Source of the DNA: Syntrophorhabdaceae bacterium | Lineage (GTDB): Bacteria > Desulfobacterota > Syntrophorhabdia > Syntrophorhabdales > Syntrophorhabdaceae | Reading direction: 5' to 3' | DNA: 58,130 bases | NCBI GenBank assembly: GCA_028713955.1 | Contig: JAQTNJ010000001.1 | Coordinates: forward strand, 3,269 to 61,398 | Shown: positions 1-58,130 of the stretch, one piece after another | Layout: every line of letters starts with the position of its first letter | Position numbering within the stretch: the stretch's first letter is position 1 | The notes under the pieces: model-generated | What the model saw: the letters and a program-made list of their open reading frames with translations, nothing else | What the model was told of the DNA's origin: nothing | The model's database searches: none | Position numbers and translations under genes: made by a program

Positions 1-529
1 TTTGCTGAAAAGGTCAGGATTTCCCCCTCTTTTACATATTGTCTGAACAGCCTCTTCTTGTTCGCTGCAAAGCCTCTGCTCTCCTTGTCGGTCTTGGTCA
101 GGACAACGGTAAAGGACAGTTTCTGGTCAAAAAACCACTCCAGCAACATTTCATCGAGATAATCGGGCTCTCTCCGTACATCATAGACCCAGATGACCTT
201 TTTTATCTCTCTGTTGCCCTCGATGTAACCCTCAATCATCTTTTGCCAGCTCCGCTGCATTGTTTTTGATACCTTTGAATACCCGAACCCGGGGAAATCC
301 GAGAAGACGACCTGCTGCCTTGCACCCCCCTGTTCATAGTCGATGTGGTAAAGATTGATCAGCCTTGTAGCCCCAGGTGTCGAGCTTGTCTTTGCGATCT
401 TCCGCATCGCGAGGCTGTTGATCATCGACGATTTCCCTACATTCGATCTCCCTACAAAGGACACCTCCGGCATCTTCCCTTGTAAAGACCTGTCCGGTGA
501 AGTGACGCTTTTCAGATATCGTGCACTCA
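1..529 (-). CDS. engB: ribosome-biogenesis GTPase EngB/YsxC; the 3' end runs off the left edge
   Basis: Absent from the ORF track because it has no stop inside the window. Reverse-strand translation from GTG at 529 reads VKILSARYLKSVTSPDRSLQGKMPEVSFVGRSNVGKSSMINSL...TPGATRLINLY...FSDFPGFGYSKV...VVLTKTDK. These are the G1 (GRSNVGKSS), G3 (DFPGFG) and G4 (TKTD) motifs. Confidence 0.85.
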
Positions 530-596
530 GGATCTTCACAGAGAGATAATAATCTACTTCTCCGTATTTCTCAATACATTAACACCCACTATTCGT

Positions 597-645
597 TTTG
601 AACATTTGAAATTAAGATTTTGATATAACGTAGAAGATAGCTTGT
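597..645. repeat. 7-nt-phased degenerate array (TTTGAAC ATTTGAA ATTAAGA TTTTGAT ATAACGT AGAAGAT AGCTTGT) just 5' of family-A copy 1
   Basis: Read directly; the phase holds over 7 units. It contains GTTTTGAACATTTG (595-608), whose reverse complement occurs at 39382-39395. Confidence 0.5.
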
Positions 646-663
646 CCCAGATACATCCTGTAG

Positions 664-814
664 GGCACTGATGTCGGGATATCCCGGAGCAAACCGTCGT
701 GAGACAAGGAAGCTTGGTCTTTTGCGAAGCAAAAGTTCCGAAGCCGAACGCGAGCGAATGGAGCCGCAGGAGCGAAATGAGCGTGTTTGCCGGGGATGTC
801 CCGACATCAGTGCC
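664..814 (+). repeat. Family-A element, copy 1: conserved core of about 120 nt between perfectly complementary 16-bp arms (664-679 / 799-814)
   Basis: The arms are GGCACTGATGTCGGGA and TCCCGACATCAGTGCC. The core (GGAGCAAACCGTCGTGAG..CTTTTGCGAAGCAAAAGTTCCGAAGCC..GAGCGTGTTTGC) recurs at 39512-39662 (same orientation) and 18171-18327 (inverted). Confidence 0.85.
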
Positions 815-894
815 TATCCTATAATGGGAAATCAGAATTAAAAAACAGGGGTGTGGTGCTGCGGTGTGGTAAAAGCGGGGAGATTGTTGCGTTG

Positions 895-1863
895 TTAGTT
901 CGGGGTAATACGGTACTCTTCACATACCTTTTTCAGGTATTCGGCAACGCTGTGGAGGGGCCTGTAAGTCGTTTCATGGATCAGGCGGTCCTGGGAAAAG
1001 GTTCTGGAATCCGTCAGTGCCTTTAAACGTGAATACGTGAGTCCTCTTTTCTTACCTGTAAGAAGACGCAATAAAGAAAATATAGCCGCAGCAGTCAATG
1101 CGGCGGCATAAGGGATGTTCCCTATTTTCGCGTTATCTTTTCCGACCGCCCCGGATATGATCGAGGCAAATTCAAAGAAACGTATGGGGGTATTGATAAT
1201 AAACACACTGCCGCTCGGAATGGCATCGTTGTCAAGGGCAAACATCGCGCGGGCAACCTCACCGGCATTGACAATATTATATATGCCGCTTCCCCCTCGG
1301 ATATGCCTGTAATTGTTGGTTGCTATTACACTGATCAATTGGAAAAAACTGTCGTCTCCAGGTGCCCGGCCTGCTCCAAAAACAATAGTAGGTCTCAGTA
1401 TCTGTGCCCTTAAACCTTTATTAATCCCATGTCTGACGATCTCTTCTGCCCTTAATTTTGTTTTCTCATAAAGACTATCAGGACGACAAGGGGTCTCTTC
1501 GTTGATCGTCTTGTTATTTGTTTTCCCGACTACGCCTGCGCTTGAGAGGTGGATCAGGCGGCAGTTATTCGCAATTGCAGCCTCCACGACATTCTGCGTA
1601 CCCCGGACATTTACCCGCTCCATCTCCTCTACCATTGTGATAACACCGGCACAATGGTAGATAGCGCTGACCCCCGCCGGTATGTGCAACCGGTCGGTAA
1701 TATCACCTCTGACAACCTCTACGGCCTTGTTCTCAGGAGGAAAATACTCCTCACCTTCAGGAACAAGGGCAAATATCCGCAACCCCTCGTCAAGCAGGTG
1801 GGAGACAACGTACCTTCCGATAAAACCCGTTGCCCCGGTAACAAGGACTGTCCTGTCTTTCAC
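895..1863 (-). CDS. NAD-dependent epimerase/dehydratase (extended SDR)
   Basis: Rossmann motif VLVTGATGFIGRYV near the N-terminus; catalytic YxxxK as SLYEKTK. Confidence 0.8.
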   Translation of the reverse strand: MKDRTVLVTGATGFIGRYVVSHLLDEGLRIFALVPEGEEYFPPENKAVEVVRGDITDRLHIPAGVSAIYHCAGVITMVEEMERVNVRGTQNVVEAAIANNCRLIHLSSAGVVGKTNNKTINEETPCRPDSLYEKTKLRAEEIVRHGINKGLRAQILRPTIVFGAGRAPGDDSFFQLISVIATNNYRHIRGGSGIYNIVNAGEVARAMFALDNDAIPSGSVFIINTPIRFFEFASIISGAVGKDNAKIGNIPYAAALTAAAIFSLLRLLTGKKRGLTYSRLKALTDSRTFSQDRLIHETTYRPLHSVAEYLKKVCEEYRITPN

Positions 1864-1886
1864 GCATCACCTTTCATCATCTTTCC

Positions 1887-3722
1887 TTACCCTTTACTGT
1901 ATGAGTAACCGGAGCAAAGGCCGAACAACCTTTTCCTGATATCCGCCGTATCCCCTTTCTCTGCCTCTGCGATCAGGTCTTTTAGCTGAGACTCAAAGGT
2001 CTCCCAATCAAAGTGAGGGGATTTAACGAGCATGATCTTGTCGTGCGCCGTACGTTCGGTCTTTTCATCATCCGCGACCAGTTCCTCATGGAGCTTCTCT
2101 CCCGGTCTTAATCCGGAATAGACGATGTCGATGTCCTCCCCAAGCCTTAATCCCATCAACCGGATGATGTCCTTTGCGAGGTCGGTGATCCTTGTCGGCT
2201 CTCCCATGTCAAGGACAAAGATCTCTCCCCCGTTACCGATGGCGCCTGCCTGCATGACCAACTGAGCCGCCTCAGATATGCTCATGAAATAACGCGTCAC
2301 CTCGGGGTGGGTTACCGTTACGGGCCCTCCCCTTGTAATCTGTTCCTTGAATATGGGGATAACGCTTCCCGCACTGTTGAGGACATTGCCAAACCGCACG
2401 ACAACGAATTTCGTGCGGTCACGCCCGTTCATCCCCTGGCATATCAGTTCGGTGATCCGTTTTGTCGCTCCCATTACATTTGCCGGCTTTACCGCCTTAT
2501 CGGTAGAGATCATCACGAATTTCTGCACTTCGTACCGGATTGACATCTCCGCAACGTTCTTTGTGCCGATGATATTATTTTTTATTGCCTCAACGGGGTG
2601 CGCCTCCTGCATTGGAACGTGTTTGTACGCCGCTGCATGAAAGACAACATCGGGATGGTGCTCCTCCATTACCCGTTGCAATCTTCCTGTATCAAGGATA
2701 TCACCCAGGATCGGTGTGTAGAACCTGCCGAAAGACGCTTCAGAAAATTCCCGATCGAGATGAAAAAGCTCGTTTTCCGCTCGCTCGAAGAGGATAAGTT
2801 GTTCCGGTCCCATCTTCATTATATGGCGGCACAACTCGTGCCCGATCGATCCCGCGGCACCGGTGACCATAACCCTCTTGTCTGACAGATATTCCCGTAT
2901 CTTCGCTGCATCCAGTTCTATATGCTCCCGTCCCAGGAGGTCCTCGATGCGTATCTCCCTTATGTGACTCACATTCAATTTCCCATTCAGGATGTCGCTT
3001 ATTGCAGGGACTGTCTTGCATGCAATCCCCACCTCTTCGCATGTCTCGATGATCTTCCGTATTTCCTTGCCCGTAATCGATGGTGAGGCTATGATCACCT
3101 CGCGGATATCCTTTTCCTGTGCTATCCTTCCGAGTTCTCCAATGTTGCCAAGGATCGGCACATTGTGGATACGCCTCCCCTTTTTACCGGATTCCTTATC
3201 GAGAAAACCTATTGGATTGTATTGCATCCTGGGGTTCTGCCTCATCTCTCTGAGCAGCATTTCACCGGTATCGTCTGCGCCGATTACAAGGACCCTGTTG
3301 TCGCCTTTCGTGTTCAACACGCGGAATTCCCGTGAAAACCGATAAAGAAAGCGCGTACCCCCCAGGAATGTAATAATAACAAACCAATCGATCATCAGAA
3401 CAGATCTTGGGAAACCGATAAACTGATAACGAATGAGGATATACAGAGTAAAGACAAGGGAGCCTATGGTGATCGCCTTCAGTATCCTTAAAAGATCGTT
3501 CATTGAGGCATATCTCCATACGCCTTCATAGAGCCTGAATACATAAAAACAAACGAACCTCACGAGCAAAAGGACCGGAAGCGATTCGATATACCTTTCA
3601 AAGTATTGCTCGGGTATAACAAAATTGAAACGGAGAAGGTATGATAACCAATAAGAAACGGCGACGCATAACAAATCGCTCGTTACAACAATCGCCAATC
3701 CCCACTTCCGGATGATCTTCAT
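1887..3722 (-). CDS. membrane-anchored nucleotide-sugar 4,6-dehydratase (PglF/CapD/WbpM family)
   Basis: Four hydrophobic N-terminal helices. Then VMVTGAAGSIGHEL, HAAAYKHVP and ISTDKAVKPANVMGATKR, typical of the CapD/PglF family. Confidence 0.85.
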   Translation of the reverse strand: MKIIRKWGLAIVVTSDLLCVAVSYWLSYLLRFNFVIPEQYFERYIESLPVLLLVRFVCFYVFRLYEGVWRYASMNDLLRILKAITIGSLVFTLYILIRYQFIGFPRSVLMIDWFVIITFLGGTRFLYRFSREFRVLNTKGDNRVLVIGADDTGEMLLREMRQNPRMQYNPIGFLDKESGKKGRRIHNVPILGNIGELGRIAQEKDIREVIIASPSITGKEIRKIIETCEEVGIACKTVPAISDILNGKLNVSHIREIRIEDLLGREHIELDAAKIREYLSDKRVMVTGAAGSIGHELCRHIMKMGPEQLILFERAENELFHLDREFSEASFGRFYTPILGDILDTGRLQRVMEEHHPDVVFHAAAYKHVPMQEAHPVEAIKNNIIGTKNVAEMSIRYEVQKFVMISTDKAVKPANVMGATKRITELICQGMNGRDRTKFVVVRFGNVLNSAGSVIPIFKEQITRGGPVTVTHPEVTRYFMSISEAAQLVMQAGAIGNGGEIFVLDMGEPTRITDLAKDIIRLMGLRLGEDIDIVYSGLRPGEKLHEELVADDEKTERTAHDKIMLVKSPHFDWETFESQLKDLIAEAEKGDTADIRKRLFGLCSGYSYSKG

Positions 3723-3728
3723 AATATC

Positions 3729-5291
3729 TTATCTGTCCTTTAGCCGGTATACGGATAAAGAATATTCCCGGAACTTCTCAAGCGCCGGGAGATTTATCTT
3801 TTCAAAAACCGATGGTTGAAGGCTGTTCAGGATGTTCCTGTAAGAGACGTTATCGGTCTTTTCATCCAGTATGAGAAACCGGGCATTGCCTTTTTTCATA
3901 AAACCCACCAATTCGTCTATTGTTTGTGCAAATGGCAGGGAATCAAATTCAGAATCCGCATAAAATGCAATCCTGTAAAGACGCGGCTCTCCCGCGAATA
4001 CTACCCCCGAATAGCCTTTGGCCTTAAGATATACACCTGCCTCCTTCAACTCTCTTTTCTCATAACCTCCCGGGGATAATGTCTTCGGCAGGATCGCGAT
4101 GAGGATCGCAAAGATAAGGATTGCCGCCATATGCCTTGTAAGAAAGGCTGACGGGTATACCTTCCTGAGCCATGAACAGATCTGCTCTTTCAATTCAAAA
4201 TAGCCGATCCCTGCCCAGATCAGCATGGGAAACCCGAGCAGACTCCCGTGCCGTGTGCTGAAGTAATAAACCTTTGCGATGTACAGAAATGCAGTGAGGA
4301 AAAAAACGCCGAACCAGATCGCGACAGGGATCTCGTTTTTGCTGTAGGCCACTTTTTTTCTTCCGAAAATACCGATAATTGCAAGAAAGAAAAAGACCAC
4401 ATTGAGCGACTTGACAAGTTTAAGGATTATGTCGGAGAGAAAGATGACATACTTGTGGCCCCTTGCAAGCTCCAGAAATGTGATCAACTCAGGTCTCACC
4501 GATTGAATAGTTTCGGGCGACAGCTCAAGTGCTTCACTGCTTTTGCTCGTTATAAGAAGCCATATCTTCACAAAAGTAAAACCAAAATCCCACTTCGCAA
4601 ATATTTCGCTGAAAAGAAAAATAAAAGGCAAAAGCAGAACCGGAAAGGTAAAGATATATACGGAGAGATAAGAAAAGAGTTTTTTAGAGTCCGGTTCTTG
4701 TTTGGAGAAATACCAGATGATCCACAAAAAGATCACAACGAAAATGGCAACGCCTTCGATCCGGGCAAAGGCTGCCAGCGCTGTCGATATGCCTGACAAT
4801 ACTATCCATATAAGGCTTCCGCGCGAGACCCCTTCCCACGCAAGCCATAAGGCAGTTACCGAAAAAAACCAGAAGGTAGGTTCCCTGAGCACGTCTGCCG
4901 AATAGTCGGCAAACCTCGGGTTAATAATATAAAAAAGCGCTGTTATCGATGCGATGCGAACACCGAACATCCGTTTTGTCAAAAGAAAAAGCGGAATGAC
5001 GGCCAGTGACCCCATAAATACGGATACCATACGTCCTGCCGTCTCCCAGTCGGGAAATATTGTATGGGCAAGCAAAACAAGATATGGATACAGATGGATA
5101 AAAGTAAATTCCATAAGTTTTTTCGATGCCCCGAGCTCGATGAGCCTGGCGGTTTTTATGTATAAAATACCGTCAGGGGTTATTATGTTTGAGAAAAAGG
5201 CCAGGTAAAACCTTATTGCAAAAGCGCCAATAAAGGCAAAGACGGGCAATAGCCAGATCCTTTTTTCAACTTCTGTTATCTGAAATTTCAA
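3729..5291 (-). CDS. polytopic GT-C-type glycosyltransferase (ArnT/PMT_2-like) with a soluble C-terminal domain
   Basis: About 10 or more hydrophobic helices. Early loop motif ITPDGILYIKTARLIE. The last ~110 aa are hydrophilic. This is a family-level call only. Confidence 0.5.
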   Translation of the reverse strand: MKFQITEVEKRIWLLPVFAFIGAFAIRFYLAFFSNIITPDGILYIKTARLIELGASKKLMEFTFIHLYPYLVLLAHTIFPDWETAGRMVSVFMGSLAVIPLFLLTKRMFGVRIASITALFYIINPRFADYSADVLREPTFWFFSVTALWLAWEGVSRGSLIWIVLSGISTALAAFARIEGVAIFVVIFLWIIWYFSKQEPDSKKLFSYLSVYIFTFPVLLLPFIFLFSEIFAKWDFGFTFVKIWLLITSKSSEALELSPETIQSVRPELITFLELARGHKYVIFLSDIILKLVKSLNVVFFFLAIIGIFGRKKVAYSKNEIPVAIWFGVFFLTAFLYIAKVYYFSTRHGSLLGFPMLIWAGIGYFELKEQICSWLRKVYPSAFLTRHMAAILIFAILIAILPKTLSPGGYEKRELKEAGVYLKAKGYSGVVFAGEPRLYRIAFYADSEFDSLPFAQTIDELVGFMKKGNARFLILDEKTDNVSYRNILNSLQPSVFEKINLPALEKFREYSLSVYRLKDR

Positions 5292-5325
5292 ACCCGATGC
5301 TCCTTCAATTAAGATTCGTGAACAA

Positions 5326-5952
5326 TTATACCTTTCCCCTGTCCGGTTTGGAACCTGTAAACTTTGGCATCGTTGCGCAGCCTTCCGCGCTTATGCCTTC
5401 CCGTCTGATGACCTTGAACACCGTATCGACAAGTATCTTCATATCGAGCAGAAAGCTCCGGTGGTCAACGTAATAGACATCGAGATCGAAGCGTTCCTCC
5501 CAGGTAATGGCATTTCTCCCTTTTACCTGCGCCAGTCCGGTAATTCCAGGCTTTACGTCGTGCCGCCTTGCCTGCTCTGGCGTATAAAGAGGGATATACT
5601 CCATGAGAAGCGGCCTTGGGCCAACAAAACTCAGATCGCCTTTCAGGACATTAAAAAGCTGCGGAAGTTCATCGAGGCTGAACCTCCTGAGAAAACGGCC
5701 CACACCGGTCAGGCGCTCTTCATCGGTCAATTGTATGCCTGTTTTGCCTGTATCATCTGTCATGGTTCTGAATTTATAGATCGTAAAAGGTCTTCCTTTG
5801 TAGCCCGGGCGTACCTGCTTAAACAAGACCGGGCTTCCCATCGCAGCAAAGACTAACAGACCCGTAAAGAGGATGACGGGAGACAGAATAATGACAAGGA
5901 GCAGCGACACGATCAGGTCAAAGAACCTTTTCACCGGTACTCCTCCTGACAC
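5326..5952 (-). CDS. small PglC/WbaP-type undecaprenyl-phosphate sugar phosphotransferase (initiating enzyme)
   Basis: [19 protein letters not shown] re-entrant helix, [31 protein letters not shown]. The track start is GTG; an alternative GTG lies at 5934. Confidence 0.9.
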
Positions 5953-7105
5953 TGCTCATCCCCGGCAGTGATCTATAAAAGCTGAGAAAGGCATCGGCGA
6001 CATAATCCTTCGAAAAAAGTCCTATTGCCCTTTCGCGGGCACGTCTGCCCATCGCATACCTGGCAGAAGGATCATTGATCATCTTAAGCATCTTTTCCTC
6101 GAGTTCTTTGACGTTCCCTGGCTCATACAGAAATCCTGTGACATTATCTTCTATGGCGTCGACAACACCATAAATCTTGGTCCCGATCGAAGAAACACCT
6201 GCGGCGCCTGCTTCAATGACGACGATGCCGAACCCTTCGCGGTAGCTGGGCATGCAGAACACATCGGCCGCAGCCATGAACCTCTCCGGTGTGTCTGTAA
6301 AGTCAGAAAAATGGATCCGGTCACGATGTTCACTGCACACGGACAGCATCTTTTCTTTCATCCCCTCTTCGTCAGGTCCCGCAACGAGGAGATGGATATC
6401 CTCCGCGGATCTGCATACCTTTGCAAATGCGCCGGCAAGGTCGAGCAGCCCCTTGTCAAAGGTAAGCCGTCCCAGGAAAAGAAAAAGGATGCTGTCTTCG
6501 GGTATGGAAAGCTGTTCCCGCAATGTCTTTCTCGTTTCCGGATCGGGCCGGAAACGTGTACTATCGACACCACATATCGATCCGCTCCCGATCACTGAGG
6601 TTTTTTGGCCCCGAACGATCCCCTCCCTAATGATGAAATCCAGCTGTGATCTGCTGTCCGCGAGGACATGAGTGGCGCAGCGGGCGATCTGTTTGTCCAT
6701 GCCCTTCAGAAACCATCGCTTCATTCCTTTTGCTGTGGCCCAGACCTGGCCGGTAAAGGTATGAACCCTTACGGGAACGCCCGCCATGCAAGCAGCTAAC
6801 ATTGAAAGCAGACCTGCTTTTGGTGTAATTGAATGAACGACGTCAAAACCTTCTCTCCTGAAGAACCGGTAAAGCCTGCATAACGCCAGCATGTCAGAAA
6901 CCGGCAATGGTCTTCTCAGGATCCTTACCGGAAAGACCTGTACATCAAGGCCGTAAGGCTTCAGAAAGTCCACATTATCCGTGTTGACTGCCACTGTTAT
7001 GCTGTGCTCACTGCTTAACCTTTTTAAATGCTCAACCATGAAGACGCGAACGGAGAGCTCAACGGCGGCTACAAAACAAATCTTTTTGCCTTTCATATGA
7101 TTCAC
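5918..7105 (-). CDS. glycosyltransferase family 4 (GT-B)
   Basis: C-terminal PSYREGFGIVVIEAGAAGVSSIGT region (E-x7-E type); about 395 aa. Confidence 0.8.
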   Translation of the reverse strand: MNHMKGKKICFVAAVELSVRVFMVEHLKRLSSEHSITVAVNTDNVDFLKPYGLDVQVFPVRILRRPLPVSDMLALCRLYRFFRREGFDVVHSITPKAGLLSMLAACMAGVPVRVHTFTGQVWATAKGMKRWFLKGMDKQIARCATHVLADSRSQLDFIIREGIVRGQKTSVIGSGSICGVDSTRFRPDPETRKTLREQLSIPEDSILFLFLGRLTFDKGLLDLAGAFAKVCRSAEDIHLLVAGPDEEGMKEKMLSVCSEHRDRIHFSDFTDTPERFMAAADVFCMPSYREGFGIVVIEAGAAGVSSIGTKIYGVVDAIEDNVTGFLYEPGNVKELEEKMLKMINDPSARYAMGRRARERAIGLFSKDYVADAFLSFYRSLPGMSSVRRSTGEKVL

Positions 7106-7146
7106 TTTTGTACTTACCCGGATAATCTTCGCATAAAACCTTTACA

Positions 7147-8076
7147 TTATGTATCGAAATATCCCTTGCTCCCTATGGAGATGGTCTTATTCCACACTAC
7201 AGGAGGCAAAAAGGTGATCATGTAAAGAAGCGTGAAACGAAGATCGACCCCGATGTAAGGCCTCAAAAAATCCCTCGCCTTTTCAGGTTTCTTCTCCACC
7301 ATTGCCGCACGCGCCCTGTAATAACCGATCTTTCCATAAACGTAACGGAGCGCCGCCGCATGTTTTTCTTCAAACCCTTCGAGAACCTTTTTATACTTTC
7401 CGATAATGTCCTCCATCTCATCGGGCCATTCGTCGATGAACCGGGTGCTGGCCCTGTCGGGATGGATCCTGTAGACGGCCAGCGGCTCCCCGATGTAGGC
7501 TGCTTTAGAGTGAAACAACAATCTCATAAAGAGATCGTATTCTTCGCACAGTCTCAGCTTCGTGTCGAAATGCTCTTCAAATCTGTTGATAGCGTTCTTT
7601 CTTATTGCAGCGGTTAAAACGCTGACAGGATAACGTCTCAGAAAATGATCAAAAACCTCTCCATCCGGTTGAGGACCTTTCAACGCCACGTTTCTACGTT
7701 CCCCTTTCCGTATGAAGTAGTTTGTATATATGAAATCGATATCTTTTCTGCGCTCGAAAACCTCTACCTGCTTCTCCAGTTTTTCAGGGAGCCATATATC
7801 ATCGTGATCAATAAAGACGACGTAATCGCCCCCGGAAAGTTCGAGGGCCCGGTTACGTGAATAGCCGAGCCCTCTGTTTTCCTGATAGTGATATGATACC
7901 GGAAACCCACGGGCCTTGAATCCGTCAATGATCGCCTCGGTGGAATCCGACGAACCGTCGTTGACAACGATAAGCTCCCAATCCCTGAAGGTCTGATCCC
8001 CAATGCTCTTGAGGGTCTCTTCCAGGAACCTTTCCGAATTATAACAGCAGAGATTTATACTTACTTTTGGTGGCAT
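7147..8076 (-). CDS. glycosyltransferase family 2
   Basis: VSINLCCYNSERFLEETLKSIGDQTFRDWELIVVNDGSSD and FIDHDDIW (DxD). Confidence 0.85.
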   Translation of the reverse strand: MPPKVSINLCCYNSERFLEETLKSIGDQTFRDWELIVVNDGSSDSTEAIIDGFKARGFPVSYHYQENRGLGYSRNRALELSGGDYVVFIDHDDIWLPEKLEKQVEVFERRKDIDFIYTNYFIRKGERRNVALKGPQPDGEVFDHFLRRYPVSVLTAAIRKNAINRFEEHFDTKLRLCEEYDLFMRLLFHSKAAYIGEPLAVYRIHPDRASTRFIDEWPDEMEDIIGKYKKVLEGFEEKHAAALRYVYGKIGYYRARAAMVEKKPEKARDFLRPYIGVDLRFTLLYMITFLPPVVWNKTISIGSKGYFDT

Positions 8077-8087
8077 CGCATTTGACA

Positions 8088-8199
8088 GTATATCGTATTT
8101 CGTATGTCGTATATCGAAAGATGCTCGATACTCGTCGCTTGATACTCGATAATCGACGCTGATAGCTGTATGCTGACTGCTGACGGCTATCTTCTATCT
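8088..8199. repeat. 7-nt-phased array of 16 units (GTATATC GTATTTC GTATGTC GTATATC GAAAGAT GCTCGAT ACTCGTC GCTTGAT ACTCGAT AATCGAC GCTGATA GCTGTAT GCTGACT GCTGACG GCTATCT TCTATCT)
   Basis: Phase checked base by base from 8088. The leading ACAGTATATCGTAT.TCGTAT.TCGTATATCGAAA block recurs at 9361-9387 and at 44707-44738. Confidence 0.8.
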
Positions 8200-8218
8200 A
8201 CTTTTATAATTCCTTAAT

Positions 8219-9331
8219 TTAACGGCCGAAGAATTCCCTGACTGTGCGTATGACAAGCTCCACGTCGTCATCGGTCATATCGTAGAAGAGAGGAATGGTG
8301 ATGATCTCCTTCCAGACCTTTTCCGTTGCAGGAAGTTCCGTTGAATATTTGCTGAAAAACGGCTGGAGATGATTCGGTATGTAGTGGACACCGCTCGCCA
8401 CCCCTTTTGAGGCGAGGAAATCCATCATCTCGTCCCTCCTGTCGCCTGCAACTCGGAGTATGTACATAAAGGGGGCCATCTCCCGCAGTTCCCACTTGAG
8501 CATCCTGATATCCCCGATCTCCTGAAAGGCATCGTTGTAGCGTTTTACAATAGCTTTCCTTCTCGCTATGAACCTGTCGAGTTTTCTGAGTTGAGCGATC
8601 CCTATAGCGGCATTGATATTGCTCATATGGTAACGGTATCCCTGCGTTACTACCTCATAATACCAGCTCTGGACCTTTTTCTGTCTCTGCCATGAATCCT
8701 TCGATATTCCAAGGGCCCTCTTCCTGCGTATCTCCTCTGCGATTCCGTCATCACTTAAGACTACTGCGCCTCCCTCACCACAGGTGAAATTCTTGATCGG
8801 GTCAAAGCTGAAACATGCTGCATCACCGATGCTGCCGATCTTCCTGTCTTTGTACGTTGAGCCAAAGGCATGTGCAGCGTCTTCGATAACAACGATCTTC
8901 TTCTCCCTGGCGATCCCGAGGAGCCTGTCCATATCGCAGGGATACCCGCAATAATGGACCGGCATGATCGCCTTTGTCCTGGGCGTTACCCTTCTTTCCA
9001 TATCGGCAATGTCAATATTGAGCGTGTCGGGATCGACCTCGCAAAACACCGGGGTCGCGCCAAGGGAAATAACGCCCTGTATACCGGCACAAAACGTCAA
9101 TGAAGGGGTGATCACCTCATCTCCGGGGCCTATCCCATAAGCGGCGAGCGCAATGTGGAGGGCTGTCGTCCCTGTATTTACCGCCACTGCGTTACGCGCA
9201 CCGAGATAGTCCTTTATCATATTTTCAAACTCTATCACCTGCAAGCCCATTCCGAGCCAGCCCGTCTCAAATACCTTCCTGACCTCTTCAAGCTCCTCGC
9301 TGCCGATAGATGGTCTATGTGCCTGCAACAT
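8219..9331 (-). CDS. DegT/DnrJ/EryC1-type PLP aminotransferase (PglE/PseC-like sugar 4-aminotransferase)
   Basis: NTGTTALHIAL, EDAAHAFGS, and FSFDPIKNFTCGEGG carrying the PLP lysine. Confidence 0.85.
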   Translation of the reverse strand: MLQAHRPSIGSEELEEVRKVFETGWLGMGLQVIEFENMIKDYLGARNAVAVNTGTTALHIALAAYGIGPGDEVITPSLTFCAGIQGVISLGATPVFCEVDPDTLNIDIADMERRVTPRTKAIMPVHYCGYPCDMDRLLGIAREKKIVVIEDAAHAFGSTYKDRKIGSIGDAACFSFDPIKNFTCGEGGAVVLSDDGIAEEIRRKRALGISKDSWQRQKKVQSWYYEVVTQGYRYHMSNINAAIGIAQLRKLDRFIARRKAIVKRYNDAFQEIGDIRMLKWELREMAPFMYILRVAGDRRDEMMDFLASKGVASGVHYIPNHLQPFFSKYSTELPATEKVWKEIITIPLFYDMTDDDVELVIRTVREFFGR

Positions 9332-9363
9332 TGTTTAAACCTCCATATTGTATCGTACTGACA

Positions 9364-9440
9364 GTATATCGTATATCGTATATCGAAAAAACCATACCGG
9401 ATGCTCGATACTCATCGCTGGATGCTGGATGCTCGTCTAT
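9364..9440. repeat. 7-nt-phased array (GTATATC x3 perfect, then GAAAAAA CCATACC GGATGCT CGATACT CATCGCT GGATGCT GGATGCT CGTCTAT)
   Basis: Read directly. Same orientation and same two sub-motifs (GTATATC, GATGCTC/GATACTC) as 8088-8199. Confidence 0.8.
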
Positions 9441-9441
9441 T

Positions 9442-11262
9442 TCAAGAGATTGAAGGCGGAAGAAAGGCCTTCATCGCCTCTTCTGTCGCGGGAGAAAATA
9501 GTTCCGGCAGCATCACGGAATAGTGAGGCGAAGAATAAGAAGGGTCTTTTATCCTCTTCTCAGCATCGATCAGTCTTTCCCTCAATTCGTCTACACTGCC
9601 GCAAGGCCTGCCGAACTCCTCAAACCATGCGAGGGGGTCCAGATCGATCTGGGTACTTCTTCCAATCCTTATTACCTCTTTATCCGCCATAACGCAGTCA
9701 AGAACCGCCCCGGTGGCTCCGCTGACAACGATATCGCATGCATTGAGGGCATCATCCATCGCCCCGGTAAAAACCTCTGTTTCCGGCAGGAAATCGCCCC
9801 GGATCTTTTTGATAATGGTCGTCTGCATAGGGTGAGGCTTCAGGATCATCCTGAACCTGTCGATCCCTTCAACGGCCTCCTTAAGCTTGTAAAACAGCTC
9901 CACTACCGTTTCCTTTTCTATAGGCAGGACAAGGAGGATTCTGAATTTTCCGGAGCTGCCGCCGGATGCCTGTCTGATATTGTGGAGATACAAATACCTC
10001 AGTGCTGCGCCGACGACAATACGTTCCCCGGGATAGTTCTCTTTCGCGAGTATGTCCCTGTATCTGCGTCCATTACATATGATCCTGTCGGGCAAAGGCG
10101 CGATGTCTCTTTCCTTCATATCGGTAAAGAAACAGAGCGCATTTGGAGGCGGGGCTATGTGAAAAAAACCATGTACAGCCGTTCCGGGCATGAACTCTCT
10201 TACACCGAGCTGGCTCAGTTTGTCGGTAAAAAGGTTCTCGAATCCGTCCATCACCATCTTCGGCTTTATCCCTTTTTTTGCAAGCCTTTTAAAGAGCAGA
10301 TAATACATCGACTCGAAACGTATAGGCTCGTTCCTGTGGTATTCATTGAACAGGATTGAACAGTCAGCGTCCTTCAGCACAACGGACCGGAATGCAAACC
10401 GGCGTTGCTTCAACCAAATCCGAAACGGGAACAGGTAGTCCCAAATACAATAGTGATCCTGGAGTATAATAAAATGATCTTTATTTGTATGAAAGAATGA
10501 AAAGGCCTTCCAGGTGGAACGGGTGATGTTCCGGTACGAGAAGCTTACAAAGGTCGCCTTGCGGACGTTATTCCTTTTATAGTAATCCGGCAGAATGGTG
10601 AAATAACGGTCCCTGAACTGACCATCAGGTCCAAAACATTTCTCATCAACCCACGTATGGAGGATCACATCGGGATTTTCCAGTGGAGTATACTTGCCGG
10701 TTATAATCGTATGATAAAGTTTGTTAAGCTTAGCAGACAGAAAGACCCCGAGATGGAGAACCAGTTTAAATAAACCTTCCGCAAAGACCCGGACCGGTCC
10801 GTCCTTCAGCGTAAAAGATGTCCTGCTCTCTGCCCTTATCCCTTTCTTCGCTGCAACGGATGAAATATTTTTTATAACGGCATTGCTGTCCGCTATGATG
10901 CACAGATCCTCACCTGAATCCATCACCTGAGAAGCAAGATACACATAGCAGCAGTGGAGAAAAAGGCTGCATGTCATCGTATTGCGCTCCGATATGGTGC
11001 TGGTCCACCATTCGATAGAATGATATTGCGCGCCAAGCCGCGCCGTCACCTCGTAAAATGGTCTTCTCAGGACAGCTGCCGTCTCCTGCAGCCTGCCGCT
11101 TATCTCTTCACAGTCTGCAACACCGTTAAGCCTCGCTTTCAGTTCCAGGACCTTTTCGTAATCGCCTATCAGAGGGTACCACGTCTTTGTACCTGAGCCT
11201 TTTAAAAGACCCGCAATCTTCTCATGGGATAGATCACTGTGGATAAGGATGATTTTGCCCAT
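9442..11262 (-). CDS. uncharacterised large protein, probably a GT-B-like transferase
   Basis: No motif I can name. The C-terminal third (RILLVLPIEKE...ILKPHP...DIVVSGATGAVLDCVMADKEVIRIG) looks like the nucleotide-sugar-binding half of a GT-B fold. It lies immediately downstream of the KdsB-like gene. Confidence 0.35.
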   Translation of the reverse strand: MGKIILIHSDLSHEKIAGLLKGSGTKTWYPLIGDYEKVLELKARLNGVADCEEISGRLQETAAVLRRPFYEVTARLGAQYHSIEWWTSTISERNTMTCSLFLHCCYVYLASQVMDSGEDLCIIADSNAVIKNISSVAAKKGIRAESRTSFTLKDGPVRVFAEGLFKLVLHLGVFLSAKLNKLYHTIITGKYTPLENPDVILHTWVDEKCFGPDGQFRDRYFTILPDYYKRNNVRKATFVSFSYRNITRSTWKAFSFFHTNKDHFIILQDHYCIWDYLFPFRIWLKQRRFAFRSVVLKDADCSILFNEYHRNEPIRFESMYYLLFKRLAKKGIKPKMVMDGFENLFTDKLSQLGVREFMPGTAVHGFFHIAPPPNALCFFTDMKERDIAPLPDRIICNGRRYRDILAKENYPGERIVVGAALRYLYLHNIRQASGGSSGKFRILLVLPIEKETVVELFYKLKEAVEGIDRFRMILKPHPMQTTIIKKIRGDFLPETEVFTGAMDDALNACDIVVSGATGAVLDCVMADKEVIRIGRSTQIDLDPLAWFEEFGRPCGSVDELRERLIDAEKRIKDPSYSSPHYSVMLPELFSPATEEAMKAFLPPSIS

Positions 11263-11269
11263 AAAAGGT

Positions 11270-12007
11270 CTACATGTACCTGGACTTGATCGTATCGTGC
11301 TTCATAAGCTCTCTCACGATGGCGAGGTCTTCGCCGGTATCGACGCTTATCTTCGCGTCATCGATCATAACGGCACGCATCTTTACGCCATGCTCCAGTA
11401 CCCTGAGATATTCATTATATTCTATTGTCTCGAGAGGAGTGGGCTCCCATCCCGAGTATTGCAGCAAAAACTCCTTTCTGAAGGGAACGATAAAACACAT
11501 CTTCAGCATCTTCTCTACCGGGGTCCTGGCATCACTCGGCAGGTCGGTCCTTGAACAGTACATGATGTTTCCGTCAAGGTCCAGCACCGCCTTGATGTCC
11601 GAAGAACTATTCTTTTTTGAGTATGGCGTTACACCGACGGCTATCATTACCTCCGGGTCATGAAGCAGAGGTCCCACAATGGCATCAATATGCTCAGGAT
11701 CAACAAGGGGCTCATCTCCCTGGACGTTTACGACAATGTCGCAATCAACATATGCGCACGCCTCGGCAAGCCTGTCCGAACCGCTCCTATGGTGTGTCCC
11801 TGTCATTATTACATTGACACCATGCGCCTCTCCTGCCTGTCTGATCTTCTCGTTGTCCGTAACAAGATACACCTCGTCAAGCCTCTTCGAAAGCTGTGCC
11901 CTTTTACAGGTATGGATAACCATCGGCCGCCCTTCGATATCGATCAGCGCCTTCTCCGGAAGACGGCTCGACTGAAGCCGTGCAGGGATCATACCCACTA
12001 CTTTCAT
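11270..12007 (-). CDS. kdsB: KdsB-family cytidylyltransferase (CMP-3-deoxy-ulosonate synthetase-like)
   Basis: MIPARLQSSRLPEKAL and VVNVQGDEPLV motifs; 245 aa. The symbol is family-level only, because the context suggests a substrate other than KDO. Confidence 0.65.
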   Translation of the reverse strand: MKVVGMIPARLQSSRLPEKALIDIEGRPMVIHTCKRAQLSKRLDEVYLVTDNEKIRQAGEAHGVNVIMTGTHHRSGSDRLAEACAYVDCDIVVNVQGDEPLVDPEHIDAIVGPLLHDPEVMIAVGVTPYSKKNSSSDIKAVLDLDGNIMYCSRTDLPSDARTPVEKMLKMCFIVPFRKEFLLQYSGWEPTPLETIEYNEYLRVLEHGVKMRAVMIDDAKISVDTGEDLAIVRELMKHDTIKSRYM

Positions 12008-12054
12008 CTGTTCGATTCCTCCCTTGACCTTTATCTTATTTTCATCACTGGTGA

Positions 12055-12849
12055 CTATTTACGTTCTTTTGCGAAAGCGATTTTGTAAAAAGACTCAAAC
12101 GCATGGAACAGGATCGTGCAATCGGGCATCAATGTGATGAACTGCATCCCCAGTTTGGTCATCCATTGAATATCCGTATCGTTCTTTGCCACATAACCGC
12201 CGGCAGCGATCCCTTTTCCCCTTATCTTTTTAATACAGACCTCAAGTTGTTTTCTGACCTCCGGATGGTCCACCTGCCCGGGATAACCGATGGCCTGCGA
12301 CAGGTCGTATGCGCCAATATAGATAACGTCGATCTTTTTGCGGATATCTTTTATGGACAGGATATCGTCAAGGTTGCCGATCCCGCCTTTTCCTTCAAGG
12401 AGAAGGATTATCATCGTCTTCCTGTTCTGTTTAACTGCATGGTTTCTGACATTGTGGAGCGAATATCCCCCTGCCCTTGTAAAGGGTGAAAAGCCGCGCT
12501 GTCCTACGGGGAAATATTTGGCATACGATATCGCCTCTTCAGCGTCTTGTCTTGATTCTATATGGGGGACGATCACGCCCGCGGCGCCTATATCGAGGGC
12601 GCTCAGTATCAATGACTCATCGTTCTTCGCCACGCGCACGATCGCCGCGCAGCCCTCAACCTCAGCTGACCTTATCATGTCCTCTACGGTTTCAAAGCCC
12701 TGGGGGCCGTGTTCCATGTCGATGATAACGAAATCGATCCCTGTTGCAGCGATGATATTGATCGTCGACGGCGACGGGATAACGCACCATGGACCATAGA
12801 CGACCTTCCCCTTTTTCAAAGAATCCTTAAGGCTCATTTTTTTCTTCAT
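12055..12849 (-). CDS. HpcH/HpaI-family class II (pyruvate) aldolase
   Basis: GIDFVIIDMEHGP and VRV...D...ILSALDIGAAGVIVPHIES pattern; 264 aa. Confidence 0.75.
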   Translation of the reverse strand: MKKKMSLKDSLKKGKVVYGPWCVIPSPSTINIIAATGIDFVIIDMEHGPQGFETVEDMIRSAEVEGCAAIVRVAKNDESLILSALDIGAAGVIVPHIESRQDAEEAISYAKYFPVGQRGFSPFTRAGGYSLHNVRNHAVKQNRKTMIILLLEGKGGIGNLDDILSIKDIRKKIDVIYIGAYDLSQAIGYPGQVDHPEVRKQLEVCIKKIRGKGIAAGGYVAKNDTDIQWMTKLGMQFITLMPDCTILFHAFESFYKIAFAKERK

Positions 12850-12866
12850 AGTCTTTAGCCCTCTGA

Positions 12867-13625
12867 TTAATTTACTATCTCTATCTTCGAAACGTCTTCG
12901 ACAACATAAGGGGTGATGCCTTTCAGTTGTTCCTTCGTTGCAAGACCTGTCAGGACGCCGATCGATACCTTTAAGCCGGCGTTGACCCCCATCTGCACAT
13001 CTGTCATCGCGTCACCGACCATGATCGCATTGCTGCGGTCTATTGCAAGGGCATTCAGGATAAAATTGATCTGTTCGGGATCCGGCTTGGGCCGCGAGAC
13101 ATCATCTGCCCCGACAACCAGATCAATTATGTCTGCGAAGCCAAGGCATTTCATCGCGAGTATTGCCCGTTCCCGACGGTCAATCGTCGCAATCGCCGTT
13201 TTGCATCCACAGCGAGAGGCATTCCGGAGAAGCCTTTCTGCGCCGTCTATGGGCCTGACAAACTGTTGAAGGTTTTTTGAAGAGATGTCGTCGGCCTGCT
13301 GAAAGACATTAAAGCAAAGATCGTAGACACCGTTGTATCCGGCATTGTTCAGGTAATCCACAACAGTCTGGAGCACTATTTCGCGTTTTTTCAGACCCAC
13401 AGGACCATCAGGTCTCAAACGACCCGTCTTCAGGTCGGCCCCCATCAAATACGCAATCTTCCCAAGATGATCTTTATCGAGCTTGAGGTTTTCGCATATC
13501 AGCGCTGCCCGCAGGCCCACCATCTGCGTCCAGTAATAGTGGAGCTCCATCAAGGTCCCGTCCTTATCAAAGATAAGTAACCCTATATCCGCAATCACTT
13601 CATTATTTACCCTGATGTCCGCCAT
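12867..13625 (-). CDS. HAD-superfamily phosphatase
   Basis: Motif I LIFDKDGTL and motif IV MVGDAMTDVQMG. Confidence 0.8.
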   Translation of the reverse strand: MADIRVNNEVIADIGLLIFDKDGTLMELHYYWTQMVGLRAALICENLKLDKDHLGKIAYLMGADLKTGRLRPDGPVGLKKREIVLQTVVDYLNNAGYNGVYDLCFNVFQQADDISSKNLQQFVRPIDGAERLLRNASRCGCKTAIATIDRRERAILAMKCLGFADIIDLVVGADDVSRPKPDPEQINFILNALAIDRSNAIMVGDAMTDVQMGVNAGLKVSIGVLTGLATKEQLKGITPYVVEDVSKIEIVN

Positions 13626-14634
13626 TAATAGCCTCTATATTCGATATTACCAATTGTTCAGCGATCGATATCGCTTCCTTCATAATGTCGATATTTGAAT
13701 CAAAATCTTCCATTGTCACATATCTTTTTACGATCTTTCTGGCAAAACTCCCTATTGCAACGCCGTGGGCATTCACGCCGCACTGCCTTGCAAGCAGACC
13801 TGTTTTACTGTTTGTTCCACCTGACAAAAGAACGATAACGGGGATGCCGCTTTTCATTACAACATCAGCACATGCAATGGCCTGGAGGGTCGTATTGTAG
13901 TCGTCGCCCTCTCCACTCATAGGTACGCCGTCTGCCTGCACTATCATTCGGCCACCTGTTATACCGTATAATCGCTTGATCCTCTCGATGAGGTGCCTGT
14001 TTGACAATAGCGACCTGTCGAGGCAGACGCTGATAAAATTATCAGTAATGATCTTGTTCAAAAGCATCCAGTCATGCATCACCGCCCCATCATCGGCGGT
14101 AACCGCGTGGAGCTCCATTGTCTCCACTCCGCTCTTCGCGCATTCCGGCAGTATGTTTTCAAAATCAGCAAGTTTATGAAGATATTTGATCGCGTCTGAG
14201 GGACAGACCTTCTCGCAATCTCCGCACCCTATGCACTTGAACTCCATGACCGAATAGTCCTCTGTAATAGCGTTCTGTCTGCAAACCTTCACGCACTCGC
14301 CGCATTCCACGCAAACGTTACGGTCGATCGTCGCCTTACGAACGTGCGGATCACCCTTCAAACCGATACTGACATTCAGGTATGGTCTTATCTCTATTTT
14401 TTTTCCCAGCATAGGTGCAAGTTCGTAAGCCCTTTCAATACCCTTCTTCGCGGCTTCAACAACGTCAATGTTCGCAGACAGGTCGTGCATTGACACACCG
14501 GCGAGCGTATATATCGTTGCAAGCCTCCTCACCTCCGTGAGGTCCTCGTTCCCTGCGCCGCAGACAAGTTTAAAGAATTTCTTTTCACGGAAAATATTTT
14601 TTAAAATATCATAGCGTTCATTGTTCATGCTCAT
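13603..14634 (-). CDS. 4Fe-4S dicluster protein (possibly an LdpA/DUF561-like barrel with a ferredoxin insert)
   Basis: CVECGECVKVC and CIGCGDCEKVCP cysteine clusters in the middle. FKLVCGAGNED lies near the N-terminus. The family assignment is from memory only. Confidence 0.5.
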   Translation of the reverse strand: MSMNNERYDILKNIFREKKFFKLVCGAGNEDLTEVRRLATIYTLAGVSMHDLSANIDVVEAAKKGIERAYELAPMLGKKIEIRPYLNVSIGLKGDPHVRKATIDRNVCVECGECVKVCRQNAITEDYSVMEFKCIGCGDCEKVCPSDAIKYLHKLADFENILPECAKSGVETMELHAVTADDGAVMHDWMLLNKIITDNFISVCLDRSLLSNRHLIERIKRLYGITGGRMIVQADGVPMSGEGDDYNTTLQAIACADVVMKSGIPVIVLLSGGTNSKTGLLARQCGVNAHGVAIGSFARKIVKRYVTMEDFDSNIDIMKEAISIAEQLVISNIEAINGGHQGK

Positions 14635-16349
14635 ATATAATTCTCTATCCCCTTAAAGAACGCCTTATACCCTGTCGGGGTGAGGATATGGATGCCCTCT
14701 TTCCCCTGGTGGATCAGGTAGGCATCGATTTGTTCAAGAAAGAGCTGGTTGAAGCGGTGACGCTCGATAACGAGGTCCCTTTCCTCAGGCTCCACCTTCT
14801 CGTCATAGAAGTGGAACCCGCCTGTCGCATCTGCGCCGATGTACCCATCAAGGCCCACGGCGAATATCCGTTCTGCGCCCATGACGATGGCGATGCCCAT
14901 CAAGAGCACAGAGATGGTCCTGCAGTTTGACTGGATGATCCCGTCGACGATGCCGAAGTCACCGAGGGTATCTTCAAAATAGAGGGTCTCATAGGGGCGT
15001 GCCGTATACTCGCGTACCATCTCCTCGGGGATGTTTTCGCCTATCATAAGGATTGAGTCCTTTTCGACGGTATCGACGTAGTCGGTGAAGCGCTTCTTGT
15101 TGTTGAAGGCATGGTAATGAGGGGTAAAAAAACCGGAGATATAATTGGCGCCGAGGATGATGGGATTATGTTTTTTGATAAAGGCCTCTATTCTGGGCCG
15201 ATACTCCTTCAGGGTGGGGCCGTTTGCAAGGATCAGAAACTCCCTCCCCGCGTGGCGGTCCTTATAGGGGACTCCCCCATCGATGCTCCGTTCAGGGGTT
15301 ACTGCCTTCTCGGGTGCGGAGGGTGTTGAACTTTTGTGCTGTGTGCTCCCTATCATGCCGCTTTTGATTATGTCGTTGAGGATATCCTTTGAAAAACCTA
15401 CGGGGTTGATCTTCTTTACGATCTCAAGGGCACTCCATATGTCTTCCATGGAATATTCGCGGTAGTCGACAAGCGTCTTCGGATAGTAGGGATGGCACTG
15501 GAAGATGCCGGAAAGCATATAGGGAAGCTGGTATCCCCATGGCTCGTCGGTATCGATGTTCATGAAAAACCGGTCGATGACATGGAGGACCGGGATCACA
15601 TTATACTTGTCGGTCGTCGAGAGCTGGAGGTAAGAGAGAAGGACCTCGGTGGGGAGGTTTCCTGCGCCCCTGCCCATCCCGTATATCGTCGAATCCACGA
15701 TGTCAATGCCGCATTTGATCGCCTCCAGAGTATTGGCAAATGCCATCTGGAGACCGTTATGAGGATGGAATCCCACCTTGATGTGTTTCAGTTCCTGGAA
15801 GGGCTCGATGAGGGGCCGCATCTGGTCAGGCAGGATCGAACCATAGCTGTCGGCGATATAGACGTAATCGATGGATGAGTCCTTGAGGACGGTGACCAGT
15901 TCCCTGATCTCGTCTCGTGTATAGCTCGTGATCCCCATGGCCTGGAGGGAAACCAGAAAACCTTTCTTCCGGATAGCCTCAAGCTGTTTTATCGCATTGA
16001 AAGCACCGTCCTTGTGGACGGCAATCCTGACGAGGCTCACGTACTGGCAATAGTCGTCGGTGATGTCATCCGTGTCGAGTTTGCCGAAATCGCCCATGAT
16101 TGCGACCTTTGCCCCGTTTATCCCCTGCACCACATCCCTGAGGTCATCGATATCGGTAAACCTCCAGGGGCCGAACTGATCTCTTTTGAAATATTTCTCG
16201 GTGCCGCGGAAGCCGATCTCTACGATATCGATCCCTGCCTTCGAGAGGGCACGGTAGACCTCGCGGACCATCCTTTTATCGAAGCGCCAGTTGTTGAGGT
16301 ACCCGCCGTCGCGGATGGTACAGTCTAAGATCTCATAGTTCAGACTCAT
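14631..16349 (-). CDS. fusion protein: N-terminal HMGL-like (DmpG-type pyruvate aldolase/carboxyltransferase) TIM barrel plus C-terminal DUF115/MptE-like (Maf-type) domain
   Basis: N-terminal half: LDCTIRDGGY, GFHPHNGLQMAFANTLEAIKCG, DSTIYGMGRGAGNLPTE. C-terminal half: FLILANGPTLKEY...ILGANY...AVGLDGY. Confidence 0.6.
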   Translation of the reverse strand: MSLNYEILDCTIRDGGYLNNWRFDKRMVREVYRALSKAGIDIVEIGFRGTEKYFKRDQFGPWRFTDIDDLRDVVQGINGAKVAIMGDFGKLDTDDITDDYCQYVSLVRIAVHKDGAFNAIKQLEAIRKKGFLVSLQAMGITSYTRDEIRELVTVLKDSSIDYVYIADSYGSILPDQMRPLIEPFQELKHIKVGFHPHNGLQMAFANTLEAIKCGIDIVDSTIYGMGRGAGNLPTEVLLSYLQLSTTDKYNVIPVLHVIDRFFMNIDTDEPWGYQLPYMLSGIFQCHPYYPKTLVDYREYSMEDIWSALEIVKKINPVGFSKDILNDIIKSGMIGSTQHKSSTPSAPEKAVTPERSIDGGVPYKDRHAGREFLILANGPTLKEYRPRIEAFIKKHNPIILGANYISGFFTPHYHAFNNKKRFTDYVDTVEKDSILMIGENIPEEMVREYTARPYETLYFEDTLGDFGIVDGIIQSNCRTISVLLMGIAIVMGAERIFAVGLDGYIGADATGGFHFYDEKVEPEERDLVIERHRFNQLFLEQIDAYLIHQGKEGIHILTPTGYKAFFKGIENYI

Positions 16350-18157
16350 CCCTTCTCCTCTCCTTTTTCCCTTTGGTATAGGGCATTATAATAGCCATCC
16401 TTTGCAAGAAGCTCCGTATGCGTTCCCTCTTCCACGATCTCACCTTGTTTCATAACGAATATCCTGTCTGCATGCTCGATGGTCGAAAGCCTGTGGGCTA
16501 TAATGACCGTCGTCCTGTTCTTTTCCACCTCTCTCAATGAATCCTGTATCACCTTTTCCGATATATTGTCGAGGGAGCTTGTAGCCTCATCGAGGATGAG
16601 GATCTCGGGATTCTTTATGACTGCCCTCGCGATGGCTATCCTCTGGCACTGACCTCCCGACAGCGTGATGCCCCTGTCGCCGACAATCGTGTCGTATCTC
16701 TCAGGAAGCTCCGCGATAAACTGGTGGGCGTTGGCGATCCTTGCCGCATCAATGATCTCCTTCTCTGTGGCATCAAGCTTGCCGATCCTGATGTTATCCC
16801 TGACAGAGGCATGGAATATGAATGTATCCTGGCTCACCATGCTCAGGTGCTTCAGCCATGAAGAGCGTGAGTAATCCTGATAATCGATCCCGTCAACAAG
16901 CACCTGTCCCGATGAGGGCCCGTACAGACGAAGCAACAGGTCGGCCAGCGTTGACTTTCCTGATCCGGACTCTCCTACAATGGCAATCGTTCTGTTTCTC
17001 GGTATGGTGATATCGATATCTTTGAGGACATTTGCCCTCGTGGGATAAGAGAATGATACATGGCTCAGTTTCATTTCACCCGTTAAACCCTGGAAATCCT
17101 TCCCGCCGTCATCCGTATCATATTCCGTGTCAGCCAGTGTCTCGTAGGTAAGACGAATACGTGGAGCAAGGCCTTTAAGCCCCATCCATTGATGCGCTAT
17201 CTCCTTGACGGAAGGCATGAGCCTCATAAGTGCACCGACATAAACAATGATGATAGGGAATATCTTCATGAAATCATCGGGCATATAGAGTTTTGCGTAG
17301 ATGATCGCGAGGATCGTACTGAGGGAACCGACCGATAATATCAGATGTGAGGAAAAATACGCCGGTGCAGTATAGGTAAATTGCTGTTTCCTTGCAACGG
17401 TCAACTCTTTCCTCAGTTTCTCAAACCAGTACCTGTAATTGTCGAAGAGTTTTATCTGCCTTATCCCTGAGATCGATTCTGAAAATAGCGTCGTGATATT
17501 CGCATACGCTATCTGCGCTCTTTGAGCGGAAGGATTGATGATCTTGTTGGAAAGCACATAGACGATCACGCTGAATGCGGCAATAACGATGTACATAAGG
17601 AGGGTAAATTTTATTGATATCGTCAGCAGAAGTACTGTTATGATCGCGATCCTGAAAAATTCCACACCGGCCTTGGGAAAGTAAAAGAACATCTCTCCCA
17701 CCGATCCCGACGCCTCCCTGCCGATATACATCAGCTCTCCGTGCTTCCTGGTGTGGAAATAGCTATACTGGTTCAGCAATATCTTCCGGAAGATCCTGTT
17801 CTGCAAATCAGTGTAAAGCTGCAGATGATACCAGAGGGCAGCGCTTTCCGATATGATCCCGAATATCCGGCTCAATATGATCAATATAAGAAGCAGTAAA
17901 CTCGCGGCGACGAGCGCATCGCTGACAGGGAGAAATGATGAAGCCGAATCGAGGTATTCAAGTATTTTCCCACCGTACTGCGCTGCCGAGCCTGTTTTTG
18001 AAAGGATCCTGCTCAGAAAGGGATAAAGGGCGCCAACGCTGAGCGTCTCCAGGAGGGCATAGATAAAAAGCAACAGGAATACAAAAAGGGCCTTGAGCCA
18101 ATAGGGCCTCAGGAACCAGACCATGATCTGAATATCACTCAGTTGTTTTTTCTGCAT
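16346..18157 (-). CDS. fused TMD-NBD ABC exporter (MsbA/PglK-like)
   Basis: Six N-terminal helices. Walker A GESGSGKST, signature LSGGQCQRIAIARA, Walker B ILILDEATS. Confidence 0.9.
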   Translation of the reverse strand: MQKKQLSDIQIMVWFLRPYWLKALFVFLLLFIYALLETLSVGALYPFLSRILSKTGSAAQYGGKILEYLDSASSFLPVSDALVAASLLLLILIILSRIFGIISESAALWYHLQLYTDLQNRIFRKILLNQYSYFHTRKHGELMYIGREASGSVGEMFFYFPKAGVEFFRIAIITVLLLTISIKFTLLMYIVIAAFSVIVYVLSNKIINPSAQRAQIAYANITTLFSESISGIRQIKLFDNYRYWFEKLRKELTVARKQQFTYTAPAYFSSHLILSVGSLSTILAIIYAKLYMPDDFMKIFPIIIVYVGALMRLMPSVKEIAHQWMGLKGLAPRIRLTYETLADTEYDTDDGGKDFQGLTGEMKLSHVSFSYPTRANVLKDIDITIPRNRTIAIVGESGSGKSTLADLLLRLYGPSSGQVLVDGIDYQDYSRSSWLKHLSMVSQDTFIFHASVRDNIRIGKLDATEKEIIDAARIANAHQFIAELPERYDTIVGDRGITLSGGQCQRIAIARAVIKNPEILILDEATSSLDNISEKVIQDSLREVEKNRTTVIIAHRLSTIEHADRIFVMKQGEIVEEGTHTELLAKDGYYNALYQREKGEEKG

Positions 18158-18170
18158 GGGACTTTATGGT

Positions 18171-18327
18171 TGAGTTTCGTGCCAGGCTTTCCCCGCAAAC
18201 ACGCTCATTCCGCTCCAGCGGCTCCATTCGCTCGCTGTTTCCGCTTCGGAACTTTTGCCTAACGGCAAAAGACCGAGCTTCCTTGCCTCACGACGGTTTG
18301 CTAAAGGAGGGCCTGGCACGAAACTCA
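18171..18327 (-). repeat. Family-A element, copy 3 (inverted): same core, with different 17-bp perfect arms (18171-18187 / 18311-18327)
   Basis: The arms are TGAGTTTCGTGCCAGGC and GCCTGGCACGAAACTCA. The reverse complement of the interior aligns to copies 1 and 2 (AGCAAACCGTCGTGAGGCAAGGAAGCTCGGTCTTTTGCC GTTA GGCAAAAGTTCCGAAGC...GAGCGTGTTTGC). Confidence 0.85.
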
Positions 18328-18401
18328 GCTATTTATCTGGAATAAACTTATTTGTCCGATGATAAACCTTTTTATTTAAATCCCCACATTGAAAAATAAG
18401 G

Positions 18402-19160
18402 CTATTCCTTTCTGTTTTTAATAAATATCCTGAGAAATTTTGAATCAAATGCATGCCTTTTTGTATTGTATGGCTCAACAGGCAGACCAAAATTACAGTT
18501 CTCCCCGTAAAAGAGCCTGTATTCAACGGTGGTGAAACCCAGATTACGGAATATCTTTTCGTAGTTGTAGTGGAAAAGCCTTGATCTTACGCTTGTTATG
18601 ATCCCTATATATTGTTTCGACACCCTTGCGATCTCGTTGAAAAGCGCCTTGTCTTCGTACGGGATATGCTCAAAGACACCGATGGAGAACACGACATCGT
18701 AACGTTTATCGGGTATCTTCTTGATCTCGTCAAGGGCATTGCCTGTGAAAAATGTCCCTTTTTCATAAAGGTCCGGGAAATGTTCCTTCAGAACAATGTT
18801 CACCGATGCATCGTTTATCTCTATCCCTGCAAGGTCCGCATAACCGTGCTTCAAGAGATAATTCAGGTTCCTGCCGGCGTTGCACCCGATCTCCAGGAAT
18901 GATGCATTTTCTCCCAGCGCCTTAAGGAGTCCCCCCTCGAACATAACGTAGGTGCTGTTGTCTTCCTGGAGGTAATTCTCCGGCCCGTGTCTTTCGCCCA
19001 TATCACGGGAACGCCAGTATTCACGCTCATTCCTTTTCCATGGAGGACTGGCCCCGGCCATAGAAGAAATTTTCGTAATAGCGGAATCTATTTTCTGTAG
19101 TCCATTATTACCACGAAGACCTGTTTTGTCGATAATTATTTTTATTATCTTTTTCATCAT
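18402..19160 (-). CDS. class I SAM-dependent methyltransferase
   Basis: FLEIGCNAGRNLNYL (motif I) and YDVVFSIGVFEHI. Confidence 0.75.
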   Translation of the reverse strand: MMKKIIKIIIDKTGLRGNNGLQKIDSAITKISSMAGASPPWKRNEREYWRSRDMGERHGPENYLQEDNSTYVMFEGGLLKALGENASFLEIGCNAGRNLNYLLKHGYADLAGIEINDASVNIVLKEHFPDLYEKGTFFTGNALDEIKKIPDKRYDVVFSIGVFEHIPYEDKALFNEIARVSKQYIGIITSVRSRLFHYNYEKIFRNLGFTTVEYRLFYGENCNFGLPVEPYNTKRHAFDSKFLRIFIKNRKE

Positions 19161-19180
19161 CTATGTATTCTACTGGTCAT

Positions 19181-21106
19181 TTATCCGGCTATAATCTTTT
19201 CCAGCTCCAAACGGATATTCTTCGCAACGTTCCCGTGATAGCAGTCACTGTAAAATTCCTTCTTGATCTTTTCAATGGTATCCTTGTCAAGGTAGACACC
19301 ATTAATGAAGTTCTGGACATGATACTTAAGTATCTCGTAACTATCTGCGATGATGGGTAGTTTGTTATAGTTAAAGAGTGTGTCCAGCCTGTCTGTTATT
19401 TCATATATTATAACCTTTCTCCCGGCAGCAAGCAGCTCATCACATAGCGACGTATGGCAGGCTATCGTAAGGTCTACCTTTTCGCCAATGAAATAGGGGT
19501 TGTATCTTGCGTAATCTAGCTCAATCTCCATATTTTCAGTCCCGTTGATTACCTCAACCAAGTCAATTATATAGCGGCTCTTGTATGAGTCAGCCTCTTT
19601 CCCCTTGATTACAATGTACAGGGACGGAAATTCATTGGCAAGTTTTATGAGGCACTTATAAAATTGGATTGTTTCATAGGCTTTTGCCGCGGGCCGTAAT
19701 GTATCGTCAATATCATTTGCCGGCAGATAGAAATCAAGGGCCATGACAAGCTTTTTCGTTTTTTTTATTGAATCATACTTTTCATCGTAAATATGTTTCT
19801 TTTCATATTTATATAAATTATCAACCCTTACAAGGCCAACGGGTAAAAAGTTGTTGACTTTAGATGTTTTCAGGCACGGTTCTCTGATAATGTCGCCGGC
19901 TACAAAGTAATAATCCATTATAAGGTAATTATCAGGGAAAAATGCCATGATGAACCTTTCTTCTGTTGCGCAAATCTTTATATCAAGCATTGTCAGAGCT
20001 GCTGCCAGGTATTTCGGGAAAAGAAATTCATATCCCACGAGCGCGACTTTAAGGTTTTTGAATTGAGAAAATATCATGCAGCACCGTCTGATCCTCTTGA
20101 AAATAAAGACAGAGAGCAGCAGGTACCATATACCGTACACAAACATTTCTTTCAGAAGAGTAAAATTCATATTTTTTAAAAACATTATCAAGCTTTTGTG
20201 AAGCACTTTTTTATCATATGCTATATCGTTCAGGTCGGTATAGGATATGCTATTTTCTTTGTAGTACTTATAGCTGCCCGACATGTAACTCGCGTCTTTT
20301 TCGCCCAATGAAACATGCAGTATTTTCGACTTATAAAAAGGCGAGTCGGGTCTGGCATTGTAAAAATGATCCTTCATGAACATCTCACCATAATATACGC
20401 CTTGATGCGGAAAATATACGACGCTGTATATATCGGGGTTGATGTCACATTTTTCATACACACCCAGGTTTGGATTAATGCTTTGTATCTCACCCATTTT
20501 CCTTGATGACGAAAACTTTCTTTGTAACATCCCTATCAGACTACTGTATGCCATATTGAATATTGTGTAAAATAAAAGGCCAGGGAAAATAGTGACGCTC
20601 AATTCGCTGGCAAGGTCCTTTCGCAAAAAAGATGCAAACGAATGGAATGCTATGATTCTCACTTTTTTAAACCTTTGATTCGCTAAAAGATACTCGGCGG
20701 CTGCATATTGCTCGGCGAAAGGCGTAATAACTCTGTTAAAATAATATTTCCATGCTACATCAATCTTTCCCTGGTGTTCCTGTCTGACATTAAGGAGTTT
20801 CTTTATAATAGAATAGCTCTTTGATTTGTTCGTTATCTGGAATATATTTTCGGCGAACTCAACCGCAAGCGACTGGGCTCTTGCGTAGCAAGAAAAATTA
20901 TTATACTCCCTTTTGACCCATCTGATACCATGCCTTTCATAGAGGTTTAATTTCTCTGTATTTCTGAAAGCCTTGCTCATATCAAGGAAATAAATTGTGT
21001 AACTTTTAAAAAATCTAAGACATAGCAAAATAGGCAGCCAGAGATAGGTTAACCTGTAAATTACCAGAGCTCTTTCCCTGGTATCATTCATTTGACAAGC
21101 TTCCAA
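19181..21106 (-). CDS. uncharacterised large protein, AT-rich gene, probably a GT-B-like transferase
   Basis: Hydrophobic helices at the N-terminus and mid-protein. The C-terminal block LYIVIKGKE...DLTIACHTSLCDELLAAGRKVIIYE resembles the C-terminus of the 606-aa and 385-aa proteins. Confidence 0.3.
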   Translation of the reverse strand: MEACQMNDTRERALVIYRLTYLWLPILLCLRFFKSYTIYFLDMSKAFRNTEKLNLYERHGIRWVKREYNNFSCYARAQSLAVEFAENIFQITNKSKSYSIIKKLLNVRQEHQGKIDVAWKYYFNRVITPFAEQYAAAEYLLANQRFKKVRIIAFHSFASFLRKDLASELSVTIFPGLLFYTIFNMAYSSLIGMLQRKFSSSRKMGEIQSINPNLGVYEKCDINPDIYSVVYFPHQGVYYGEMFMKDHFYNARPDSPFYKSKILHVSLGEKDASYMSGSYKYYKENSISYTDLNDIAYDKKVLHKSLIMFLKNMNFTLLKEMFVYGIWYLLLSVFIFKRIRRCCMIFSQFKNLKVALVGYEFLFPKYLAAALTMLDIKICATEERFIMAFFPDNYLIMDYYFVAGDIIREPCLKTSKVNNFLPVGLVRVDNLYKYEKKHIYDEKYDSIKKTKKLVMALDFYLPANDIDDTLRPAAKAYETIQFYKCLIKLANEFPSLYIVIKGKEADSYKSRYIIDLVEVINGTENMEIELDYARYNPYFIGEKVDLTIACHTSLCDELLAAGRKVIIYEITDRLDTLFNYNKLPIIADSYEILKYHVQNFINGVYLDKDTIEKIKKEFYSDCYHGNVAKNIRLELEKIIAG

Positions 21107-22140
21107 TCTAAGGGTGTCCCTTTCAATATGTTCTTTACTGCTTTTCTTCCGATCAGTTTTTGATAGTATTGAGGGTGCATACCATCGCCGGGTCTTATTG
21201 ACCTTATGTTTTTCTCGTTGAATGTTTCCCCGGCCGCGATATCTTCAACCACAAACAGGGATCTTGAAAAACATCTGCTCTTTTTCATGCCTTTCGTGAT
21301 CTGGTACTGATCATTTCCAAGGGCGTCCTCGGCTTCTCGGATTGTCTTTACCATAGACTTGAATTCCTCGGGCTCAAGGGAGAAGGAAGCGTCAGGTCCA
21401 CCAAGCTTTCTATCCAGTATGAAATGTTTTTCAACAATTCTTGCTCCTAATGCTACAGCAGCTACGGGAACCGTAATACCCACAGTATGATCAGACAAAC
21501 CGACTATTGTTTTGAATTGTTTTACAAGCTGGGGGATATTTCTTAAATTTATATCCTTGGGATTTGCCGGGTACTCTGAGGTACACTTTAATAAAGCGAT
21601 TTGCTGATTACCTTTTTTATGACATGCATTTACTGCTGAACGAATATCACCAAGGGTGGCTATTCCGGTCGATAGTATAACCGGTTTGTTCTTCGAGGCG
21701 ATATATTCAATGAGAGGCAAATCAGTAATTTCAAAAGACGCTACCTTATATGCCGGCACTTTTATGTCTTCAAGAAAATCTACCGCTGTTTTATCAAAAG
21801 GAGTGGAAAAACAGATGAGATTCAAATCTTCGGCAATCTCTTTCAATTTTGGCTGCCATTCCCATGGCGTGTAGGCGCTTTTGTATAATTGATAAAGTGT
21901 TCTTCCATCCCACATTGTACCATGCTTTATCTGGAAATAGCGTTTATCTGAATCGATGGTTATCGTATCTGGCGTATAAGTTTGCAGTTTTACGGCATCT
22001 GCACCGGCTGCCTTCATCGCCTTGATCGTTTTGACGGCTGTGCTTAATCGCTGGTTATGGTTCGCGGATAATTCAGCAACAATAAATACAGGGTAATTTT
22101 CTCCAATTAATCTCTTTTTAATCTTTATATAACCCATCAT
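21088..22140 (-). CDS. pseI: pseudaminic acid synthase
   Basis: PVFIVAELSANHNQ...AGADAVKLQTY plus a C-terminal SAF-like tail. The track ORF starts at 22185. The ATG at 22140 forms an ATGA overlap with the pseH stop, so it is the likelier start. Confidence 0.85.
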   Translation of the reverse strand: MMGYIKIKKRLIGENYPVFIVAELSANHNQRLSTAVKTIKAMKAAGADAVKLQTYTPDTITIDSDKRYFQIKHGTMWDGRTLYQLYKSAYTPWEWQPKLKEIAEDLNLICFSTPFDKTAVDFLEDIKVPAYKVASFEITDLPLIEYIASKNKPVILSTGIATLGDIRSAVNACHKKGNQQIALLKCTSEYPANPKDINLRNIPQLVKQFKTIVGLSDHTVGITVPVAAVALGARIVEKHFILDRKLGGPDASFSLEPEEFKSMVKTIREAEDALGNDQYQITKGMKKSRCFSRSLFVVEDIAAGETFNEKNIRSIRPGDGMHPQYYQKLIGRKAVKNILKGTPLDWKLVK

Positions 22141-22679
22141 TCCCCTTCTTTGTTGATGAGACCCATTATGACTACATCGTGCCATTGTCCGCCTTTCATA
22201 ACAAATTGATGCAGCACACCCTCTCTTGTAAAACCTGATCGTCTGTAAAAAGAGAGCGCTGTTCTATTGTTCTTCAGAACTTCCAGTTTAAGCGTGTGGA
22301 GTCTGAGGATATTAAATGACAGATTTTTGAGACAATCGATCAGCAGTGTGCCTGGTTTGGGAATACCGCTATCGGGATTAGTATAGATTCCAAGATAAGC
22401 ATTACCATTTTTTTGATCGACCTTTTTCAGATTGATGACACCGACATATATATCTTTTTTTTTCACAACCCAGCAAAACATATCGCTGCGTGTTGCCAGG
22501 TATTTAATATAGGCGGCGTGCTCTTTCTTAGATATCCTGTGGTCCTGGTACATCCATTTGGATATAGCCGCGCTGTTTCTCCACCGCCGCACCATCTCTT
22601 TCTCTTCTCCATTGAGGTTAAGGAAGCTGATAAGCCGCACATCTCCGATATTGAAGTTTTTACTGAGATCCTTTATCAT
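22137..22679 (-). CDS. pseH: GNAT N-acetyltransferase of the pseudaminic acid pathway
   Basis: 180-aa GNAT with LISFLNL..EEKEMVRRWRN..ISKWMY...H..YI. It sits between pseG and pseI. Confidence 0.7.
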   Translation of the reverse strand: MIKDLSKNFNIGDVRLISFLNLNGEEKEMVRRWRNSAAISKWMYQDHRISKKEHAAYIKYLATRSDMFCWVVKKKDIYVGVINLKKVDQKNGNAYLGIYTNPDSGIPKPGTLLIDCLKNLSFNILRLHTLKLEVLKNNRTALSFYRRSGFTREGVLHQFVMKGGQWHDVVIMGLINKEGE

Positions 22680-23749
22680 TCTTTTTCTTCGCCCATCTTC
22701 TGTATTGCATCAGCAACCCTGTATGCCCCTTTTCCATCTACTATATTTTTCCCTTTTGATATCATCTTCATCCTCTTTGCTGGATTATTCATAAGCCCTC
22801 TAATGGCTACCGCAATGTCTTCCGAGGTGATCTCTTCATACCATCCAAGGTTTATAGCGATGCCCTCCCGGTGAAGGTTTTCAGATATTTCTCTCTGGTT
22901 ATCGGCGAAGCTCATAATGATCGATGGGACACCGATAAAACATCTCTCCCACGATGCAGAACCCCCTGAGCCGATTGCCATGTCTGCCTTAAATAACAAT
23001 TCTTCTATATTGTCTACCTGGCAATAGTAACGGGCATTGGGCATCAAAGCGCATACTTTTTTGATAGTATCCTTGTTTGGGTTTGTCACACCGACGACAA
23101 CATCAATTAAAATGTCATCCCTGTTTAATAGCTCAATGGCTTTCAGGGCTTTCATAGTTTCATTTGTCGGGTCTGTACCACCAACAAAAACCAATATCCT
23201 TTTTACGTCTTTATTAAATTGTTTCTGCTTCTTTCTTAATGGCAGAAATTGTTCACGCAGTAAAATATACTTTGCGCCGAGCAGCATCCTGCATCCCTCT
23301 GGTACCATCCCTTTGTATCTCTTTTCCATATTTCTATATAAATTCTGATTTAACAAAAGGTCACAGTGGTGACGCCTGCTGGTAAAATCATCAATGACCA
23401 TTACCCTCCGAACACAGCCTTTTATGTGTGATTCCCACGACGCATCAATCCCGTAATGGTCAGAAACCAACAAATCCGGTCTCCGGTTTTCCTTTTTCAA
23501 TATTTCTTCCGTCAGGAGCATATCGGTTTTATTCATTATTCGGGGAGGCAATCCATGAACGATATAGCCTCTTTTTTCAATGATATGGTTTATATTGCCT
23601 TTATATTTCCGGCAGATAAAGTGAATATTTAAACCCCTTTTCCTTAAAACATCGGCGAGGGTGAGACATCGCATTATATGCCCGGTACCGATATCAACCG
23701 AGGAATCTGCTCGAAAATAAATATCCTTAACTTTATCCAAGCGTTTCAA
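22676..23749 (-). CDS. pseG: UDP-2,4-diacetamido-2,4,6-trideoxy-beta-L-altropyranose hydrolase
   Basis: IYFRADSSVDIGTGHIMRCLTLADVL N-terminus and GT-B (MurG-like) layout. Confidence 0.8.
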   Translation of the reverse strand: MKRLDKVKDIYFRADSSVDIGTGHIMRCLTLADVLRKRGLNIHFICRKYKGNINHIIEKRGYIVHGLPPRIMNKTDMLLTEEILKKENRRPDLLVSDHYGIDASWESHIKGCVRRVMVIDDFTSRRHHCDLLLNQNLYRNMEKRYKGMVPEGCRMLLGAKYILLREQFLPLRKKQKQFNKDVKRILVFVGGTDPTNETMKALKAIELLNRDDILIDVVVGVTNPNKDTIKKVCALMPNARYYCQVDNIEELLFKADMAIGSGGSASWERCFIGVPSIIMSFADNQREISENLHREGIAINLGWYEEITSEDIAVAIRGLMNNPAKRMKMISKGKNIVDGKGAYRVADAIQKMGEEKE

Positions 23750-23754
23750 TTATT

Positions 23755-24624
23755 TTATTTATCTTCTAATTCCGGGAAGAGAGATCTTAATTTTTCTAAA
23801 AAATCAATGCTGCCGACAACCTTTTTCTGATGGTCAAGTATCATGTATCTATCGCCTGCCTTCACGATGGAGAAAAGCGGCCTTTCCGTCAGGTTTGCGA
23901 CCTGTATATTGACCCCTTTTACACCGACATGCCGATTGATCTTTGCTATCTCGGGGTTATCGTCAAGCCAGTCATAGACGTCTTTTAATAAAATGGGTTT
24001 CCCTTTATAGAGAGCGTTATATATATGGCGTATAAGTTCGAGGTCCGCTTGTTCATCGACGGTAAGACGATATTCCGGCCTGTAAAGATCATTGTTCACC
24101 TCTATCCCGGATGTCTTGAACTCTCCCATATTTTCCCTTATATACTGGCTTACTGCAGGCCCTTTATAGTGATTGTGCACCTCTTTCATGGCGTTAAAAG
24201 AGATCAACTCAGATAATGTTCCGTAGATCACGGGAACATTGGCAACATAAATAAAATCATGGTATTCATCCCTAAATATTTCTGCAAACCTCGACGCACT
24301 CTCCATGTCGAACAAGGGACAATCGCATGTTACCCTTATTACGGCATCCGACTTTTCTCTTTCACATAGCGCTATATGACGCTCGACGACATCCTGTTCG
24401 GCGCCGGCGTACCAACCGCAGCCGAGTTTTTCCGCTTCCCTGATCAATCCTTCGTTCAGAGAATCGATGGATGTGGCAAGAAAAACTCCGTCAATTCCCC
24501 GCACCTCCTTCATCCGTTCGACGTGATGCGCAAAATTTGTCTTGCCGGCTATCTCTTTAAGAACCTTACCGGGAAGACGTGTGGACGCCATCCTCGCGGT
24601 TATGACCCCAATGACTTTCCTCAT
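23755..24624 (-). CDS. SpsF-like cytidylyltransferase (probable CMP-pseudaminate synthetase role)
   Basis: VIGVITARMASTRLPGKVL N-terminus (CTP_transf_3 type); 289 aa; inside the pse cassette. Confidence 0.6.
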   Translation of the reverse strand: MRKVIGVITARMASTRLPGKVLKEIAGKTNFAHHVERMKEVRGIDGVFLATSIDSLNEGLIREAEKLGCGWYAGAEQDVVERHIALCEREKSDAVIRVTCDCPLFDMESASRFAEIFRDEYHDFIYVANVPVIYGTLSELISFNAMKEVHNHYKGPAVSQYIRENMGEFKTSGIEVNNDLYRPEYRLTVDEQADLELIRHIYNALYKGKPILLKDVYDWLDDNPEIAKINRHVGVKGVNIQVANLTERPLFSIVKAGDRYMILDHQKKVVGSIDFLEKLRSLFPELEDK

Positions 24625-26144
24625 TGCCCCTTATGCGTCTCCATCTTCGACAGCGGGTATGAGCCGCTTTTTTCCATGTTTTGTCTGCGCTTATAAAAAT
24701 TCAATAAAAATCTTTTATAGAGATCTTTATCAAAAGAAAATCTGTAAAACATAAACCTATTCCTTGCCTTCGCCAGTAATGTAAAAACGTTGTTTTTTAG
24801 TCTATCAATTGCCCGGTCAATCTGGTGGTTTCCAAGCCGTACCGATGATTCCATGTTTAAAAAAAAGGCAGCACTTTCGGAGTATTTTCCGTTTACCTGC
24901 CAGGGCCGTATATACTCTGCAGAAGTATACATGTCGATAGTTTCTTTATTCGTCCATTCAAGGAAGTCTTTAGGCTCCCGGAGATATCCTTCTTCCAGGA
25001 GTTTTTTTGTCAATTCGCATTTTGGATAAGGTCTGAAAGTCCCGGCGCCGCATGTAAAATATGGATATCTCCTTAGCCTGTTAATAAAGACAATCGTCTT
25101 TTTTATATCGTCTATATTTTCACCTGGTATCTCAATAATAAAAGATGAGCGGGCAATAATTTTGTACTCGTTACACTTTTGAACGGCATGTTCCGCCTGT
25201 TCGGGCGTTATGCCTTTTTTCATAATCCTTAGTGTATGAAGTGATCCGGACTCAATGCCAAGGGTAAGTTGGACAAGCCCGGAACGCTTGCACAGTAAGA
25301 GCGTCTCGTTGTTCAGCATCCTGTCATTGAAATAGTCACAACGGCATTCACCATCCCACGTGATATTAAGCTTTCTCGCGATAATTCCCTCGCATATCTC
25401 CCTTACCCTTTTTATATCCACGAAAAAATTATCATCAATTATTTTTAGGTGTGTTAAGTTATATTTTCTGATAAGGAAATCTATTTCCGAAATAACCTTT
25501 TCAGCGCTCTTTTTCCTGTAACGCGTGTTACCCGTCACGGTATTAATACAAAACGTGCATTGCGAGGGACATCCTCTACTGCTTTCATACGGCAGCCAGC
25601 GCATAGGCTGCCGGACATACTCAGACAGCTTATCGGTCAGATAGCTCGATATGAACCTCTCGATGTTGTCATCTATGTCATAATCGGGCAATGGGAGTGA
25701 TTCGAGATCAAGGATTTCCTTTTGGAAAACTTTCTTACCCCCCGGATTCCTTTCTTGGACCATCCCGGCAATATTGACAATGTGCTTTTCACCCTCACCC
25801 GCCACTACATAATCAACATATTCTGACTCTGCCATCTGTTCAGGGAATAAGGTGCAATGCCAGCCACCAACTACAACGGGTATATTTGATTTTTCCTTTA
25901 TAAATTTAACTAAATTATAAGCATCAGATACCTCTGATGTAACTATTGAAATACCGGCAAACAAAGAACTCTTCAATTCGATGCCAATAGTTTTTAAAGG
26001 TTCCGGTTCGAAAGCACAATTTACTATTCTGACTTTATAGCCGGCCTTTTCAAGCTGTGTACCCAATGAAATAAGATTAAGGGGCGGATAATTATTATAG
26101 CCGTAAATATTCTGGGGTCTGATTAATAAAACCTTATCTGTCAT
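24621..26144 (-). CDS. B12-binding-domain radical SAM enzyme
   Basis: N-terminal Rossmann-like B12 domain (VLLIRPQNIY...VVVGGWH). SRGCPSQCTFC = CxxxCxxC. Confidence 0.8.
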   Translation of the reverse strand: MTDKVLLIRPQNIYGYNNYPPLNLISLGTQLEKAGYKVRIVNCAFEPEPLKTIGIELKSSLFAGISIVTSEVSDAYNLVKFIKEKSNIPVVVGGWHCTLFPEQMAESEYVDYVVAGEGEKHIVNIAGMVQERNPGGKKVFQKEILDLESLPLPDYDIDDNIERFISSYLTDKLSEYVRQPMRWLPYESSRGCPSQCTFCINTVTGNTRYRKKSAEKVISEIDFLIRKYNLTHLKIIDDNFFVDIKRVREICEGIIARKLNITWDGECRCDYFNDRMLNNETLLLCKRSGLVQLTLGIESGSLHTLRIMKKGITPEQAEHAVQKCNEYKIIARSSFIIEIPGENIDDIKKTIVFINRLRRYPYFTCGAGTFRPYPKCELTKKLLEEGYLREPKDFLEWTNKETIDMYTSAEYIRPWQVNGKYSESAAFFLNMESSVRLGNHQIDRAIDRLKNNVFTLLAKARNRFMFYRFSFDKDLYKRFLLNFYKRRQNMEKSGSYPLSKMETHKGQ

Positions 26145-26211
26145 TTATTATCTTTATACAAAACTTGACAACTTCATCATTTATTATAGTCTATAGGGGC
26201 ATTGTATTATG

Positions 26212-27201
26212 TTAAGAATCTTTCACTAATCCCCTCAATTCTTCTACCGTTAACCACCTATCGTTCGTGTTGCTGGCATAAACAAAACCTTCTTTGACGG
26301 GTTTCCCTCCGTTCGATATGTGGGTCTTTGCCGTCCACCAGTGGAATTCCGGCTCAACGATAAAATAATCGTCAAATTCAAGCGCGTGTCTTGCATCATC
26401 CTCAGTCACAAGTACCTCATGAATCTTTTCGCCTGGTCGTATACCAATGATCTCATATTTGCAATCAGGGGCAATAGCTTTTACAAGATCTGTGATATTC
26501 ATACTTGGTATCTTCGGGACAAACAATTCTCCTCCTTCTGTGATCTCGAGGCATCTTATTACAAACCTGACACCTTGTTCCAGGCTTATCCAGAAACGCG
26601 TCATCCTTGTGTCAGTTATGGGTATTATTCCAGCCTCTCTCATCTTCATAAAATATGGCACTACGCTTCCCCGGCTTCCGATGACGTTTCCATATCGCAC
26701 AACGGCAAACCGCGTCTTTCTCCAACCTGAATAAGAGTTGCCTGAAATAAAAAGTTTATCGGAACAAAGTTTTGTTGCGCCGTAAAGATTGACTGGATTC
26801 GACGCTTTATCTGTACTAAGGGCTATTACCTTTTCTATGCCGCAATCTATGGCCGCGTTTATGATATTCTCAGCGCCTATAATGTTCGTTTGAACGGCTT
26901 CGAAAGGATTTCTTTCCGCAGCCGGTACCTGTTTTAGGGCAGCAGCATGGATAACATAATTTACTCCATAAAAAGCCCTGTACAACCTGTCCTTGTCCCT
27001 CACGTCACCGATAAAATATCTGAGACAACGGTAGTCTTTTTCAGAAAACATCTGCGCCATTTCGAATTGCTTCAGTTCGTCACGGCTGAAAACGATTAAT
27101 TTTTCAGGATGGTGTTCTTTCAGAATGGTCTCAATAAATTTTTTCCCGAAAGACCCTGTCCCGCCGGTCACCAGTATTGTTTTTCCATCAAATATTGACA
27201 T
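26212..27201 (-). CDS. pseB: UDP-N-acetylglucosamine 4,6-dehydratase (inverting)
   Basis: KTILVTGGTGSFGKKF, FSRDELKQ, YGATKLCSDKLF. Confidence 0.9.
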   Translation of the reverse strand: MSIFDGKTILVTGGTGSFGKKFIETILKEHHPEKLIVFSRDELKQFEMAQMFSEKDYRCLRYFIGDVRDKDRLYRAFYGVNYVIHAAALKQVPAAERNPFEAVQTNIIGAENIINAAIDCGIEKVIALSTDKASNPVNLYGATKLCSDKLFISGNSYSGWRKTRFAVVRYGNVIGSRGSVVPYFMKMREAGIIPITDTRMTRFWISLEQGVRFVIRCLEITEGGELFVPKIPSMNITDLVKAIAPDCKYEIIGIRPGEKIHEVLVTEDDARHALEFDDYFIVEPEFHWWTAKTHISNGGKPVKEGFVYASNTNDRWLTVEELRGLVKDS

Positions 27202-27212
27202 GTGTTCCCCTT

Positions 27213-28370
27213 CTAAAATCCTTTTTTCAGTCTATTCGCCACGATCTGCCAAAAGGGTAGATCCTGGCTATTCTCTGTTTTGATATAAGCATTACGGTAG
27301 TTATCATAATGCTCTTTACTTATATTTAGCTCAAATTCCCAATCAATATCTTGAGTCTCATCTATAAAAATCGGCGATTTTCCAAACCACTTAGCTATCT
27401 CTTGAATATGATACTCTATAGGCTTTTTTCTAAAATCAGAACAAGACATGGAAATAACAGGCTTTTGAAAAAGATTCGCAAAATTTAAGGCAGTACTATA
27501 ATGTCCTAAAACCAATTTGCTTTCGTGAACAAGTCCGGCTGTTTGTCCTTTAAAGCGTTTACGGCCCCTGAAATAATCCGGGGTATCTTCATAATTGGCT
27601 TCAGGACATTCCGCTATAACTACCTCATACCCGGTCTTTCTCTCGACGGATTCAAAGAAGCGGTCAAGGTAGGTAAAATATTTTCCCACCTCAATCGGTG
27701 GATCTAACTTAAACATGGCATATTCATGGTGCAAAGGCAGGAATTCATCTATAAACACTGCAATATCACGCCCCGGACAAGGTCTGCTTTTTTCCTTTAA
27801 ATAGATGTCGTAGTCTAAAGTATGAATCCACAACACCTCTGTATCCTTACTAATGGGATAATGGTATTGCATGCATTTGCTCCCACCGGCAAAAATAAAA
27901 CTGACCGGTTTAATACCAAGAAATCGGAAAGGTATTTTCATATATATATGCTTCAGTAACGTTGTTGATTTCATACTAAATAAGTTCTTCAACACTTCTC
28001 TTTTTTTCTGGAGATAAATCTCTCTGGCAACAGGGATAGCATTGGCACAAAAAACCGCATAGGAAGCAGATGATTTACTTAATGCCGAGTAGACCCATAA
28101 GTTCCAAAAATAATAACTTACGAAATTCACGACAAAATCGCTGCTCGTTAGATTAGACAGTCTTTCATATGCCTGCTGTCTATCATTGAAAATACTCAAG
28201 CCACGACAATCGGGCATGCTATAAACTCTTGAATAATTAGCATATAAGGTAGGGGTCATATCCCATATTTCAACATCAAAACCATTTTCCCGTAGGGTCT
28301 CTATTCCAAACCGCTGATAGTCACGTTGGCTAAAATAGCCCTCTAAAAGGAAAATTATTCTTTCAATCAT
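27213..28370 (-). CDS. uncharacterised protein, possible transferase
   Basis: No named motif. The C-terminal ESKLVLGHYSTALNFANLFQKPVISMS resembles the C-termini of the 606-aa and 641-aa proteins. Confidence 0.3.
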   Translation of the reverse strand: MIERIIFLLEGYFSQRDYQRFGIETLRENGFDVEIWDMTPTLYANYSRVYSMPDCRGLSIFNDRQQAYERLSNLTSSDFVVNFVSYYFWNLWVYSALSKSSASYAVFCANAIPVAREIYLQKKREVLKNLFSMKSTTLLKHIYMKIPFRFLGIKPVSFIFAGGSKCMQYHYPISKDTEVLWIHTLDYDIYLKEKSRPCPGRDIAVFIDEFLPLHHEYAMFKLDPPIEVGKYFTYLDRFFESVERKTGYEVVIAECPEANYEDTPDYFRGRKRFKGQTAGLVHESKLVLGHYSTALNFANLFQKPVISMSCSDFRKKPIEYHIQEIAKWFGKSPIFIDETQDIDWEFELNISKEHYDNYRNAYIKTENSQDLPFWQIVANRLKKGF

Positions 28371-29710
28371 AAGGTGTGCTCTATCCGGACAAGTCTTTTG
28401 GTTTTCCCTTCAGTCCTTGGTAACGCGCCTGCCGGAACGAGTTCTATCTGGGAGTTAACCTCAAATCTTTCCTTAATTCTTTTTGCTATGGCAAGATTCA
28501 GCCTTCCCCTTTCGTTCTCTGATAATCCGTCGCGGTACTCTATTGCTACAGTGATCTTATCAACGGGCTGCTTATTTTCAACAATAATTTGATACTCACC
28601 GGTCATTGCATCAAGAAACTCTGAAACGACCCCGCCGATAGCAACCGGGTATATGTTAAGACCTTTTACTACAATCATATCATCGCTTCGCCCCAAGACC
28701 TTGAACCTGAAACTCGACCTTCCGCAATCGCATCTGTTATGATCCAGTATCTCAACCATGTCATGGGTCCTGAACCTAATGACAGGCTGCGCTTCACGCT
28801 GAAGATTAGTCAAGACAAATTCACCTGTCACACCTTTTTCTATAGGGAATACTTCTCCGGAATCAGGGTCTATCAACTCAATATAAAGGTTGCCCTGTCC
28901 CATAAAATGCAACCCTTTCTGTTCACTGCACTCTCCACCGAACATGCTTAGAACGTCTGAAACACCATAATTGGCATCCATTGCCTTGATTCCCCATGTA
29001 TCTTCTATCTTTTTTCTTATCTGTCTATCCTGTAGCCCTCCTTCACCACCGAACAAACCTTTTGTCAAGCTCAGGTTGGCAGGCTCCATATTGAAATCAT
29101 TTTCCAACAGAAGTTCCAGTTTTTTCAGATATGACACTGTGCAGCTAAGGGCAGTTGGTTTTACTTCAATGATTGATTCTATCAGGTTTTTAGAATTGCC
29201 CACACCGTAAGGTATTACAGAGGCGCCTGTCTTTTCAAGACTCTGGTGATCCGTATAACCGCCGATCCACATGCAGTAATTCAAACAATGGAAAACAACA
29301 TCATCGGGTCTAAGTCCCGATGCCCAGAAACAGCGTGCTCCTGACCGAATTGTTGCCTCTATATCATTGCCGGTCATCGCGATAAAAACCGGCCGCCCTG
29401 TCGTTCCTGAAGTTCGATGAATTCTGATCACCTTTTTTCTGTCAACAGACAGGTTGCTTCCCAATGGGGGAAATTCTATCTGATCATCGATAATCTCTTT
29501 CTTTTCGGTAAATGGCAATAATTTAAAATGATTAAATGCTTCTTTGGCGCTTTTAAACGTCTGCAGTTTTTTCTTATAAAAAGGACTTTTTTTGAAAACA
29601 TATTCCAATTGTTTAAGCAAGAGAGGTCTTTCAACCTCTTCGGAGAGTCTTTTCAATGAAAGTTTTTCAAGGCGAGAATCGAATATCTCAGGATACATAT
29701 CGGGATCCAC
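28367..29710 (-). CDS. adenylate-forming ligase of the PaaK/CapK/F390-synthetase family
   Basis: IHRTSGTTGRPVFIAMT (AMP-binding core motif); 447 aa; PaaK-like layout. Confidence 0.75.
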   Translation of the reverse strand: MDPDMYPEIFDSRLEKLSLKRLSEEVERPLLLKQLEYVFKKSPFYKKKLQTFKSAKEAFNHFKLLPFTEKKEIIDDQIEFPPLGSNLSVDRKKVIRIHRTSGTTGRPVFIAMTGNDIEATIRSGARCFWASGLRPDDVVFHCLNYCMWIGGYTDHQSLEKTGASVIPYGVGNSKNLIESIIEVKPTALSCTVSYLKKLELLLENDFNMEPANLSLTKGLFGGEGGLQDRQIRKKIEDTWGIKAMDANYGVSDVLSMFGGECSEQKGLHFMGQGNLYIELIDPDSGEVFPIEKGVTGEFVLTNLQREAQPVIRFRTHDMVEILDHNRCDCGRSSFRFKVLGRSDDMIVVKGLNIYPVAIGGVVSEFLDAMTGEYQIIVENKQPVDKITVAIEYRDGLSENERGRLNLAIAKRIKERFEVNSQIELVPAGALPRTEGKTKRLVRIEHTL

Positions 29711-29725
29711 TTAATGTCAGCGTTG

Positions 29726-30826
29726 TCACGAATCGCTTCCGTCAAGGTACCACATCAGCAGGTAACCGTTTTCGTCGACTTCGGCCGTTTTGGGCAATTG
29801 CCAAGAAGGATTCCAGTTGATTCTTTCCTGATACAGATAATCGGATTGAAGCAAAATCCTGTTATGGCTGTCCCTTTTTAATATCGTACCTTCATACAGA
29901 GTGATCTTTCCTATGTCAGTCATCGCGGCATACATTGGTTTGGCCCTTCCTGAAATAACACCACTGTTCGTCAGTTTTTTTGCCAGTTCCAAACCTTTTG
30001 CCAAGGAGGTTCTGAGGTGATGCATGCCTTTCATCGGCAAACAGTGGAAAAGATAATGTGCCTCAATGCCGAATGCCCTCATTTTGTCATAGAGTTCTAC
30101 CAAGGTAGCAATATCATCATTCACACCCTTGAGGAGCACGTTCTGTGAATAAATGGCAATTCCCATTTCTTTAAAAACTTTCAACCTTTCTATTGTTTCA
30201 GGAAAAAATTCAACAGGATGGTTTATCTGAGTTGCGATTTCAAAACGAATATCAAGCTTCTTCTTGAATATTTCAATAACATTATTGCCAATCCTCGCCG
30301 GGTCCTGGGTTAAGAGCCGCGTCGCTATTCTTGCTATCTTTATGTTTGGTGCGTACCTGGCGATGGATTCAATAAAAAAACCTAACCTCTGCGGGATGAT
30401 GAATGGATCTCCCCCAGTGATAAGAACCTCCCGTACTTCATCTCTTAACTCTTTTGATCCGCAGTATTGCGCTATTTTTGTCAATTCGGATTCACTGAGA
30501 GTGAACGTATCATATCCCGCGCGAAGGCAATACCGGCAACGTGCAGCGCATATCATGGTCGGCTCAATTACCATGTTCCTTCGATATAAGCGCTCTACGC
30601 CTCTCAGCTTATGACCCCCCAGTTCGACATCCAGGTCAGCTTCCCAGTGCTTGACGTTTTCTTCTTTCGTTGGAATATTTTCGAGACCAAGTTTTTTGTA
30701 CTGCAGATAAATTCCCTTATAGTCGCCGGAATTCTCCCCTTTTTCCTTTCTTATAGCTTCCATTTTGTTTTTCAGGAAGGGAGGAATCTTTTCAGGAAAC
30801 ATTTCGTTTTGTTTATTTTTTATCAT
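29726..30826 (-). CDS. KamA-family radical SAM aminomutase (lysine 2,3-aminomutase-like)
   Basis: PTMICAARCRYCLR (CxxxCxxC) and EVLITGGDP. 366 aa, so EpmB-size rather than AblA-size. Confidence 0.75.
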   Translation of the reverse strand: MIKNKQNEMFPEKIPPFLKNKMEAIRKEKGENSGDYKGIYLQYKKLGLENIPTKEENVKHWEADLDVELGGHKLRGVERLYRRNMVIEPTMICAARCRYCLRAGYDTFTLSESELTKIAQYCGSKELRDEVREVLITGGDPFIIPQRLGFFIESIARYAPNIKIARIATRLLTQDPARIGNNVIEIFKKKLDIRFEIATQINHPVEFFPETIERLKVFKEMGIAIYSQNVLLKGVNDDIATLVELYDKMRAFGIEAHYLFHCLPMKGMHHLRTSLAKGLELAKKLTNSGVISGRAKPMYAAMTDIGKITLYEGTILKRDSHNRILLQSDYLYQERINWNPSWQLPKTAEVDENGYLLMWYLDGSDS

Positions 30827-31748
30827 GTGACTGTTGTTCCTCCTTTCTCTTCCTTAACAAACGTGCTGGATTGCCCGCATAAACACCGTTGTCCTTCAGG
30901 TCTCTGATAACCACCGCCCCTATCCCGATGGTTACATTGTTTCCTATCAGCACAGAATCCCTTATACTGGCGTTCGGCGCGATAAGACAATGCCTGCCGA
31001 TTACAACCTGCCTGCTGATGATGGCTCCGGCAGTAATCATCGTACCTTTTTTCACTACACAGTTAGACCCAATCTGCACGAGGTCGTCAATCTTTACATT
31101 GTCTTCAATAACCGTATCATCGATAGCCGAGCTTTCTATACATGTGTTGGCTCCTATCCAGACATTATCACCTATTGATATTTTCCCGACATGGGGGAAA
31201 TGTATCAGCTTTCCGTCTTCATCAAGTTCAAAGTCATAACCTGTACTGCCTATTGTTGAATTGTGTTTAATAAAACAATTATTGCCTATCCTGACGCGCC
31301 CCGTTATGACTACATTATTCATGATTCTTGAGTTGTTTCCTATGATCACTTCAGGCCCTATTACCGTGTTCTCTCCTATTGAAACACCGTATCCAATCCT
31401 GGCATTTGCATCGATCTTTGCAGATGGCGATATTACAACGGAGTCATATTCTACGAAAAATTCATTCAAGACATTAATGAACTTGACCCTCGGATTATCA
31501 ACGATAATATATGATAGTCCATCATGTTTTGAACTCAGCTTTTTCGCTGTCAAAATAAGAACATCTTTATGTCTTTTAATCTTTTTTTCCGGGATGGTAT
31601 CGTTTTCGCTTAAATATAAAAAGGCTTTATTACCGAAGTTATTTACCGATGAGGGATATTTAACGACAAAATCTTTCCCGATAAGTTTTAAGCCTAGAAA
31701 CTCGGCTATCTCGGAGGCAAAAATATCGAGATACTTTATTTTATACAT
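30813..31748 (-). CDS. LpxD-like left-handed beta-helix N-acyltransferase
   Basis: Hexapeptide repeats throughout. GSTGYDFELDEDGKLIHFPHVGKISIGDNVWIGANTCI matches the LpxD active-site region pattern. Confidence 0.7.
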   Translation of the reverse strand: MYKIKYLDIFASEIAEFLGLKLIGKDFVVKYPSSVNNFGNKAFLYLSENDTIPEKKIKRHKDVLILTAKKLSSKHDGLSYIIVDNPRVKFINVLNEFFVEYDSVVISPSAKIDANARIGYGVSIGENTVIGPEVIIGNNSRIMNNVVITGRVRIGNNCFIKHNSTIGSTGYDFELDEDGKLIHFPHVGKISIGDNVWIGANTCIESSAIDDTVIEDNVKIDDLVQIGSNCVVKKGTMITAGAIISRQVVIGRHCLIAPNASIRDSVLIGNNVTIGIGAVVIRDLKDNGVYAGNPARLLRKRKEEQQSHDKK

Positions 31749-31805
31749 ATTCCTGCTCCTTTCTTTTCTTGAAGCTTATAATGCGCATCGGTGATTTATA
31801 GGATA

Positions 31806-32942
31806 TTACAGGCTAACAGTTCTATAGTCCTCGTTGATAGACTGATCCTGATCGCTGTCGCCTTTTGTTGCGTAAAATTCTTCAAAAGATACTCTTTTGA
31901 ATTCACCGTTACAGTCCAACACCATGTTGATGCTCTTTCTTTCCCTGACTTCAATCGGCTGGAAGAGCATCGGTACGGCATATTCCCGATGTTCGGATAA
32001 TCCGATAAATGGCGATCTGCATACTTCATCGCAATATTTTTTTGATACACAAAAAAAATCGGCAAGTATCAGACCATGGTCACGGCCAAAGCTTAACACA
32101 GCCCTCGTTAGATCTTCTTCATAACCACGCACTGGCAGCATCTCCAGTATTCTAAGCACCCTCCCGTCAACACCCTTTATTTTTTCCAGTCTGACCACTG
32201 ATAGTCCCTTCTTTGCCTCAGGGTCTATCGTAATGATGTTATAATATATGTAAGGGTGATTTAAGTAACGCCACTTAAGAACCTCTAAATTCTTATACGA
32301 TGAAATTGCGAAGCGCTGAGTATGGTCTATCCAGTAGTCTTCTGATATGTCCGAAAAATCTTGGATAACAACATAGTCCTGCCTTATCCTGGAGCATCGC
32401 TCTGCCGATTCCCTTAAAAATTCCTTCTGTCCCTTTATTGAATCATTCCCGAACAAAAAAAGACATTTTCCTGCATCCATGACAGCAATCTTTCTCTCTA
32501 TTTCATTTATCATAGGATAGCCGAGCTTTTCATATGAATTGTAAGATAGCTGGTTCACTCCATAACCACAATAAATTTCAGTCATCCCGCGCAATCTTTT
32601 GACCAGTTCCCGCCCAAGGCCTTTAATTTTTGAGAAATTCATCCACTCGATATCCCATACAGTCTTGGCTTCCTTCCCATCAACATATGTTTTCCATGGG
32701 AGGAAGGCATCCAGCGCGAGTATATTCCTGTCTTCGTCAAGAAAGACAAGCATTGAGTATTGGTTCTTGTCGACCATCGTTGTCTTAAAGGGCGAATCGA
32801 AGTATTGCCAGCGGACATATTTATTATCTGCACCAAAATAAGATTCACTGCCGATAAAATCTCTCAATAAGCGGAGTGCCTGCGGTAAGTCAAACTCATT
32901 GATGTAATCGACGGTATATTCCCTCACAAGGACTTCCGCCAT
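31806..32942 (-). CDS. hypothetical protein with a GNAT-like motif (FemAB/CelD-like size)
   Basis: IKGLGRELVKRL resembles GNAT motif A. 378 aa is consistent with a double-GNAT fold. Weak call. Confidence 0.3.
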   Translation of the reverse strand: MAEVLVREYTVDYINEFDLPQALRLLRDFIGSESYFGADNKYVRWQYFDSPFKTTMVDKNQYSMLVFLDEDRNILALDAFLPWKTYVDGKEAKTVWDIEWMNFSKIKGLGRELVKRLRGMTEIYCGYGVNQLSYNSYEKLGYPMINEIERKIAVMDAGKCLFLFGNDSIKGQKEFLRESAERCSRIRQDYVVIQDFSDISEDYWIDHTQRFAISSYKNLEVLKWRYLNHPYIYYNIITIDPEAKKGLSVVRLEKIKGVDGRVLRILEMLPVRGYEEDLTRAVLSFGRDHGLILADFFCVSKKYCDEVCRSPFIGLSEHREYAVPMLFQPIEVRERKSINMVLDCNGEFKRVSFEEFYATKGDSDQDQSINEDYRTVSL

Positions 32943-34243
32943 ACAGTGGTATTTCCATAATCATCGTTAGTAGCCAAGCCTATAGACTCAAGCTGGTCCA
33001 GGAATATGGTATCGGCATCAAATGTGTAACTCCAGTGCATATCTCCATGATAGTCAAGGTTTTCATGGATGTAAAGATTAGTTTTTGTTTTAAAACAGAA
33101 ATAAGGTTGCGGCCCCCAGCAAGGCTTATCGGTTCTTACTGTAAATAATCTATTTGTTAAAGAAACCTTAAATGAGACAGGTTTTTCCTTTTTAAGATTC
33201 AGTGCTGCACGCATAGCCTGCAAAGCACCTGAGTTCTTAATCTTTACATCCGGGTATTTTTTGTGAACTTTCCTGACCAATTTATAACAATGGTCTATAT
33301 ATGGCCGCACCTCCCTTTCATCGTGACTGACGATAGCCATAATAGTCCGTTTATCGGAATCTGCCCTTCTAAAGGCCTTTTCTATCTCATACTCATCGAT
33401 TGCCCTCAAGCGTGAATTGAGGTTGAGACACCTTGCTATATATCTTTTCATACCCCCTTTTATCTGGTAATCATAAAAATCCGGGTGATAGACCTCCCAC
33501 TCGGATGTTGCCCTTCTCCAGTCGCCGTATCGTCCGGTGCCCACATCTTTCTGCAGTTCAGCGTAGCGTTCTTTATCTTTTTCCACCCCCTGGTTCGCAA
33601 AGTCAAAAGGAATCCACTGTTCGAGAAAGAAGTTTATATCAGGACGTTCACAATGAAAACCGGGACGGAATGCAGCAGGAAACCACCCATGGTCGATTAC
33701 GCGACGACTCAATATCTGGAGATGCTCATTGGTATAAGATAAATTATTGGAAGACTTGTGAGCTTCTCTTAAGAAAGATACTGGATGAAAATGGAAATGT
33801 GTCTCATCGTGCTTACAGTTATATTCTTTGAGTTTATCCAGATAATGTTCAAAAACGACATTGTAACCAAGTGCCCGTCTTCTTGGATTAACCTTGTATC
33901 CAACGTGGTCAAGAATAAACCAGTTAAATATACATCCGTTATCAAAATCGTCTTTGTATTGTTTTCTCCATTTTTCAGATAATATTTCATTGAGCATTCC
34001 GTCGACCATATGCCAATCTGTGTTATAGTTGAGCCTGCCATCGAAAGAGACAAAATGTTTTACCAGAGACCTTATATTTGCAGGTATGCCTTTTCCGCTT
34101 TGTAATTTACGAAGATTTTCAACTGATGGAGGAATGTTGAGCCCAAAGATCTTTTTTATCAGATCAAAGGTTGCTTCCAGCGGTTCGTACAACGGCCCTT
34201 CAGTATCAACACAATGGACAATATACAGTATTTTATCTTTCAT
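32924..34243 (-). CDS. hypothetical protein (possible metal-dependent deacetylase/hydrolase fold)
   Basis: LYIVHCVDTEGP and THFHFHP histidine cluster. I cannot name a family. Confidence 0.25.
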   Translation of the reverse strand: MKDKILYIVHCVDTEGPLYEPLEATFDLIKKIFGLNIPPSVENLRKLQSGKGIPANIRSLVKHFVSFDGRLNYNTDWHMVDGMLNEILSEKWRKQYKDDFDNGCIFNWFILDHVGYKVNPRRRALGYNVVFEHYLDKLKEYNCKHDETHFHFHPVSFLREAHKSSNNLSYTNEHLQILSRRVIDHGWFPAAFRPGFHCERPDINFFLEQWIPFDFANQGVEKDKERYAELQKDVGTGRYGDWRRATSEWEVYHPDFYDYQIKGGMKRYIARCLNLNSRLRAIDEYEIEKAFRRADSDKRTIMAIVSHDEREVRPYIDHCYKLVRKVHKKYPDVKIKNSGALQAMRAALNLKKEKPVSFKVSLTNRLFTVRTDKPCWGPQPYFCFKTKTNLYIHENLDYHGDMHWSYTFDADTIFLDQLESIGLATNDDYGNTTVWRKSL

Positions 34244-34251
34244 GACCCTCC

Positions 34252-34980
34252 TTAACCTTTCTCTTTTTTCAATAAACGTTCTCCCAAAATAGCTTCAACG
34301 GCAATAAAGTCGTATATGTCATCGATTTCGTAGCACTGCCATCTCTCTATAAAGAGAGGTATCGTCCTTTTGGGATAGAATGTGCGTTCATGAAACAATG
34401 AATGTATACTTGAAAGATAAATGACCCCATATGGGAAAAAGGCATCTTTCAATTCCTGGCGTCTCACAACATTTTCAGCATTTTCCACAAACGACACCAT
34501 ATATCCATGTTTTTCAATTTTTTTTGCGACCCATGGATGTTCGAGTGTTATCTTGCCAAGGCTCACCAAGCTGTCAGCGCTGTCACCGGCATCAACCAGT
34601 GTTTCAATCGCCCTGTCTATATCACCATCTTTTCTTAGGGGTGATGTCGGCTCGAGTAGTGCGATATAATCGAACTGCTCGCCTCTATCCTTCATAAAAT
34701 TAATCGCGTGTATAGCAACATCAACCGAATTTGCATGATCGCCGGCCAATTCATTTGGTCTTAAAAAAGGAACTTCAGCGCCGCTGTTTTTTGCGATCTC
34801 CGCGATCTCTTTATCGTCTGTGGAAACGATGATCCTGTCGAGGTAATTGCTTGCCAGCGCCTTTTCGATTGTCCATGCAATGAGGGGCTTACCCAAAAGC
34901 GGTTTGATATTTTTCCTTGGGAGCCCTTTACTCCCTCCCCTCGCTGTTATAACCGCCAGAATTCTTCTGTCTTTATACAT
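34252..34980 (-). CDS. neuA: acylneuraminate/nonulosonate cytidylyltransferase
   Basis: ILAVITARGGSKGLPRKNIKPLLGKPLI N-terminus; 242 aa. Confidence 0.85.
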   Translation of the reverse strand: MYKDRRILAVITARGGSKGLPRKNIKPLLGKPLIAWTIEKALASNYLDRIIVSTDDKEIAEIAKNSGAEVPFLRPNELAGDHANSVDVAIHAINFMKDRGEQFDYIALLEPTSPLRKDGDIDRAIETLVDAGDSADSLVSLGKITLEHPWVAKKIEKHGYMVSFVENAENVVRRQELKDAFFPYGVIYLSSIHSLFHERTFYPKRTIPLFIERWQCYEIDDIYDFIAVEAILGERLLKKEKG

Positions 34981-34990
34981 ATAACCTCAC

Positions 34991-35046
34991 ATCAACACTA
35001 TCAAAGCTATCAATCATTCTGCAATCTGAAATCTACAATCGCAAAT
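34991..35046. repeat. 7-nt-phased array (ATCAACA CTATCAA AGCTATC AATCATT CTGCAAT CTGAAAT CTACAAT CGCAAAT)
   Basis: Read directly; it fills the neuA / SDR spacer. Confidence 0.6.
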
Positions 35047-35789
35047 TAATATATCGTCCATCCCCCGTCGACGAGGAGGTTCTGGCCGGTGATATATTTG
35101 GATTTGTCGCTCATGAGAAATTTCACTGCCTCAGCAACATCGTCAGAATCAGCCATCTTCCCAAGCGGTGTCCTTGACGCGTAGGTCTTCGCGAATTCGC
35201 TCCCGCCTCTCTGCGAATCTCCGACCCCGCCAGGTGATATGGCGTTGCACCGGATACCCCATTTTCCATATTTTGCGGCTACCCATTTGCAGAAATGGAT
35301 CATCCCGGCCTTTGCAACCGCATAAACCAGTGGTGACGTGATATTCATGCCTTCGTATATCTGAAATGTGGGCGCCACAACACCTTGGATTGAGCCTATG
35401 TTGATAATGCTCCCGAACCCTTGTTTTTTCATGAACGGGATTACTGTCCTGGTGAGTAAAAAGCTTCCTACCAGGTTTACATCGAGAACCTTACGAAAGG
35501 TTTCAGTCGAATAATCATCAAGTTCGTTGGCAAACCCCGGGGGCTGGCATGACGCGTTATTGATGAGTCCATGGACCTCACACTCCATCGATGCCAAGTG
35601 GTCCCGCAATCTCTTGATGTCTTTCTCATCCGAGATGTCGCATTGGAATAGTTCACCATAGATCTTTTTATCGTCCGGGGTCTCTTTCATGTCGAGCAAA
35701 AGTATGTCATAGCCTTCCCCTTCCAGCGCCTTTGCGTAACTCTGGCCCAGGACGCCAAGACCTCCTGAAATTATAACCAGCTTTTTCAT
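35046..35789 (-). CDS. short-chain dehydrogenase/reductase
   Basis: VIISGGLGVLGQ and YAVAKAG (YxxxK). The start is moved to the ATG at 35789, which abuts the upstream stop at 35786. Confidence 0.8.
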   Translation of the reverse strand: MKKLVIISGGLGVLGQSYAKALEGEGYDILLLDMKETPDDKKIYGELFQCDISDEKDIKRLRDHLASMECEVHGLINNASCQPPGFANELDDYSTETFRKVLDVNLVGSFLLTRTVIPFMKKQGFGSIINIGSIQGVVAPTFQIYEGMNITSPLVYAVAKAGMIHFCKWVAAKYGKWGIRCNAISPGGVGDSQRGGSEFAKTYASRTPLGKMADSDDVAEAVKFLMSDKSKYITGQNLLVDGGWTIY

Positions 35790-36787
35790 GAAACAATCTC
35801 CTTCATGGCAATCCATTTCTCTTCCCGGTCAGAAACCTCGATAGCCCGAATGACCTTCATCGTGTCAACAGCATCGGCAATGTCCACCGTGCTTTTCTCC
35901 CTGCCATTTATTACATCGATAAAATGTTTCAATTCATCTGTATAGGTCGTATTAAAATCATAACCGGGTCCTACTGTAAAAATCTCTTTAGAACCGGAGC
36001 TTTCCTTATCAAAATACGATACATTTCCTTCGGCCGGATTCCACTTCCATTCAAGGGTCCCATTTTCAGCAATGATCTGTCCTCCCCTTAAATATTTATG
36101 TGAAAGATAGTCAAGATGGATCTCCACCACAGAACCATCTTTATACTTCATTAACGCGGAACAGATATCGTCCGTCGATATTTCGAGGTCACTCACTCTG
36201 TTCACATATCCGACCACCTTCTCGGGACAGCCTATCAACCAGAGCGTGTAGTCTATATCATGAGCGAGCTCCACGTGAACTCCTCCGCCAAGCTCTTTTT
36301 TAGCGCTTGTTGATTCGCGGTAATCAACACCCTTTCTCCAGTATGGGAGATAATAACCAACGTAGATCTTCGTTGCATAAATCTTTCCTACGTTCGGCAA
36401 AAAATCTTTAATAAACTGTATGATAGGATGATACCTCAGGTTAAATCCCATCTCATAGGAGGTGAACTTGTTGGATACTATGATCTCCTGCATCTCACTG
36501 GTTGACTTAAGATCATGTGTCGGTGGTTTTTCGAGTAAAAAGGGGATACCATGATGAATTAATTCCTTCACATCATCCAGATGCTTCGTTGTTGGTGAGC
36601 AGATGATAACACCATCAATACCTTTTTCGCCTTCGAGCACGTCTTCGAGTCTATAATATTCTTTCAGGCCCTCTTTGTTCTCATTACCTTTTGAATGCCT
36701 GAGGAGGACAGCCTGATGACCCATAGAAATTACATTTGCGGCGTGCCTTTTCCCTATTGAGCCATATCCTATGACGAGAAACTTCAT
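35786..36787 (-). CDS. Gfo/Idh/MocA-family oxidoreductase
   Basis: MKFLVIGYGSIGKRHA N-terminus and EKP motif (FLLEKPP). Confidence 0.8.
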   Translation of the reverse strand: MKFLVIGYGSIGKRHAANVISMGHQAVLLRHSKGNENKEGLKEYYRLEDVLEGEKGIDGVIICSPTTKHLDDVKELIHHGIPFLLEKPPTHDLKSTSEMQEIIVSNKFTSYEMGFNLRYHPIIQFIKDFLPNVGKIYATKIYVGYYLPYWRKGVDYRESTSAKKELGGGVHVELAHDIDYTLWLIGCPEKVVGYVNRVSDLEISTDDICSALMKYKDGSVVEIHLDYLSHKYLRGGQIIAENGTLEWKWNPAEGNVSYFDKESSGSKEIFTVGPGYDFNTTYTDELKHFIDVINGREKSTVDIADAVDTMKVIRAIEVSDREEKWIAMKEIVS

Positions 36788-36793
36788 GTTGTC

Positions 36794-38089
36794 TTAATTG
36801 GACCGCACGCTAAAAGCACTTATCGGCTTCCCTTCGATCTTATCCCTGAGACTTCCATCATCTATCGCCTGTTTCAGCAAGGACATTACTTCGTCATATA
36901 CCTTCAGCGTGCGGTCTATGTGTTTTTTCCTGTGTGCGAAACATATATGGTGATAACCAACGAAAAGAACTCCCCGCTTTATGCACTCCTGCTGTATAAA
37001 CGATCTGATCTCATTAACGGTGAAACCCTTGTAATCGACCATTACAAAATGTGTCATGGGAGCGAATCCCACAATGTTCATAAATTCATGGAGGTTGTGT
37101 TTATTAATTATCTTCCTTATGCCTCTCTTGAGGATATCCCCGATCTTCCAGTTTTGCTCAATGACCTTATCCCTTTCAAGTATCTCTATCGTCTTCAGCG
37201 CCGCATTAAGGGAGGCCTTTTCTGTTGCGTAGGAACCGGAGAAAAAACAATTCTCATCTTCAAACTGTTTCATGAGATACTTTTTACCGGCCAGCACGCT
37301 TAACGGAAATCCGTTAGAAAGTCCTTTCGCAAAAACCGCTATATCAGGCACAACGTTAAAGTACTTCTGTGCTCCGCCTATATGGAGGCGAAAACCTGTC
37401 TTCATCTCGTCGTATATCAGTACAATATTATTTTTCTCGGTCAGCTCTCTTATTCTTTCCAGGTAACCTGTCTTTGGTTCATAATTGATAACAGGCTCCA
37501 TGATCAACGCTGCTATCTCATCGCCTTGAGCATTAATTGTTTTTTCTATTGCGTCTATATCGTTATAGTTATGCGGCAAGATCCATTCTGCCATGACCTT
37601 GGGAATGCCTTTGTTGCGGGGCGTTGAAACGATAAACCAGTCATGGAAACCGTGGTAACCTCCGACGGTCATGATCTTCAGCTTCTGCGTGTAATTCCTG
37701 GCAAGCCTTATTGCGCCCTCGCACACATCCGAGCCGTTTTTACAGAAACGCACCATCTCGGCGCAGGGGATGATATCGATAAGCCTTTCTGCCAGCATGG
37801 ACTCTTCCGGCGAAGAGACCGTATAAACGAGCCCTTCGTCTATCCCCTTTTTCGCAGCCTTGTTCACCTCGGCGTTTGCGTAGCCAAGGATGATTGGCCC
37901 AAGCGCCATCGAGTAATCAATGAGCTCGTTGCCGTCTACATCGTACAGCACGCATCCCTTTGCCGATTGTATGTAAAGCGGCGAAGCGCCTATGACAAAG
38001 AGGTTCGGGTTTTTGCTGAAGGTCGAGGTACCCATCGGGATAAGGTTCAGCGCCTTCTCATAGATCTCCATTGAACGGTCAAATTTCAT
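36794..38089 (-). CDS. class III PLP aminotransferase (glutamate-1-semialdehyde aminomutase-like)
   Basis: LIYDEMKTGFRL, and FAKGLSNGFPLS carrying the PLP lysine. Confidence 0.8.
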   Translation of the reverse strand: MKFDRSMEIYEKALNLIPMGTSTFSKNPNLFVIGASPLYIQSAKGCVLYDVDGNELIDYSMALGPIILGYANAEVNKAAKKGIDEGLVYTVSSPEESMLAERLIDIIPCAEMVRFCKNGSDVCEGAIRLARNYTQKLKIMTVGGYHGFHDWFIVSTPRNKGIPKVMAEWILPHNYNDIDAIEKTINAQGDEIAALIMEPVINYEPKTGYLERIRELTEKNNIVLIYDEMKTGFRLHIGGAQKYFNVVPDIAVFAKGLSNGFPLSVLAGKKYLMKQFEDENCFFSGSYATEKASLNAALKTIEILERDKVIEQNWKIGDILKRGIRKIINKHNLHEFMNIVGFAPMTHFVMVDYKGFTVNEIRSFIQQECIKRGVLFVGYHHICFAHRKKHIDRTLKVYDEVMSLLKQAIDDGSLRDKIEGKPISAFSVRSN

Positions 38090-38110
38090 GTTATCTCCTC
38101 TTAACTGGGT

Positions 38111-39286
38111 TTATTTAAGCGAATAGATCGTTTCCTCTATCTCTTTAATGCCGAACGGCACCGGGTTCTGTTCAAAGGCCGCCTTTAACTGCATCGAGTT
38201 GTCGATAATTAATCTTAAGTCTGCCTCGGTCTTCACGCCAAAGCCGTTAAGGGAAGTAGGTATGCGAAGCTCCTCGCAGAGCCTTACGATCTCGTCTGCG
38301 AAGCGGAGCGATTTCTCCTGCACGGGTATGGCCCTTTCTTCAAAAACAAGGTCGAAGAGTTCCGCGTATTCAGCGTAACCGGCCTTTACATTACGTTTTA
38401 TCACTGACGAAAGGAATACGGAACCTGCAAGGCCGTGGGGTACATCGAAATAAACCCCAAGCGGGTAACTCAGCGCGCCTGCGGGGCCTGCCCCTGCATT
38501 CATCAACGCAATGCCCGCACACCCGCTTCCAACAAGCAGGTTAAGCTTTGTTTCATTGGAGAAGTCGCCCTTCGCGATCTTTTTCAGATTTTCAAACAAT
38601 AACTTAAATGCCTGCCGTGAAAAATTCCTCGACAGTGCCGTCGCATTCTTCGCCACAAAGCTTTCGAGCGTGTGCGTCATGGCGTCCATCCCCGATGAAG
38701 CGTATATGTTGAAGGGACAACTGTCGAGGAAATGCGGGTCATAGAGTGCAAGCCGGGGATAGTTGTATTCAGTGTTAATGCCAAATTTCCACTTCTCCTT
38801 TGTGTCGATAAAAACGGCATAAGGTGTCACCTCGCTGCCCGTACCGGCAGTAGAAGGCAACGCAATAACCGGCAGAGGCACATTCTTTACCTTGCCGAAT
38901 CCCCTGTAATTGATCGCATCTCCCTTATTGGTCTTAAGTGTCGCAAGGCCTTTTGCCAGATCGAGCGTGCTGCCGCCTCCGATCCCGACAAAGCAGTCCA
39001 GGTCATGCGCTTCGAATTGTACTTTCACCTGATCGAGATAATCATATGTAGGCTCAGGCATCTCGCTTACGAGAAGAACAACTTTCGCCAACTGTGCCTT
39101 CATAAGCTCGATGATCTCTTTTACATATACATTGTTCTCATAAAGCCCGCTGTCGATCACCAGCCCGGCCCTGCTCAACTCAAGGTCTTTTAAACGGTTC
39201 GGCAGCTCCTTCGCCATCTCGTTGCCGACAAGCATCTCCGTCCTCACGATAAAACGAACATTCTCACGTAGATAATCTTTCATCAA
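38111..39286 (-). CDS. iron-containing alcohol dehydrogenase
   Basis: VGIGGGSTLDLAKG and downstream histidines (MTHTLES, VPHGLAG). Confidence 0.8.
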   Translation of the reverse strand: MMKDYLRENVRFIVRTEMLVGNEMAKELPNRLKDLELSRAGLVIDSGLYENNVYVKEIIELMKAQLAKVVLLVSEMPEPTYDYLDQVKVQFEAHDLDCFVGIGGGSTLDLAKGLATLKTNKGDAINYRGFGKVKNVPLPVIALPSTAGTGSEVTPYAVFIDTKEKWKFGINTEYNYPRLALYDPHFLDSCPFNIYASSGMDAMTHTLESFVAKNATALSRNFSRQAFKLLFENLKKIAKGDFSNETKLNLLVGSGCAGIALMNAGAGPAGALSYPLGVYFDVPHGLAGSVFLSSVIKRNVKAGYAEYAELFDLVFEERAIPVQEKSLRFADEIVRLCEELRIPTSLNGFGVKTEADLRLIIDNSMQLKAAFEQNPVPFGIKEIEETIYSLK

Positions 39287-39344
39287 TTCCCCTTTCGATA
39301 TGTTTTTCCATTATGGGCAATTCTTAAATCCGTATGTATGAATG

Positions 39345-39379
39345 AAATCCTAAATCCGAATTTCTAAATCCTAAACAAA
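39345..39379. repeat. 7-nt-phased array (AAATCCT AAATCCG AATTTCT AAATCCT AAACAAA)
   Basis: Read directly. Confidence 0.6.
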
Positions 39380-39419
39380 TTCAAATGTTCAAAACTGCAG
39401 GAAACATGCACCTGCTTGG

Positions 39420-39482
39420 AATATTTAATATTTGAATTTTGATATTGTTTAGTGCTTCGTGCTTAGAATTTCGATATTACGT
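39420..39482. repeat. 7-nt-phased array (AATATTT AATATTT GAATTTT GATATTG TTTAGTG CTTCGTG CTTAGAA TTTCGAT ATTACGT) 5' of family-A copy 2
   Basis: Read directly. Its 3' part resembles the array 5' of copy 1 (TTTTGATATAACGTAGAAGATAG versus TTTCGATATTACGTAAAAAATAG). Confidence 0.6.
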
Positions 39483-39511
39483 AAAAAATAGTCTACCCGG
39501 TCATATAATGA

Positions 39512-39662
39512 GAGCATGGCGCCGGGATATCCCGGAGCAAACCGTCGTGAGGCAAGGAAGCTTGGTCTTTTGCGAAGCAAAAGTTCCGAAGCCGAACGCG
39601 AGCGAATGAAGCCGCAGGAGCGGAATGAGCGTGTTTGCGGGGGATGTCCCGACGCCATGCTC
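39512..39662 (+). repeat. Family-A element, copy 2: same core, 16-bp arms with one C.A mismatch (39512-39527 / 39647-39662)
   Basis: The arms are GAGCATGGCGCCGGGA and TCCCGACGCCATGCTC. The core differs from copy 1 at only a handful of positions by eye. Confidence 0.85.
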
Positions 39663-39743
39663 ATCCTTACGGAGGAAAGTCCCGGATACATCATTTTCAC
39701 TCTTCGAGGGTGCCGTGCAAGCTAGGATTTTTTAATATTACCA

Positions 39744-41732
39744 TCACATCTCTTTTATTTCATAGTATAGATCGGTGATGCGCATATGCTCGGTCATCTT
39801 CCTCATCGTAACGTTCATATTCTGATGCCGGTACTGATCGAGCAGCACGTTCAAGGCCTTCTCTTTCTCTTCGGGAAAATAGAAGAATTCTTTGTTCTTC
39901 CTCTTTTCGAGGTCGCCCTCATACCTGTTCTTCCTCCATGCGAGGATGTCATATGCAAACTCTACTTCCCTGGTTGCACTGAAATCTATTCCGTCGCTGA
40001 AATCGAGCAATGCATGTGAAGCAAATGTAACTAAATCATCAATCTCGCTTTTCCAGGCTGGCAACATCTCTGAAGCCACAGATCCGACATACGAATCAAA
40101 ATCCCTCTTGCATTCCAGGATAACGCGCCATGTATATTTCCCGTTCATCTTTCCCACACCACCTTCCCGGATGAAGGTAAAATTATCGGGCTTGCTGTAA
40201 TAACTGCGAAGACTCTCAGGGGTATCAAACCACTCATCCCTTGCTTCATCCCGGAAATCGCTGAAGATAGAACGGACCGACTGCGGTGCATCTCCTGAAT
40301 TTTCTATAACCGCAACAATGAAATCAACGGGGTTGATCCCTTTCGAATAGATAAATTTCATCAGATCGAAATAACACCGGTAGTTCCAGAAAAACTGGAT
40401 AAGCCAGTGGACGGGACGGAAGAAAAGGATCTCTTCTTCGGACATGGTCGACGTTGACCTGATGCCCTCTTCGCATTCGAATGACAGGACATCGTCGTAT
40501 TGTCCGAACGCGCTGTCGATAAGGCGGAACTTCGTTGCAAGCTCAAATCTTTTTCGTTCTTCGGGAAGTGTCAGCTCGCTTCCATCGATGAGGAGGCAGT
40601 TATAACAGATTATATAGCTGACATCCCAGTCAAAGATCGTCCTCAGGCTTGTGAGGTGGCTCTTTTTCGTCTCCCCCGGAAGCGCCAGAATGATCTCTGT
40701 ACCTGAAACTCCACCGGCTTCGTTGACATGATCAACGATCTCCCGGAAGTATTTGCTCTCGATGTTGCTCCTCTTGATGTTTTTTAACGCCACCGGGTCA
40801 AGCGATTGTAAGGATGAGACGAGATATGTCGCCTCTCCCATTATCTCCGCGATCTCAATGCTTCTTTTTGTTTTGACCCAGTTAATCGTGCATCGACGGG
40901 GATAGTCCCTGGTTTGCTGGAGAAGCCTGATGCGTTCCGCGATCTTGATGTCCCTTTTGGAGATGCCGAAATTAGCGTCGGCAAAACAGAGGAGGTTAGT
41001 TTTCTTTACGTGATCCGCGATATAGTCCAGTTCATCCAGTACCCTGTTTATATCGTACAGTTTGACCTTGTGCTGGGACACGAGTCCCTGGGCGCAGAAG
41101 GTACAGGTAAAAGGACAGCCCCTGTTCGTTTCAATGATCGGGATCAGATCATAATCGAAGAACTTATCAAGCGTGCCGGTAAGGTAAGGTGATGGAACGC
41201 TGTCGAGGTCCTCTATTCTTTCAAGCCGTCTTCCGCATACCGGTACTCCATTGAAAAATACGCAGCCGTCTATCGCGGCCCCTTTGCTTTTTGCAATGTC
41301 CGCGCTGTTTTCGATAAACCGCCCAAGCAGGTTCGCAAAGCCTACCTCTCCTTCGTTTATAACGTAAAAATCAACCATCGGATTTCTCTTGAAAAATTCG
41401 CCGTAGCCGTCATCGGTCTGGTTGATATTGGGGCCGCCCCACACTACCATAGTCTTGTTGTCAACGGATTTTGCAAGTTTCGATACTTCATTGTTCAGGT
41501 TGGCGCTCCAGCTATAATTGCTTAAGCCAAGGATGTGCGGCGGATCGATCTTTAATCTTTTTATGAGTTCTCCGGGGTATTTAAAAAGTTCGATATCCAC
41601 CTCATTGCCAAAAACCTTTTTTGCGTATGATGCAAGAAAACCGATATTAAGCGGGAACATATAGGACCCCCCGCCGAGAAAGTTGTGGACAAGGTCACCG
41701 AGATATATATGTAACTTTTTATTGTTTTTCAT
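39744..41732 (-). CDS. B12-binding-domain radical SAM enzyme
   Basis: N-terminal B12-like domain (ILGLSNYSW...VVWGGPN). ETNRGCPFTCTFC = CxxxCxxC. 662 aa. Confidence 0.8.
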   Translation of the reverse strand: MKNNKKLHIYLGDLVHNFLGGGSYMFPLNIGFLASYAKKVFGNEVDIELFKYPGELIKRLKIDPPHILGLSNYSWSANLNNEVSKLAKSVDNKTMVVWGGPNINQTDDGYGEFFKRNPMVDFYVINEGEVGFANLLGRFIENSADIAKSKGAAIDGCVFFNGVPVCGRRLERIEDLDSVPSPYLTGTLDKFFDYDLIPIIETNRGCPFTCTFCAQGLVSQHKVKLYDINRVLDELDYIADHVKKTNLLCFADANFGISKRDIKIAERIRLLQQTRDYPRRCTINWVKTKRSIEIAEIMGEATYLVSSLQSLDPVALKNIKRSNIESKYFREIVDHVNEAGGVSGTEIILALPGETKKSHLTSLRTIFDWDVSYIICYNCLLIDGSELTLPEERKRFELATKFRLIDSAFGQYDDVLSFECEEGIRSTSTMSEEEILFFRPVHWLIQFFWNYRCYFDLMKFIYSKGINPVDFIVAVIENSGDAPQSVRSIFSDFRDEARDEWFDTPESLRSYYSKPDNFTFIREGGVGKMNGKYTWRVILECKRDFDSYVGSVASEMLPAWKSEIDDLVTFASHALLDFSDGIDFSATREVEFAYDILAWRKNRYEGDLEKRKNKEFFYFPEEKEKALNVLLDQYRHQNMNVTMRKMTEHMRITDLYYEIKEM

Positions 41733-41747
41733 GTGATACCTATCAAA

Positions 41748-42425
41748 TCATTTCTCAGCATAACCGAGGAGCTGAACCTCTTTTGAAAATCTGATCAGCT
41801 TTTTGAATTCTGTCAGTTCTGTCGTCTGCGTATATTTTAACGGCATTAAGGCAAAAAGTCTCGTCAGGCTTTTGCAGAATGGGTTTTTCCATGTAAAAGG
41901 AAGGTGATAGAAGTGCTCAACGAAGAAATTCCTGAAATCGAACATCTTGAACATGTCCTCCATGGATGCCCTGGTAAAGGGTGTCTTATGGGTGTAGTCA
42001 TCATAAAAGACCTTGTAATTCTTTTTCCAGTCACAGGTCGTTGCGAGGAATGATCCTCCCGGTTTAAGTACCCGGTATACCTCGCTCATCAGGTGATCGA
42101 TATTACGGATATGCTCGATGGCTGATTTCATCATGATCACATCGAAAAAATTATCTTCAAAAGGGAAAGACTCATGCTCGATATCTGCAACGGCAACGTT
42201 GAGTCCCTTTTCTTTTGCCACAGTGTCCATATCAATCCCGTAGACCTCAAAGCCTATCTTCCGGAAGATATCCATATGTTCACCCCTGCCGCAGCAGAGA
42301 TCCAGCAGCTTGCCCGATCTTCTTCGGAAATAATGATCCGCCAGATGGTTGCAGAATTTTTCCGGGTATAATGTATGGGGCCTTAGTTCTTCATTGTAAT
42401 GGACTGTGGTATAACGGTTTTTCAT
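41748..42425 (-). CDS. class I SAM-dependent methyltransferase
   Basis: KLLDLCCGRGEHMDIF (motif I) and FDVIMMKSAIEHI. Confidence 0.75.
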   Translation of the reverse strand: MKNRYTTVHYNEELRPHTLYPEKFCNHLADHYFRRRSGKLLDLCCGRGEHMDIFRKIGFEVYGIDMDTVAKEKGLNVAVADIEHESFPFEDNFFDVIMMKSAIEHIRNIDHLMSEVYRVLKPGGSFLATTCDWKKNYKVFYDDYTHKTPFTRASMEDMFKMFDFRNFFVEHFYHLPFTWKNPFCKSLTRLFALMPLKYTQTTELTEFKKLIRFSKEVQLLGYAEK

Positions 42426-43501
42426 GAAATGCTTAAACCTCCGAATTGTTCAACGCTCTTTTTGTACTCTTCCCATTGGCCGATATCGATCCATCCTCCG
42501 TATATCGGATAGACGACGACTTTCTTCTGCGCGGATACGACCTCGATGAGTTCGTTCATATCCATGTGTTTTTTGCTGTTAAAATATTTCAGGATCTCGG
42601 GCTCCATCACGTAGACGCCTGTATTGATGATCGTATCGTGGACCGGTTTTTCTATGATCCCTTCAAGGACCCCGTTGCTCATGTGGAGAACGCCGAAGGG
42701 GATCTTGATCTCGTTATGACAGCCGATGATCGTGATTGCTGCGCCGTTGGATCTATGCCACCTCAGGACATCGCCATAATCAATGTTCAGAAGCGAGTCG
42801 CAGTTCGTCACAAAAAATGTCTCTTTAATGGTATCCTTAAGGAGAAACAGGCTGCCTGCGGTGCCGTAATAATCATCTTCCTCGACCCAGTCGATCTGAT
42901 AAGGAAGTTTTGCCTCCCTGAGAAAGAGCTTAATGTATTCCTTTTTGTAATTGAGGGAATAGGCAAACCGGTAAAAACCGAATTTATAGAAGCTCTCCAT
43001 GATAAGCTCAATAACAGGCTTATTCCCTATGGGGATCAACGGTTTCGGAAGTATCCGCGTAAACGGATCCATGCGCGTGCCCTTGCCTCCTGCCATAACA
43101 ACAACAGGGTTTTCAAAGACCTTTTTCGGTTTTGTCCCTTTCCCTTTTCCGAGGATATCAGTCCAGAGCAGGACGTCAATGATCACATCCTCGTTGTCTA
43201 TGACGGGTATCTGTTCGATCTTGTTCTCCACCATAAGTGTTTTGACGTACTGTTTCAGATTTGGTGTACCTTCTTTCACGGCGGTGAATTGACGGTTCAT
43301 AACCAGTTCGACAATATCCGTAAATTTAAGCCCATTGATGAGGCCTGTCCGGATATCGCCATCCGTTAGTGTTCCGAGAATAGCCTCCCTGACATCGACA
43401 ACAAAAAGTATCCTCTCCGATGTTTCGCTAAGCCGCTGCATGGCCTTTTTGATTGTCGTATCCGGCGGGACAAGGAGTGATTTCAGTTTTATTTTATCCA
43501 T
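42422..43501 (-). CDS. CBS-pair + nucleotidyltransferase (PtmE-like sugar-1-phosphate nucleotidyltransferase)
   Basis: N-terminal CBS pair, then VVMAGGKGTRMDPFTRILPKPLIPIGNKP. Confidence 0.8.
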   Translation of the reverse strand: MDKIKLKSLLVPPDTTIKKAMQRLSETSERILFVVDVREAILGTLTDGDIRTGLINGLKFTDIVELVMNRQFTAVKEGTPNLKQYVKTLMVENKIEQIPVIDNEDVIIDVLLWTDILGKGKGTKPKKVFENPVVVMAGGKGTRMDPFTRILPKPLIPIGNKPVIELIMESFYKFGFYRFAYSLNYKKEYIKLFLREAKLPYQIDWVEEDDYYGTAGSLFLLKDTIKETFFVTNCDSLLNIDYGDVLRWHRSNGAAITIIGCHNEIKIPFGVLHMSNGVLEGIIEKPVHDTIINTGVYVMEPEILKYFNSKKHMDMNELIEVVSAQKKVVVYPIYGGWIDIGQWEEYKKSVEQFGGLSIS

Positions 43502-43519
43502 ACTGCACCTTTATTGCCT

Positions 43520-44695
43520 TCATTGGGGCATCTCGTGGAATTGCTTTTTTACTATACCGCTTAGATCTATTATCTTCAGTGTCTGTACGATCTTTTCGCT
43601 GGCATTACCTTTCCCGTAAGGGTTCTTGAGTCCCTTTAACGACCTCTTGAAATCATCGCTTGTCGCCTTATTGATGGCCTTCACGATATCCTTTTTCCTG
43701 CATACAGGGACATCGATGATGTTCTCCGAACGGGTCCTGCCGCCCTGCCTGTCACCGATATTCACCACGGGCAGCCTGAATGAAGGCGCTTCAACGATAC
43801 CCGATGATGAGTTTCCTACCATAAGGTCTGCATGTTTCAGGAGTGATAGGTATCGCAACTGGCCGAGGGATGCAAACATCTTTGCCCTGCTGCCGTTTTC
43901 CAGGACAAACTTCTCCAGCAAGGTCTGTATGGCCCTTCCACCGGGGTCTGCGTTTGACATGGTAATGACCCAGAAGATGCCCCTGATCTCAGAGAGCGCC
44001 TTTAAAAGTTCCCGCACCTGGGATTCAACAGGAAAATTGTCAATGGTCTCGGGGTGGAACGTGACAATCCCTGTCTTACCCTTTTCAGGTAAACCGAGTT
44101 CCTCGATAATCTCCTTCCTGTTCATCAATTGCAGTTTATAGATATTATCCAGTCCCGGGGCACCAAAACAGTAAACCCTGCCGGGGCTTTCCCCCATCTG
44201 TATGATCCTGTCGGCATACCTTTTCGCTGCGGGAAAGTGAATGGAGCTCATCTTGGTGACAGCGTGGCGGAACTGCTCATCCATGACACCTTCCGTGGCC
44301 TCTCCGCCGTGGATATGGGCAACGGGTATTCTCAACGGCACCGCAGCAGCAGCCGCGGAGAATATCTCGAAACGGTCGCCGAGGACAAGGATGATGTCCG
44401 GCCTTAACCTCTCGTAGGCCCTTGCAAACCCGGTAATGCCCACGCCCATCGAGATAGCGGTCGATACCCCCGAGTCCGAGGAAAGGAGCATCTCTACCCT
44501 GTCGGCAATCGGAAATCCGTCCTTTTCGATATCTTTTACGGTATTGCCAAACTCGGCAGACAGGTGCATTCCCGTAACAATAAGCTGCAGCTCAAGTCCG
44601 GGATTCTCATGGATGCACTTTATGACCCAGTACAGCAGGCCATACTCTGCCCGCGCCCCCGTGACAACTGCTATCTTACGTTTTGGTTTCTTCAT
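43520..44695 (-). CDS. neuC: hydrolysing UDP-N-acetylglucosamine 2-epimerase (NeuC/LegG type)
   Basis: KIAVVTGARAEYGLLYWV and VAHIHGGEATEG. Confidence 0.85.
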   Translation of the reverse strand: MKKPKRKIAVVTGARAEYGLLYWVIKCIHENPGLELQLIVTGMHLSAEFGNTVKDIEKDGFPIADRVEMLLSSDSGVSTAISMGVGITGFARAYERLRPDIILVLGDRFEIFSAAAAAVPLRIPVAHIHGGEATEGVMDEQFRHAVTKMSSIHFPAAKRYADRIIQMGESPGRVYCFGAPGLDNIYKLQLMNRKEIIEELGLPEKGKTGIVTFHPETIDNFPVESQVRELLKALSEIRGIFWVITMSNADPGGRAIQTLLEKFVLENGSRAKMFASLGQLRYLSLLKHADLMVGNSSSGIVEAPSFRLPVVNIGDRQGGRTRSENIIDVPVCRKKDIVKAINKATSDDFKRSLKGLKNPYGKGNASEKIVQTLKIIDLSGIVKKQFHEMPQ

Positions 44696-44705
44696 ATAGT
44701 ATAGA

Positions 44706-44802
44706 GCAGTATATCGTATTTCGTATATCGTATATCGTAAAAGGCCTTAAAGGTCTTTTGCTGTTCACTATATACGATCGACGATATACGAAATACTGCT
44801 GC
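44706..44802. repeat. palindromic pair of GTATATC/GTATTTC heptamer arrays around a small hairpin (AAAAGGCC TTAA AGGTCTTTT)
   Basis: The left arm 44708-44737 matches the reverse complement of the right arm 44768-44797 at 25 of 30 positions. Same heptamers as at 8088 and 9364. Confidence 0.75.
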
Positions 44803-44815
44803 TCTTGTCCTTCCG

Positions 44816-45829
44816 TCATACCTCTATCAGTTCGTCCATCCTGAAATTCCGCTTTGCCTTTTTGCCGATCACTTTGTACCACATCATAGGATCAATGCCG
44901 GTACCCGGTCGTTTTGTCGTGATATTCTCTTCTGAGAATGCTTCGCCTTTTTTAATATCCATTGACGCTACGATACTCTTTCGCGCAATGGCCCTGTTCT
45001 TTATCTCAGATGGTGACGGTCTTTTGATCCCGTTGCCGAGGGTCTTTTCAATATTCCTTATGGCAACAACCATCGCTTCGAGTTCTTTCGGTTCGAGGGA
45101 TGCCATGTGGTCAGGCCCTTTCATCTTCCTGTCGAGGGTAAAATGTTTCTCGATGACCTCTGCGCCGAGGGCAACGGCTGCGACAGGAACCTCTATCCCC
45201 GGCGTGTGATCGGAATAGCCCACCTTCACGCCAAATCTCTTTTTCATTGCGGTCATCGCAAGCAGGTTCACATCTTCAAAGGGTGTCGGGTATTCAGTAT
45301 TGCAGTGGAGCAGCGTGATATTATTTTTCGCAGTACCTGCCTTGATAAGCACCTTCAAGGCCCTGTCGATCTCTTTCATGTCAGCCATCCCCGTGGACAT
45401 GATGATCTTTTTTTTCATGCCTCCGATCTTTTGCAGGTAAGGCAGATTCGTTATCTCGCCTGAGGGGATCTTGAACATTGCAAGACCGAGATCGTTGAGG
45501 AGATCGATGCTCTGCATATCAAAAGGGCTGGACAAGAAATCTATACCTTTCCTGCTGCAGTATCCAAGAAGTTTTCGATGTCCATCGGCATCGAGGGCAA
45601 GCCTCCTTAACATATCGAACTGCGAACCCTTGTCCCCTGTTGTCCTCTTCTGATATTCCGCCTTCGGGGCATTTCCGCATGCAATCTCTTCCGGCACAAA
45701 TGTCTGGAACTTGACGGCATCCGCTCCTGCCCTTGCTGCCGCGTCGATCATCCTCTTTGCAATATCGATGTTCCCGTTATGGTTCACACCCGCTTCAGCG
45801 ATGATGTATGTCCGTTTTTGTGCAGCCAA
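44816..45829 (-). CDS. neuB: N-acetylneuraminate/legionaminate synthase (NeuB/LegI type)
   Basis: YIIAEAGVNHNGNIDIAKRMIDAAARAGADAVKFQTF and a C-terminal SAF domain. Confidence 0.85.
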   Translation of the reverse strand: MAAQKRTYIIAEAGVNHNGNIDIAKRMIDAAARAGADAVKFQTFVPEEIACGNAPKAEYQKRTTGDKGSQFDMLRRLALDADGHRKLLGYCSRKGIDFLSSPFDMQSIDLLNDLGLAMFKIPSGEITNLPYLQKIGGMKKKIIMSTGMADMKEIDRALKVLIKAGTAKNNITLLHCNTEYPTPFEDVNLLAMTAMKKRFGVKVGYSDHTPGIEVPVAAVALGAEVIEKHFTLDRKMKGPDHMASLEPKELEAMVVAIRNIEKTLGNGIKRPSPSEIKNRAIARKSIVASMDIKKGEAFSEENITTKRPGTGIDPMMWYKVIGKKAKRNFRMDELIEV

Positions 45830-45834
45830 TGTCT

Positions 45835-46455
45835 TTATTTTTCCTGATAGATCTTGCTGCCGGGCGGGAGGTTCGTGCTCACGTTTATACCGCTGTTTAC
45901 GAGCGAACCCTCGCCGATCTCTATATACTGCTTCGTGCTACTGTTGCTTCCCAGAAATGTCTTCGCCCCTATTATCGTACCGCCGTTCACCACCGCTGCC
46001 GTCGAGATATGGCAGTGGTCCCCGATGACGGCGTCGTGCTCGATGATCGCGCCCGTGTTGATTATGCAGTTCCTGCCTATCTTTGCCCCGGCGTTTACCA
46101 CAACGTTATGCATGATGATCGTCCCCTCGCCGATAACGCTGTGTCGGGATACATGGGCGCGCGGCGAAATGATCACGGGAAGGTTTACACCCAGTGAATT
46201 TAAAAGGTGGAATTTTTCTATCCTCACATCAGCGTTTTTAATCTGGCCGATGGTGATAAAAAAATACCGGTATTCTTTTGCCAGACGGTTCAGGTCGTCG
46301 TCGGTTCCTATAATGCGGTATCCAAGCACATCCTGGCTAACCTTTTCAGCCACATCGATGATCCCGGCAATGTGATATTTCCCTTCTGTTTCGATGACAT
46401 CGATGCATGACCTGCAATGACCGCCGCCTCCAAACAATATAAGATCTTCCATCAT
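45835..46455 (-). CDS. neuD: NeuD/PglD-family hexapeptide N-acetyltransferase
   Basis: LILFGGGGHCRSCIDVIE Rossmann-like N-domain plus hexapeptide repeats. The start is moved to the ATG at 46455, which overlaps the upstream stop. Confidence 0.8.
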   Translation of the reverse strand: MMEDLILFGGGGHCRSCIDVIETEGKYHIAGIIDVAEKVSQDVLGYRIIGTDDDLNRLAKEYRYFFITIGQIKNADVRIEKFHLLNSLGVNLPVIISPRAHVSRHSVIGEGTIIMHNVVVNAGAKIGRNCIINTGAIIEHDAVIGDHCHISTAAVVNGGTIIGAKTFLGSNSSTKQYIEIGEGSLVNSGINVSTNLPPGSKIYQEK

Positions 46456-47603
46456 GATGATATGAGCTCCTTTATCGTTTTGCAGACATAGTATACGTCG
46501 TCTTCTGTGTTGAGTGTCGAACTGGGAAGACAAAGTCCTCTTTCGTATATCTCACGGGAATTCTCAAATACTCGATTATCGGTTGCAAAGGGAGGGAATT
46601 CGGTAACAGGCATAAAGACCCTTCTCGTCGGTATTCCTCTTTCTCTCAAATCCTTCTGGAGCGACGGCAGGTCTGTCTTGCCTTCGAAGGTCACACAGGT
46701 AAGCCACCATGAGCTTGCAGCACCATCATACTGACCCTGAAAACGTACATTCGATTTGTCACCAAGTTCTTCACGGTAGATCTCACTGAAACGCCTCTTC
46801 CTGTCAGAAAAGTCATCCAGTCTTGCCATCTGGGCCAACCCAAGCGCTGCTTCGATGTTTGTCATCCTGTAGTTGAATCCTATCTCCGGATGATAGTATC
46901 CTCTTGATTCGTCACGCGCCTGATTGACAAGAAACTTGATGTGCTCCAGGCTATCCTCATTATTACCGACAACCATTCCACCTCCACCTGTCGTGATCGT
47001 CTTGTTCCCATTAAAGCTGAAACACCCCAGATCACCGATCGTCCCGGTATAACGTCCCTTGTATGCAGCACCCAGGCTTTCAGTGGCGTCCTCAATGACA
47101 ATGAGTCCAGACTTTTTCGCTATCTTCATTATTTCGTCCATATTACAAGGGTTCCCGTAAAGATGCACAGGAATGATCGCCCTTGTCCGCGACGATAAGC
47201 ACTTTTCTATCTCCTTCGGATCGATGTTCCATGTATCCCTCTCAACATCTGCGAAAACAGGCCTGGCATTTACATAAATTACAGGATTTACTGTTGCCAC
47301 AAAGGTAAGGGCGGGCACGATAACCTCGTCACCCTCTCCAATCCCCATCTCATAAAGAGCCATATGGAGTGCCGCTGTCCCGCTCTGGGTAGATACTGCC
47401 CTCTTTGTATCGAGATACCCTGCAAACTTCTCTTCGAACTCCGACACAAAGGGGCCGAAGGTGGAAACAAAACCAGAGTCGATCACCCTTGTAATATAAT
47501 CCTTTTCGATCGCGCCCAGATTAGGCGCATCAAGCTCAATGTGCAACAGGGTTCTCCAGTCTCGGTTTTGTATTGTAATATATATCGGCGTCAGGGTCTT
47601 CAA
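46452..47603 (-). CDS. DegT-family aminotransferase (LegC-like)
   Basis: SGTAALHMAL, EDATESLGA, and FSFNGNKTITTGGGG carrying the PLP lysine. The track start is TTG and overlaps the upstream gene by 68 nt. A TTG at 47546 is a likelier start. Confidence 0.8.
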   Translation of the reverse strand: MKTLTPIYITIQNRDWRTLLHIELDAPNLGAIEKDYITRVIDSGFVSTFGPFVSEFEEKFAGYLDTKRAVSTQSGTAALHMALYEMGIGEGDEVIVPALTFVATVNPVIYVNARPVFADVERDTWNIDPKEIEKCLSSRTRAIIPVHLYGNPCNMDEIMKIAKKSGLIVIEDATESLGAAYKGRYTGTIGDLGCFSFNGNKTITTGGGGMVVGNNEDSLEHIKFLVNQARDESRGYYHPEIGFNYRMTNIEAALGLAQMARLDDFSDRKRRFSEIYREELGDKSNVRFQGQYDGAASSWWLTCVTFEGKTDLPSLQKDLRERGIPTRRVFMPVTEFPPFATDNRVFENSREIYERGLCLPSSTLNTEDDVYYVCKTIKELISS

Positions 47604-48519
47604 TGATACCCAATGACAACATATCTACAACATCCTTTACGCCATCCTCTACGGTAAACTGGTTTTTAAGGCCGAGATAACGCTCAAGCTTTGTAAAATC
47701 GACCTGGTAATCCCGGAGATCGGTGCCCTTCTCAACGACATCTATCTTGAGATCAGGGACAAACTGCTTTACAATATTGGCAATCTTGATCTTCTGGTAA
47801 TTTTCGCCGTTAAATCCCACATTAAAGACATTGTTTCGCACCTTCCCGAATTGTTCGATCATCTTTATGATCACCCTTGCCGCATCATAGACGTGGATAT
47901 AGGGCCTGTATGTATACGGTAAAAAGACATCGAGATACTTCTTTCTGTATGCGTTCATGGCAAAATCATTCACCGTGAGATCAAAGCGCATCCTCGGGGA
48001 GGCGCCATAAACAGTCGACATCCTGCAGATTATCCAGTCAATGTTCGATGTCCGATCAATAAGGAGCTTTTCCATTCTTACCTTAGTGTCGGAATAAAGG
48101 GAAAGCGGTTTTAGATCCCCTTCCTCCCGCGCAAGCCCTTCGGTTATACCGTAGTTAGAACAGGTGGAAAGAAAAATAAAACCCTTTACGCCCTGCTCCG
48201 CAGCGAGCCTGACAATCTCCTTCGCTGCCGCGTAATTTACCCTTTCGGTCAATTCGGGAAATTTATTGCTCGCAGGCTCCCCCACTATCGCAGCGGTGTG
48301 GATGATATAATCTACGCCTTCCAGATACGGCTTTAGATTGTGACTTTCCGAGATATCAAACCGGAAAAACTCGTAATTCGGGTTACCCAGGTTTACGAGG
48401 GGGACCTTGTTGTCGAAATACAGGGAATCTATTACCCTGACATTATAACCATTGCCAAGCGCAGTATTCGTAAGCACAGAGCCAACATATCCGGCGCCTC
48501 CCGTGATAAGTATCTTCAT
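47536..48519 (-). CDS. NAD-dependent epimerase/dehydratase (LegB-like first enzyme of the leg-type cassette)
   Basis: MKILITGGAGYVGS and SLYSDTK (YxxxK). Confidence 0.75.
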   Translation of the reverse strand: MKILITGGAGYVGSVLTNTALGNGYNVRVIDSLYFDNKVPLVNLGNPNYEFFRFDISESHNLKPYLEGVDYIIHTAAIVGEPASNKFPELTERVNYAAAKEIVRLAAEQGVKGFIFLSTCSNYGITEGLAREEGDLKPLSLYSDTKVRMEKLLIDRTSNIDWIICRMSTVYGASPRMRFDLTVNDFAMNAYRKKYLDVFLPYTYRPYIHVYDAARVIIKMIEQFGKVRNNVFNVGFNGENYQKIKIANIVKQFVPDLKIDVVEKGTDLRDYQVDFTKLERYLGLKNQFTVEDGVKDVVDMLSLGIIEDPDADIYYNTKPRLENPVAH

Positions 48520-48884
48520 GGGCTCATATCTCCTTCCACCGTACCTTCCTTCTCCGGTACATCCTGTTCTAACACGGATGCATCCTTTTTCAATTCGTCG
48601 ATCTCCATTCTCAGTCTCTCGTATTCCTCCAGTTTGACCTGCAGGAAGTACTGGGTCTGTTTGACCCGTGCATTGATGCCTTTCGGGGTCAACACATAGA
48701 TATATGCTGCCTTATTGTATGCGTTTTTAAAACGCTGTGCCTTGACATAACCCTTTTTTATCAGTTCTTTGACAATATAATTGACACTCCCGAGGCTCAA
48801 CCCTATTCTTTTGGAAAGGTCACGTTGTGAGATAGTACCTTCCACGGAGAATTCTTTCAAGGTTTTAAATTGGGCTTCTTTCAT
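48516..48884 (-). CDS. MarR-type winged-helix regulator of the EPS-associated kind
   Basis: ISQRDLSKRIGLSLGSVNYIVKELIKKGYV...YVLTPKGI, followed by a coiled-coil tail. The track ORF starts at a TTG (48896); the ATG is at 48884. There is a 4-nt overlap with the next gene. Confidence 0.7.
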   Translation of the reverse strand: MKEAQFKTLKEFSVEGTISQRDLSKRIGLSLGSVNYIVKELIKKGYVKAQRFKNAYNKAAYIYVLTPKGINARVKQTQYFLQVKLEEYERLRMEIDELKKDASVLEQDVPEKEGTVEGDMSP

Positions 48885-48893
48885 AAAGGCAGC

Positions 48894-48921
48894 CAAGAGC
48901 TGAGAGCTAAGAGCAGAGAGT
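48894..48921. repeat. heptamer array CAAGAGC TGAGAGC TAAGAGC AGAGAGT; left arm of a 25-bp imperfect inverted repeat
   Basis: 48897-48921 matches the reverse complement of 49106-49130 at 21 of 25 positions. Confidence 0.7.
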
Positions 48922-48926
48922 ATAAG

Positions 48927-49098
48927 CTAAGGACGAAGATCATGGAGTAAAGAGTGAATTTTGCTGGCATTTTCAAAAGTAGATCTCCTTGCAATATTAA
49001 GAAATTGCGCAAATTCTTTCTTCGAAACGGAATAGTTTTCGTGTTACTTCAACGGCTCGCTGCCAAATTTCCAAATTTTCAAATCGGAATTTTTTCAT
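48927..49098 (-). pseudogene. remnant of a four-helix-bundle (23S rRNA intervening-sequence-type) protein gene, internally deleted and frameshifted
   Basis: From the ATG at 49098: MKKFRFENLEIWQRAVEVTRKLFRFEE, then a stop after 33 codons. The adjacent frame continues KEFAQFLNIARRSTFENASKIHSLLHDLRP. Both pieces match the two ends of this ~120-aa family, and the middle is missing. Confidence 0.6.
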
Positions 49099-49105
49099 TT
49101 TTAAA

Positions 49106-49140
49106 ACTCTTCGCTCTCAGCTCTCTGCTCAAAGCTTGCA
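49106..49140. repeat. heptamer array (ACTCTTC GCTCTCA GCTCTCT GCTCAAA GCTTGCA); right arm of the inverted repeat
   Basis: Read directly. These are reverse-complement units of the 48894-48921 array. Confidence 0.7.
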
Positions 49141-49199
49141 TTTATGGCAGGCTACCGCCGCTGCGTTGTGGTGAAGATGAAGGATAATAATGATTTTCG

Positions 49200-49222
49200 A
49201 TATGTTCAACCACTGAACATAT
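49200..49222. promoter_or_regulatory. perfect 9-bp inverted repeat ATATGTTCA-ACCAC-TGAACATAT (candidate operator)
   Basis: Read directly. It lies just downstream of the candidate -10 of the minus-strand promoter below. Confidence 0.45.
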
Positions 49223-49224
49223 TA

Positions 49225-49253
49225 ATCATGACAGCAAAATAAACACAAGTCAA
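49225..49253 (-). promoter_or_regulatory. candidate sigma70-type promoter for the regulator-led operon (TTGACT-17 nt-CATGAT on the minus strand)
   Basis: The -35 is at 49253-49248 and the -10 at 49230-49225, with a 17-nt spacer. The -10 matches only 4 of 6. Confidence 0.3.
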
Positions 49254-49330
49254 GAACATTAATTGCTTGTATCAAATTATTTTTTCAGGAAGTGACCTGC
49301 ACGGGGGTCTGTTTTTATTTAAAAGAACTT

Positions 49331-50437
49331 TTATCTTTTTTTAATATGTTTTTGTAATATATCCTCGAGCATTTTCCCTATAGTCTCTATGGAATATCTG
49401 TCCGAGACCTCAAAACCCCTTTTAATGAGAGAATTCCGCAGCGTTTTATTTCCGGCAATATCCATAATGGCTTTCGCGATCTCAACCGGTTTGTGTACAT
49501 TTACAAAATACGCGTAATCATGGGTCATATCGAAAGAAAGAAAAGGAGAAATCTTTGTTAAAATTACCGGCGTTCCCGTACTCATTGCCTCTACCGGAGG
49601 CAACCCGAAACCTTCTATCTCGGTTGAAGATGAGATGAGAATATGGCTTCCCCGATAAAGTTCTGCCATTTCTGTCTCAGAAACCCTTACCAGGAAACGG
49701 TCTACCTCTCCATGCCGTCTTTCAGCATCTGAAATATCCGCCGGCGATACCCTTGTTAAAAAAACATCTCTCCCCTGGTCCTTTAAGACCTTCACTGCCG
49801 CGAGGATATCCGGTATCGCCTTATACTCAAGATTGAAATTACCCACGGATAGTATCTTCAACGTGCCTGAATAGTTGATCTCGCCCGCCTTTGGGGAAAA
49901 GACATGCCGGTCTATCCCATTTGGTAAAAGATTACATTGCATACCGTATCTCTTTTCGACCCCCATGACAAGGTGAGGAGAGATCGCGATCTTTACAGTA
50001 GGAAGCCTGTAAAGTGCGTCAAACCTCCTGAGCTTCCTTTTCCATCCAAATATCTTTTTAGCGTATTTCATCCTCGTCAGGACGTCTTTGGAACGAAAAA
50101 ACTCCGGCACAACATCTCCCCTGATCCTTTCGAGTACATAATCCGGTTCAAAACCCTGCATGAAATGAAAGAGCGGTATCCTTCTTTTTTTGGCAATCTT
50201 CCAGAAATCTCTCACGTCTTTTGGTGTTGTAACGACAATACCGTCGGCCTCGGGCACATATTCCTCGCTAAAGGATGGTACGACCTCCGGTGTCACCTTA
50301 AACCCCCATTCCTCATCGATGAATCTCGTAATAAGGTACACCGTATGCCCCATCTTCCTGAGGAGTTCTACGTGCTGAAAAAAGACCTTTACCCCCCCTG
50401 TCATCCCCACGTGTCTTATCGCGTATATTATCTTCAT
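49331..50437 (-). CDS. glycosyltransferase family 4 (GT-B)
   Basis: SSTEIEGFGLPPVEAMSTGTPVI. Confidence 0.8.
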   Translation of the reverse strand: MKIIYAIRHVGMTGGVKVFFQHVELLRKMGHTVYLITRFIDEEWGFKVTPEVVPSFSEEYVPEADGIVVTTPKDVRDFWKIAKKRRIPLFHFMQGFEPDYVLERIRGDVVPEFFRSKDVLTRMKYAKKIFGWKRKLRRFDALYRLPTVKIAISPHLVMGVEKRYGMQCNLLPNGIDRHVFSPKAGEINYSGTLKILSVGNFNLEYKAIPDILAAVKVLKDQGRDVFLTRVSPADISDAERRHGEVDRFLVRVSETEMAELYRGSHILISSSTEIEGFGLPPVEAMSTGTPVILTKISPFLSFDMTHDYAYFVNVHKPVEIAKAIMDIAGNKTLRNSLIKRGFEVSDRYSIETIGKMLEDILQKHIKKR

Positions 50438-50554
50438 AGAGAAAACCTCATATGTTGTTGAAACGATAATTTCGAGCGCTCACCGGATATAGAGGACCGG
50501 ATTCAGGATATAATATCATGATCAACCTATATTACTGTATATCCGATATGCAGA

Positions 50555-51703
50555 TTATTGTAAAACAGAAAATAAGATATCAGCTATTTTTTCTGATGCC
50601 TTGCCGTCTCCATACGGGTTCGCAGATCTCGACATCCTCATGTATACATCCTTGTCCTCTATCAGTTCCAACGTACCATTGATGATATTCTTTTCATTGG
50701 TTCCCACCATCTTCACGACGCCGGCTTCAATCCCTTCAGGTCTCTCAGTGGTGTTCCTCATCACAAGAACCGGCTTGCCCAGGGAGGGCGCCTCTTCCTG
50801 GATACCGCCTGAGTCGGTCAGGATGAGAAAGGACCTGCTCATCAAAAAGACAAACTCTTCATATCCGAGGGGTTCGATAAGACAAACGTTCTTCACTTTA
50901 CCCAGGATTCTTTTTACAGGTCTTTGCACGTTCGGATTCAGGTGAACAGGGTATACTACTATCACGTCTTTCCTTTGTTCTGCTATCTTTCGCAACGCTT
51001 TACATATATTTTCAAAACCTTCCCCAAAGTTTTCCCGCCTGTGGCCGGTGACTAAGATCAGTTTCAAGTTTTTAGTTGAAAGTTCAAGGTCATACTTCTT
51101 CCTGAAAAATTCTTCAAAAAATCTTTTCCTGACCCCTGACCCCTGACCACTGACCACTTCCATAAGCGCGTCTATCACCGTATTTCCGGTTACCCATACC
51201 CTGTCCTCCGGGATACCTTCTTTTAACAGGTTTGATCTGCTCCACTGCGTTGGGGCAAAATGGTAATCGGCCAACACGCTTAAAAGGTGCCTGTTTATTT
51301 CCTCCGGAAATGGGCTGTACTTGTTATATGTCCTGAGCCCTGCCTCAATGTGACCGATAGGGACTTTCGTATAAAATGCCGCAAGCCCTGCAACGAAAGC
51401 GGTTGTAGTATCACCCTGTACCAGTATTGCATCCGGCCGTACTGTCCCCAGAACATCTTTGAGACCTTTGAGGGTCTTTTCTGTTATATCAAATAAATCC
51501 TGATCTTTCTTCATGATGTTCAGATCATAATCAGGGGAGATCTTGAAAATCGAAAGCACCTGATCGAGCATATGCCTGTGCTGCGCCGTAACACAGACAA
51601 TCGTAGCAAATCTGGATTTATGCTCTTCGAGCTTATTGATCACCGGCGCCATCTTTATGGCTTCCGGCCTTGTGCCCAGGACTACCAACACCTTTTTTTT
51701 CAT
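50555..51703 (-). CDS. wecB: non-hydrolysing UDP-N-acetylglucosamine 2-epimerase
   Basis: VLVVLGTRPEAIKMAPV, HIEAGLRT, VTGHRRENFG. The start is moved to the ATG at 51703, because the track ORF overlaps the upstream gene. Confidence 0.85.
   Translation of the reverse strand: MKKKVLVVLGTRPEAIKMAPVINKLEEHKSRFATIVCVTAQHRHMLDQVLSIFKISPDYDLNIMKKDQDLFDITEKTLKGLKDVLGTVRPDAILVQGDTTTAFVAGLAAFYTKVPIGHIEAGLRTYNKYSPFPEEINRHLLSVLADYHFAPTQWSRSNLLKEGIPEDRVWVTGNTVIDALMEVVSGQGSGVRKRFFEEFFRKKYDLELSTKNLKLILVTGHRRENFGEGFENICKALRKIAEQRKDVIVVYPVHLNPNVQRPVKRILGKVKNVCLIEPLGYEEFVFLMSRSFLILTDSGGIQEEAPSLGKPVLVMRNTTERPEGIEAGVVKMVGTNEKNIINGTLELIEDKDVYMRMSRSANPYGDGKASEKIADILFSVLQ
51128..51155. repeat. tandem heptamer inside wecB: CCTGACC x3 perfect plus ACTGACC
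   Basis: Read base by base. It encodes VVSGQGSGVR in a variable loop after TGNTVIDAL. Confidence 0.8.
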
Positions 51704-51722
51704 AAAACCGTTATGTCTCCCC

Positions 51723-52457
51723 TTAGTACTTTGAGTTGGGGTGGTCGGATCGATATTTTCGTGCAATAAAGATCAGGTCCTCTCCGTCAAGCATTGTATC
51801 CGATATATAAAAAGGGTCTTTTGGAAATCTTTTTTTTGTTTTATACCTGATAATGAATTTAATCAAAGGATGCATCCATCTCCATTTCTTTACTGTTTTA
51901 TTCGTCTCAACCTTTTCTACGGAAAAACCGTATTTTGTAAGGATATGTTTCATCTCACCGTAAAAAACAGGATTGATATGCTGGTGATCGTATTCTTCAA
52001 GAACAAATCTCGATTCTCCTTTAATGGGCCCAAAATATCTGAAATAGTCGAGATAACTGCAGAAGAGAAACCTCAGACGCGATTTGATCGTCATCACGTT
52101 CGGGGTTGTAACGATCAGACAACCATTATCTTTTAAGAGCCTGGAACATTCTCTGACAAGATGATGCGGGTTCTCTATATGTTCTACCCCCTCGATGCAG
52201 ATCACATAATCAAAACTATTGTCCCTGAAGGGCAGATTGTCGTTCAGGTCGATCTGGGTAACCCTGTGATTCTGGTATAATATATTGTCTACCTCCAGAT
52301 CGCCAAGGAAGACTGTAAATCCCATGTCCTCAAGGTCCTTTGAGAAAGCCCCCTGCCCTGACGGGATATCGAGAACAACGCCCTTCCCATTCTTTTCCAT
52401 GTAACGCAGGATCAACTCTCTCGTGCCGCTTAAGGCATAACTTTTCAGCTCAGTCAT
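51723..52457 (-). CDS. class I SAM-dependent methyltransferase
   Basis: VVLDIPSGQGAFSKDL (motif I) and FDYVICIEGVEHI. Confidence 0.75.
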   Translation of the reverse strand: MTELKSYALSGTRELILRYMEKNGKGVVLDIPSGQGAFSKDLEDMGFTVFLGDLEVDNILYQNHRVTQIDLNDNLPFRDNSFDYVICIEGVEHIENPHHLVRECSRLLKDNGCLIVTTPNVMTIKSRLRFLFCSYLDYFRYFGPIKGESRFVLEEYDHQHINPVFYGEMKHILTKYGFSVEKVETNKTVKKWRWMHPLIKFIIRYKTKKRFPKDPFYISDTMLDGEDLIFIARKYRSDHPNSKY

Positions 52458-52463
52458 TATCTT

Positions 52464-53762
52464 CTATGTCCCGCTTATCTTGATATCTTCAACAAAAAGG
52501 GAGGGCGATCCATAGGTTCCGTAAAACATCATGTCTGTCCCGACTGCCTTTACATTGTTCAATAATTGGAATAGATTTCCCGAAAAAATAACCCCTTTGA
52601 AAGGCATCGAGGCGCTGTCCTTGCAGAGATGCCCGATTGCTCCAAGGGAAAAATCGCCTGTGACAGGGTTTGCGGTATGGGTTCCCATAAGTTCTTCTAT
52701 CACGATGCCGTTCGTGAATGAACTGTGGATATCTGCAACGCCCTGCTCTATAAACATTCCACAGGGACCGCATTTGGGCGGTTCTTTGATGCCCGTTCTT
52801 GTTCCATTGCCGGTTGAAGGCCTTCCAAATTTTCTGCCATAATATGAATCATAAAGGAATCCCTGAAAATTACCATTTTTTACAACAACGTTGTCCCGGG
52901 ATGGTACACCTTCACCGTCAAAATAAAACCCGCCTATCCCTGCTAATCCTGAATCGATGATATTGATCGTGTCAGCAAAGCACTTTTCCCCTTCCCTGTC
53001 TTTCAGGCGTGTTTTATTTTTATAAAGGTTCTCTGCAAGAAAAGAGCTTGATAATATACTGAGCAGATCGCAGGAGGCCTGCGGCGTCAGTATGCCTTCG
53101 TATGTCCCTGTCGCCAGCTGCCTGCCCGACAGGAAAGAAATGGTTTTCTGTGCAATGCTTCTACCCAGCTTCTCCCCGTCCATTGCACCCCAGTGATGGG
53201 ACCAGGACCAGTCATACCACGAGACCTCATCTTCATCCTTTGCCACGCATAGCCCGCTGAGAATATAGAGCGTCTTCTTTCCTTCAGCGATCAGTCCTTT
53301 TGTATTCATGATCCTTGTCTCAATCTCAATCTCATGGAGCTCGCAGTTACGTGTCGCGACTATTCTTTTGTCATAATCAAGGATTGTCCTTTCCATGTTG
53401 AAGAGTGTTTCTTTCTTCTCTGAGTCGTCTGTCCCTTTATAATCGTAAAGGTCTGCAGCGGGGTATTTATCATATCTCCGGGGAAAATCCCGGTCCTCCT
53501 CGTAAACCGCAAAAGGGATAAGTTGGATAATATTCCGCGCAAGAGATTCTGCGGCCCTTTCCCCCTGATCATAGGTATACGCAAAGGTCATGCGATTATC
53601 CTTGATCCCCCGTAACGCTATGCCTTCTTCTTCTTTCACCTCGAGACCGTAGAGTTCTTTTGCCCTGCTTTCGATCTTTTTGTTTTTCTCTTTGAGATAA
53701 TAGAATTCATAATTGTCGAAAAGACCCGATACTGCGGCTTCTATCCTTGTGTAGTCAACCAT
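52464..53762 (-). CDS. TldD/PmbA-family metalloprotease-like protein
   Basis: 432 aa. The C-terminal region GNGTRTG...ELMGTHTANPVTGDFS...G is typical of PmbA/TldD. Confidence 0.7.
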   Translation of the reverse strand: MVDYTRIEAAVSGLFDNYEFYYLKEKNKKIESRAKELYGLEVKEEEGIALRGIKDNRMTFAYTYDQGERAAESLARNIIQLIPFAVYEEDRDFPRRYDKYPAADLYDYKGTDDSEKKETLFNMERTILDYDKRIVATRNCELHEIEIETRIMNTKGLIAEGKKTLYILSGLCVAKDEDEVSWYDWSWSHHWGAMDGEKLGRSIAQKTISFLSGRQLATGTYEGILTPQASCDLLSILSSSFLAENLYKNKTRLKDREGEKCFADTINIIDSGLAGIGGFYFDGEGVPSRDNVVVKNGNFQGFLYDSYYGRKFGRPSTGNGTRTGIKEPPKCGPCGMFIEQGVADIHSSFTNGIVIEELMGTHTANPVTGDFSLGAIGHLCKDSASMPFKGVIFSGNLFQLLNNVKAVGTDMMFYGTYGSPSLFVEDIKISGT

Positions 53763-53765
53763 TTG

Positions 53766-54215
53766 TTATATCTCCAGCATCATCGCTATCTCATCGCATT
53801 CCGGGAATTTGGGGCACTTCACGCAATCCGACCATATCTTTTGCGGAAATATCTTTTTATCTGCCCTTTTAAAACCACATCTTTCAAAAAAGTCGACCTG
53901 ATAGGTAAGAAGGAATATCTTGCTGATGCCATAATCCCTGGCCTCATCGATACAGGCATTGATAAGCGACCTGCCGATACCCTTTTTCCTCTCCGACTCA
54001 GTAACGATCAAAGAACGGATCTCCGCGAGGTCTTCCCAGCAGATATGGAGGGCGCCTGTCCCGATTATAGTTCCCTCTTCCTCATACACAAAATAATCGC
54101 GCAGGTTATCGTAGAGCTCCCCAAGAGGTCTTGGCAGCATCTCACCGCGGGATGCGGCGTTGTTCACCATGTTATGAATCTTCCTGATATCCCCGATATC
54201 GGCCTTTTTAATCAT
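53766..54215 (-). CDS. GNAT-family N-acetyltransferase (short ArgA-like)
   Basis: RSLIVTESERKKGIGRSLI (motif A); 149 aa; C-terminal CVKCPKFPEC. Confidence 0.75.
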   Translation of the reverse strand: MIKKADIGDIRKIHNMVNNAASRGEMLPRPLGELYDNLRDYFVYEEEGTIIGTGALHICWEDLAEIRSLIVTESERKKGIGRSLINACIDEARDYGISKIFLLTYQVDFFERCGFKRADKKIFPQKIWSDCVKCPKFPECDEIAMMLEI

Positions 54216-55812
54216 TTCCGATCATCTCCTCAGCCCTCTCTATTGTTTTTTTCGTGATGCCTTCGCCGCCCATCATCCTCGCGAGTTCTTCCACCCGTTC
54301 CTTTTTCGAAAGCTCCCTGATCCCTGTCCGGGTTGTACCATGTTCGTAGTATTTTTCCACAAGAAAATGATGGTCGGCATACGCGGCTATCTGCGGCAGA
54401 TGGGTGATGCAGATAACCTGCTGCCTCCCGGCGAGGTCCTTCAGCCTTTTCCCTACCATGTCCGCCACCTTCCCTCCGATTCCGGAATCGACCTCATCGA
54501 ATATGAGCGTCTTTTCCTCTTCGCCGCCGACAACCTTCTTGATCGCGAGCATGATCCGCGACAGCTCCCCGCCCGAGGCTATCTTCCTGAGAGGTTTTAA
54601 GGGCTCCCCCGGGTTGGTGCTTATCAATAACTCTATATCATCCTTTCCATCGCTTTCAGTAAAACCCTTATCCGTAATATGGATCTTAAATTGCAATCCC
54701 TTCATGGAAAGAAAACCCAGCTCATCGATGATAGACCTTTCAAGCTTAACAGAACCCTTCTTCCTTTTCACTGAGAGTTTTTCGGCCAGCTCTTCCACCT
54801 CTTTTATCAACACAGCCTTCTGTTTCTGAAGTCCATCGATATCGGAGGAAAGAGAACGCAGGTATTCCAGGCGCTCCTTTGCGGATTCGCTGTATTTCCG
54901 GATCGTATCACATGTCTTCCCGTACTTTTCCTTGAGCCTGTATATATCCGACAACCGGTCTTCCAGTATTTGTAATTCTTCGGGGTCAAAAAGCAACCCC
55001 TTTTCGATATTGCGTATCTCCAGAAGGATATCCTCAACGTCAAAGGATAACATCTCGATCTTTTTTCTCAGTTCTTCCATTGCCTCAAAAGTACTGAATG
55101 ACCTGAGCGTGCCCATATAGCCTTTGAACATGCCCTGTGCCGATGATTCACCCTCATAGAGACCATTTGATATTTCTGCCAGGCAGGCGTGGATCTTCTC
55201 GGCGTTTTTCAAGGTCTTGAGTCTCTCCCTGACAGACTCTTCTTCACCCTCCCGGATGTTGTGCCTTTCTATCTCTTCGATCTGAAATTCCAGCAGCTCA
55301 GTCTCCTTCGTTTTCCCTTCAGCCTCTTTCACTTTTTTTTCCAGCTCAAAATCCGCCTTCCTTAACGCGTCGACCTTTTCTTTGAGCAACAGCTGATCCT
55401 TTTCCAGTAAAAGAAGCCTGTCGACGATGAACGTATAATTTTCTTTATTTAACAGATGCTGGAACTCATTCTGACCGTATATGCTGATACTTTTGCTCCC
55501 GACCTCTTCCAGCCTGCTTGATATTACAGGGTCATCATTGACAAATGCCTTCGACCGACCCGTCTTCCCGATCACCCTTTTGACAAGGTACTCTTCCTCT
55601 CCCCGGAAGAAATGGCCGGTGATCTCTGCCTGCGCTGCATTTGTTCTCACTACGTCACCAGGCATCTTCATGTTCATAAGCGCTGAAAGGGCATTGATGA
55701 TGATCGATTTCCCCGCGCCCGTTTCACCTGTAATTACATTAAACCCTTCCCCGAACTCAACCCGTAATTCGTCTATTATCGCGAAACCTTTCACCCCGAG
55801 AAAGGCAAGCAT
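54208..55812 (-). CDS. recN: DNA repair protein RecN
   Basis: FNVITGETGAGKSIIINAL (Walker A), long coiled-coil middle, ASGGELSRIMLAIK, LIFDEVDSGIGG. Confidence 0.9.
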   Translation of the reverse strand: MLAFLGVKGFAIIDELRVEFGEGFNVITGETGAGKSIIINALSALMNMKMPGDVVRTNAAQAEITGHFFRGEEEYLVKRVIGKTGRSKAFVNDDPVISSRLEEVGSKSISIYGQNEFQHLLNKENYTFIVDRLLLLEKDQLLLKEKVDALRKADFELEKKVKEAEGKTKETELLEFQIEEIERHNIREGEEESVRERLKTLKNAEKIHACLAEISNGLYEGESSAQGMFKGYMGTLRSFSTFEAMEELRKKIEMLSFDVEDILLEIRNIEKGLLFDPEELQILEDRLSDIYRLKEKYGKTCDTIRKYSESAKERLEYLRSLSSDIDGLQKQKAVLIKEVEELAEKLSVKRKKGSVKLERSIIDELGFLSMKGLQFKIHITDKGFTESDGKDDIELLISTNPGEPLKPLRKIASGGELSRIMLAIKKVVGGEEEKTLIFDEVDSGIGGKVADMVGKRLKDLAGRQQVICITHLPQIAAYADHHFLVEKYYEHGTTRTGIRELSKKERVEELARMMGGEGITKKTIERAEEMIGND

Positions 55813-55814
55813 AG

Positions 55815-56666
55815 CTACCTTTCACCCCATTTCAATTTAGTCCTCAGGATCTCGAAATATCCTTTGGAAGATGACTTCACAAGGCTGGCCGTGTAAGGAG
55901 ACCTTTTCACGACCACCTCGTCGCCATATTCCAATGGGAAACCTATCTGGCCGTCGATGGTAAGCAGGACCTTCTCTTCCTTCGATGACAGCACGGCCCT
56001 GGCAGTAACGCCCTCGGGCAGTATGATCGGCCTGTTTGTGAGCATATGAGGACAGATAGGTGTCACCATTATATTGGCCAATGAAGGATATATGAGAGGT
56101 CCTCCCGCTGCCAGTGAATAGCCTGTCGAGCCTGTCGGTGTAGAGAATATCAGGCCGTCTCCCTTGTATGTCGTCAGGTATTCTTCATTAACATAGGTCT
56201 CAATATCGATGATCCTCGCAAGGGCATCTTTGGTAATAACAGCGTCATTCAGAATGGAGAATTCAAAAACATAGTCATTCCCGCGCTTGACGGTAACCAG
56301 CAGCATGACCCGTTTGGAAATATCAAAATCGCCTTTTATTACCTTTTCCAGCATGGAAGGCAATTCCTCGACCGATGTCTCGGTTAAGAAACCCAGGCCG
56401 CCGAGATTAACACCAAGGATCGGCACCTCTTTCCCCCGCAAATGTCTTGAGGCACTTAAAAGCGTGCCATCGCCTCCGAGGACAATGATCAGATCCGTAT
56501 CTTCACCAACGTGTTCCAGCTCGAAGGTTTTGTCATAACGCATAGCCTTCGCGGCTACATCATCAATAAAAAAATCGTACTCATGTCCGAAGGAATCCAC
56601 GATGGTTCTTGCTATTCTTATGGCATCTTCATTGTTCCTCTTGCAGACTATATGGATATTCTTCAT
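55815..56666 (-). CDS. nadK: NAD kinase
   Basis: LIIVLGGDGTLL, NDAVI, TPTGSTGYSLAAGGP. Confidence 0.9.
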   Translation of the reverse strand: MKNIHIVCKRNNEDAIRIARTIVDSFGHEYDFFIDDVAAKAMRYDKTFELEHVGEDTDLIIVLGGDGTLLSASRHLRGKEVPILGVNLGGLGFLTETSVEELPSMLEKVIKGDFDISKRVMLLVTVKRGNDYVFEFSILNDAVITKDALARIIDIETYVNEEYLTTYKGDGLIFSTPTGSTGYSLAAGGPLIYPSLANIMVTPICPHMLTNRPIILPEGVTARAVLSSKEEKVLLTIDGQIGFPLEYGDEVVVKRSPYTASLVKSSSKGYFEILRTKLKWGER

Positions 56667-57712
56667 ATACTGTATTGCTCCTTTACATTGTATCGCTCCT
56701 TTACATAGTCCGATAATTCATTGAGGAGTAAAAAAGATCTTTCAACCGTAGCGGTTTTATCCGCGTTCATAAGGTTGCATGTCGCAGGGGCGAGCATGCT
56801 GTTTTCGATGATGACATCCATATCCAGACCATTTTGCGCGAGGTGATGCCACATGCTCTCAAGGCGCCCGGCAAGGCTTTTGACATCTTCCCCGGAAAAC
56901 TCCTCATAACGGGTCGGTACGATGCCCCAGCTTATTATCTTTCCCTTCTCCAGAAACGTTTTCACTTTATCGTATGTGACAAAGAGGTCACCGAAGGCGT
57001 AGGCGTTAAATGAAAGGATCTCTATATCGAGCGACAGGAGGAAGTCCCAATCGGGTCTGCCGCAGAGATGAAGCCCGCGGGGTCCCTCGATACCGCTGAA
57101 GAAATCCATGAGCTCATTCTTTGCCTTAACGTGATCGTAGCCGCACATCGCGTTAAAAACAGATTCCAGCCCGGGGTCGTCAACCCAGACAAATGCCCTT
57201 CGGTTTTTAAGACAAAGCTCTCTGTATTGCACATTCACCTTTTTCTGAATAAAAGAAAATATGAGAGCACGTATATCATCATTATAAACTATAGGTTTAC
57301 CATTCTCATCTGTTATTTTCAGGGAAAGGCTTACCGGGCTTATAACCTGCCCCCTCACAGACCTGTATGAAGAGAGGTCCTGTTTTAGGAAATGCCTGTA
57401 AACACTGGAAAATTTGCTGGAAAACCTGTAAAGCTCAGGGTCATCTTCTTTTTCCAGATATTGAGGCAGATCATAGAGAAATTTTTCGCTGTCTATAAAT
57501 ATCCTCGCATGTTCCTCATCAATAACAACGCCAGGGAACATCTCCATGGCCTGAACATACATATCCTCATAGAAAGACAGCCTGGGTAATTGCGGCCAGA
57601 ACGGGATATCCATTTGAAGCGCGAGCTCTAATGCTTCCTGAACATTTTCATGAGGCATAATCCCCATAGCCGTCGTGGATAAACCACCGCTGAACTGCAG
57701 CCTGCCATGCAT
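56663..57712 (-). CDS. hypothetical protein, possibly a MetE/UROD-superfamily TIM barrel
   Basis: Only the overall look (IPFWPQLP..., HLCG...). Weak call. Confidence 0.3.
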   Translation of the reverse strand: MHGRLQFSGGLSTTAMGIMPHENVQEALELALQMDIPFWPQLPRLSFYEDMYVQAMEMFPGVVIDEEHARIFIDSEKFLYDLPQYLEKEDDPELYRFSSKFSSVYRHFLKQDLSSYRSVRGQVISPVSLSLKITDENGKPIVYNDDIRALIFSFIQKKVNVQYRELCLKNRRAFVWVDDPGLESVFNAMCGYDHVKAKNELMDFFSGIEGPRGLHLCGRPDWDFLLSLDIEILSFNAYAFGDLFVTYDKVKTFLEKGKIISWGIVPTRYEEFSGEDVKSLAGRLESMWHHLAQNGLDMDVIIENSMLAPATCNLMNADKTATVERSFLLLNELSDYVKERYNVKEQYSI

Positions 57713-57763
57713 AGTAAATCCTTAACAGAAGCAATATAAATTGTCAATCATGGCTCATAGCCT

Positions 57764-57784
57764 ATAAGGTAAAAGGTGAAAGGT
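57764..57784. repeat. three phased heptamers ATAAGGT AAAAGGT GAAAGGT
   Basis: Read directly in the divergent spacer. Confidence 0.5.
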
Positions 57785-57846
57785 TTAAAACATTCGGGGC
57801 AAAAATAGTTTGACTCTCCCTCCTGTTTATAGTATTGAAATAGGCC

Positions 57847-58130
57847 ATGAAGTTACCGGGAAGAATGAAGAGTGTTATAGTTGCGTCAGTTTTTATTATT
57901 CTCTTTCTCGTGTTCGCCCTGCCTGTTACGCGGGCCGCTGAAGAGGATGACGGCCGGAAAGAGCTGATCATAACAAAAACATTCGAGTATCTGAAAGATA
58001 AAAAGGTAAAAGAGAGCGAAGAGAAACTCAGAACCATTGCCGGCAGCGTCTACGAAGAGTCGCAAAGATATGATATCGACTACAGGCTTATACTGGCCGT
58101 CATGAAGGTTGAGAGCAACTTCAGGCACGA
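57847..58130 (+). CDS. secreted lytic transglycosylase (SLT domain); the 3' end runs off the right edge
   Basis: Not in the track because it has no stop. The ATG at 57847 gives MKLPGRMKSVIVASVFIILFLVFALPVTRA (signal peptide) ...YDIDYRLILAVMKVESNFRH, which is the SLT catalytic Glu-Ser motif. Confidence 0.7.
   Translation, partial: MKLPGRMKSVIVASVFIILFLVFALPVTRAAEEDDGRKELIITKTFEYLKDKKVKESEEKLRTIAGSVYEESQRYDIDYRLILAVMKVESNFRH

What the first reader, a model, noticed from the sequence alone, without database searches (positions are those of the whole stretch)
28367..34243. Aminomutase + adenylating ligase + LpxD-like acyltransferase + GNAT-like block: a candidate beta-aminoacyl decoration module for a nonulosonic acid
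Between the pse genes and neuA lies a run of five genes, adjoining one another by overlaps of 14 and 19 nt or gaps of 15 and 57 nt:
- A PaaK/CapK-type adenylate-forming enzyme (TSGTTG motif).
- A KamA-family radical SAM aminomutase (CAARCRYC, ITGGDP).
- An LpxD-like N-acyltransferase.
- A 378-aa GNAT/Fem-like protein.
- A 439-aa unknown protein with a histidine cluster.

KamA enzymes make beta-amino acids: beta-lysine, beta-glutamate or beta-arginine. An adenylating enzyme together with N-acyltransferases is what would be needed to hang such an acid on the 5- or 7-amino group of Pse or Leg.

NulOs with unusual N-acyl groups are known, including hydroxybutyryl, alanyl, glutamyl and acetimidoyl. 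I know of no described beta-aminoacyl NulO and no described cassette of this composition. No carrier-protein gene is visible.
Basis: inference. Interest (0 to 1): 0.7.

Follow-up and report, generated by a model that had tools for sequence, protein, structure and literature searches.

The report
Aminomutase-ligase-acyltransferase cassette for surface sugars
A run of genes inside a large cell-surface sugar locus looks like a widespread, undescribed cassette that makes an unusual (beta) amino acid, activates it and hangs it on amino sugars such as pseudaminic or legionaminic acid; no product has been measured.

Summary
The five ORFs exist exactly as described, on the minus strand, with the stated overlaps and gaps.

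**Core of three genes.** A PaaK-type ligase, an LpxD-like hexapeptide acyltransferase (LbH) and a KamA-type radical SAM enzyme form a conserved cassette.
- Among the 80 best-matching loci from a one-genome-per-species collection, a PaaK-type gene lies next to the KamA-type gene in 41-42.
- These loci come from at least 14 phyla.
- 33 of them sit in sugar-pathway loci. Some are Pse/Leg operons; others are O-antigen-like loci without a nonulosonic acid (NulO) synthase.
- Natural fusions exist: LbH+KamA-like and ATP-grasp+KamA-like.

**The KamA-type protein** belongs to a discrete subfamily below every NCBIfam cut-off.
- It keeps the CxxxCxxC motif, the PLP lysine and the carboxylate arginine.
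- It lacks both aspartates that hold lysine's side chain, so the substrate is not lysine.
- EF-P modification and osmolyte synthesis are excluded.

**Accessory genes.**
- The 378-aa protein has a tandem-GNAT fold.
- The 439-aa protein weakly resembles polysaccharide deacetylases and sits where a PIG-L deacetylase sits in other genomes.
- Both, plus the neighbouring 385-aa unknown, travel as an accessory set and also occur without the KamA-type gene.

**Verdict.** This is an amino-sugar N-acyl remodelling cassette that is not specific to NulOs. The window's LbH lacks LpxD's catalytic histidine. Substrate and product are unknown. No paper describing it was found.

The parts
29726..30826 (-). KamA-type radical SAM/PLP enzyme of an undescribed subfamily (366 aa); proposed amino acid 2,3-aminomutase whose substrate is not lysine
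   Evidence: PDB 2a5h at E 2.4e-26. Every NCBIfam KamA-type model scores below its cut-off (best 132 bits against 396). C93/C97/C100, R102 and K307 match C125/C129/C132, R134 and K337 of lysine 2,3-aminomutase; D293 is replaced by Leu and D330 falls in a gap. The clade is discrete: 260-440 bits, against 190 bits or less for other KamA relatives. The residue signature is invariant in 76 of 80 genomes; the few departures are noted in the full report.
28367..29710 (-). PaaK-type adenylate-forming ligase (447 aa); proposed activation of the beta-amino acid as acyl-AMP or acyl-CoA
   Evidence: PDB 4r1l at E 7.6e-61. AMP-binding_C_2 domain and TSGTTG motif. PaaK equivalog scores 248 bits against a 646 cut-off. 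An orthologue lies within 3.5 kb of the KamA-type gene in 41 of 80 genomes.
30813..31748 (-). LpxD-like left-handed beta-helix acyltransferase, 'type B' (311 aa); proposed transfer of the acyl group to a nucleotide-sugar amine
   Evidence: LpxD models score 192 and 186 bits, just under their cut-offs of 207 and 242. PDB LpxD at about E 1e-30. Catalytic His239 of LpxD aligns with Ser228. Type B copies always sit next to the KamA-type gene. A natural LbH+KamA-like fusion exists, P0276.
31806..32942 (-). Tandem-GNAT-fold protein (378 aa); probable second N-acyltransferase, accessory to the core
   Evidence: No Pfam or NCBIfam hit. AF2 model pLDDT 91.7. Foldseek matches N-myristoyltransferases at E 5e-12 with TM about 0.5, and the Eis-like GNATs 2hv2 and 4my3. 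Only 33 homologues were found. It travels with the KamA-type and PaaK-type genes in L004, L008, L014, L032, L052 and L059.
32924..34243 (-). 439-aa protein: distorted (beta/alpha) barrel plus C-terminal beta-sandwich; possible de-N-acetylase that exposes the acceptor amine, accessory to the core
   Evidence: No Pfam or NCBIfam hit; the family has more than 1,699 members. AF2 model pLDDT 92.1. Foldseek gives weak whole-length matches to polysaccharide deacetylase 3s6o, allantoinase PuuE 3cl6 and chitin deacetylase 5zns (E 3e-3 to 2e-2, TM about 0.35-0.48). H151/H153, D112/H113 and H307/D308 are invariant. It occupies the slot that a PIG-L deacetylase has next to the cassette in at least 8 other genomes. 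It also occurs without a KamA-type gene.
27213..28370 (-). 385-aa unknown protein overlapping the ligase gene by 4 nt; co-travels with the 378-aa and 439-aa genes; possible further member, function unknown
   Evidence: No Pfam, NCBIfam or PDB-profile hit. Homologues lie next to the cassette in L004, L008, L032 and L052.

Best explanation
The block is an N-acyl remodelling module for a nucleotide-activated amino sugar. In this window the sugar is probably a pseudaminic or legionaminic acid precursor.

Proposed steps (all inferred; nothing was assayed):
1. The KamA-type radical SAM/PLP enzyme converts a free L-alpha-amino acid, not lysine, into its beta-isomer.
2. The PaaK-type ligase adenylates the beta-amino acid and probably makes its CoA thioester. 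That would explain why no carrier protein is needed.
3. The LpxD-like hexapeptide acyltransferase puts the acyl group on a free amine of a nucleotide sugar.
4. That amine is exposed beforehand by a de-N-acetylase: the 439-aa protein here, a PIG-L enzyme in many other genomes.
5. The tandem-GNAT 378-aa protein adds a second acyl group, for example capping the new beta-amino group, or acts as an alternative transferase.

What is shown: gene order, family and fold assignments, the active-site residue pattern, conserved synteny across phyla, and natural fusions. The chemistry, the amino acid, the acceptor position and the order of steps are inferred.
For: **Conserved unit**
- PaaK+LbH+KamA-type genes lie side by side in unrelated phyla.
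- Among the 80 best loci from a one-genome-per-species collection, 41 have the PaaK-type gene within 3.5 kb of the KamA-type gene and 30 have both PaaK and LbH.
- 33 of 42 PaaK-linked loci carry at least 2 sugar-pathway families within 10 kb.

**Placement inside NulO operons**
- Leg operons: L001/L009, L027, L029, L063, L066, L070, L072, L073.
- Pse operons: L008, L025, L028, L036.

**Fusions**
- P0276 is an LpxD-like LbH fused to a KamA-like domain: 41% identity to the window's LbH, E 2e-74.
- P0279 and P0281 are ATP-grasp ligases fused to a KamA-like domain.
- Where the PaaK-type gene is absent, another carboxylate-activating enzyme is often next door: ATP-grasp ligases in Streptomyces netropsis, and an ANL enzyme of about 570 aa in five loci (two of them scanned against Pfam).

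**Aminomutase hallmarks**
- CxxxCxxC, GGDP, the PLP lysine and the alpha-carboxylate arginine are kept.

**Deacetylase logic**
- A PIG-L gene directly abuts the cassette in L003, L016, L017, L020, L030, L038, L065 and L080.
- The 439-aa protein has a deacetylase-like barrel.
- In Cohnella it sits in a Pse locus with a formyltransferase. L001 pairs PIG-L with a formyltransferase in the same way.

**Co-transcription**
- Tight spacing and no intergenic terminator-like sites suggest one transcript.
Against: - No biochemical or glycan-structure data exist for any member.
- The window's LbH has Ser at the position of LpxD's catalytic His. Its competence as a transferase is therefore assumed. Type B copies are, however, the only LbH in many cassettes.
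- PseH- or LegH-type acetyltransferases are retained in the same operons (L025; PglD in the Leg-type loci). The acceptor amine is therefore unclear.
- The deacetylase assignment of the 439-aa protein rests on weak fold matches.
- About 20 genomes (Dongia-type, Rhodospirillaceae and others) carry the KamA-type gene with no recognisable partner.
- A class III aminotransferase, an Fe-alcohol dehydrogenase and short-chain dehydrogenase (SDR) genes lie nearby and could process the acyl group further.
Confidence: 0.55

Rival explanations
1. The beta-amino acid (or its CoA ester) is only an intermediate. Neighbouring enzymes convert it into a 3-oxo-, 3-hydroxy- or otherwise modified acyl group, and that group, not a beta-aminoacyl group, ends up on the sugar. 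Candidate enzymes are the class III aminotransferase, the Fe-alcohol dehydrogenase, the short-chain dehydrogenase (SDR) and the B12-radical SAM methylases.
For: The block Fe-ADH / class III aminotransferase / Gfo-Idh / SDR (35046-39286) and two B12-binding radical SAM genes are conserved with the cassette in the close relatives L004, L005 and L008. Fe-ADH lies directly next to the 385-aa gene and the PaaK-KamA pair in L032. A class III aminotransferase abuts the KamA-type gene in a Pelagibacteraceae genome, L043. From general knowledge, class III aminotransferases acting on beta-aminoacyl-CoA are known from lysine fermentation.
Against: These extra genes are absent from most cassette loci in other phyla, so they are not needed for the core function. 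The SDR, Gfo/Idh and CMP-transferase genes look like PtmA/PtmF/PtmB-type legionaminic acid genes.
Confidence: 0.15
2. The five genes are two separate functions that merely adjoin. The PaaK/LbH/KamA triad is one unit. The 439-aa, 378-aa and 385-aa proteins modify the NulO in an unrelated way.
For: The 439-aa family is large (more than 1,699 members) and occurs without a KamA-type gene in Cohnella, Pseudodesulfovibrio mercurii and an Eremiobacterota MAG. Most triad loci lack the 378-aa and 439-aa genes (6 and 5 of 80).
Against: Where the 378-aa and 439-aa genes occur among the KamA-centred loci, they lie directly beside the KamA-type and PaaK-type genes, in Omnitrophota, Desulfovibrionales, Arcobacteraceae and Acidobacteriota. 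L032 and L059 lack LbH, which suggests the 378-aa protein can stand in for it. The loci without a KamA-type gene still carry another AMP-binding ligase. That fits a shared 'deacetylate, activate an acid, re-acylate' logic.
Confidence: 0.2
3. The KamA-type gene serves a process unrelated to glycans: EF-P beta-lysylation (EpmB), N-epsilon-acetyl-beta-lysine osmolyte synthesis (AblA/AblB), or lysine fermentation.
For: It belongs to the same superfamily, and automatic annotations call homologues 'lysine 2,3-aminomutase'.
Against: EpmB scores 108 bits against a 369 cut-off and AblA 116 against 525. Both lysine epsilon-ammonium-binding aspartates are missing. No efp, epmA, ablB or kamDE-type gene is among the window's annotated ORFs. 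Synteny is with sugar genes in 50 of 80 genomes.
Confidence: 0.02
4. The cassette makes a small secreted or cytoplasmic peptide-like metabolite rather than a glycan substituent.
For: In actinomycetes the subfamily sits beside ATP-grasp L-amino-acid ligases and an MFS exporter, with no sugar genes (L085). ATP-grasp+KamA-like fusions exist.
Against: In the window and in 33 of 42 PaaK-linked genomes the cassette is inside sugar-pathway operons, often between consecutive NulO pathway genes. Its partner is an LpxD-like enzyme with a nucleotide-sugar-type N-terminal region.
Confidence: 0.05

Closest known systems
Lysine 2,3-aminomutase (KamA, PDB 2a5h) and the KamA family (EpmB, AblA, glutamate and arginine 2,3-aminomutases)
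   Same: Radical SAM CxxxCxxC motif, GGDP motif, PLP-binding lysine (K337 = K307) and alpha-carboxylate arginine (R134 = R102) are kept. About 30% identity over residues 74-341.
   Different: It scores below every NCBIfam KamA-type cut-off, including the general family model (122.5 against 199.2). D293 is replaced by Leu/Val/Ile and D330 is deleted. The Zn ligand C268 is replaced by Asp. It has its own conserved N-terminal region of about 70 residues and forms a discrete clade. Its genomic partners are sugar genes, not efp/epmA or ablB.
Phenylacetate-CoA ligase PaaK (PDB 4r1l, 2y4o) and PaaK/CapK-like ligases
   Same: Same short ANL architecture with an AMP-binding_C_2 domain and the TSGTTG motif; E 7.6e-61 to 4r1l.
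   Different: 248 bits against the 646-bit PaaK equivalog cut-off. It sits in glycan loci coupled to an aminomutase. Its substrate is presumably an amino acid rather than an aryl acetate.
LpxD (UDP-3-O-acylglucosamine N-acyltransferase)
   Same: Left-handed beta-helix with an LpxD-like N-terminal region. It scores just below the LpxD cut-offs (192 against 207). LpxD is an N-acyltransferase acting on a nucleotide amino sugar.
   Different: Catalytic His239 is Ser in the window's protein. The protein is about 30 residues shorter than E. coli LpxD at the C-terminus. No ACP gene is nearby. It is not in a lipid A operon.
Beta-amino acids amide-linked to amino sugars in antibiotics (streptothricin beta-lysine on gulosamine; blasticidin S beta-arginine made by BlsG). 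From my own knowledge, not tested here.
   Same: The same chemical logic: a KamA-family aminomutase makes a beta-amino acid, which is activated and amide-linked to a sugar amine.
   Different: Those are secondary-metabolite clusters using NRPS-like or ATP-grasp enzymes and lysine or arginine. This is a primary cell-surface glycan locus with a PaaK+LbH pair and a non-basic substrate.
Known N-acyl tailoring of Pse/Leg and other amino sugars (acetimidoyl, formyl, 3-hydroxybutyryl, alanyl, N-methyl-glutamyl groups; PIG-L plus formyltransferase swaps). From my own knowledge.
   Same: Tailoring genes embedded in NulO or O-antigen operons; a deacetylase followed by re-acylation fits L001 and L089.
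   Different: None of the paper searches returned a described tailoring system with a radical SAM aminomutase.

Membership tests
KamA family (radical SAM/PLP amino acid 2,3-aminomutases) | CxxxCxxC [4Fe-4S]/SAM motif | tested here: met
   C93/C97/C100 align with C125/C129/C132 of 2a5h and are invariant in A1.
KamA family (radical SAM/PLP amino acid 2,3-aminomutases) | PLP-binding lysine (K337 of lysine 2,3-aminomutase) and alpha-carboxylate arginine (R134) | tested here: met
   K307 and R102 align with them and are invariant in 17 and in 80 sequences.
KamA family (radical SAM/PLP amino acid 2,3-aminomutases) | Score above the curated family cut-off (TIGR00238, 199.2 bits) | tested here: not met
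   122.5 bits. It is an outlying clade of the superfamily.
Lysine 2,3-aminomutase / EpmB / AblA (lysine-specific members) | Asp293 and Asp330 binding the lysine epsilon-ammonium group; equivalog score | tested here: not met
   D293 is replaced by L263 (V/I/L across the family) and D330 falls in a gap. AblA scores 116 against 525 and EpmB 108 against 369.
EpmB (EF-P modification) | Genomic link to efp and epmA | tested here: not met
   No EF-P or EpmA-type domain in any scanned ORF of the window. Neighbours in 80 genomes are ligases, acyltransferases and sugar genes.
Glutamate / arginine 2,3-aminomutase | Equivalog score (cut-offs 650 and 600 bits) | tested here: not met
   125 and 126 bits.
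KamA family (radical SAM/PLP amino acid 2,3-aminomutases) | Aminomutase activity | not testable with these tools
   Needs anaerobic enzyme assays.
PaaK (phenylacetate-CoA ligase) | ANL fold with short C-terminal domain and the P-loop-like TSGTTG motif | tested here: met
   PF14535 at 66.6 bits; 4r1l at E 7.6e-61; motif in sequence.
PaaK (phenylacetate-CoA ligase) | Equivalog score (TIGR02155, 646 bits), meaning the same substrate | tested here: not met
   247.8 bits.
LpxD | Left-handed beta-helix plus N-terminal nucleotide-binding region; score above cut-off | tested here: inconclusive
   Hexapep at 112 bits. TIGR01853 aligns residues 13-302 with model positions 1-309 but scores 185.5 against a 242.5 cut-off; NF002060 scores 191.6 against 207.
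LpxD | Catalytic His239 (E. coli numbering) | tested here: not met
   It aligns with Ser228. 43% of cassette LbH proteins ('type A') keep His; the KamA-adjacent 'type B' copies do not.
GNAT superfamily, tandem-GNAT architecture (N-myristoyltransferase, Eis or Fem-like) | Two GNAT folds in one chain | tested here: met
   AF2 pLDDT 91.7. Foldseek matches N-myristoyltransferase structures at E 5e-12 with TM about 0.5, plus 2hv2 and 4my3. A sequence profile gives only a marginal GNAT hit (E 0.11).
Carbohydrate esterase 4 / polysaccharide deacetylase-like barrel (439-aa protein) | Deformed (beta/alpha) barrel with an Asp/His metal site | tested here: inconclusive
   Foldseek matches 3s6o, 3cl6 and 5zns at E 3e-3 to 2e-2 with TM 0.35-0.48. 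Acidic and His residues are invariant or nearly invariant (D13, E15, H151, H153, H307, D308), but the motifs were not mapped in three dimensions. No sequence-level hit.

The most novel reading that the evidence does not exclude
A previously unrecognised subfamily of radical SAM/PLP 2,3-aminomutases, with a non-lysine and still unknown substrate, supplies a beta-amino acid. A dedicated PaaK-type ligase and an LpxD-like transferase then install it as an N-acyl group on nucleotide-activated amino sugars, including Pse and Leg precursors. That would define a new class of beta-aminoacylated cell-surface glycans. The KamA-type gene is spread over at least 14 bacterial phyla and also lies among NulO genes in marine SAR11 and ammonia-oxidising archaea. 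The archaeal loci have no PaaK-type gene; only one of the two SAR11 loci has the full triad.
Probability: 0.4. Interest if true: 0.8.

Novelty: new variant of a known kind. Interest (0 to 1): 0.66.

Why it matters
N-acyl groups on nonulosonic acids and other amino sugars decide how phages, antibodies and lectins see a cell surface. The enzymes for most unusual acyl groups are unknown.

This cassette is common in environmental bacteria. The KamA-type gene also sits among NulO genes in abundant marine SAR11 bacteria and in Nitrosopumilus-type archaea, though without the full triad in most of those loci.

If it installs a beta-amino acid, three things follow:
- A new chemical class of glycan decoration.
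- A new substrate specificity in the KamA radical SAM family.
- A ready-made enzyme set (aminomutase, ligase, transferase) for glyco-engineering.

It also gives a concrete, testable function to more than a thousand 'lysine 2,3-aminomutase' and 'hypothetical protein' annotations.

Tried and rejected
1. **EF-P modification or osmolyte synthesis.** Rejected on model scores, missing lysine-binding residues and gene context.
2. **The LbH replaces PseH.** Rejected as a general rule. L025 keeps a PseH-like GNAT between PseG and the PaaK-type gene, and Leg-type loci keep PglD.
3. **A hidden carrier protein.** None in the block. The 83-aa ORF at 39449-39700 is basic, low-complexity and not ACP-like.
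4. **Sequence-profile searches of the PDB** for the 439-aa, 378-aa and 385-aa proteins gave nothing significant. Only fold comparison was informative.
5. **'Orphan' KamA-type loci** of Dongia-type Alphaproteobacteria. Neighbours are uninformative: HhH-GPD, an alpha/beta hydrolase and unknowns.
6. **A flagellin glycosylation island.** Rejected for this window. There are no flagellar or Maf genes. It has Bac_transf, PMT_2, GT2, GT4, a WbpM-like dehydratase and an ABC exporter. Some related loci do carry Maf.
7. **Promoter and terminator scan.** No more sites than chance and none informative.
8. **Literature searches** combining aminomutase with pseudaminic, legionaminic, flagellin and O-antigen found only unrelated papers. 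The one candidate concerned a glutamate-1-semialdehyde aminomutase-like gene.
9. **Substrate of the KamA-type enzyme.** It could not be deduced.

Full report
**Observation**

- 28367-29710: 447 aa, GTG start.
- 29726-30826: 366 aa.
- 30813-31748: 311 aa.
- 31806-32942: 378 aa.
- 32924-34243: 439 aa.

They are joined by a 15-nt gap, a 14-nt overlap, a 57-nt gap and a 19-nt overlap. The quoted motifs are in the translations: TSGTTG, ICAARCRYC, ITGGDP and HFHFHP. Every gene in the window runs in the same direction. The block shows no more terminator-like sites than chance and none in an intergenic gap, so it is probably part of one long transcript. That is an inference.

**Setting**

The window matches a 67-kb MAG contig, GCA_028711085.1 JAQTSX010000001.1. 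Nearly all of it is a surface-glycan locus.

Downstream of the block lie, in order:
- a 385-aa unknown (27213-28370);
- PseB (523 bits against a 408 cut-off);
- a B12-binding radical SAM protein;
- a cytidylyltransferase;
- PseG, PseH and PseI;
- a 641-aa unknown;
- a methyltransferase;
- an ABC exporter.

Upstream lie, in order:
- a CMP-NulO synthetase (34252-34980);
- a PtmA-like short-chain dehydrogenase (SDR);
- a Gfo/Idh oxidoreductase;
- a class III aminotransferase;
- an Fe-alcohol dehydrogenase;
- a second B12-radical SAM protein;
- a methyltransferase;
- a PtmE-like nucleotidyltransferase;
- NeuC, NeuB, a PglD-like acetyltransferase, a LegC-type aminotransferase and a dehydratase.

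That upstream run amounts to a legionaminic-acid-type pathway. The window ends carry a Bac_transf initiating transferase, a PMT_2 protein, GT2 and GT4 transferases and a WbpM-like dehydratase. There are no flagellar or Maf genes. This is a general surface-glycan locus, not a flagellin island. GC content drops to about 0.38-0.42 across 18-35 kb, against about 0.48-0.50 in the flanks.

**The KamA-type protein**

It matches lysine 2,3-aminomutase 2a5h at E 2.4e-26. It scores below every curated model:

| Model | Bits | Cut-off |
|---|---|---|
| AblA_like_2 | 132 | 396 |
| Arginine 2,3-aminomutase | 126 | 600 |
| Glutamate 2,3-aminomutase | 125 | 650 |
| General KamA family | 122.5 | 199.2 |
| AblA | 116 | 525 |
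| EpmB | 108 | 369 |

Mapping the alignment onto lysine 2,3-aminomutase numbering gives:
- C125/C129/C132 = C93/C97/C100;
- R134 (alpha-carboxylate) = R102;
- K337 (PLP) = K307;
- D293 is replaced by Leu;
- D330 falls in a two-residue deletion;
- the Zn ligand C268 is replaced by Asp.

From established knowledge of lysine 2,3-aminomutase, D293 and D330 hold the epsilon-ammonium group of lysine. The protein therefore keeps what is needed to bind PLP, SAM and the carboxylate of a free alpha-amino acid, but it cannot bind lysine in the way that enzyme does.

A word-indexed search found 974 relatives. The best 120 are all about 365 aa long and at least 55% identical. An exhaustive search of 1.84 billion cluster representatives shows a discrete clade. 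About 17 full-length representatives score 260-440 bits and align over residues 7-365. Other KamA relatives score 190 bits or less, and only residues 73-365 align. The N-terminal 70 or so residues are a conserved hallmark of the clade.

Across 80 species-level genomes the signature R102, H257, H261, [V/I/L]263, P264, [M/L/I]265, R294, K296, [T/S]303, D304, K307 is invariant in all but a few sequences. Four actinomycete sequences have Met or Leu for R294, two of them also Ala for D304. One sequence has Cys at 263, and three others differ at 304. I read this as one substrate for nearly the whole clade. Its identity is not deducible here.

**Conserved neighbourhood**

I fetched the 80 best loci from a one-genome-per-species collection. 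I then searched their ORFs with the window's proteins.
- A PaaK-type ligase lies within 3.5 kb of the KamA-type gene in 41 loci (42 by a looser count).
- 30 loci have both the ligase and the LpxD-like LbH.
- The carriers span at least 14 phyla, including Omnitrophota, Desulfobacterota, Bacteroidota, Planctomycetota, Firmicutes and Pseudomonadota (a Pelagibacteraceae genome and Vibrio among them).
- 33 of the 42 ligase-linked loci have at least 2 sugar-pathway families within 10 kb.
- A NulO synthase lies within 10 kb in 26 of 80 loci, and in 16 of the 41 ligase-linked ones.

The triad is often wedged between consecutive pathway genes:
- PaaK-LbH-KamA-PglD-NeuB-NeuC in Leg-type operons: L001/L009, L027, L029, L063, L066, L070, L072, L073.
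- PseB-PseC-...-PseG-PaaK-LbH-KamA-PseI in Pse-type operons: L025, L036.

It is also found in loci with no NulO synthase:
- A Calditrichales O-antigen-like locus with UDP-sugar dehydrogenase, WbpB/E/D-like genes, Wzy and a flippase (L002).
- A locus reading 2-epimerase, PIG-L, LbH, PaaK, LbH, KamA, GT4 (L003).
- The cultured Vibrio sp. HN007, which reads UDP-GlcNAc 2-epimerase, PIG-L, PaaK, LbH, KamA, GT4, Bac_transf, PglD, DegT (L080).

So the cassette is linked to amino-sugar biosynthesis in general. NulOs are one frequent target.

**Fusions and alternative partners**

Among the cluster representatives:
- P0276 (651 aa) is an LpxD-like LbH fused to the KamA-like domain. It is 41% identical to the window's LbH over 290 residues, E 2e-74.
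- P0279 (772 aa) and P0281 (786 aa) are ATP-grasp ligases fused to the KamA-like domain.

Where the PaaK-type gene is missing, another carboxylate-activating enzyme often stands next to the KamA-type gene:
- Two ATP-grasp ligases plus an MFS exporter in Streptomyces netropsis.
- An ANL enzyme of about 570 aa in L037, L053, L056, L062 and L087. The five group together by sequence; L053 and L056 were confirmed against Pfam.

These are independent lines of evidence. They indicate that the KamA-type product is a carboxylic acid that is activated and then passed to an acyltransferase.

**The acyltransferase**

The 311-aa protein scores just under the LpxD cut-offs (191.6 against 207; 185.5 against 242.5). 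The alignment includes the N-terminal region. The catalytic His239 of E. coli LpxD aligns with Ser228.

Aligning 37 cassette LbH proteins reveals two types:
- Type A keeps 'QIGHN'. It is the first copy in two-LbH loci, the single copy in others, and the fused copy in P0276.
- Type B has Gly, Ser, Ala, Asn, Gln or Tyr at that position. It is the copy directly next to the KamA-type gene in two-LbH loci, and it is the single copy in the window and many others.

A different histidine, H183 in 'HFPH', is 86% conserved. Membership in LpxD proper therefore fails. Acyltransferase function of type B is assumed, not shown.

**The two unknowns**

*378-aa protein.* It has only 33 detectable homologues. 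Its AlphaFold model is confident (pLDDT 91.7). Foldseek matches N-myristoyltransferases (E 5e-12, TM about 0.5) and Eis-like double GNATs.

*439-aa protein.* Its family has more than 1,699 members and no Pfam model. The model is confident (pLDDT 92.1). Its only whole-length fold matches are weak: polysaccharide deacetylase 3s6o, allantoinase PuuE 3cl6 and chitin deacetylase 5zns, plus a C-terminal beta-sandwich (E 3e-3 to 2e-2, TM 0.35-0.48). H151/H153, D112/H113 and H307/D308 are invariant.

*Context for a deacetylase role.*
- A PIG-L de-N-acetylase directly abuts the cassette in L003, L016, L017, L020, L030, L038, L065 and L080.
- In Cohnella xylanilytica the 439-aa homologue sits in a Pse locus with a formyltransferase. 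In L001 a PIG-L gene sits with a formyltransferase in the same way.
- I therefore propose that the 439-aa protein removes an N-acetyl group so that a new acyl group can be installed. This is the weakest link in the model.

*Accessory status.*
- The 378-aa and 439-aa genes flank the KamA-type and PaaK-type genes in L004, L008, L014, L032, L052 and L059.
- The 385-aa protein at 27213-28370 joins them in L004, L008, L032 and L052.
- All three are absent from most cassette loci.
- The 439-aa family also occurs without a KamA-type gene.
- They are an accessory set, not part of the invariant core.
- L032 and L059 have the 378-aa gene but no LbH. The tandem GNAT may be able to stand in as the transferase.

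**Mechanism proposed**

An L-alpha-amino acid, not lysine, is converted to its beta-isomer by the KamA-type enzyme. The PaaK-type ligase adenylates it and probably thioesterifies it to CoA. That would fit the absence of any carrier-protein gene. The LbH, the tandem GNAT or both transfer it to a sugar amine freed by the deacetylase-like protein. A second acyltransferase may cap the beta-amino group.

The repeated pairing with a 2-epimerase and PIG-L hints that the 2-N position is the target. That position becomes N5 of a NulO. PseH- and LegH-type N4 acetyltransferases are retained in the same operons, which fits this. The point remains speculative. Whether Pse or Leg is the acceptor in this window cannot be decided.

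**Rivals**

- EF-P modification, osmolyte synthesis and lysine fermentation are excluded by scores, residues and context.
- Further processing of the acyl group stays possible in this lineage. The candidates are the nearby class III aminotransferase, Fe-ADH, SDR and B12-radical SAM genes. Those genes are absent from most cassette loci.
- A role outside glycans fits the actinomycete loci but not the window.

**Novelty**

Searches of about 8.3 million full texts combined aminomutase with pseudaminic, legionaminic, flagellin glycosylation and O-antigen. They found nothing relevant. The one candidate concerned a glutamate-1-semialdehyde aminomutase-like gene. Subscription-only literature was not searchable.

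The logic of tailoring a sugar's N-acyl group is known. From my own knowledge, beta-amino acids amide-linked to amino sugars are known in antibiotics such as streptothricin and blasticidin S. I found no description of a radical SAM aminomutase cassette in primary surface-glycan loci, or of this KamA subfamily. I rate it a new variant of a known kind, with good prospects for experiment because a cultured Vibrio carries it.

Noticed in passing
window 27213-28370 (-): A 385-aa protein with no Pfam, NCBIfam or PDB-profile hit overlaps the ligase gene by 4 nt. It travels with the 378-aa and 439-aa genes in L004, L008, L032 and L052. The alignment shows a conserved 'VF(L/I)D(E/D)' stretch and an 'HPR' motif, reminiscent of the D/E-D/E-G and HP motifs of bacterial sialyltransferases (from memory, untested). 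It may be the NulO transferase.
   Followed up: partly
window 24621-26144 (-) and 39744-41732 (-): Two B12-binding radical SAM proteins (one KedN5-like C-methyltransferase type) sit inside the Pse and Leg gene runs. Both are conserved with the locus in L004, L005 and L008. They suggest C-methylation of the NulO or of its acyl group.
   Followed up: no
window 11270-16349 (-): A third ulosonic-acid-like module: a KdsB-type cytidylyltransferase (228 bits, above one subfamily cut-off), an HpcH/HpaI aldolase, a HAD phosphatase, an LdpA-like Fe-S protein and a 572-aa HMGL-like aldolase/synthase. A 606-aa protein with no family (9442-11262) lies next to it.
   Followed up: no
window 26144-26212 and 8219-9331 (-): The Pse gene run lacks a PseC aminotransferase between PseB and the B12-radical SAM gene, although the relatives L004 and L005 have one there. 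The only PseC-like gene is 17 kb away (8219-9331) and scores 330 bits, below the 423-bit PseC cut-off.
   Followed up: partly
window 35046-39286 (-); L032, L043: The block SDR / Gfo-Idh / class III aminotransferase (glutamate-1-semialdehyde aminomutase-like) / Fe-alcohol dehydrogenase is conserved upstream of the cassette in close relatives. Fe-ADH directly adjoins the 385-aa gene and the PaaK-KamA pair in L032. A long class III aminotransferase ORF abuts the KamA-type gene in a Pelagibacteraceae genome (L043).
   Followed up: partly
window 18000-35000: GC content falls to 0.38-0.42, against 0.48-0.50 in the flanks. This may reflect horizontal acquisition or a hypervariable glycan island.
   Followed up: no
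L026, L031 (Nitrosopelagicus, Nitrosopumilus); L043, L068 (Pelagibacteraceae): The KamA-type gene sits among NulO genes in ammonia-oxidising archaea and SAR11. The archaeal loci have an LbH on the opposite strand about 2 kb downstream of the KamA-type gene and no PaaK-type gene.
   Followed up: no
P0276, P0279, P0281 (cluster representatives): Natural fusion proteins: LpxD-like LbH + KamA-like (651 aa) and ATP-grasp + KamA-like (772 and 786 aa). Their genomic contexts could not be fetched with the tools allowed.
   Followed up: partly
window 19181-21106 (-): A 641-aa protein with no family lies directly after PseI. It has a homologue in the Desulfovibrionales locus L032 (179 bits). It is a candidate glycosyltransferase or Maf analogue.
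   Followed up: no
L006 8050-9021 versus window 31806-32942: The public gene call for the 378-aa protein on the source contig is truncated to 323 aa. Homologues (366-378 aa) and the 19-nt overlap support the longer ORF.
   Followed up: yes
window 48516-48896 (-): A 126-aa ORF lies between the Leg gene run and a GT4 gene. By eye it looks like a winged-helix (MarR/EPS-regulator-like) protein and may be the locus regulator. It was not scanned against any family library.
   Followed up: no
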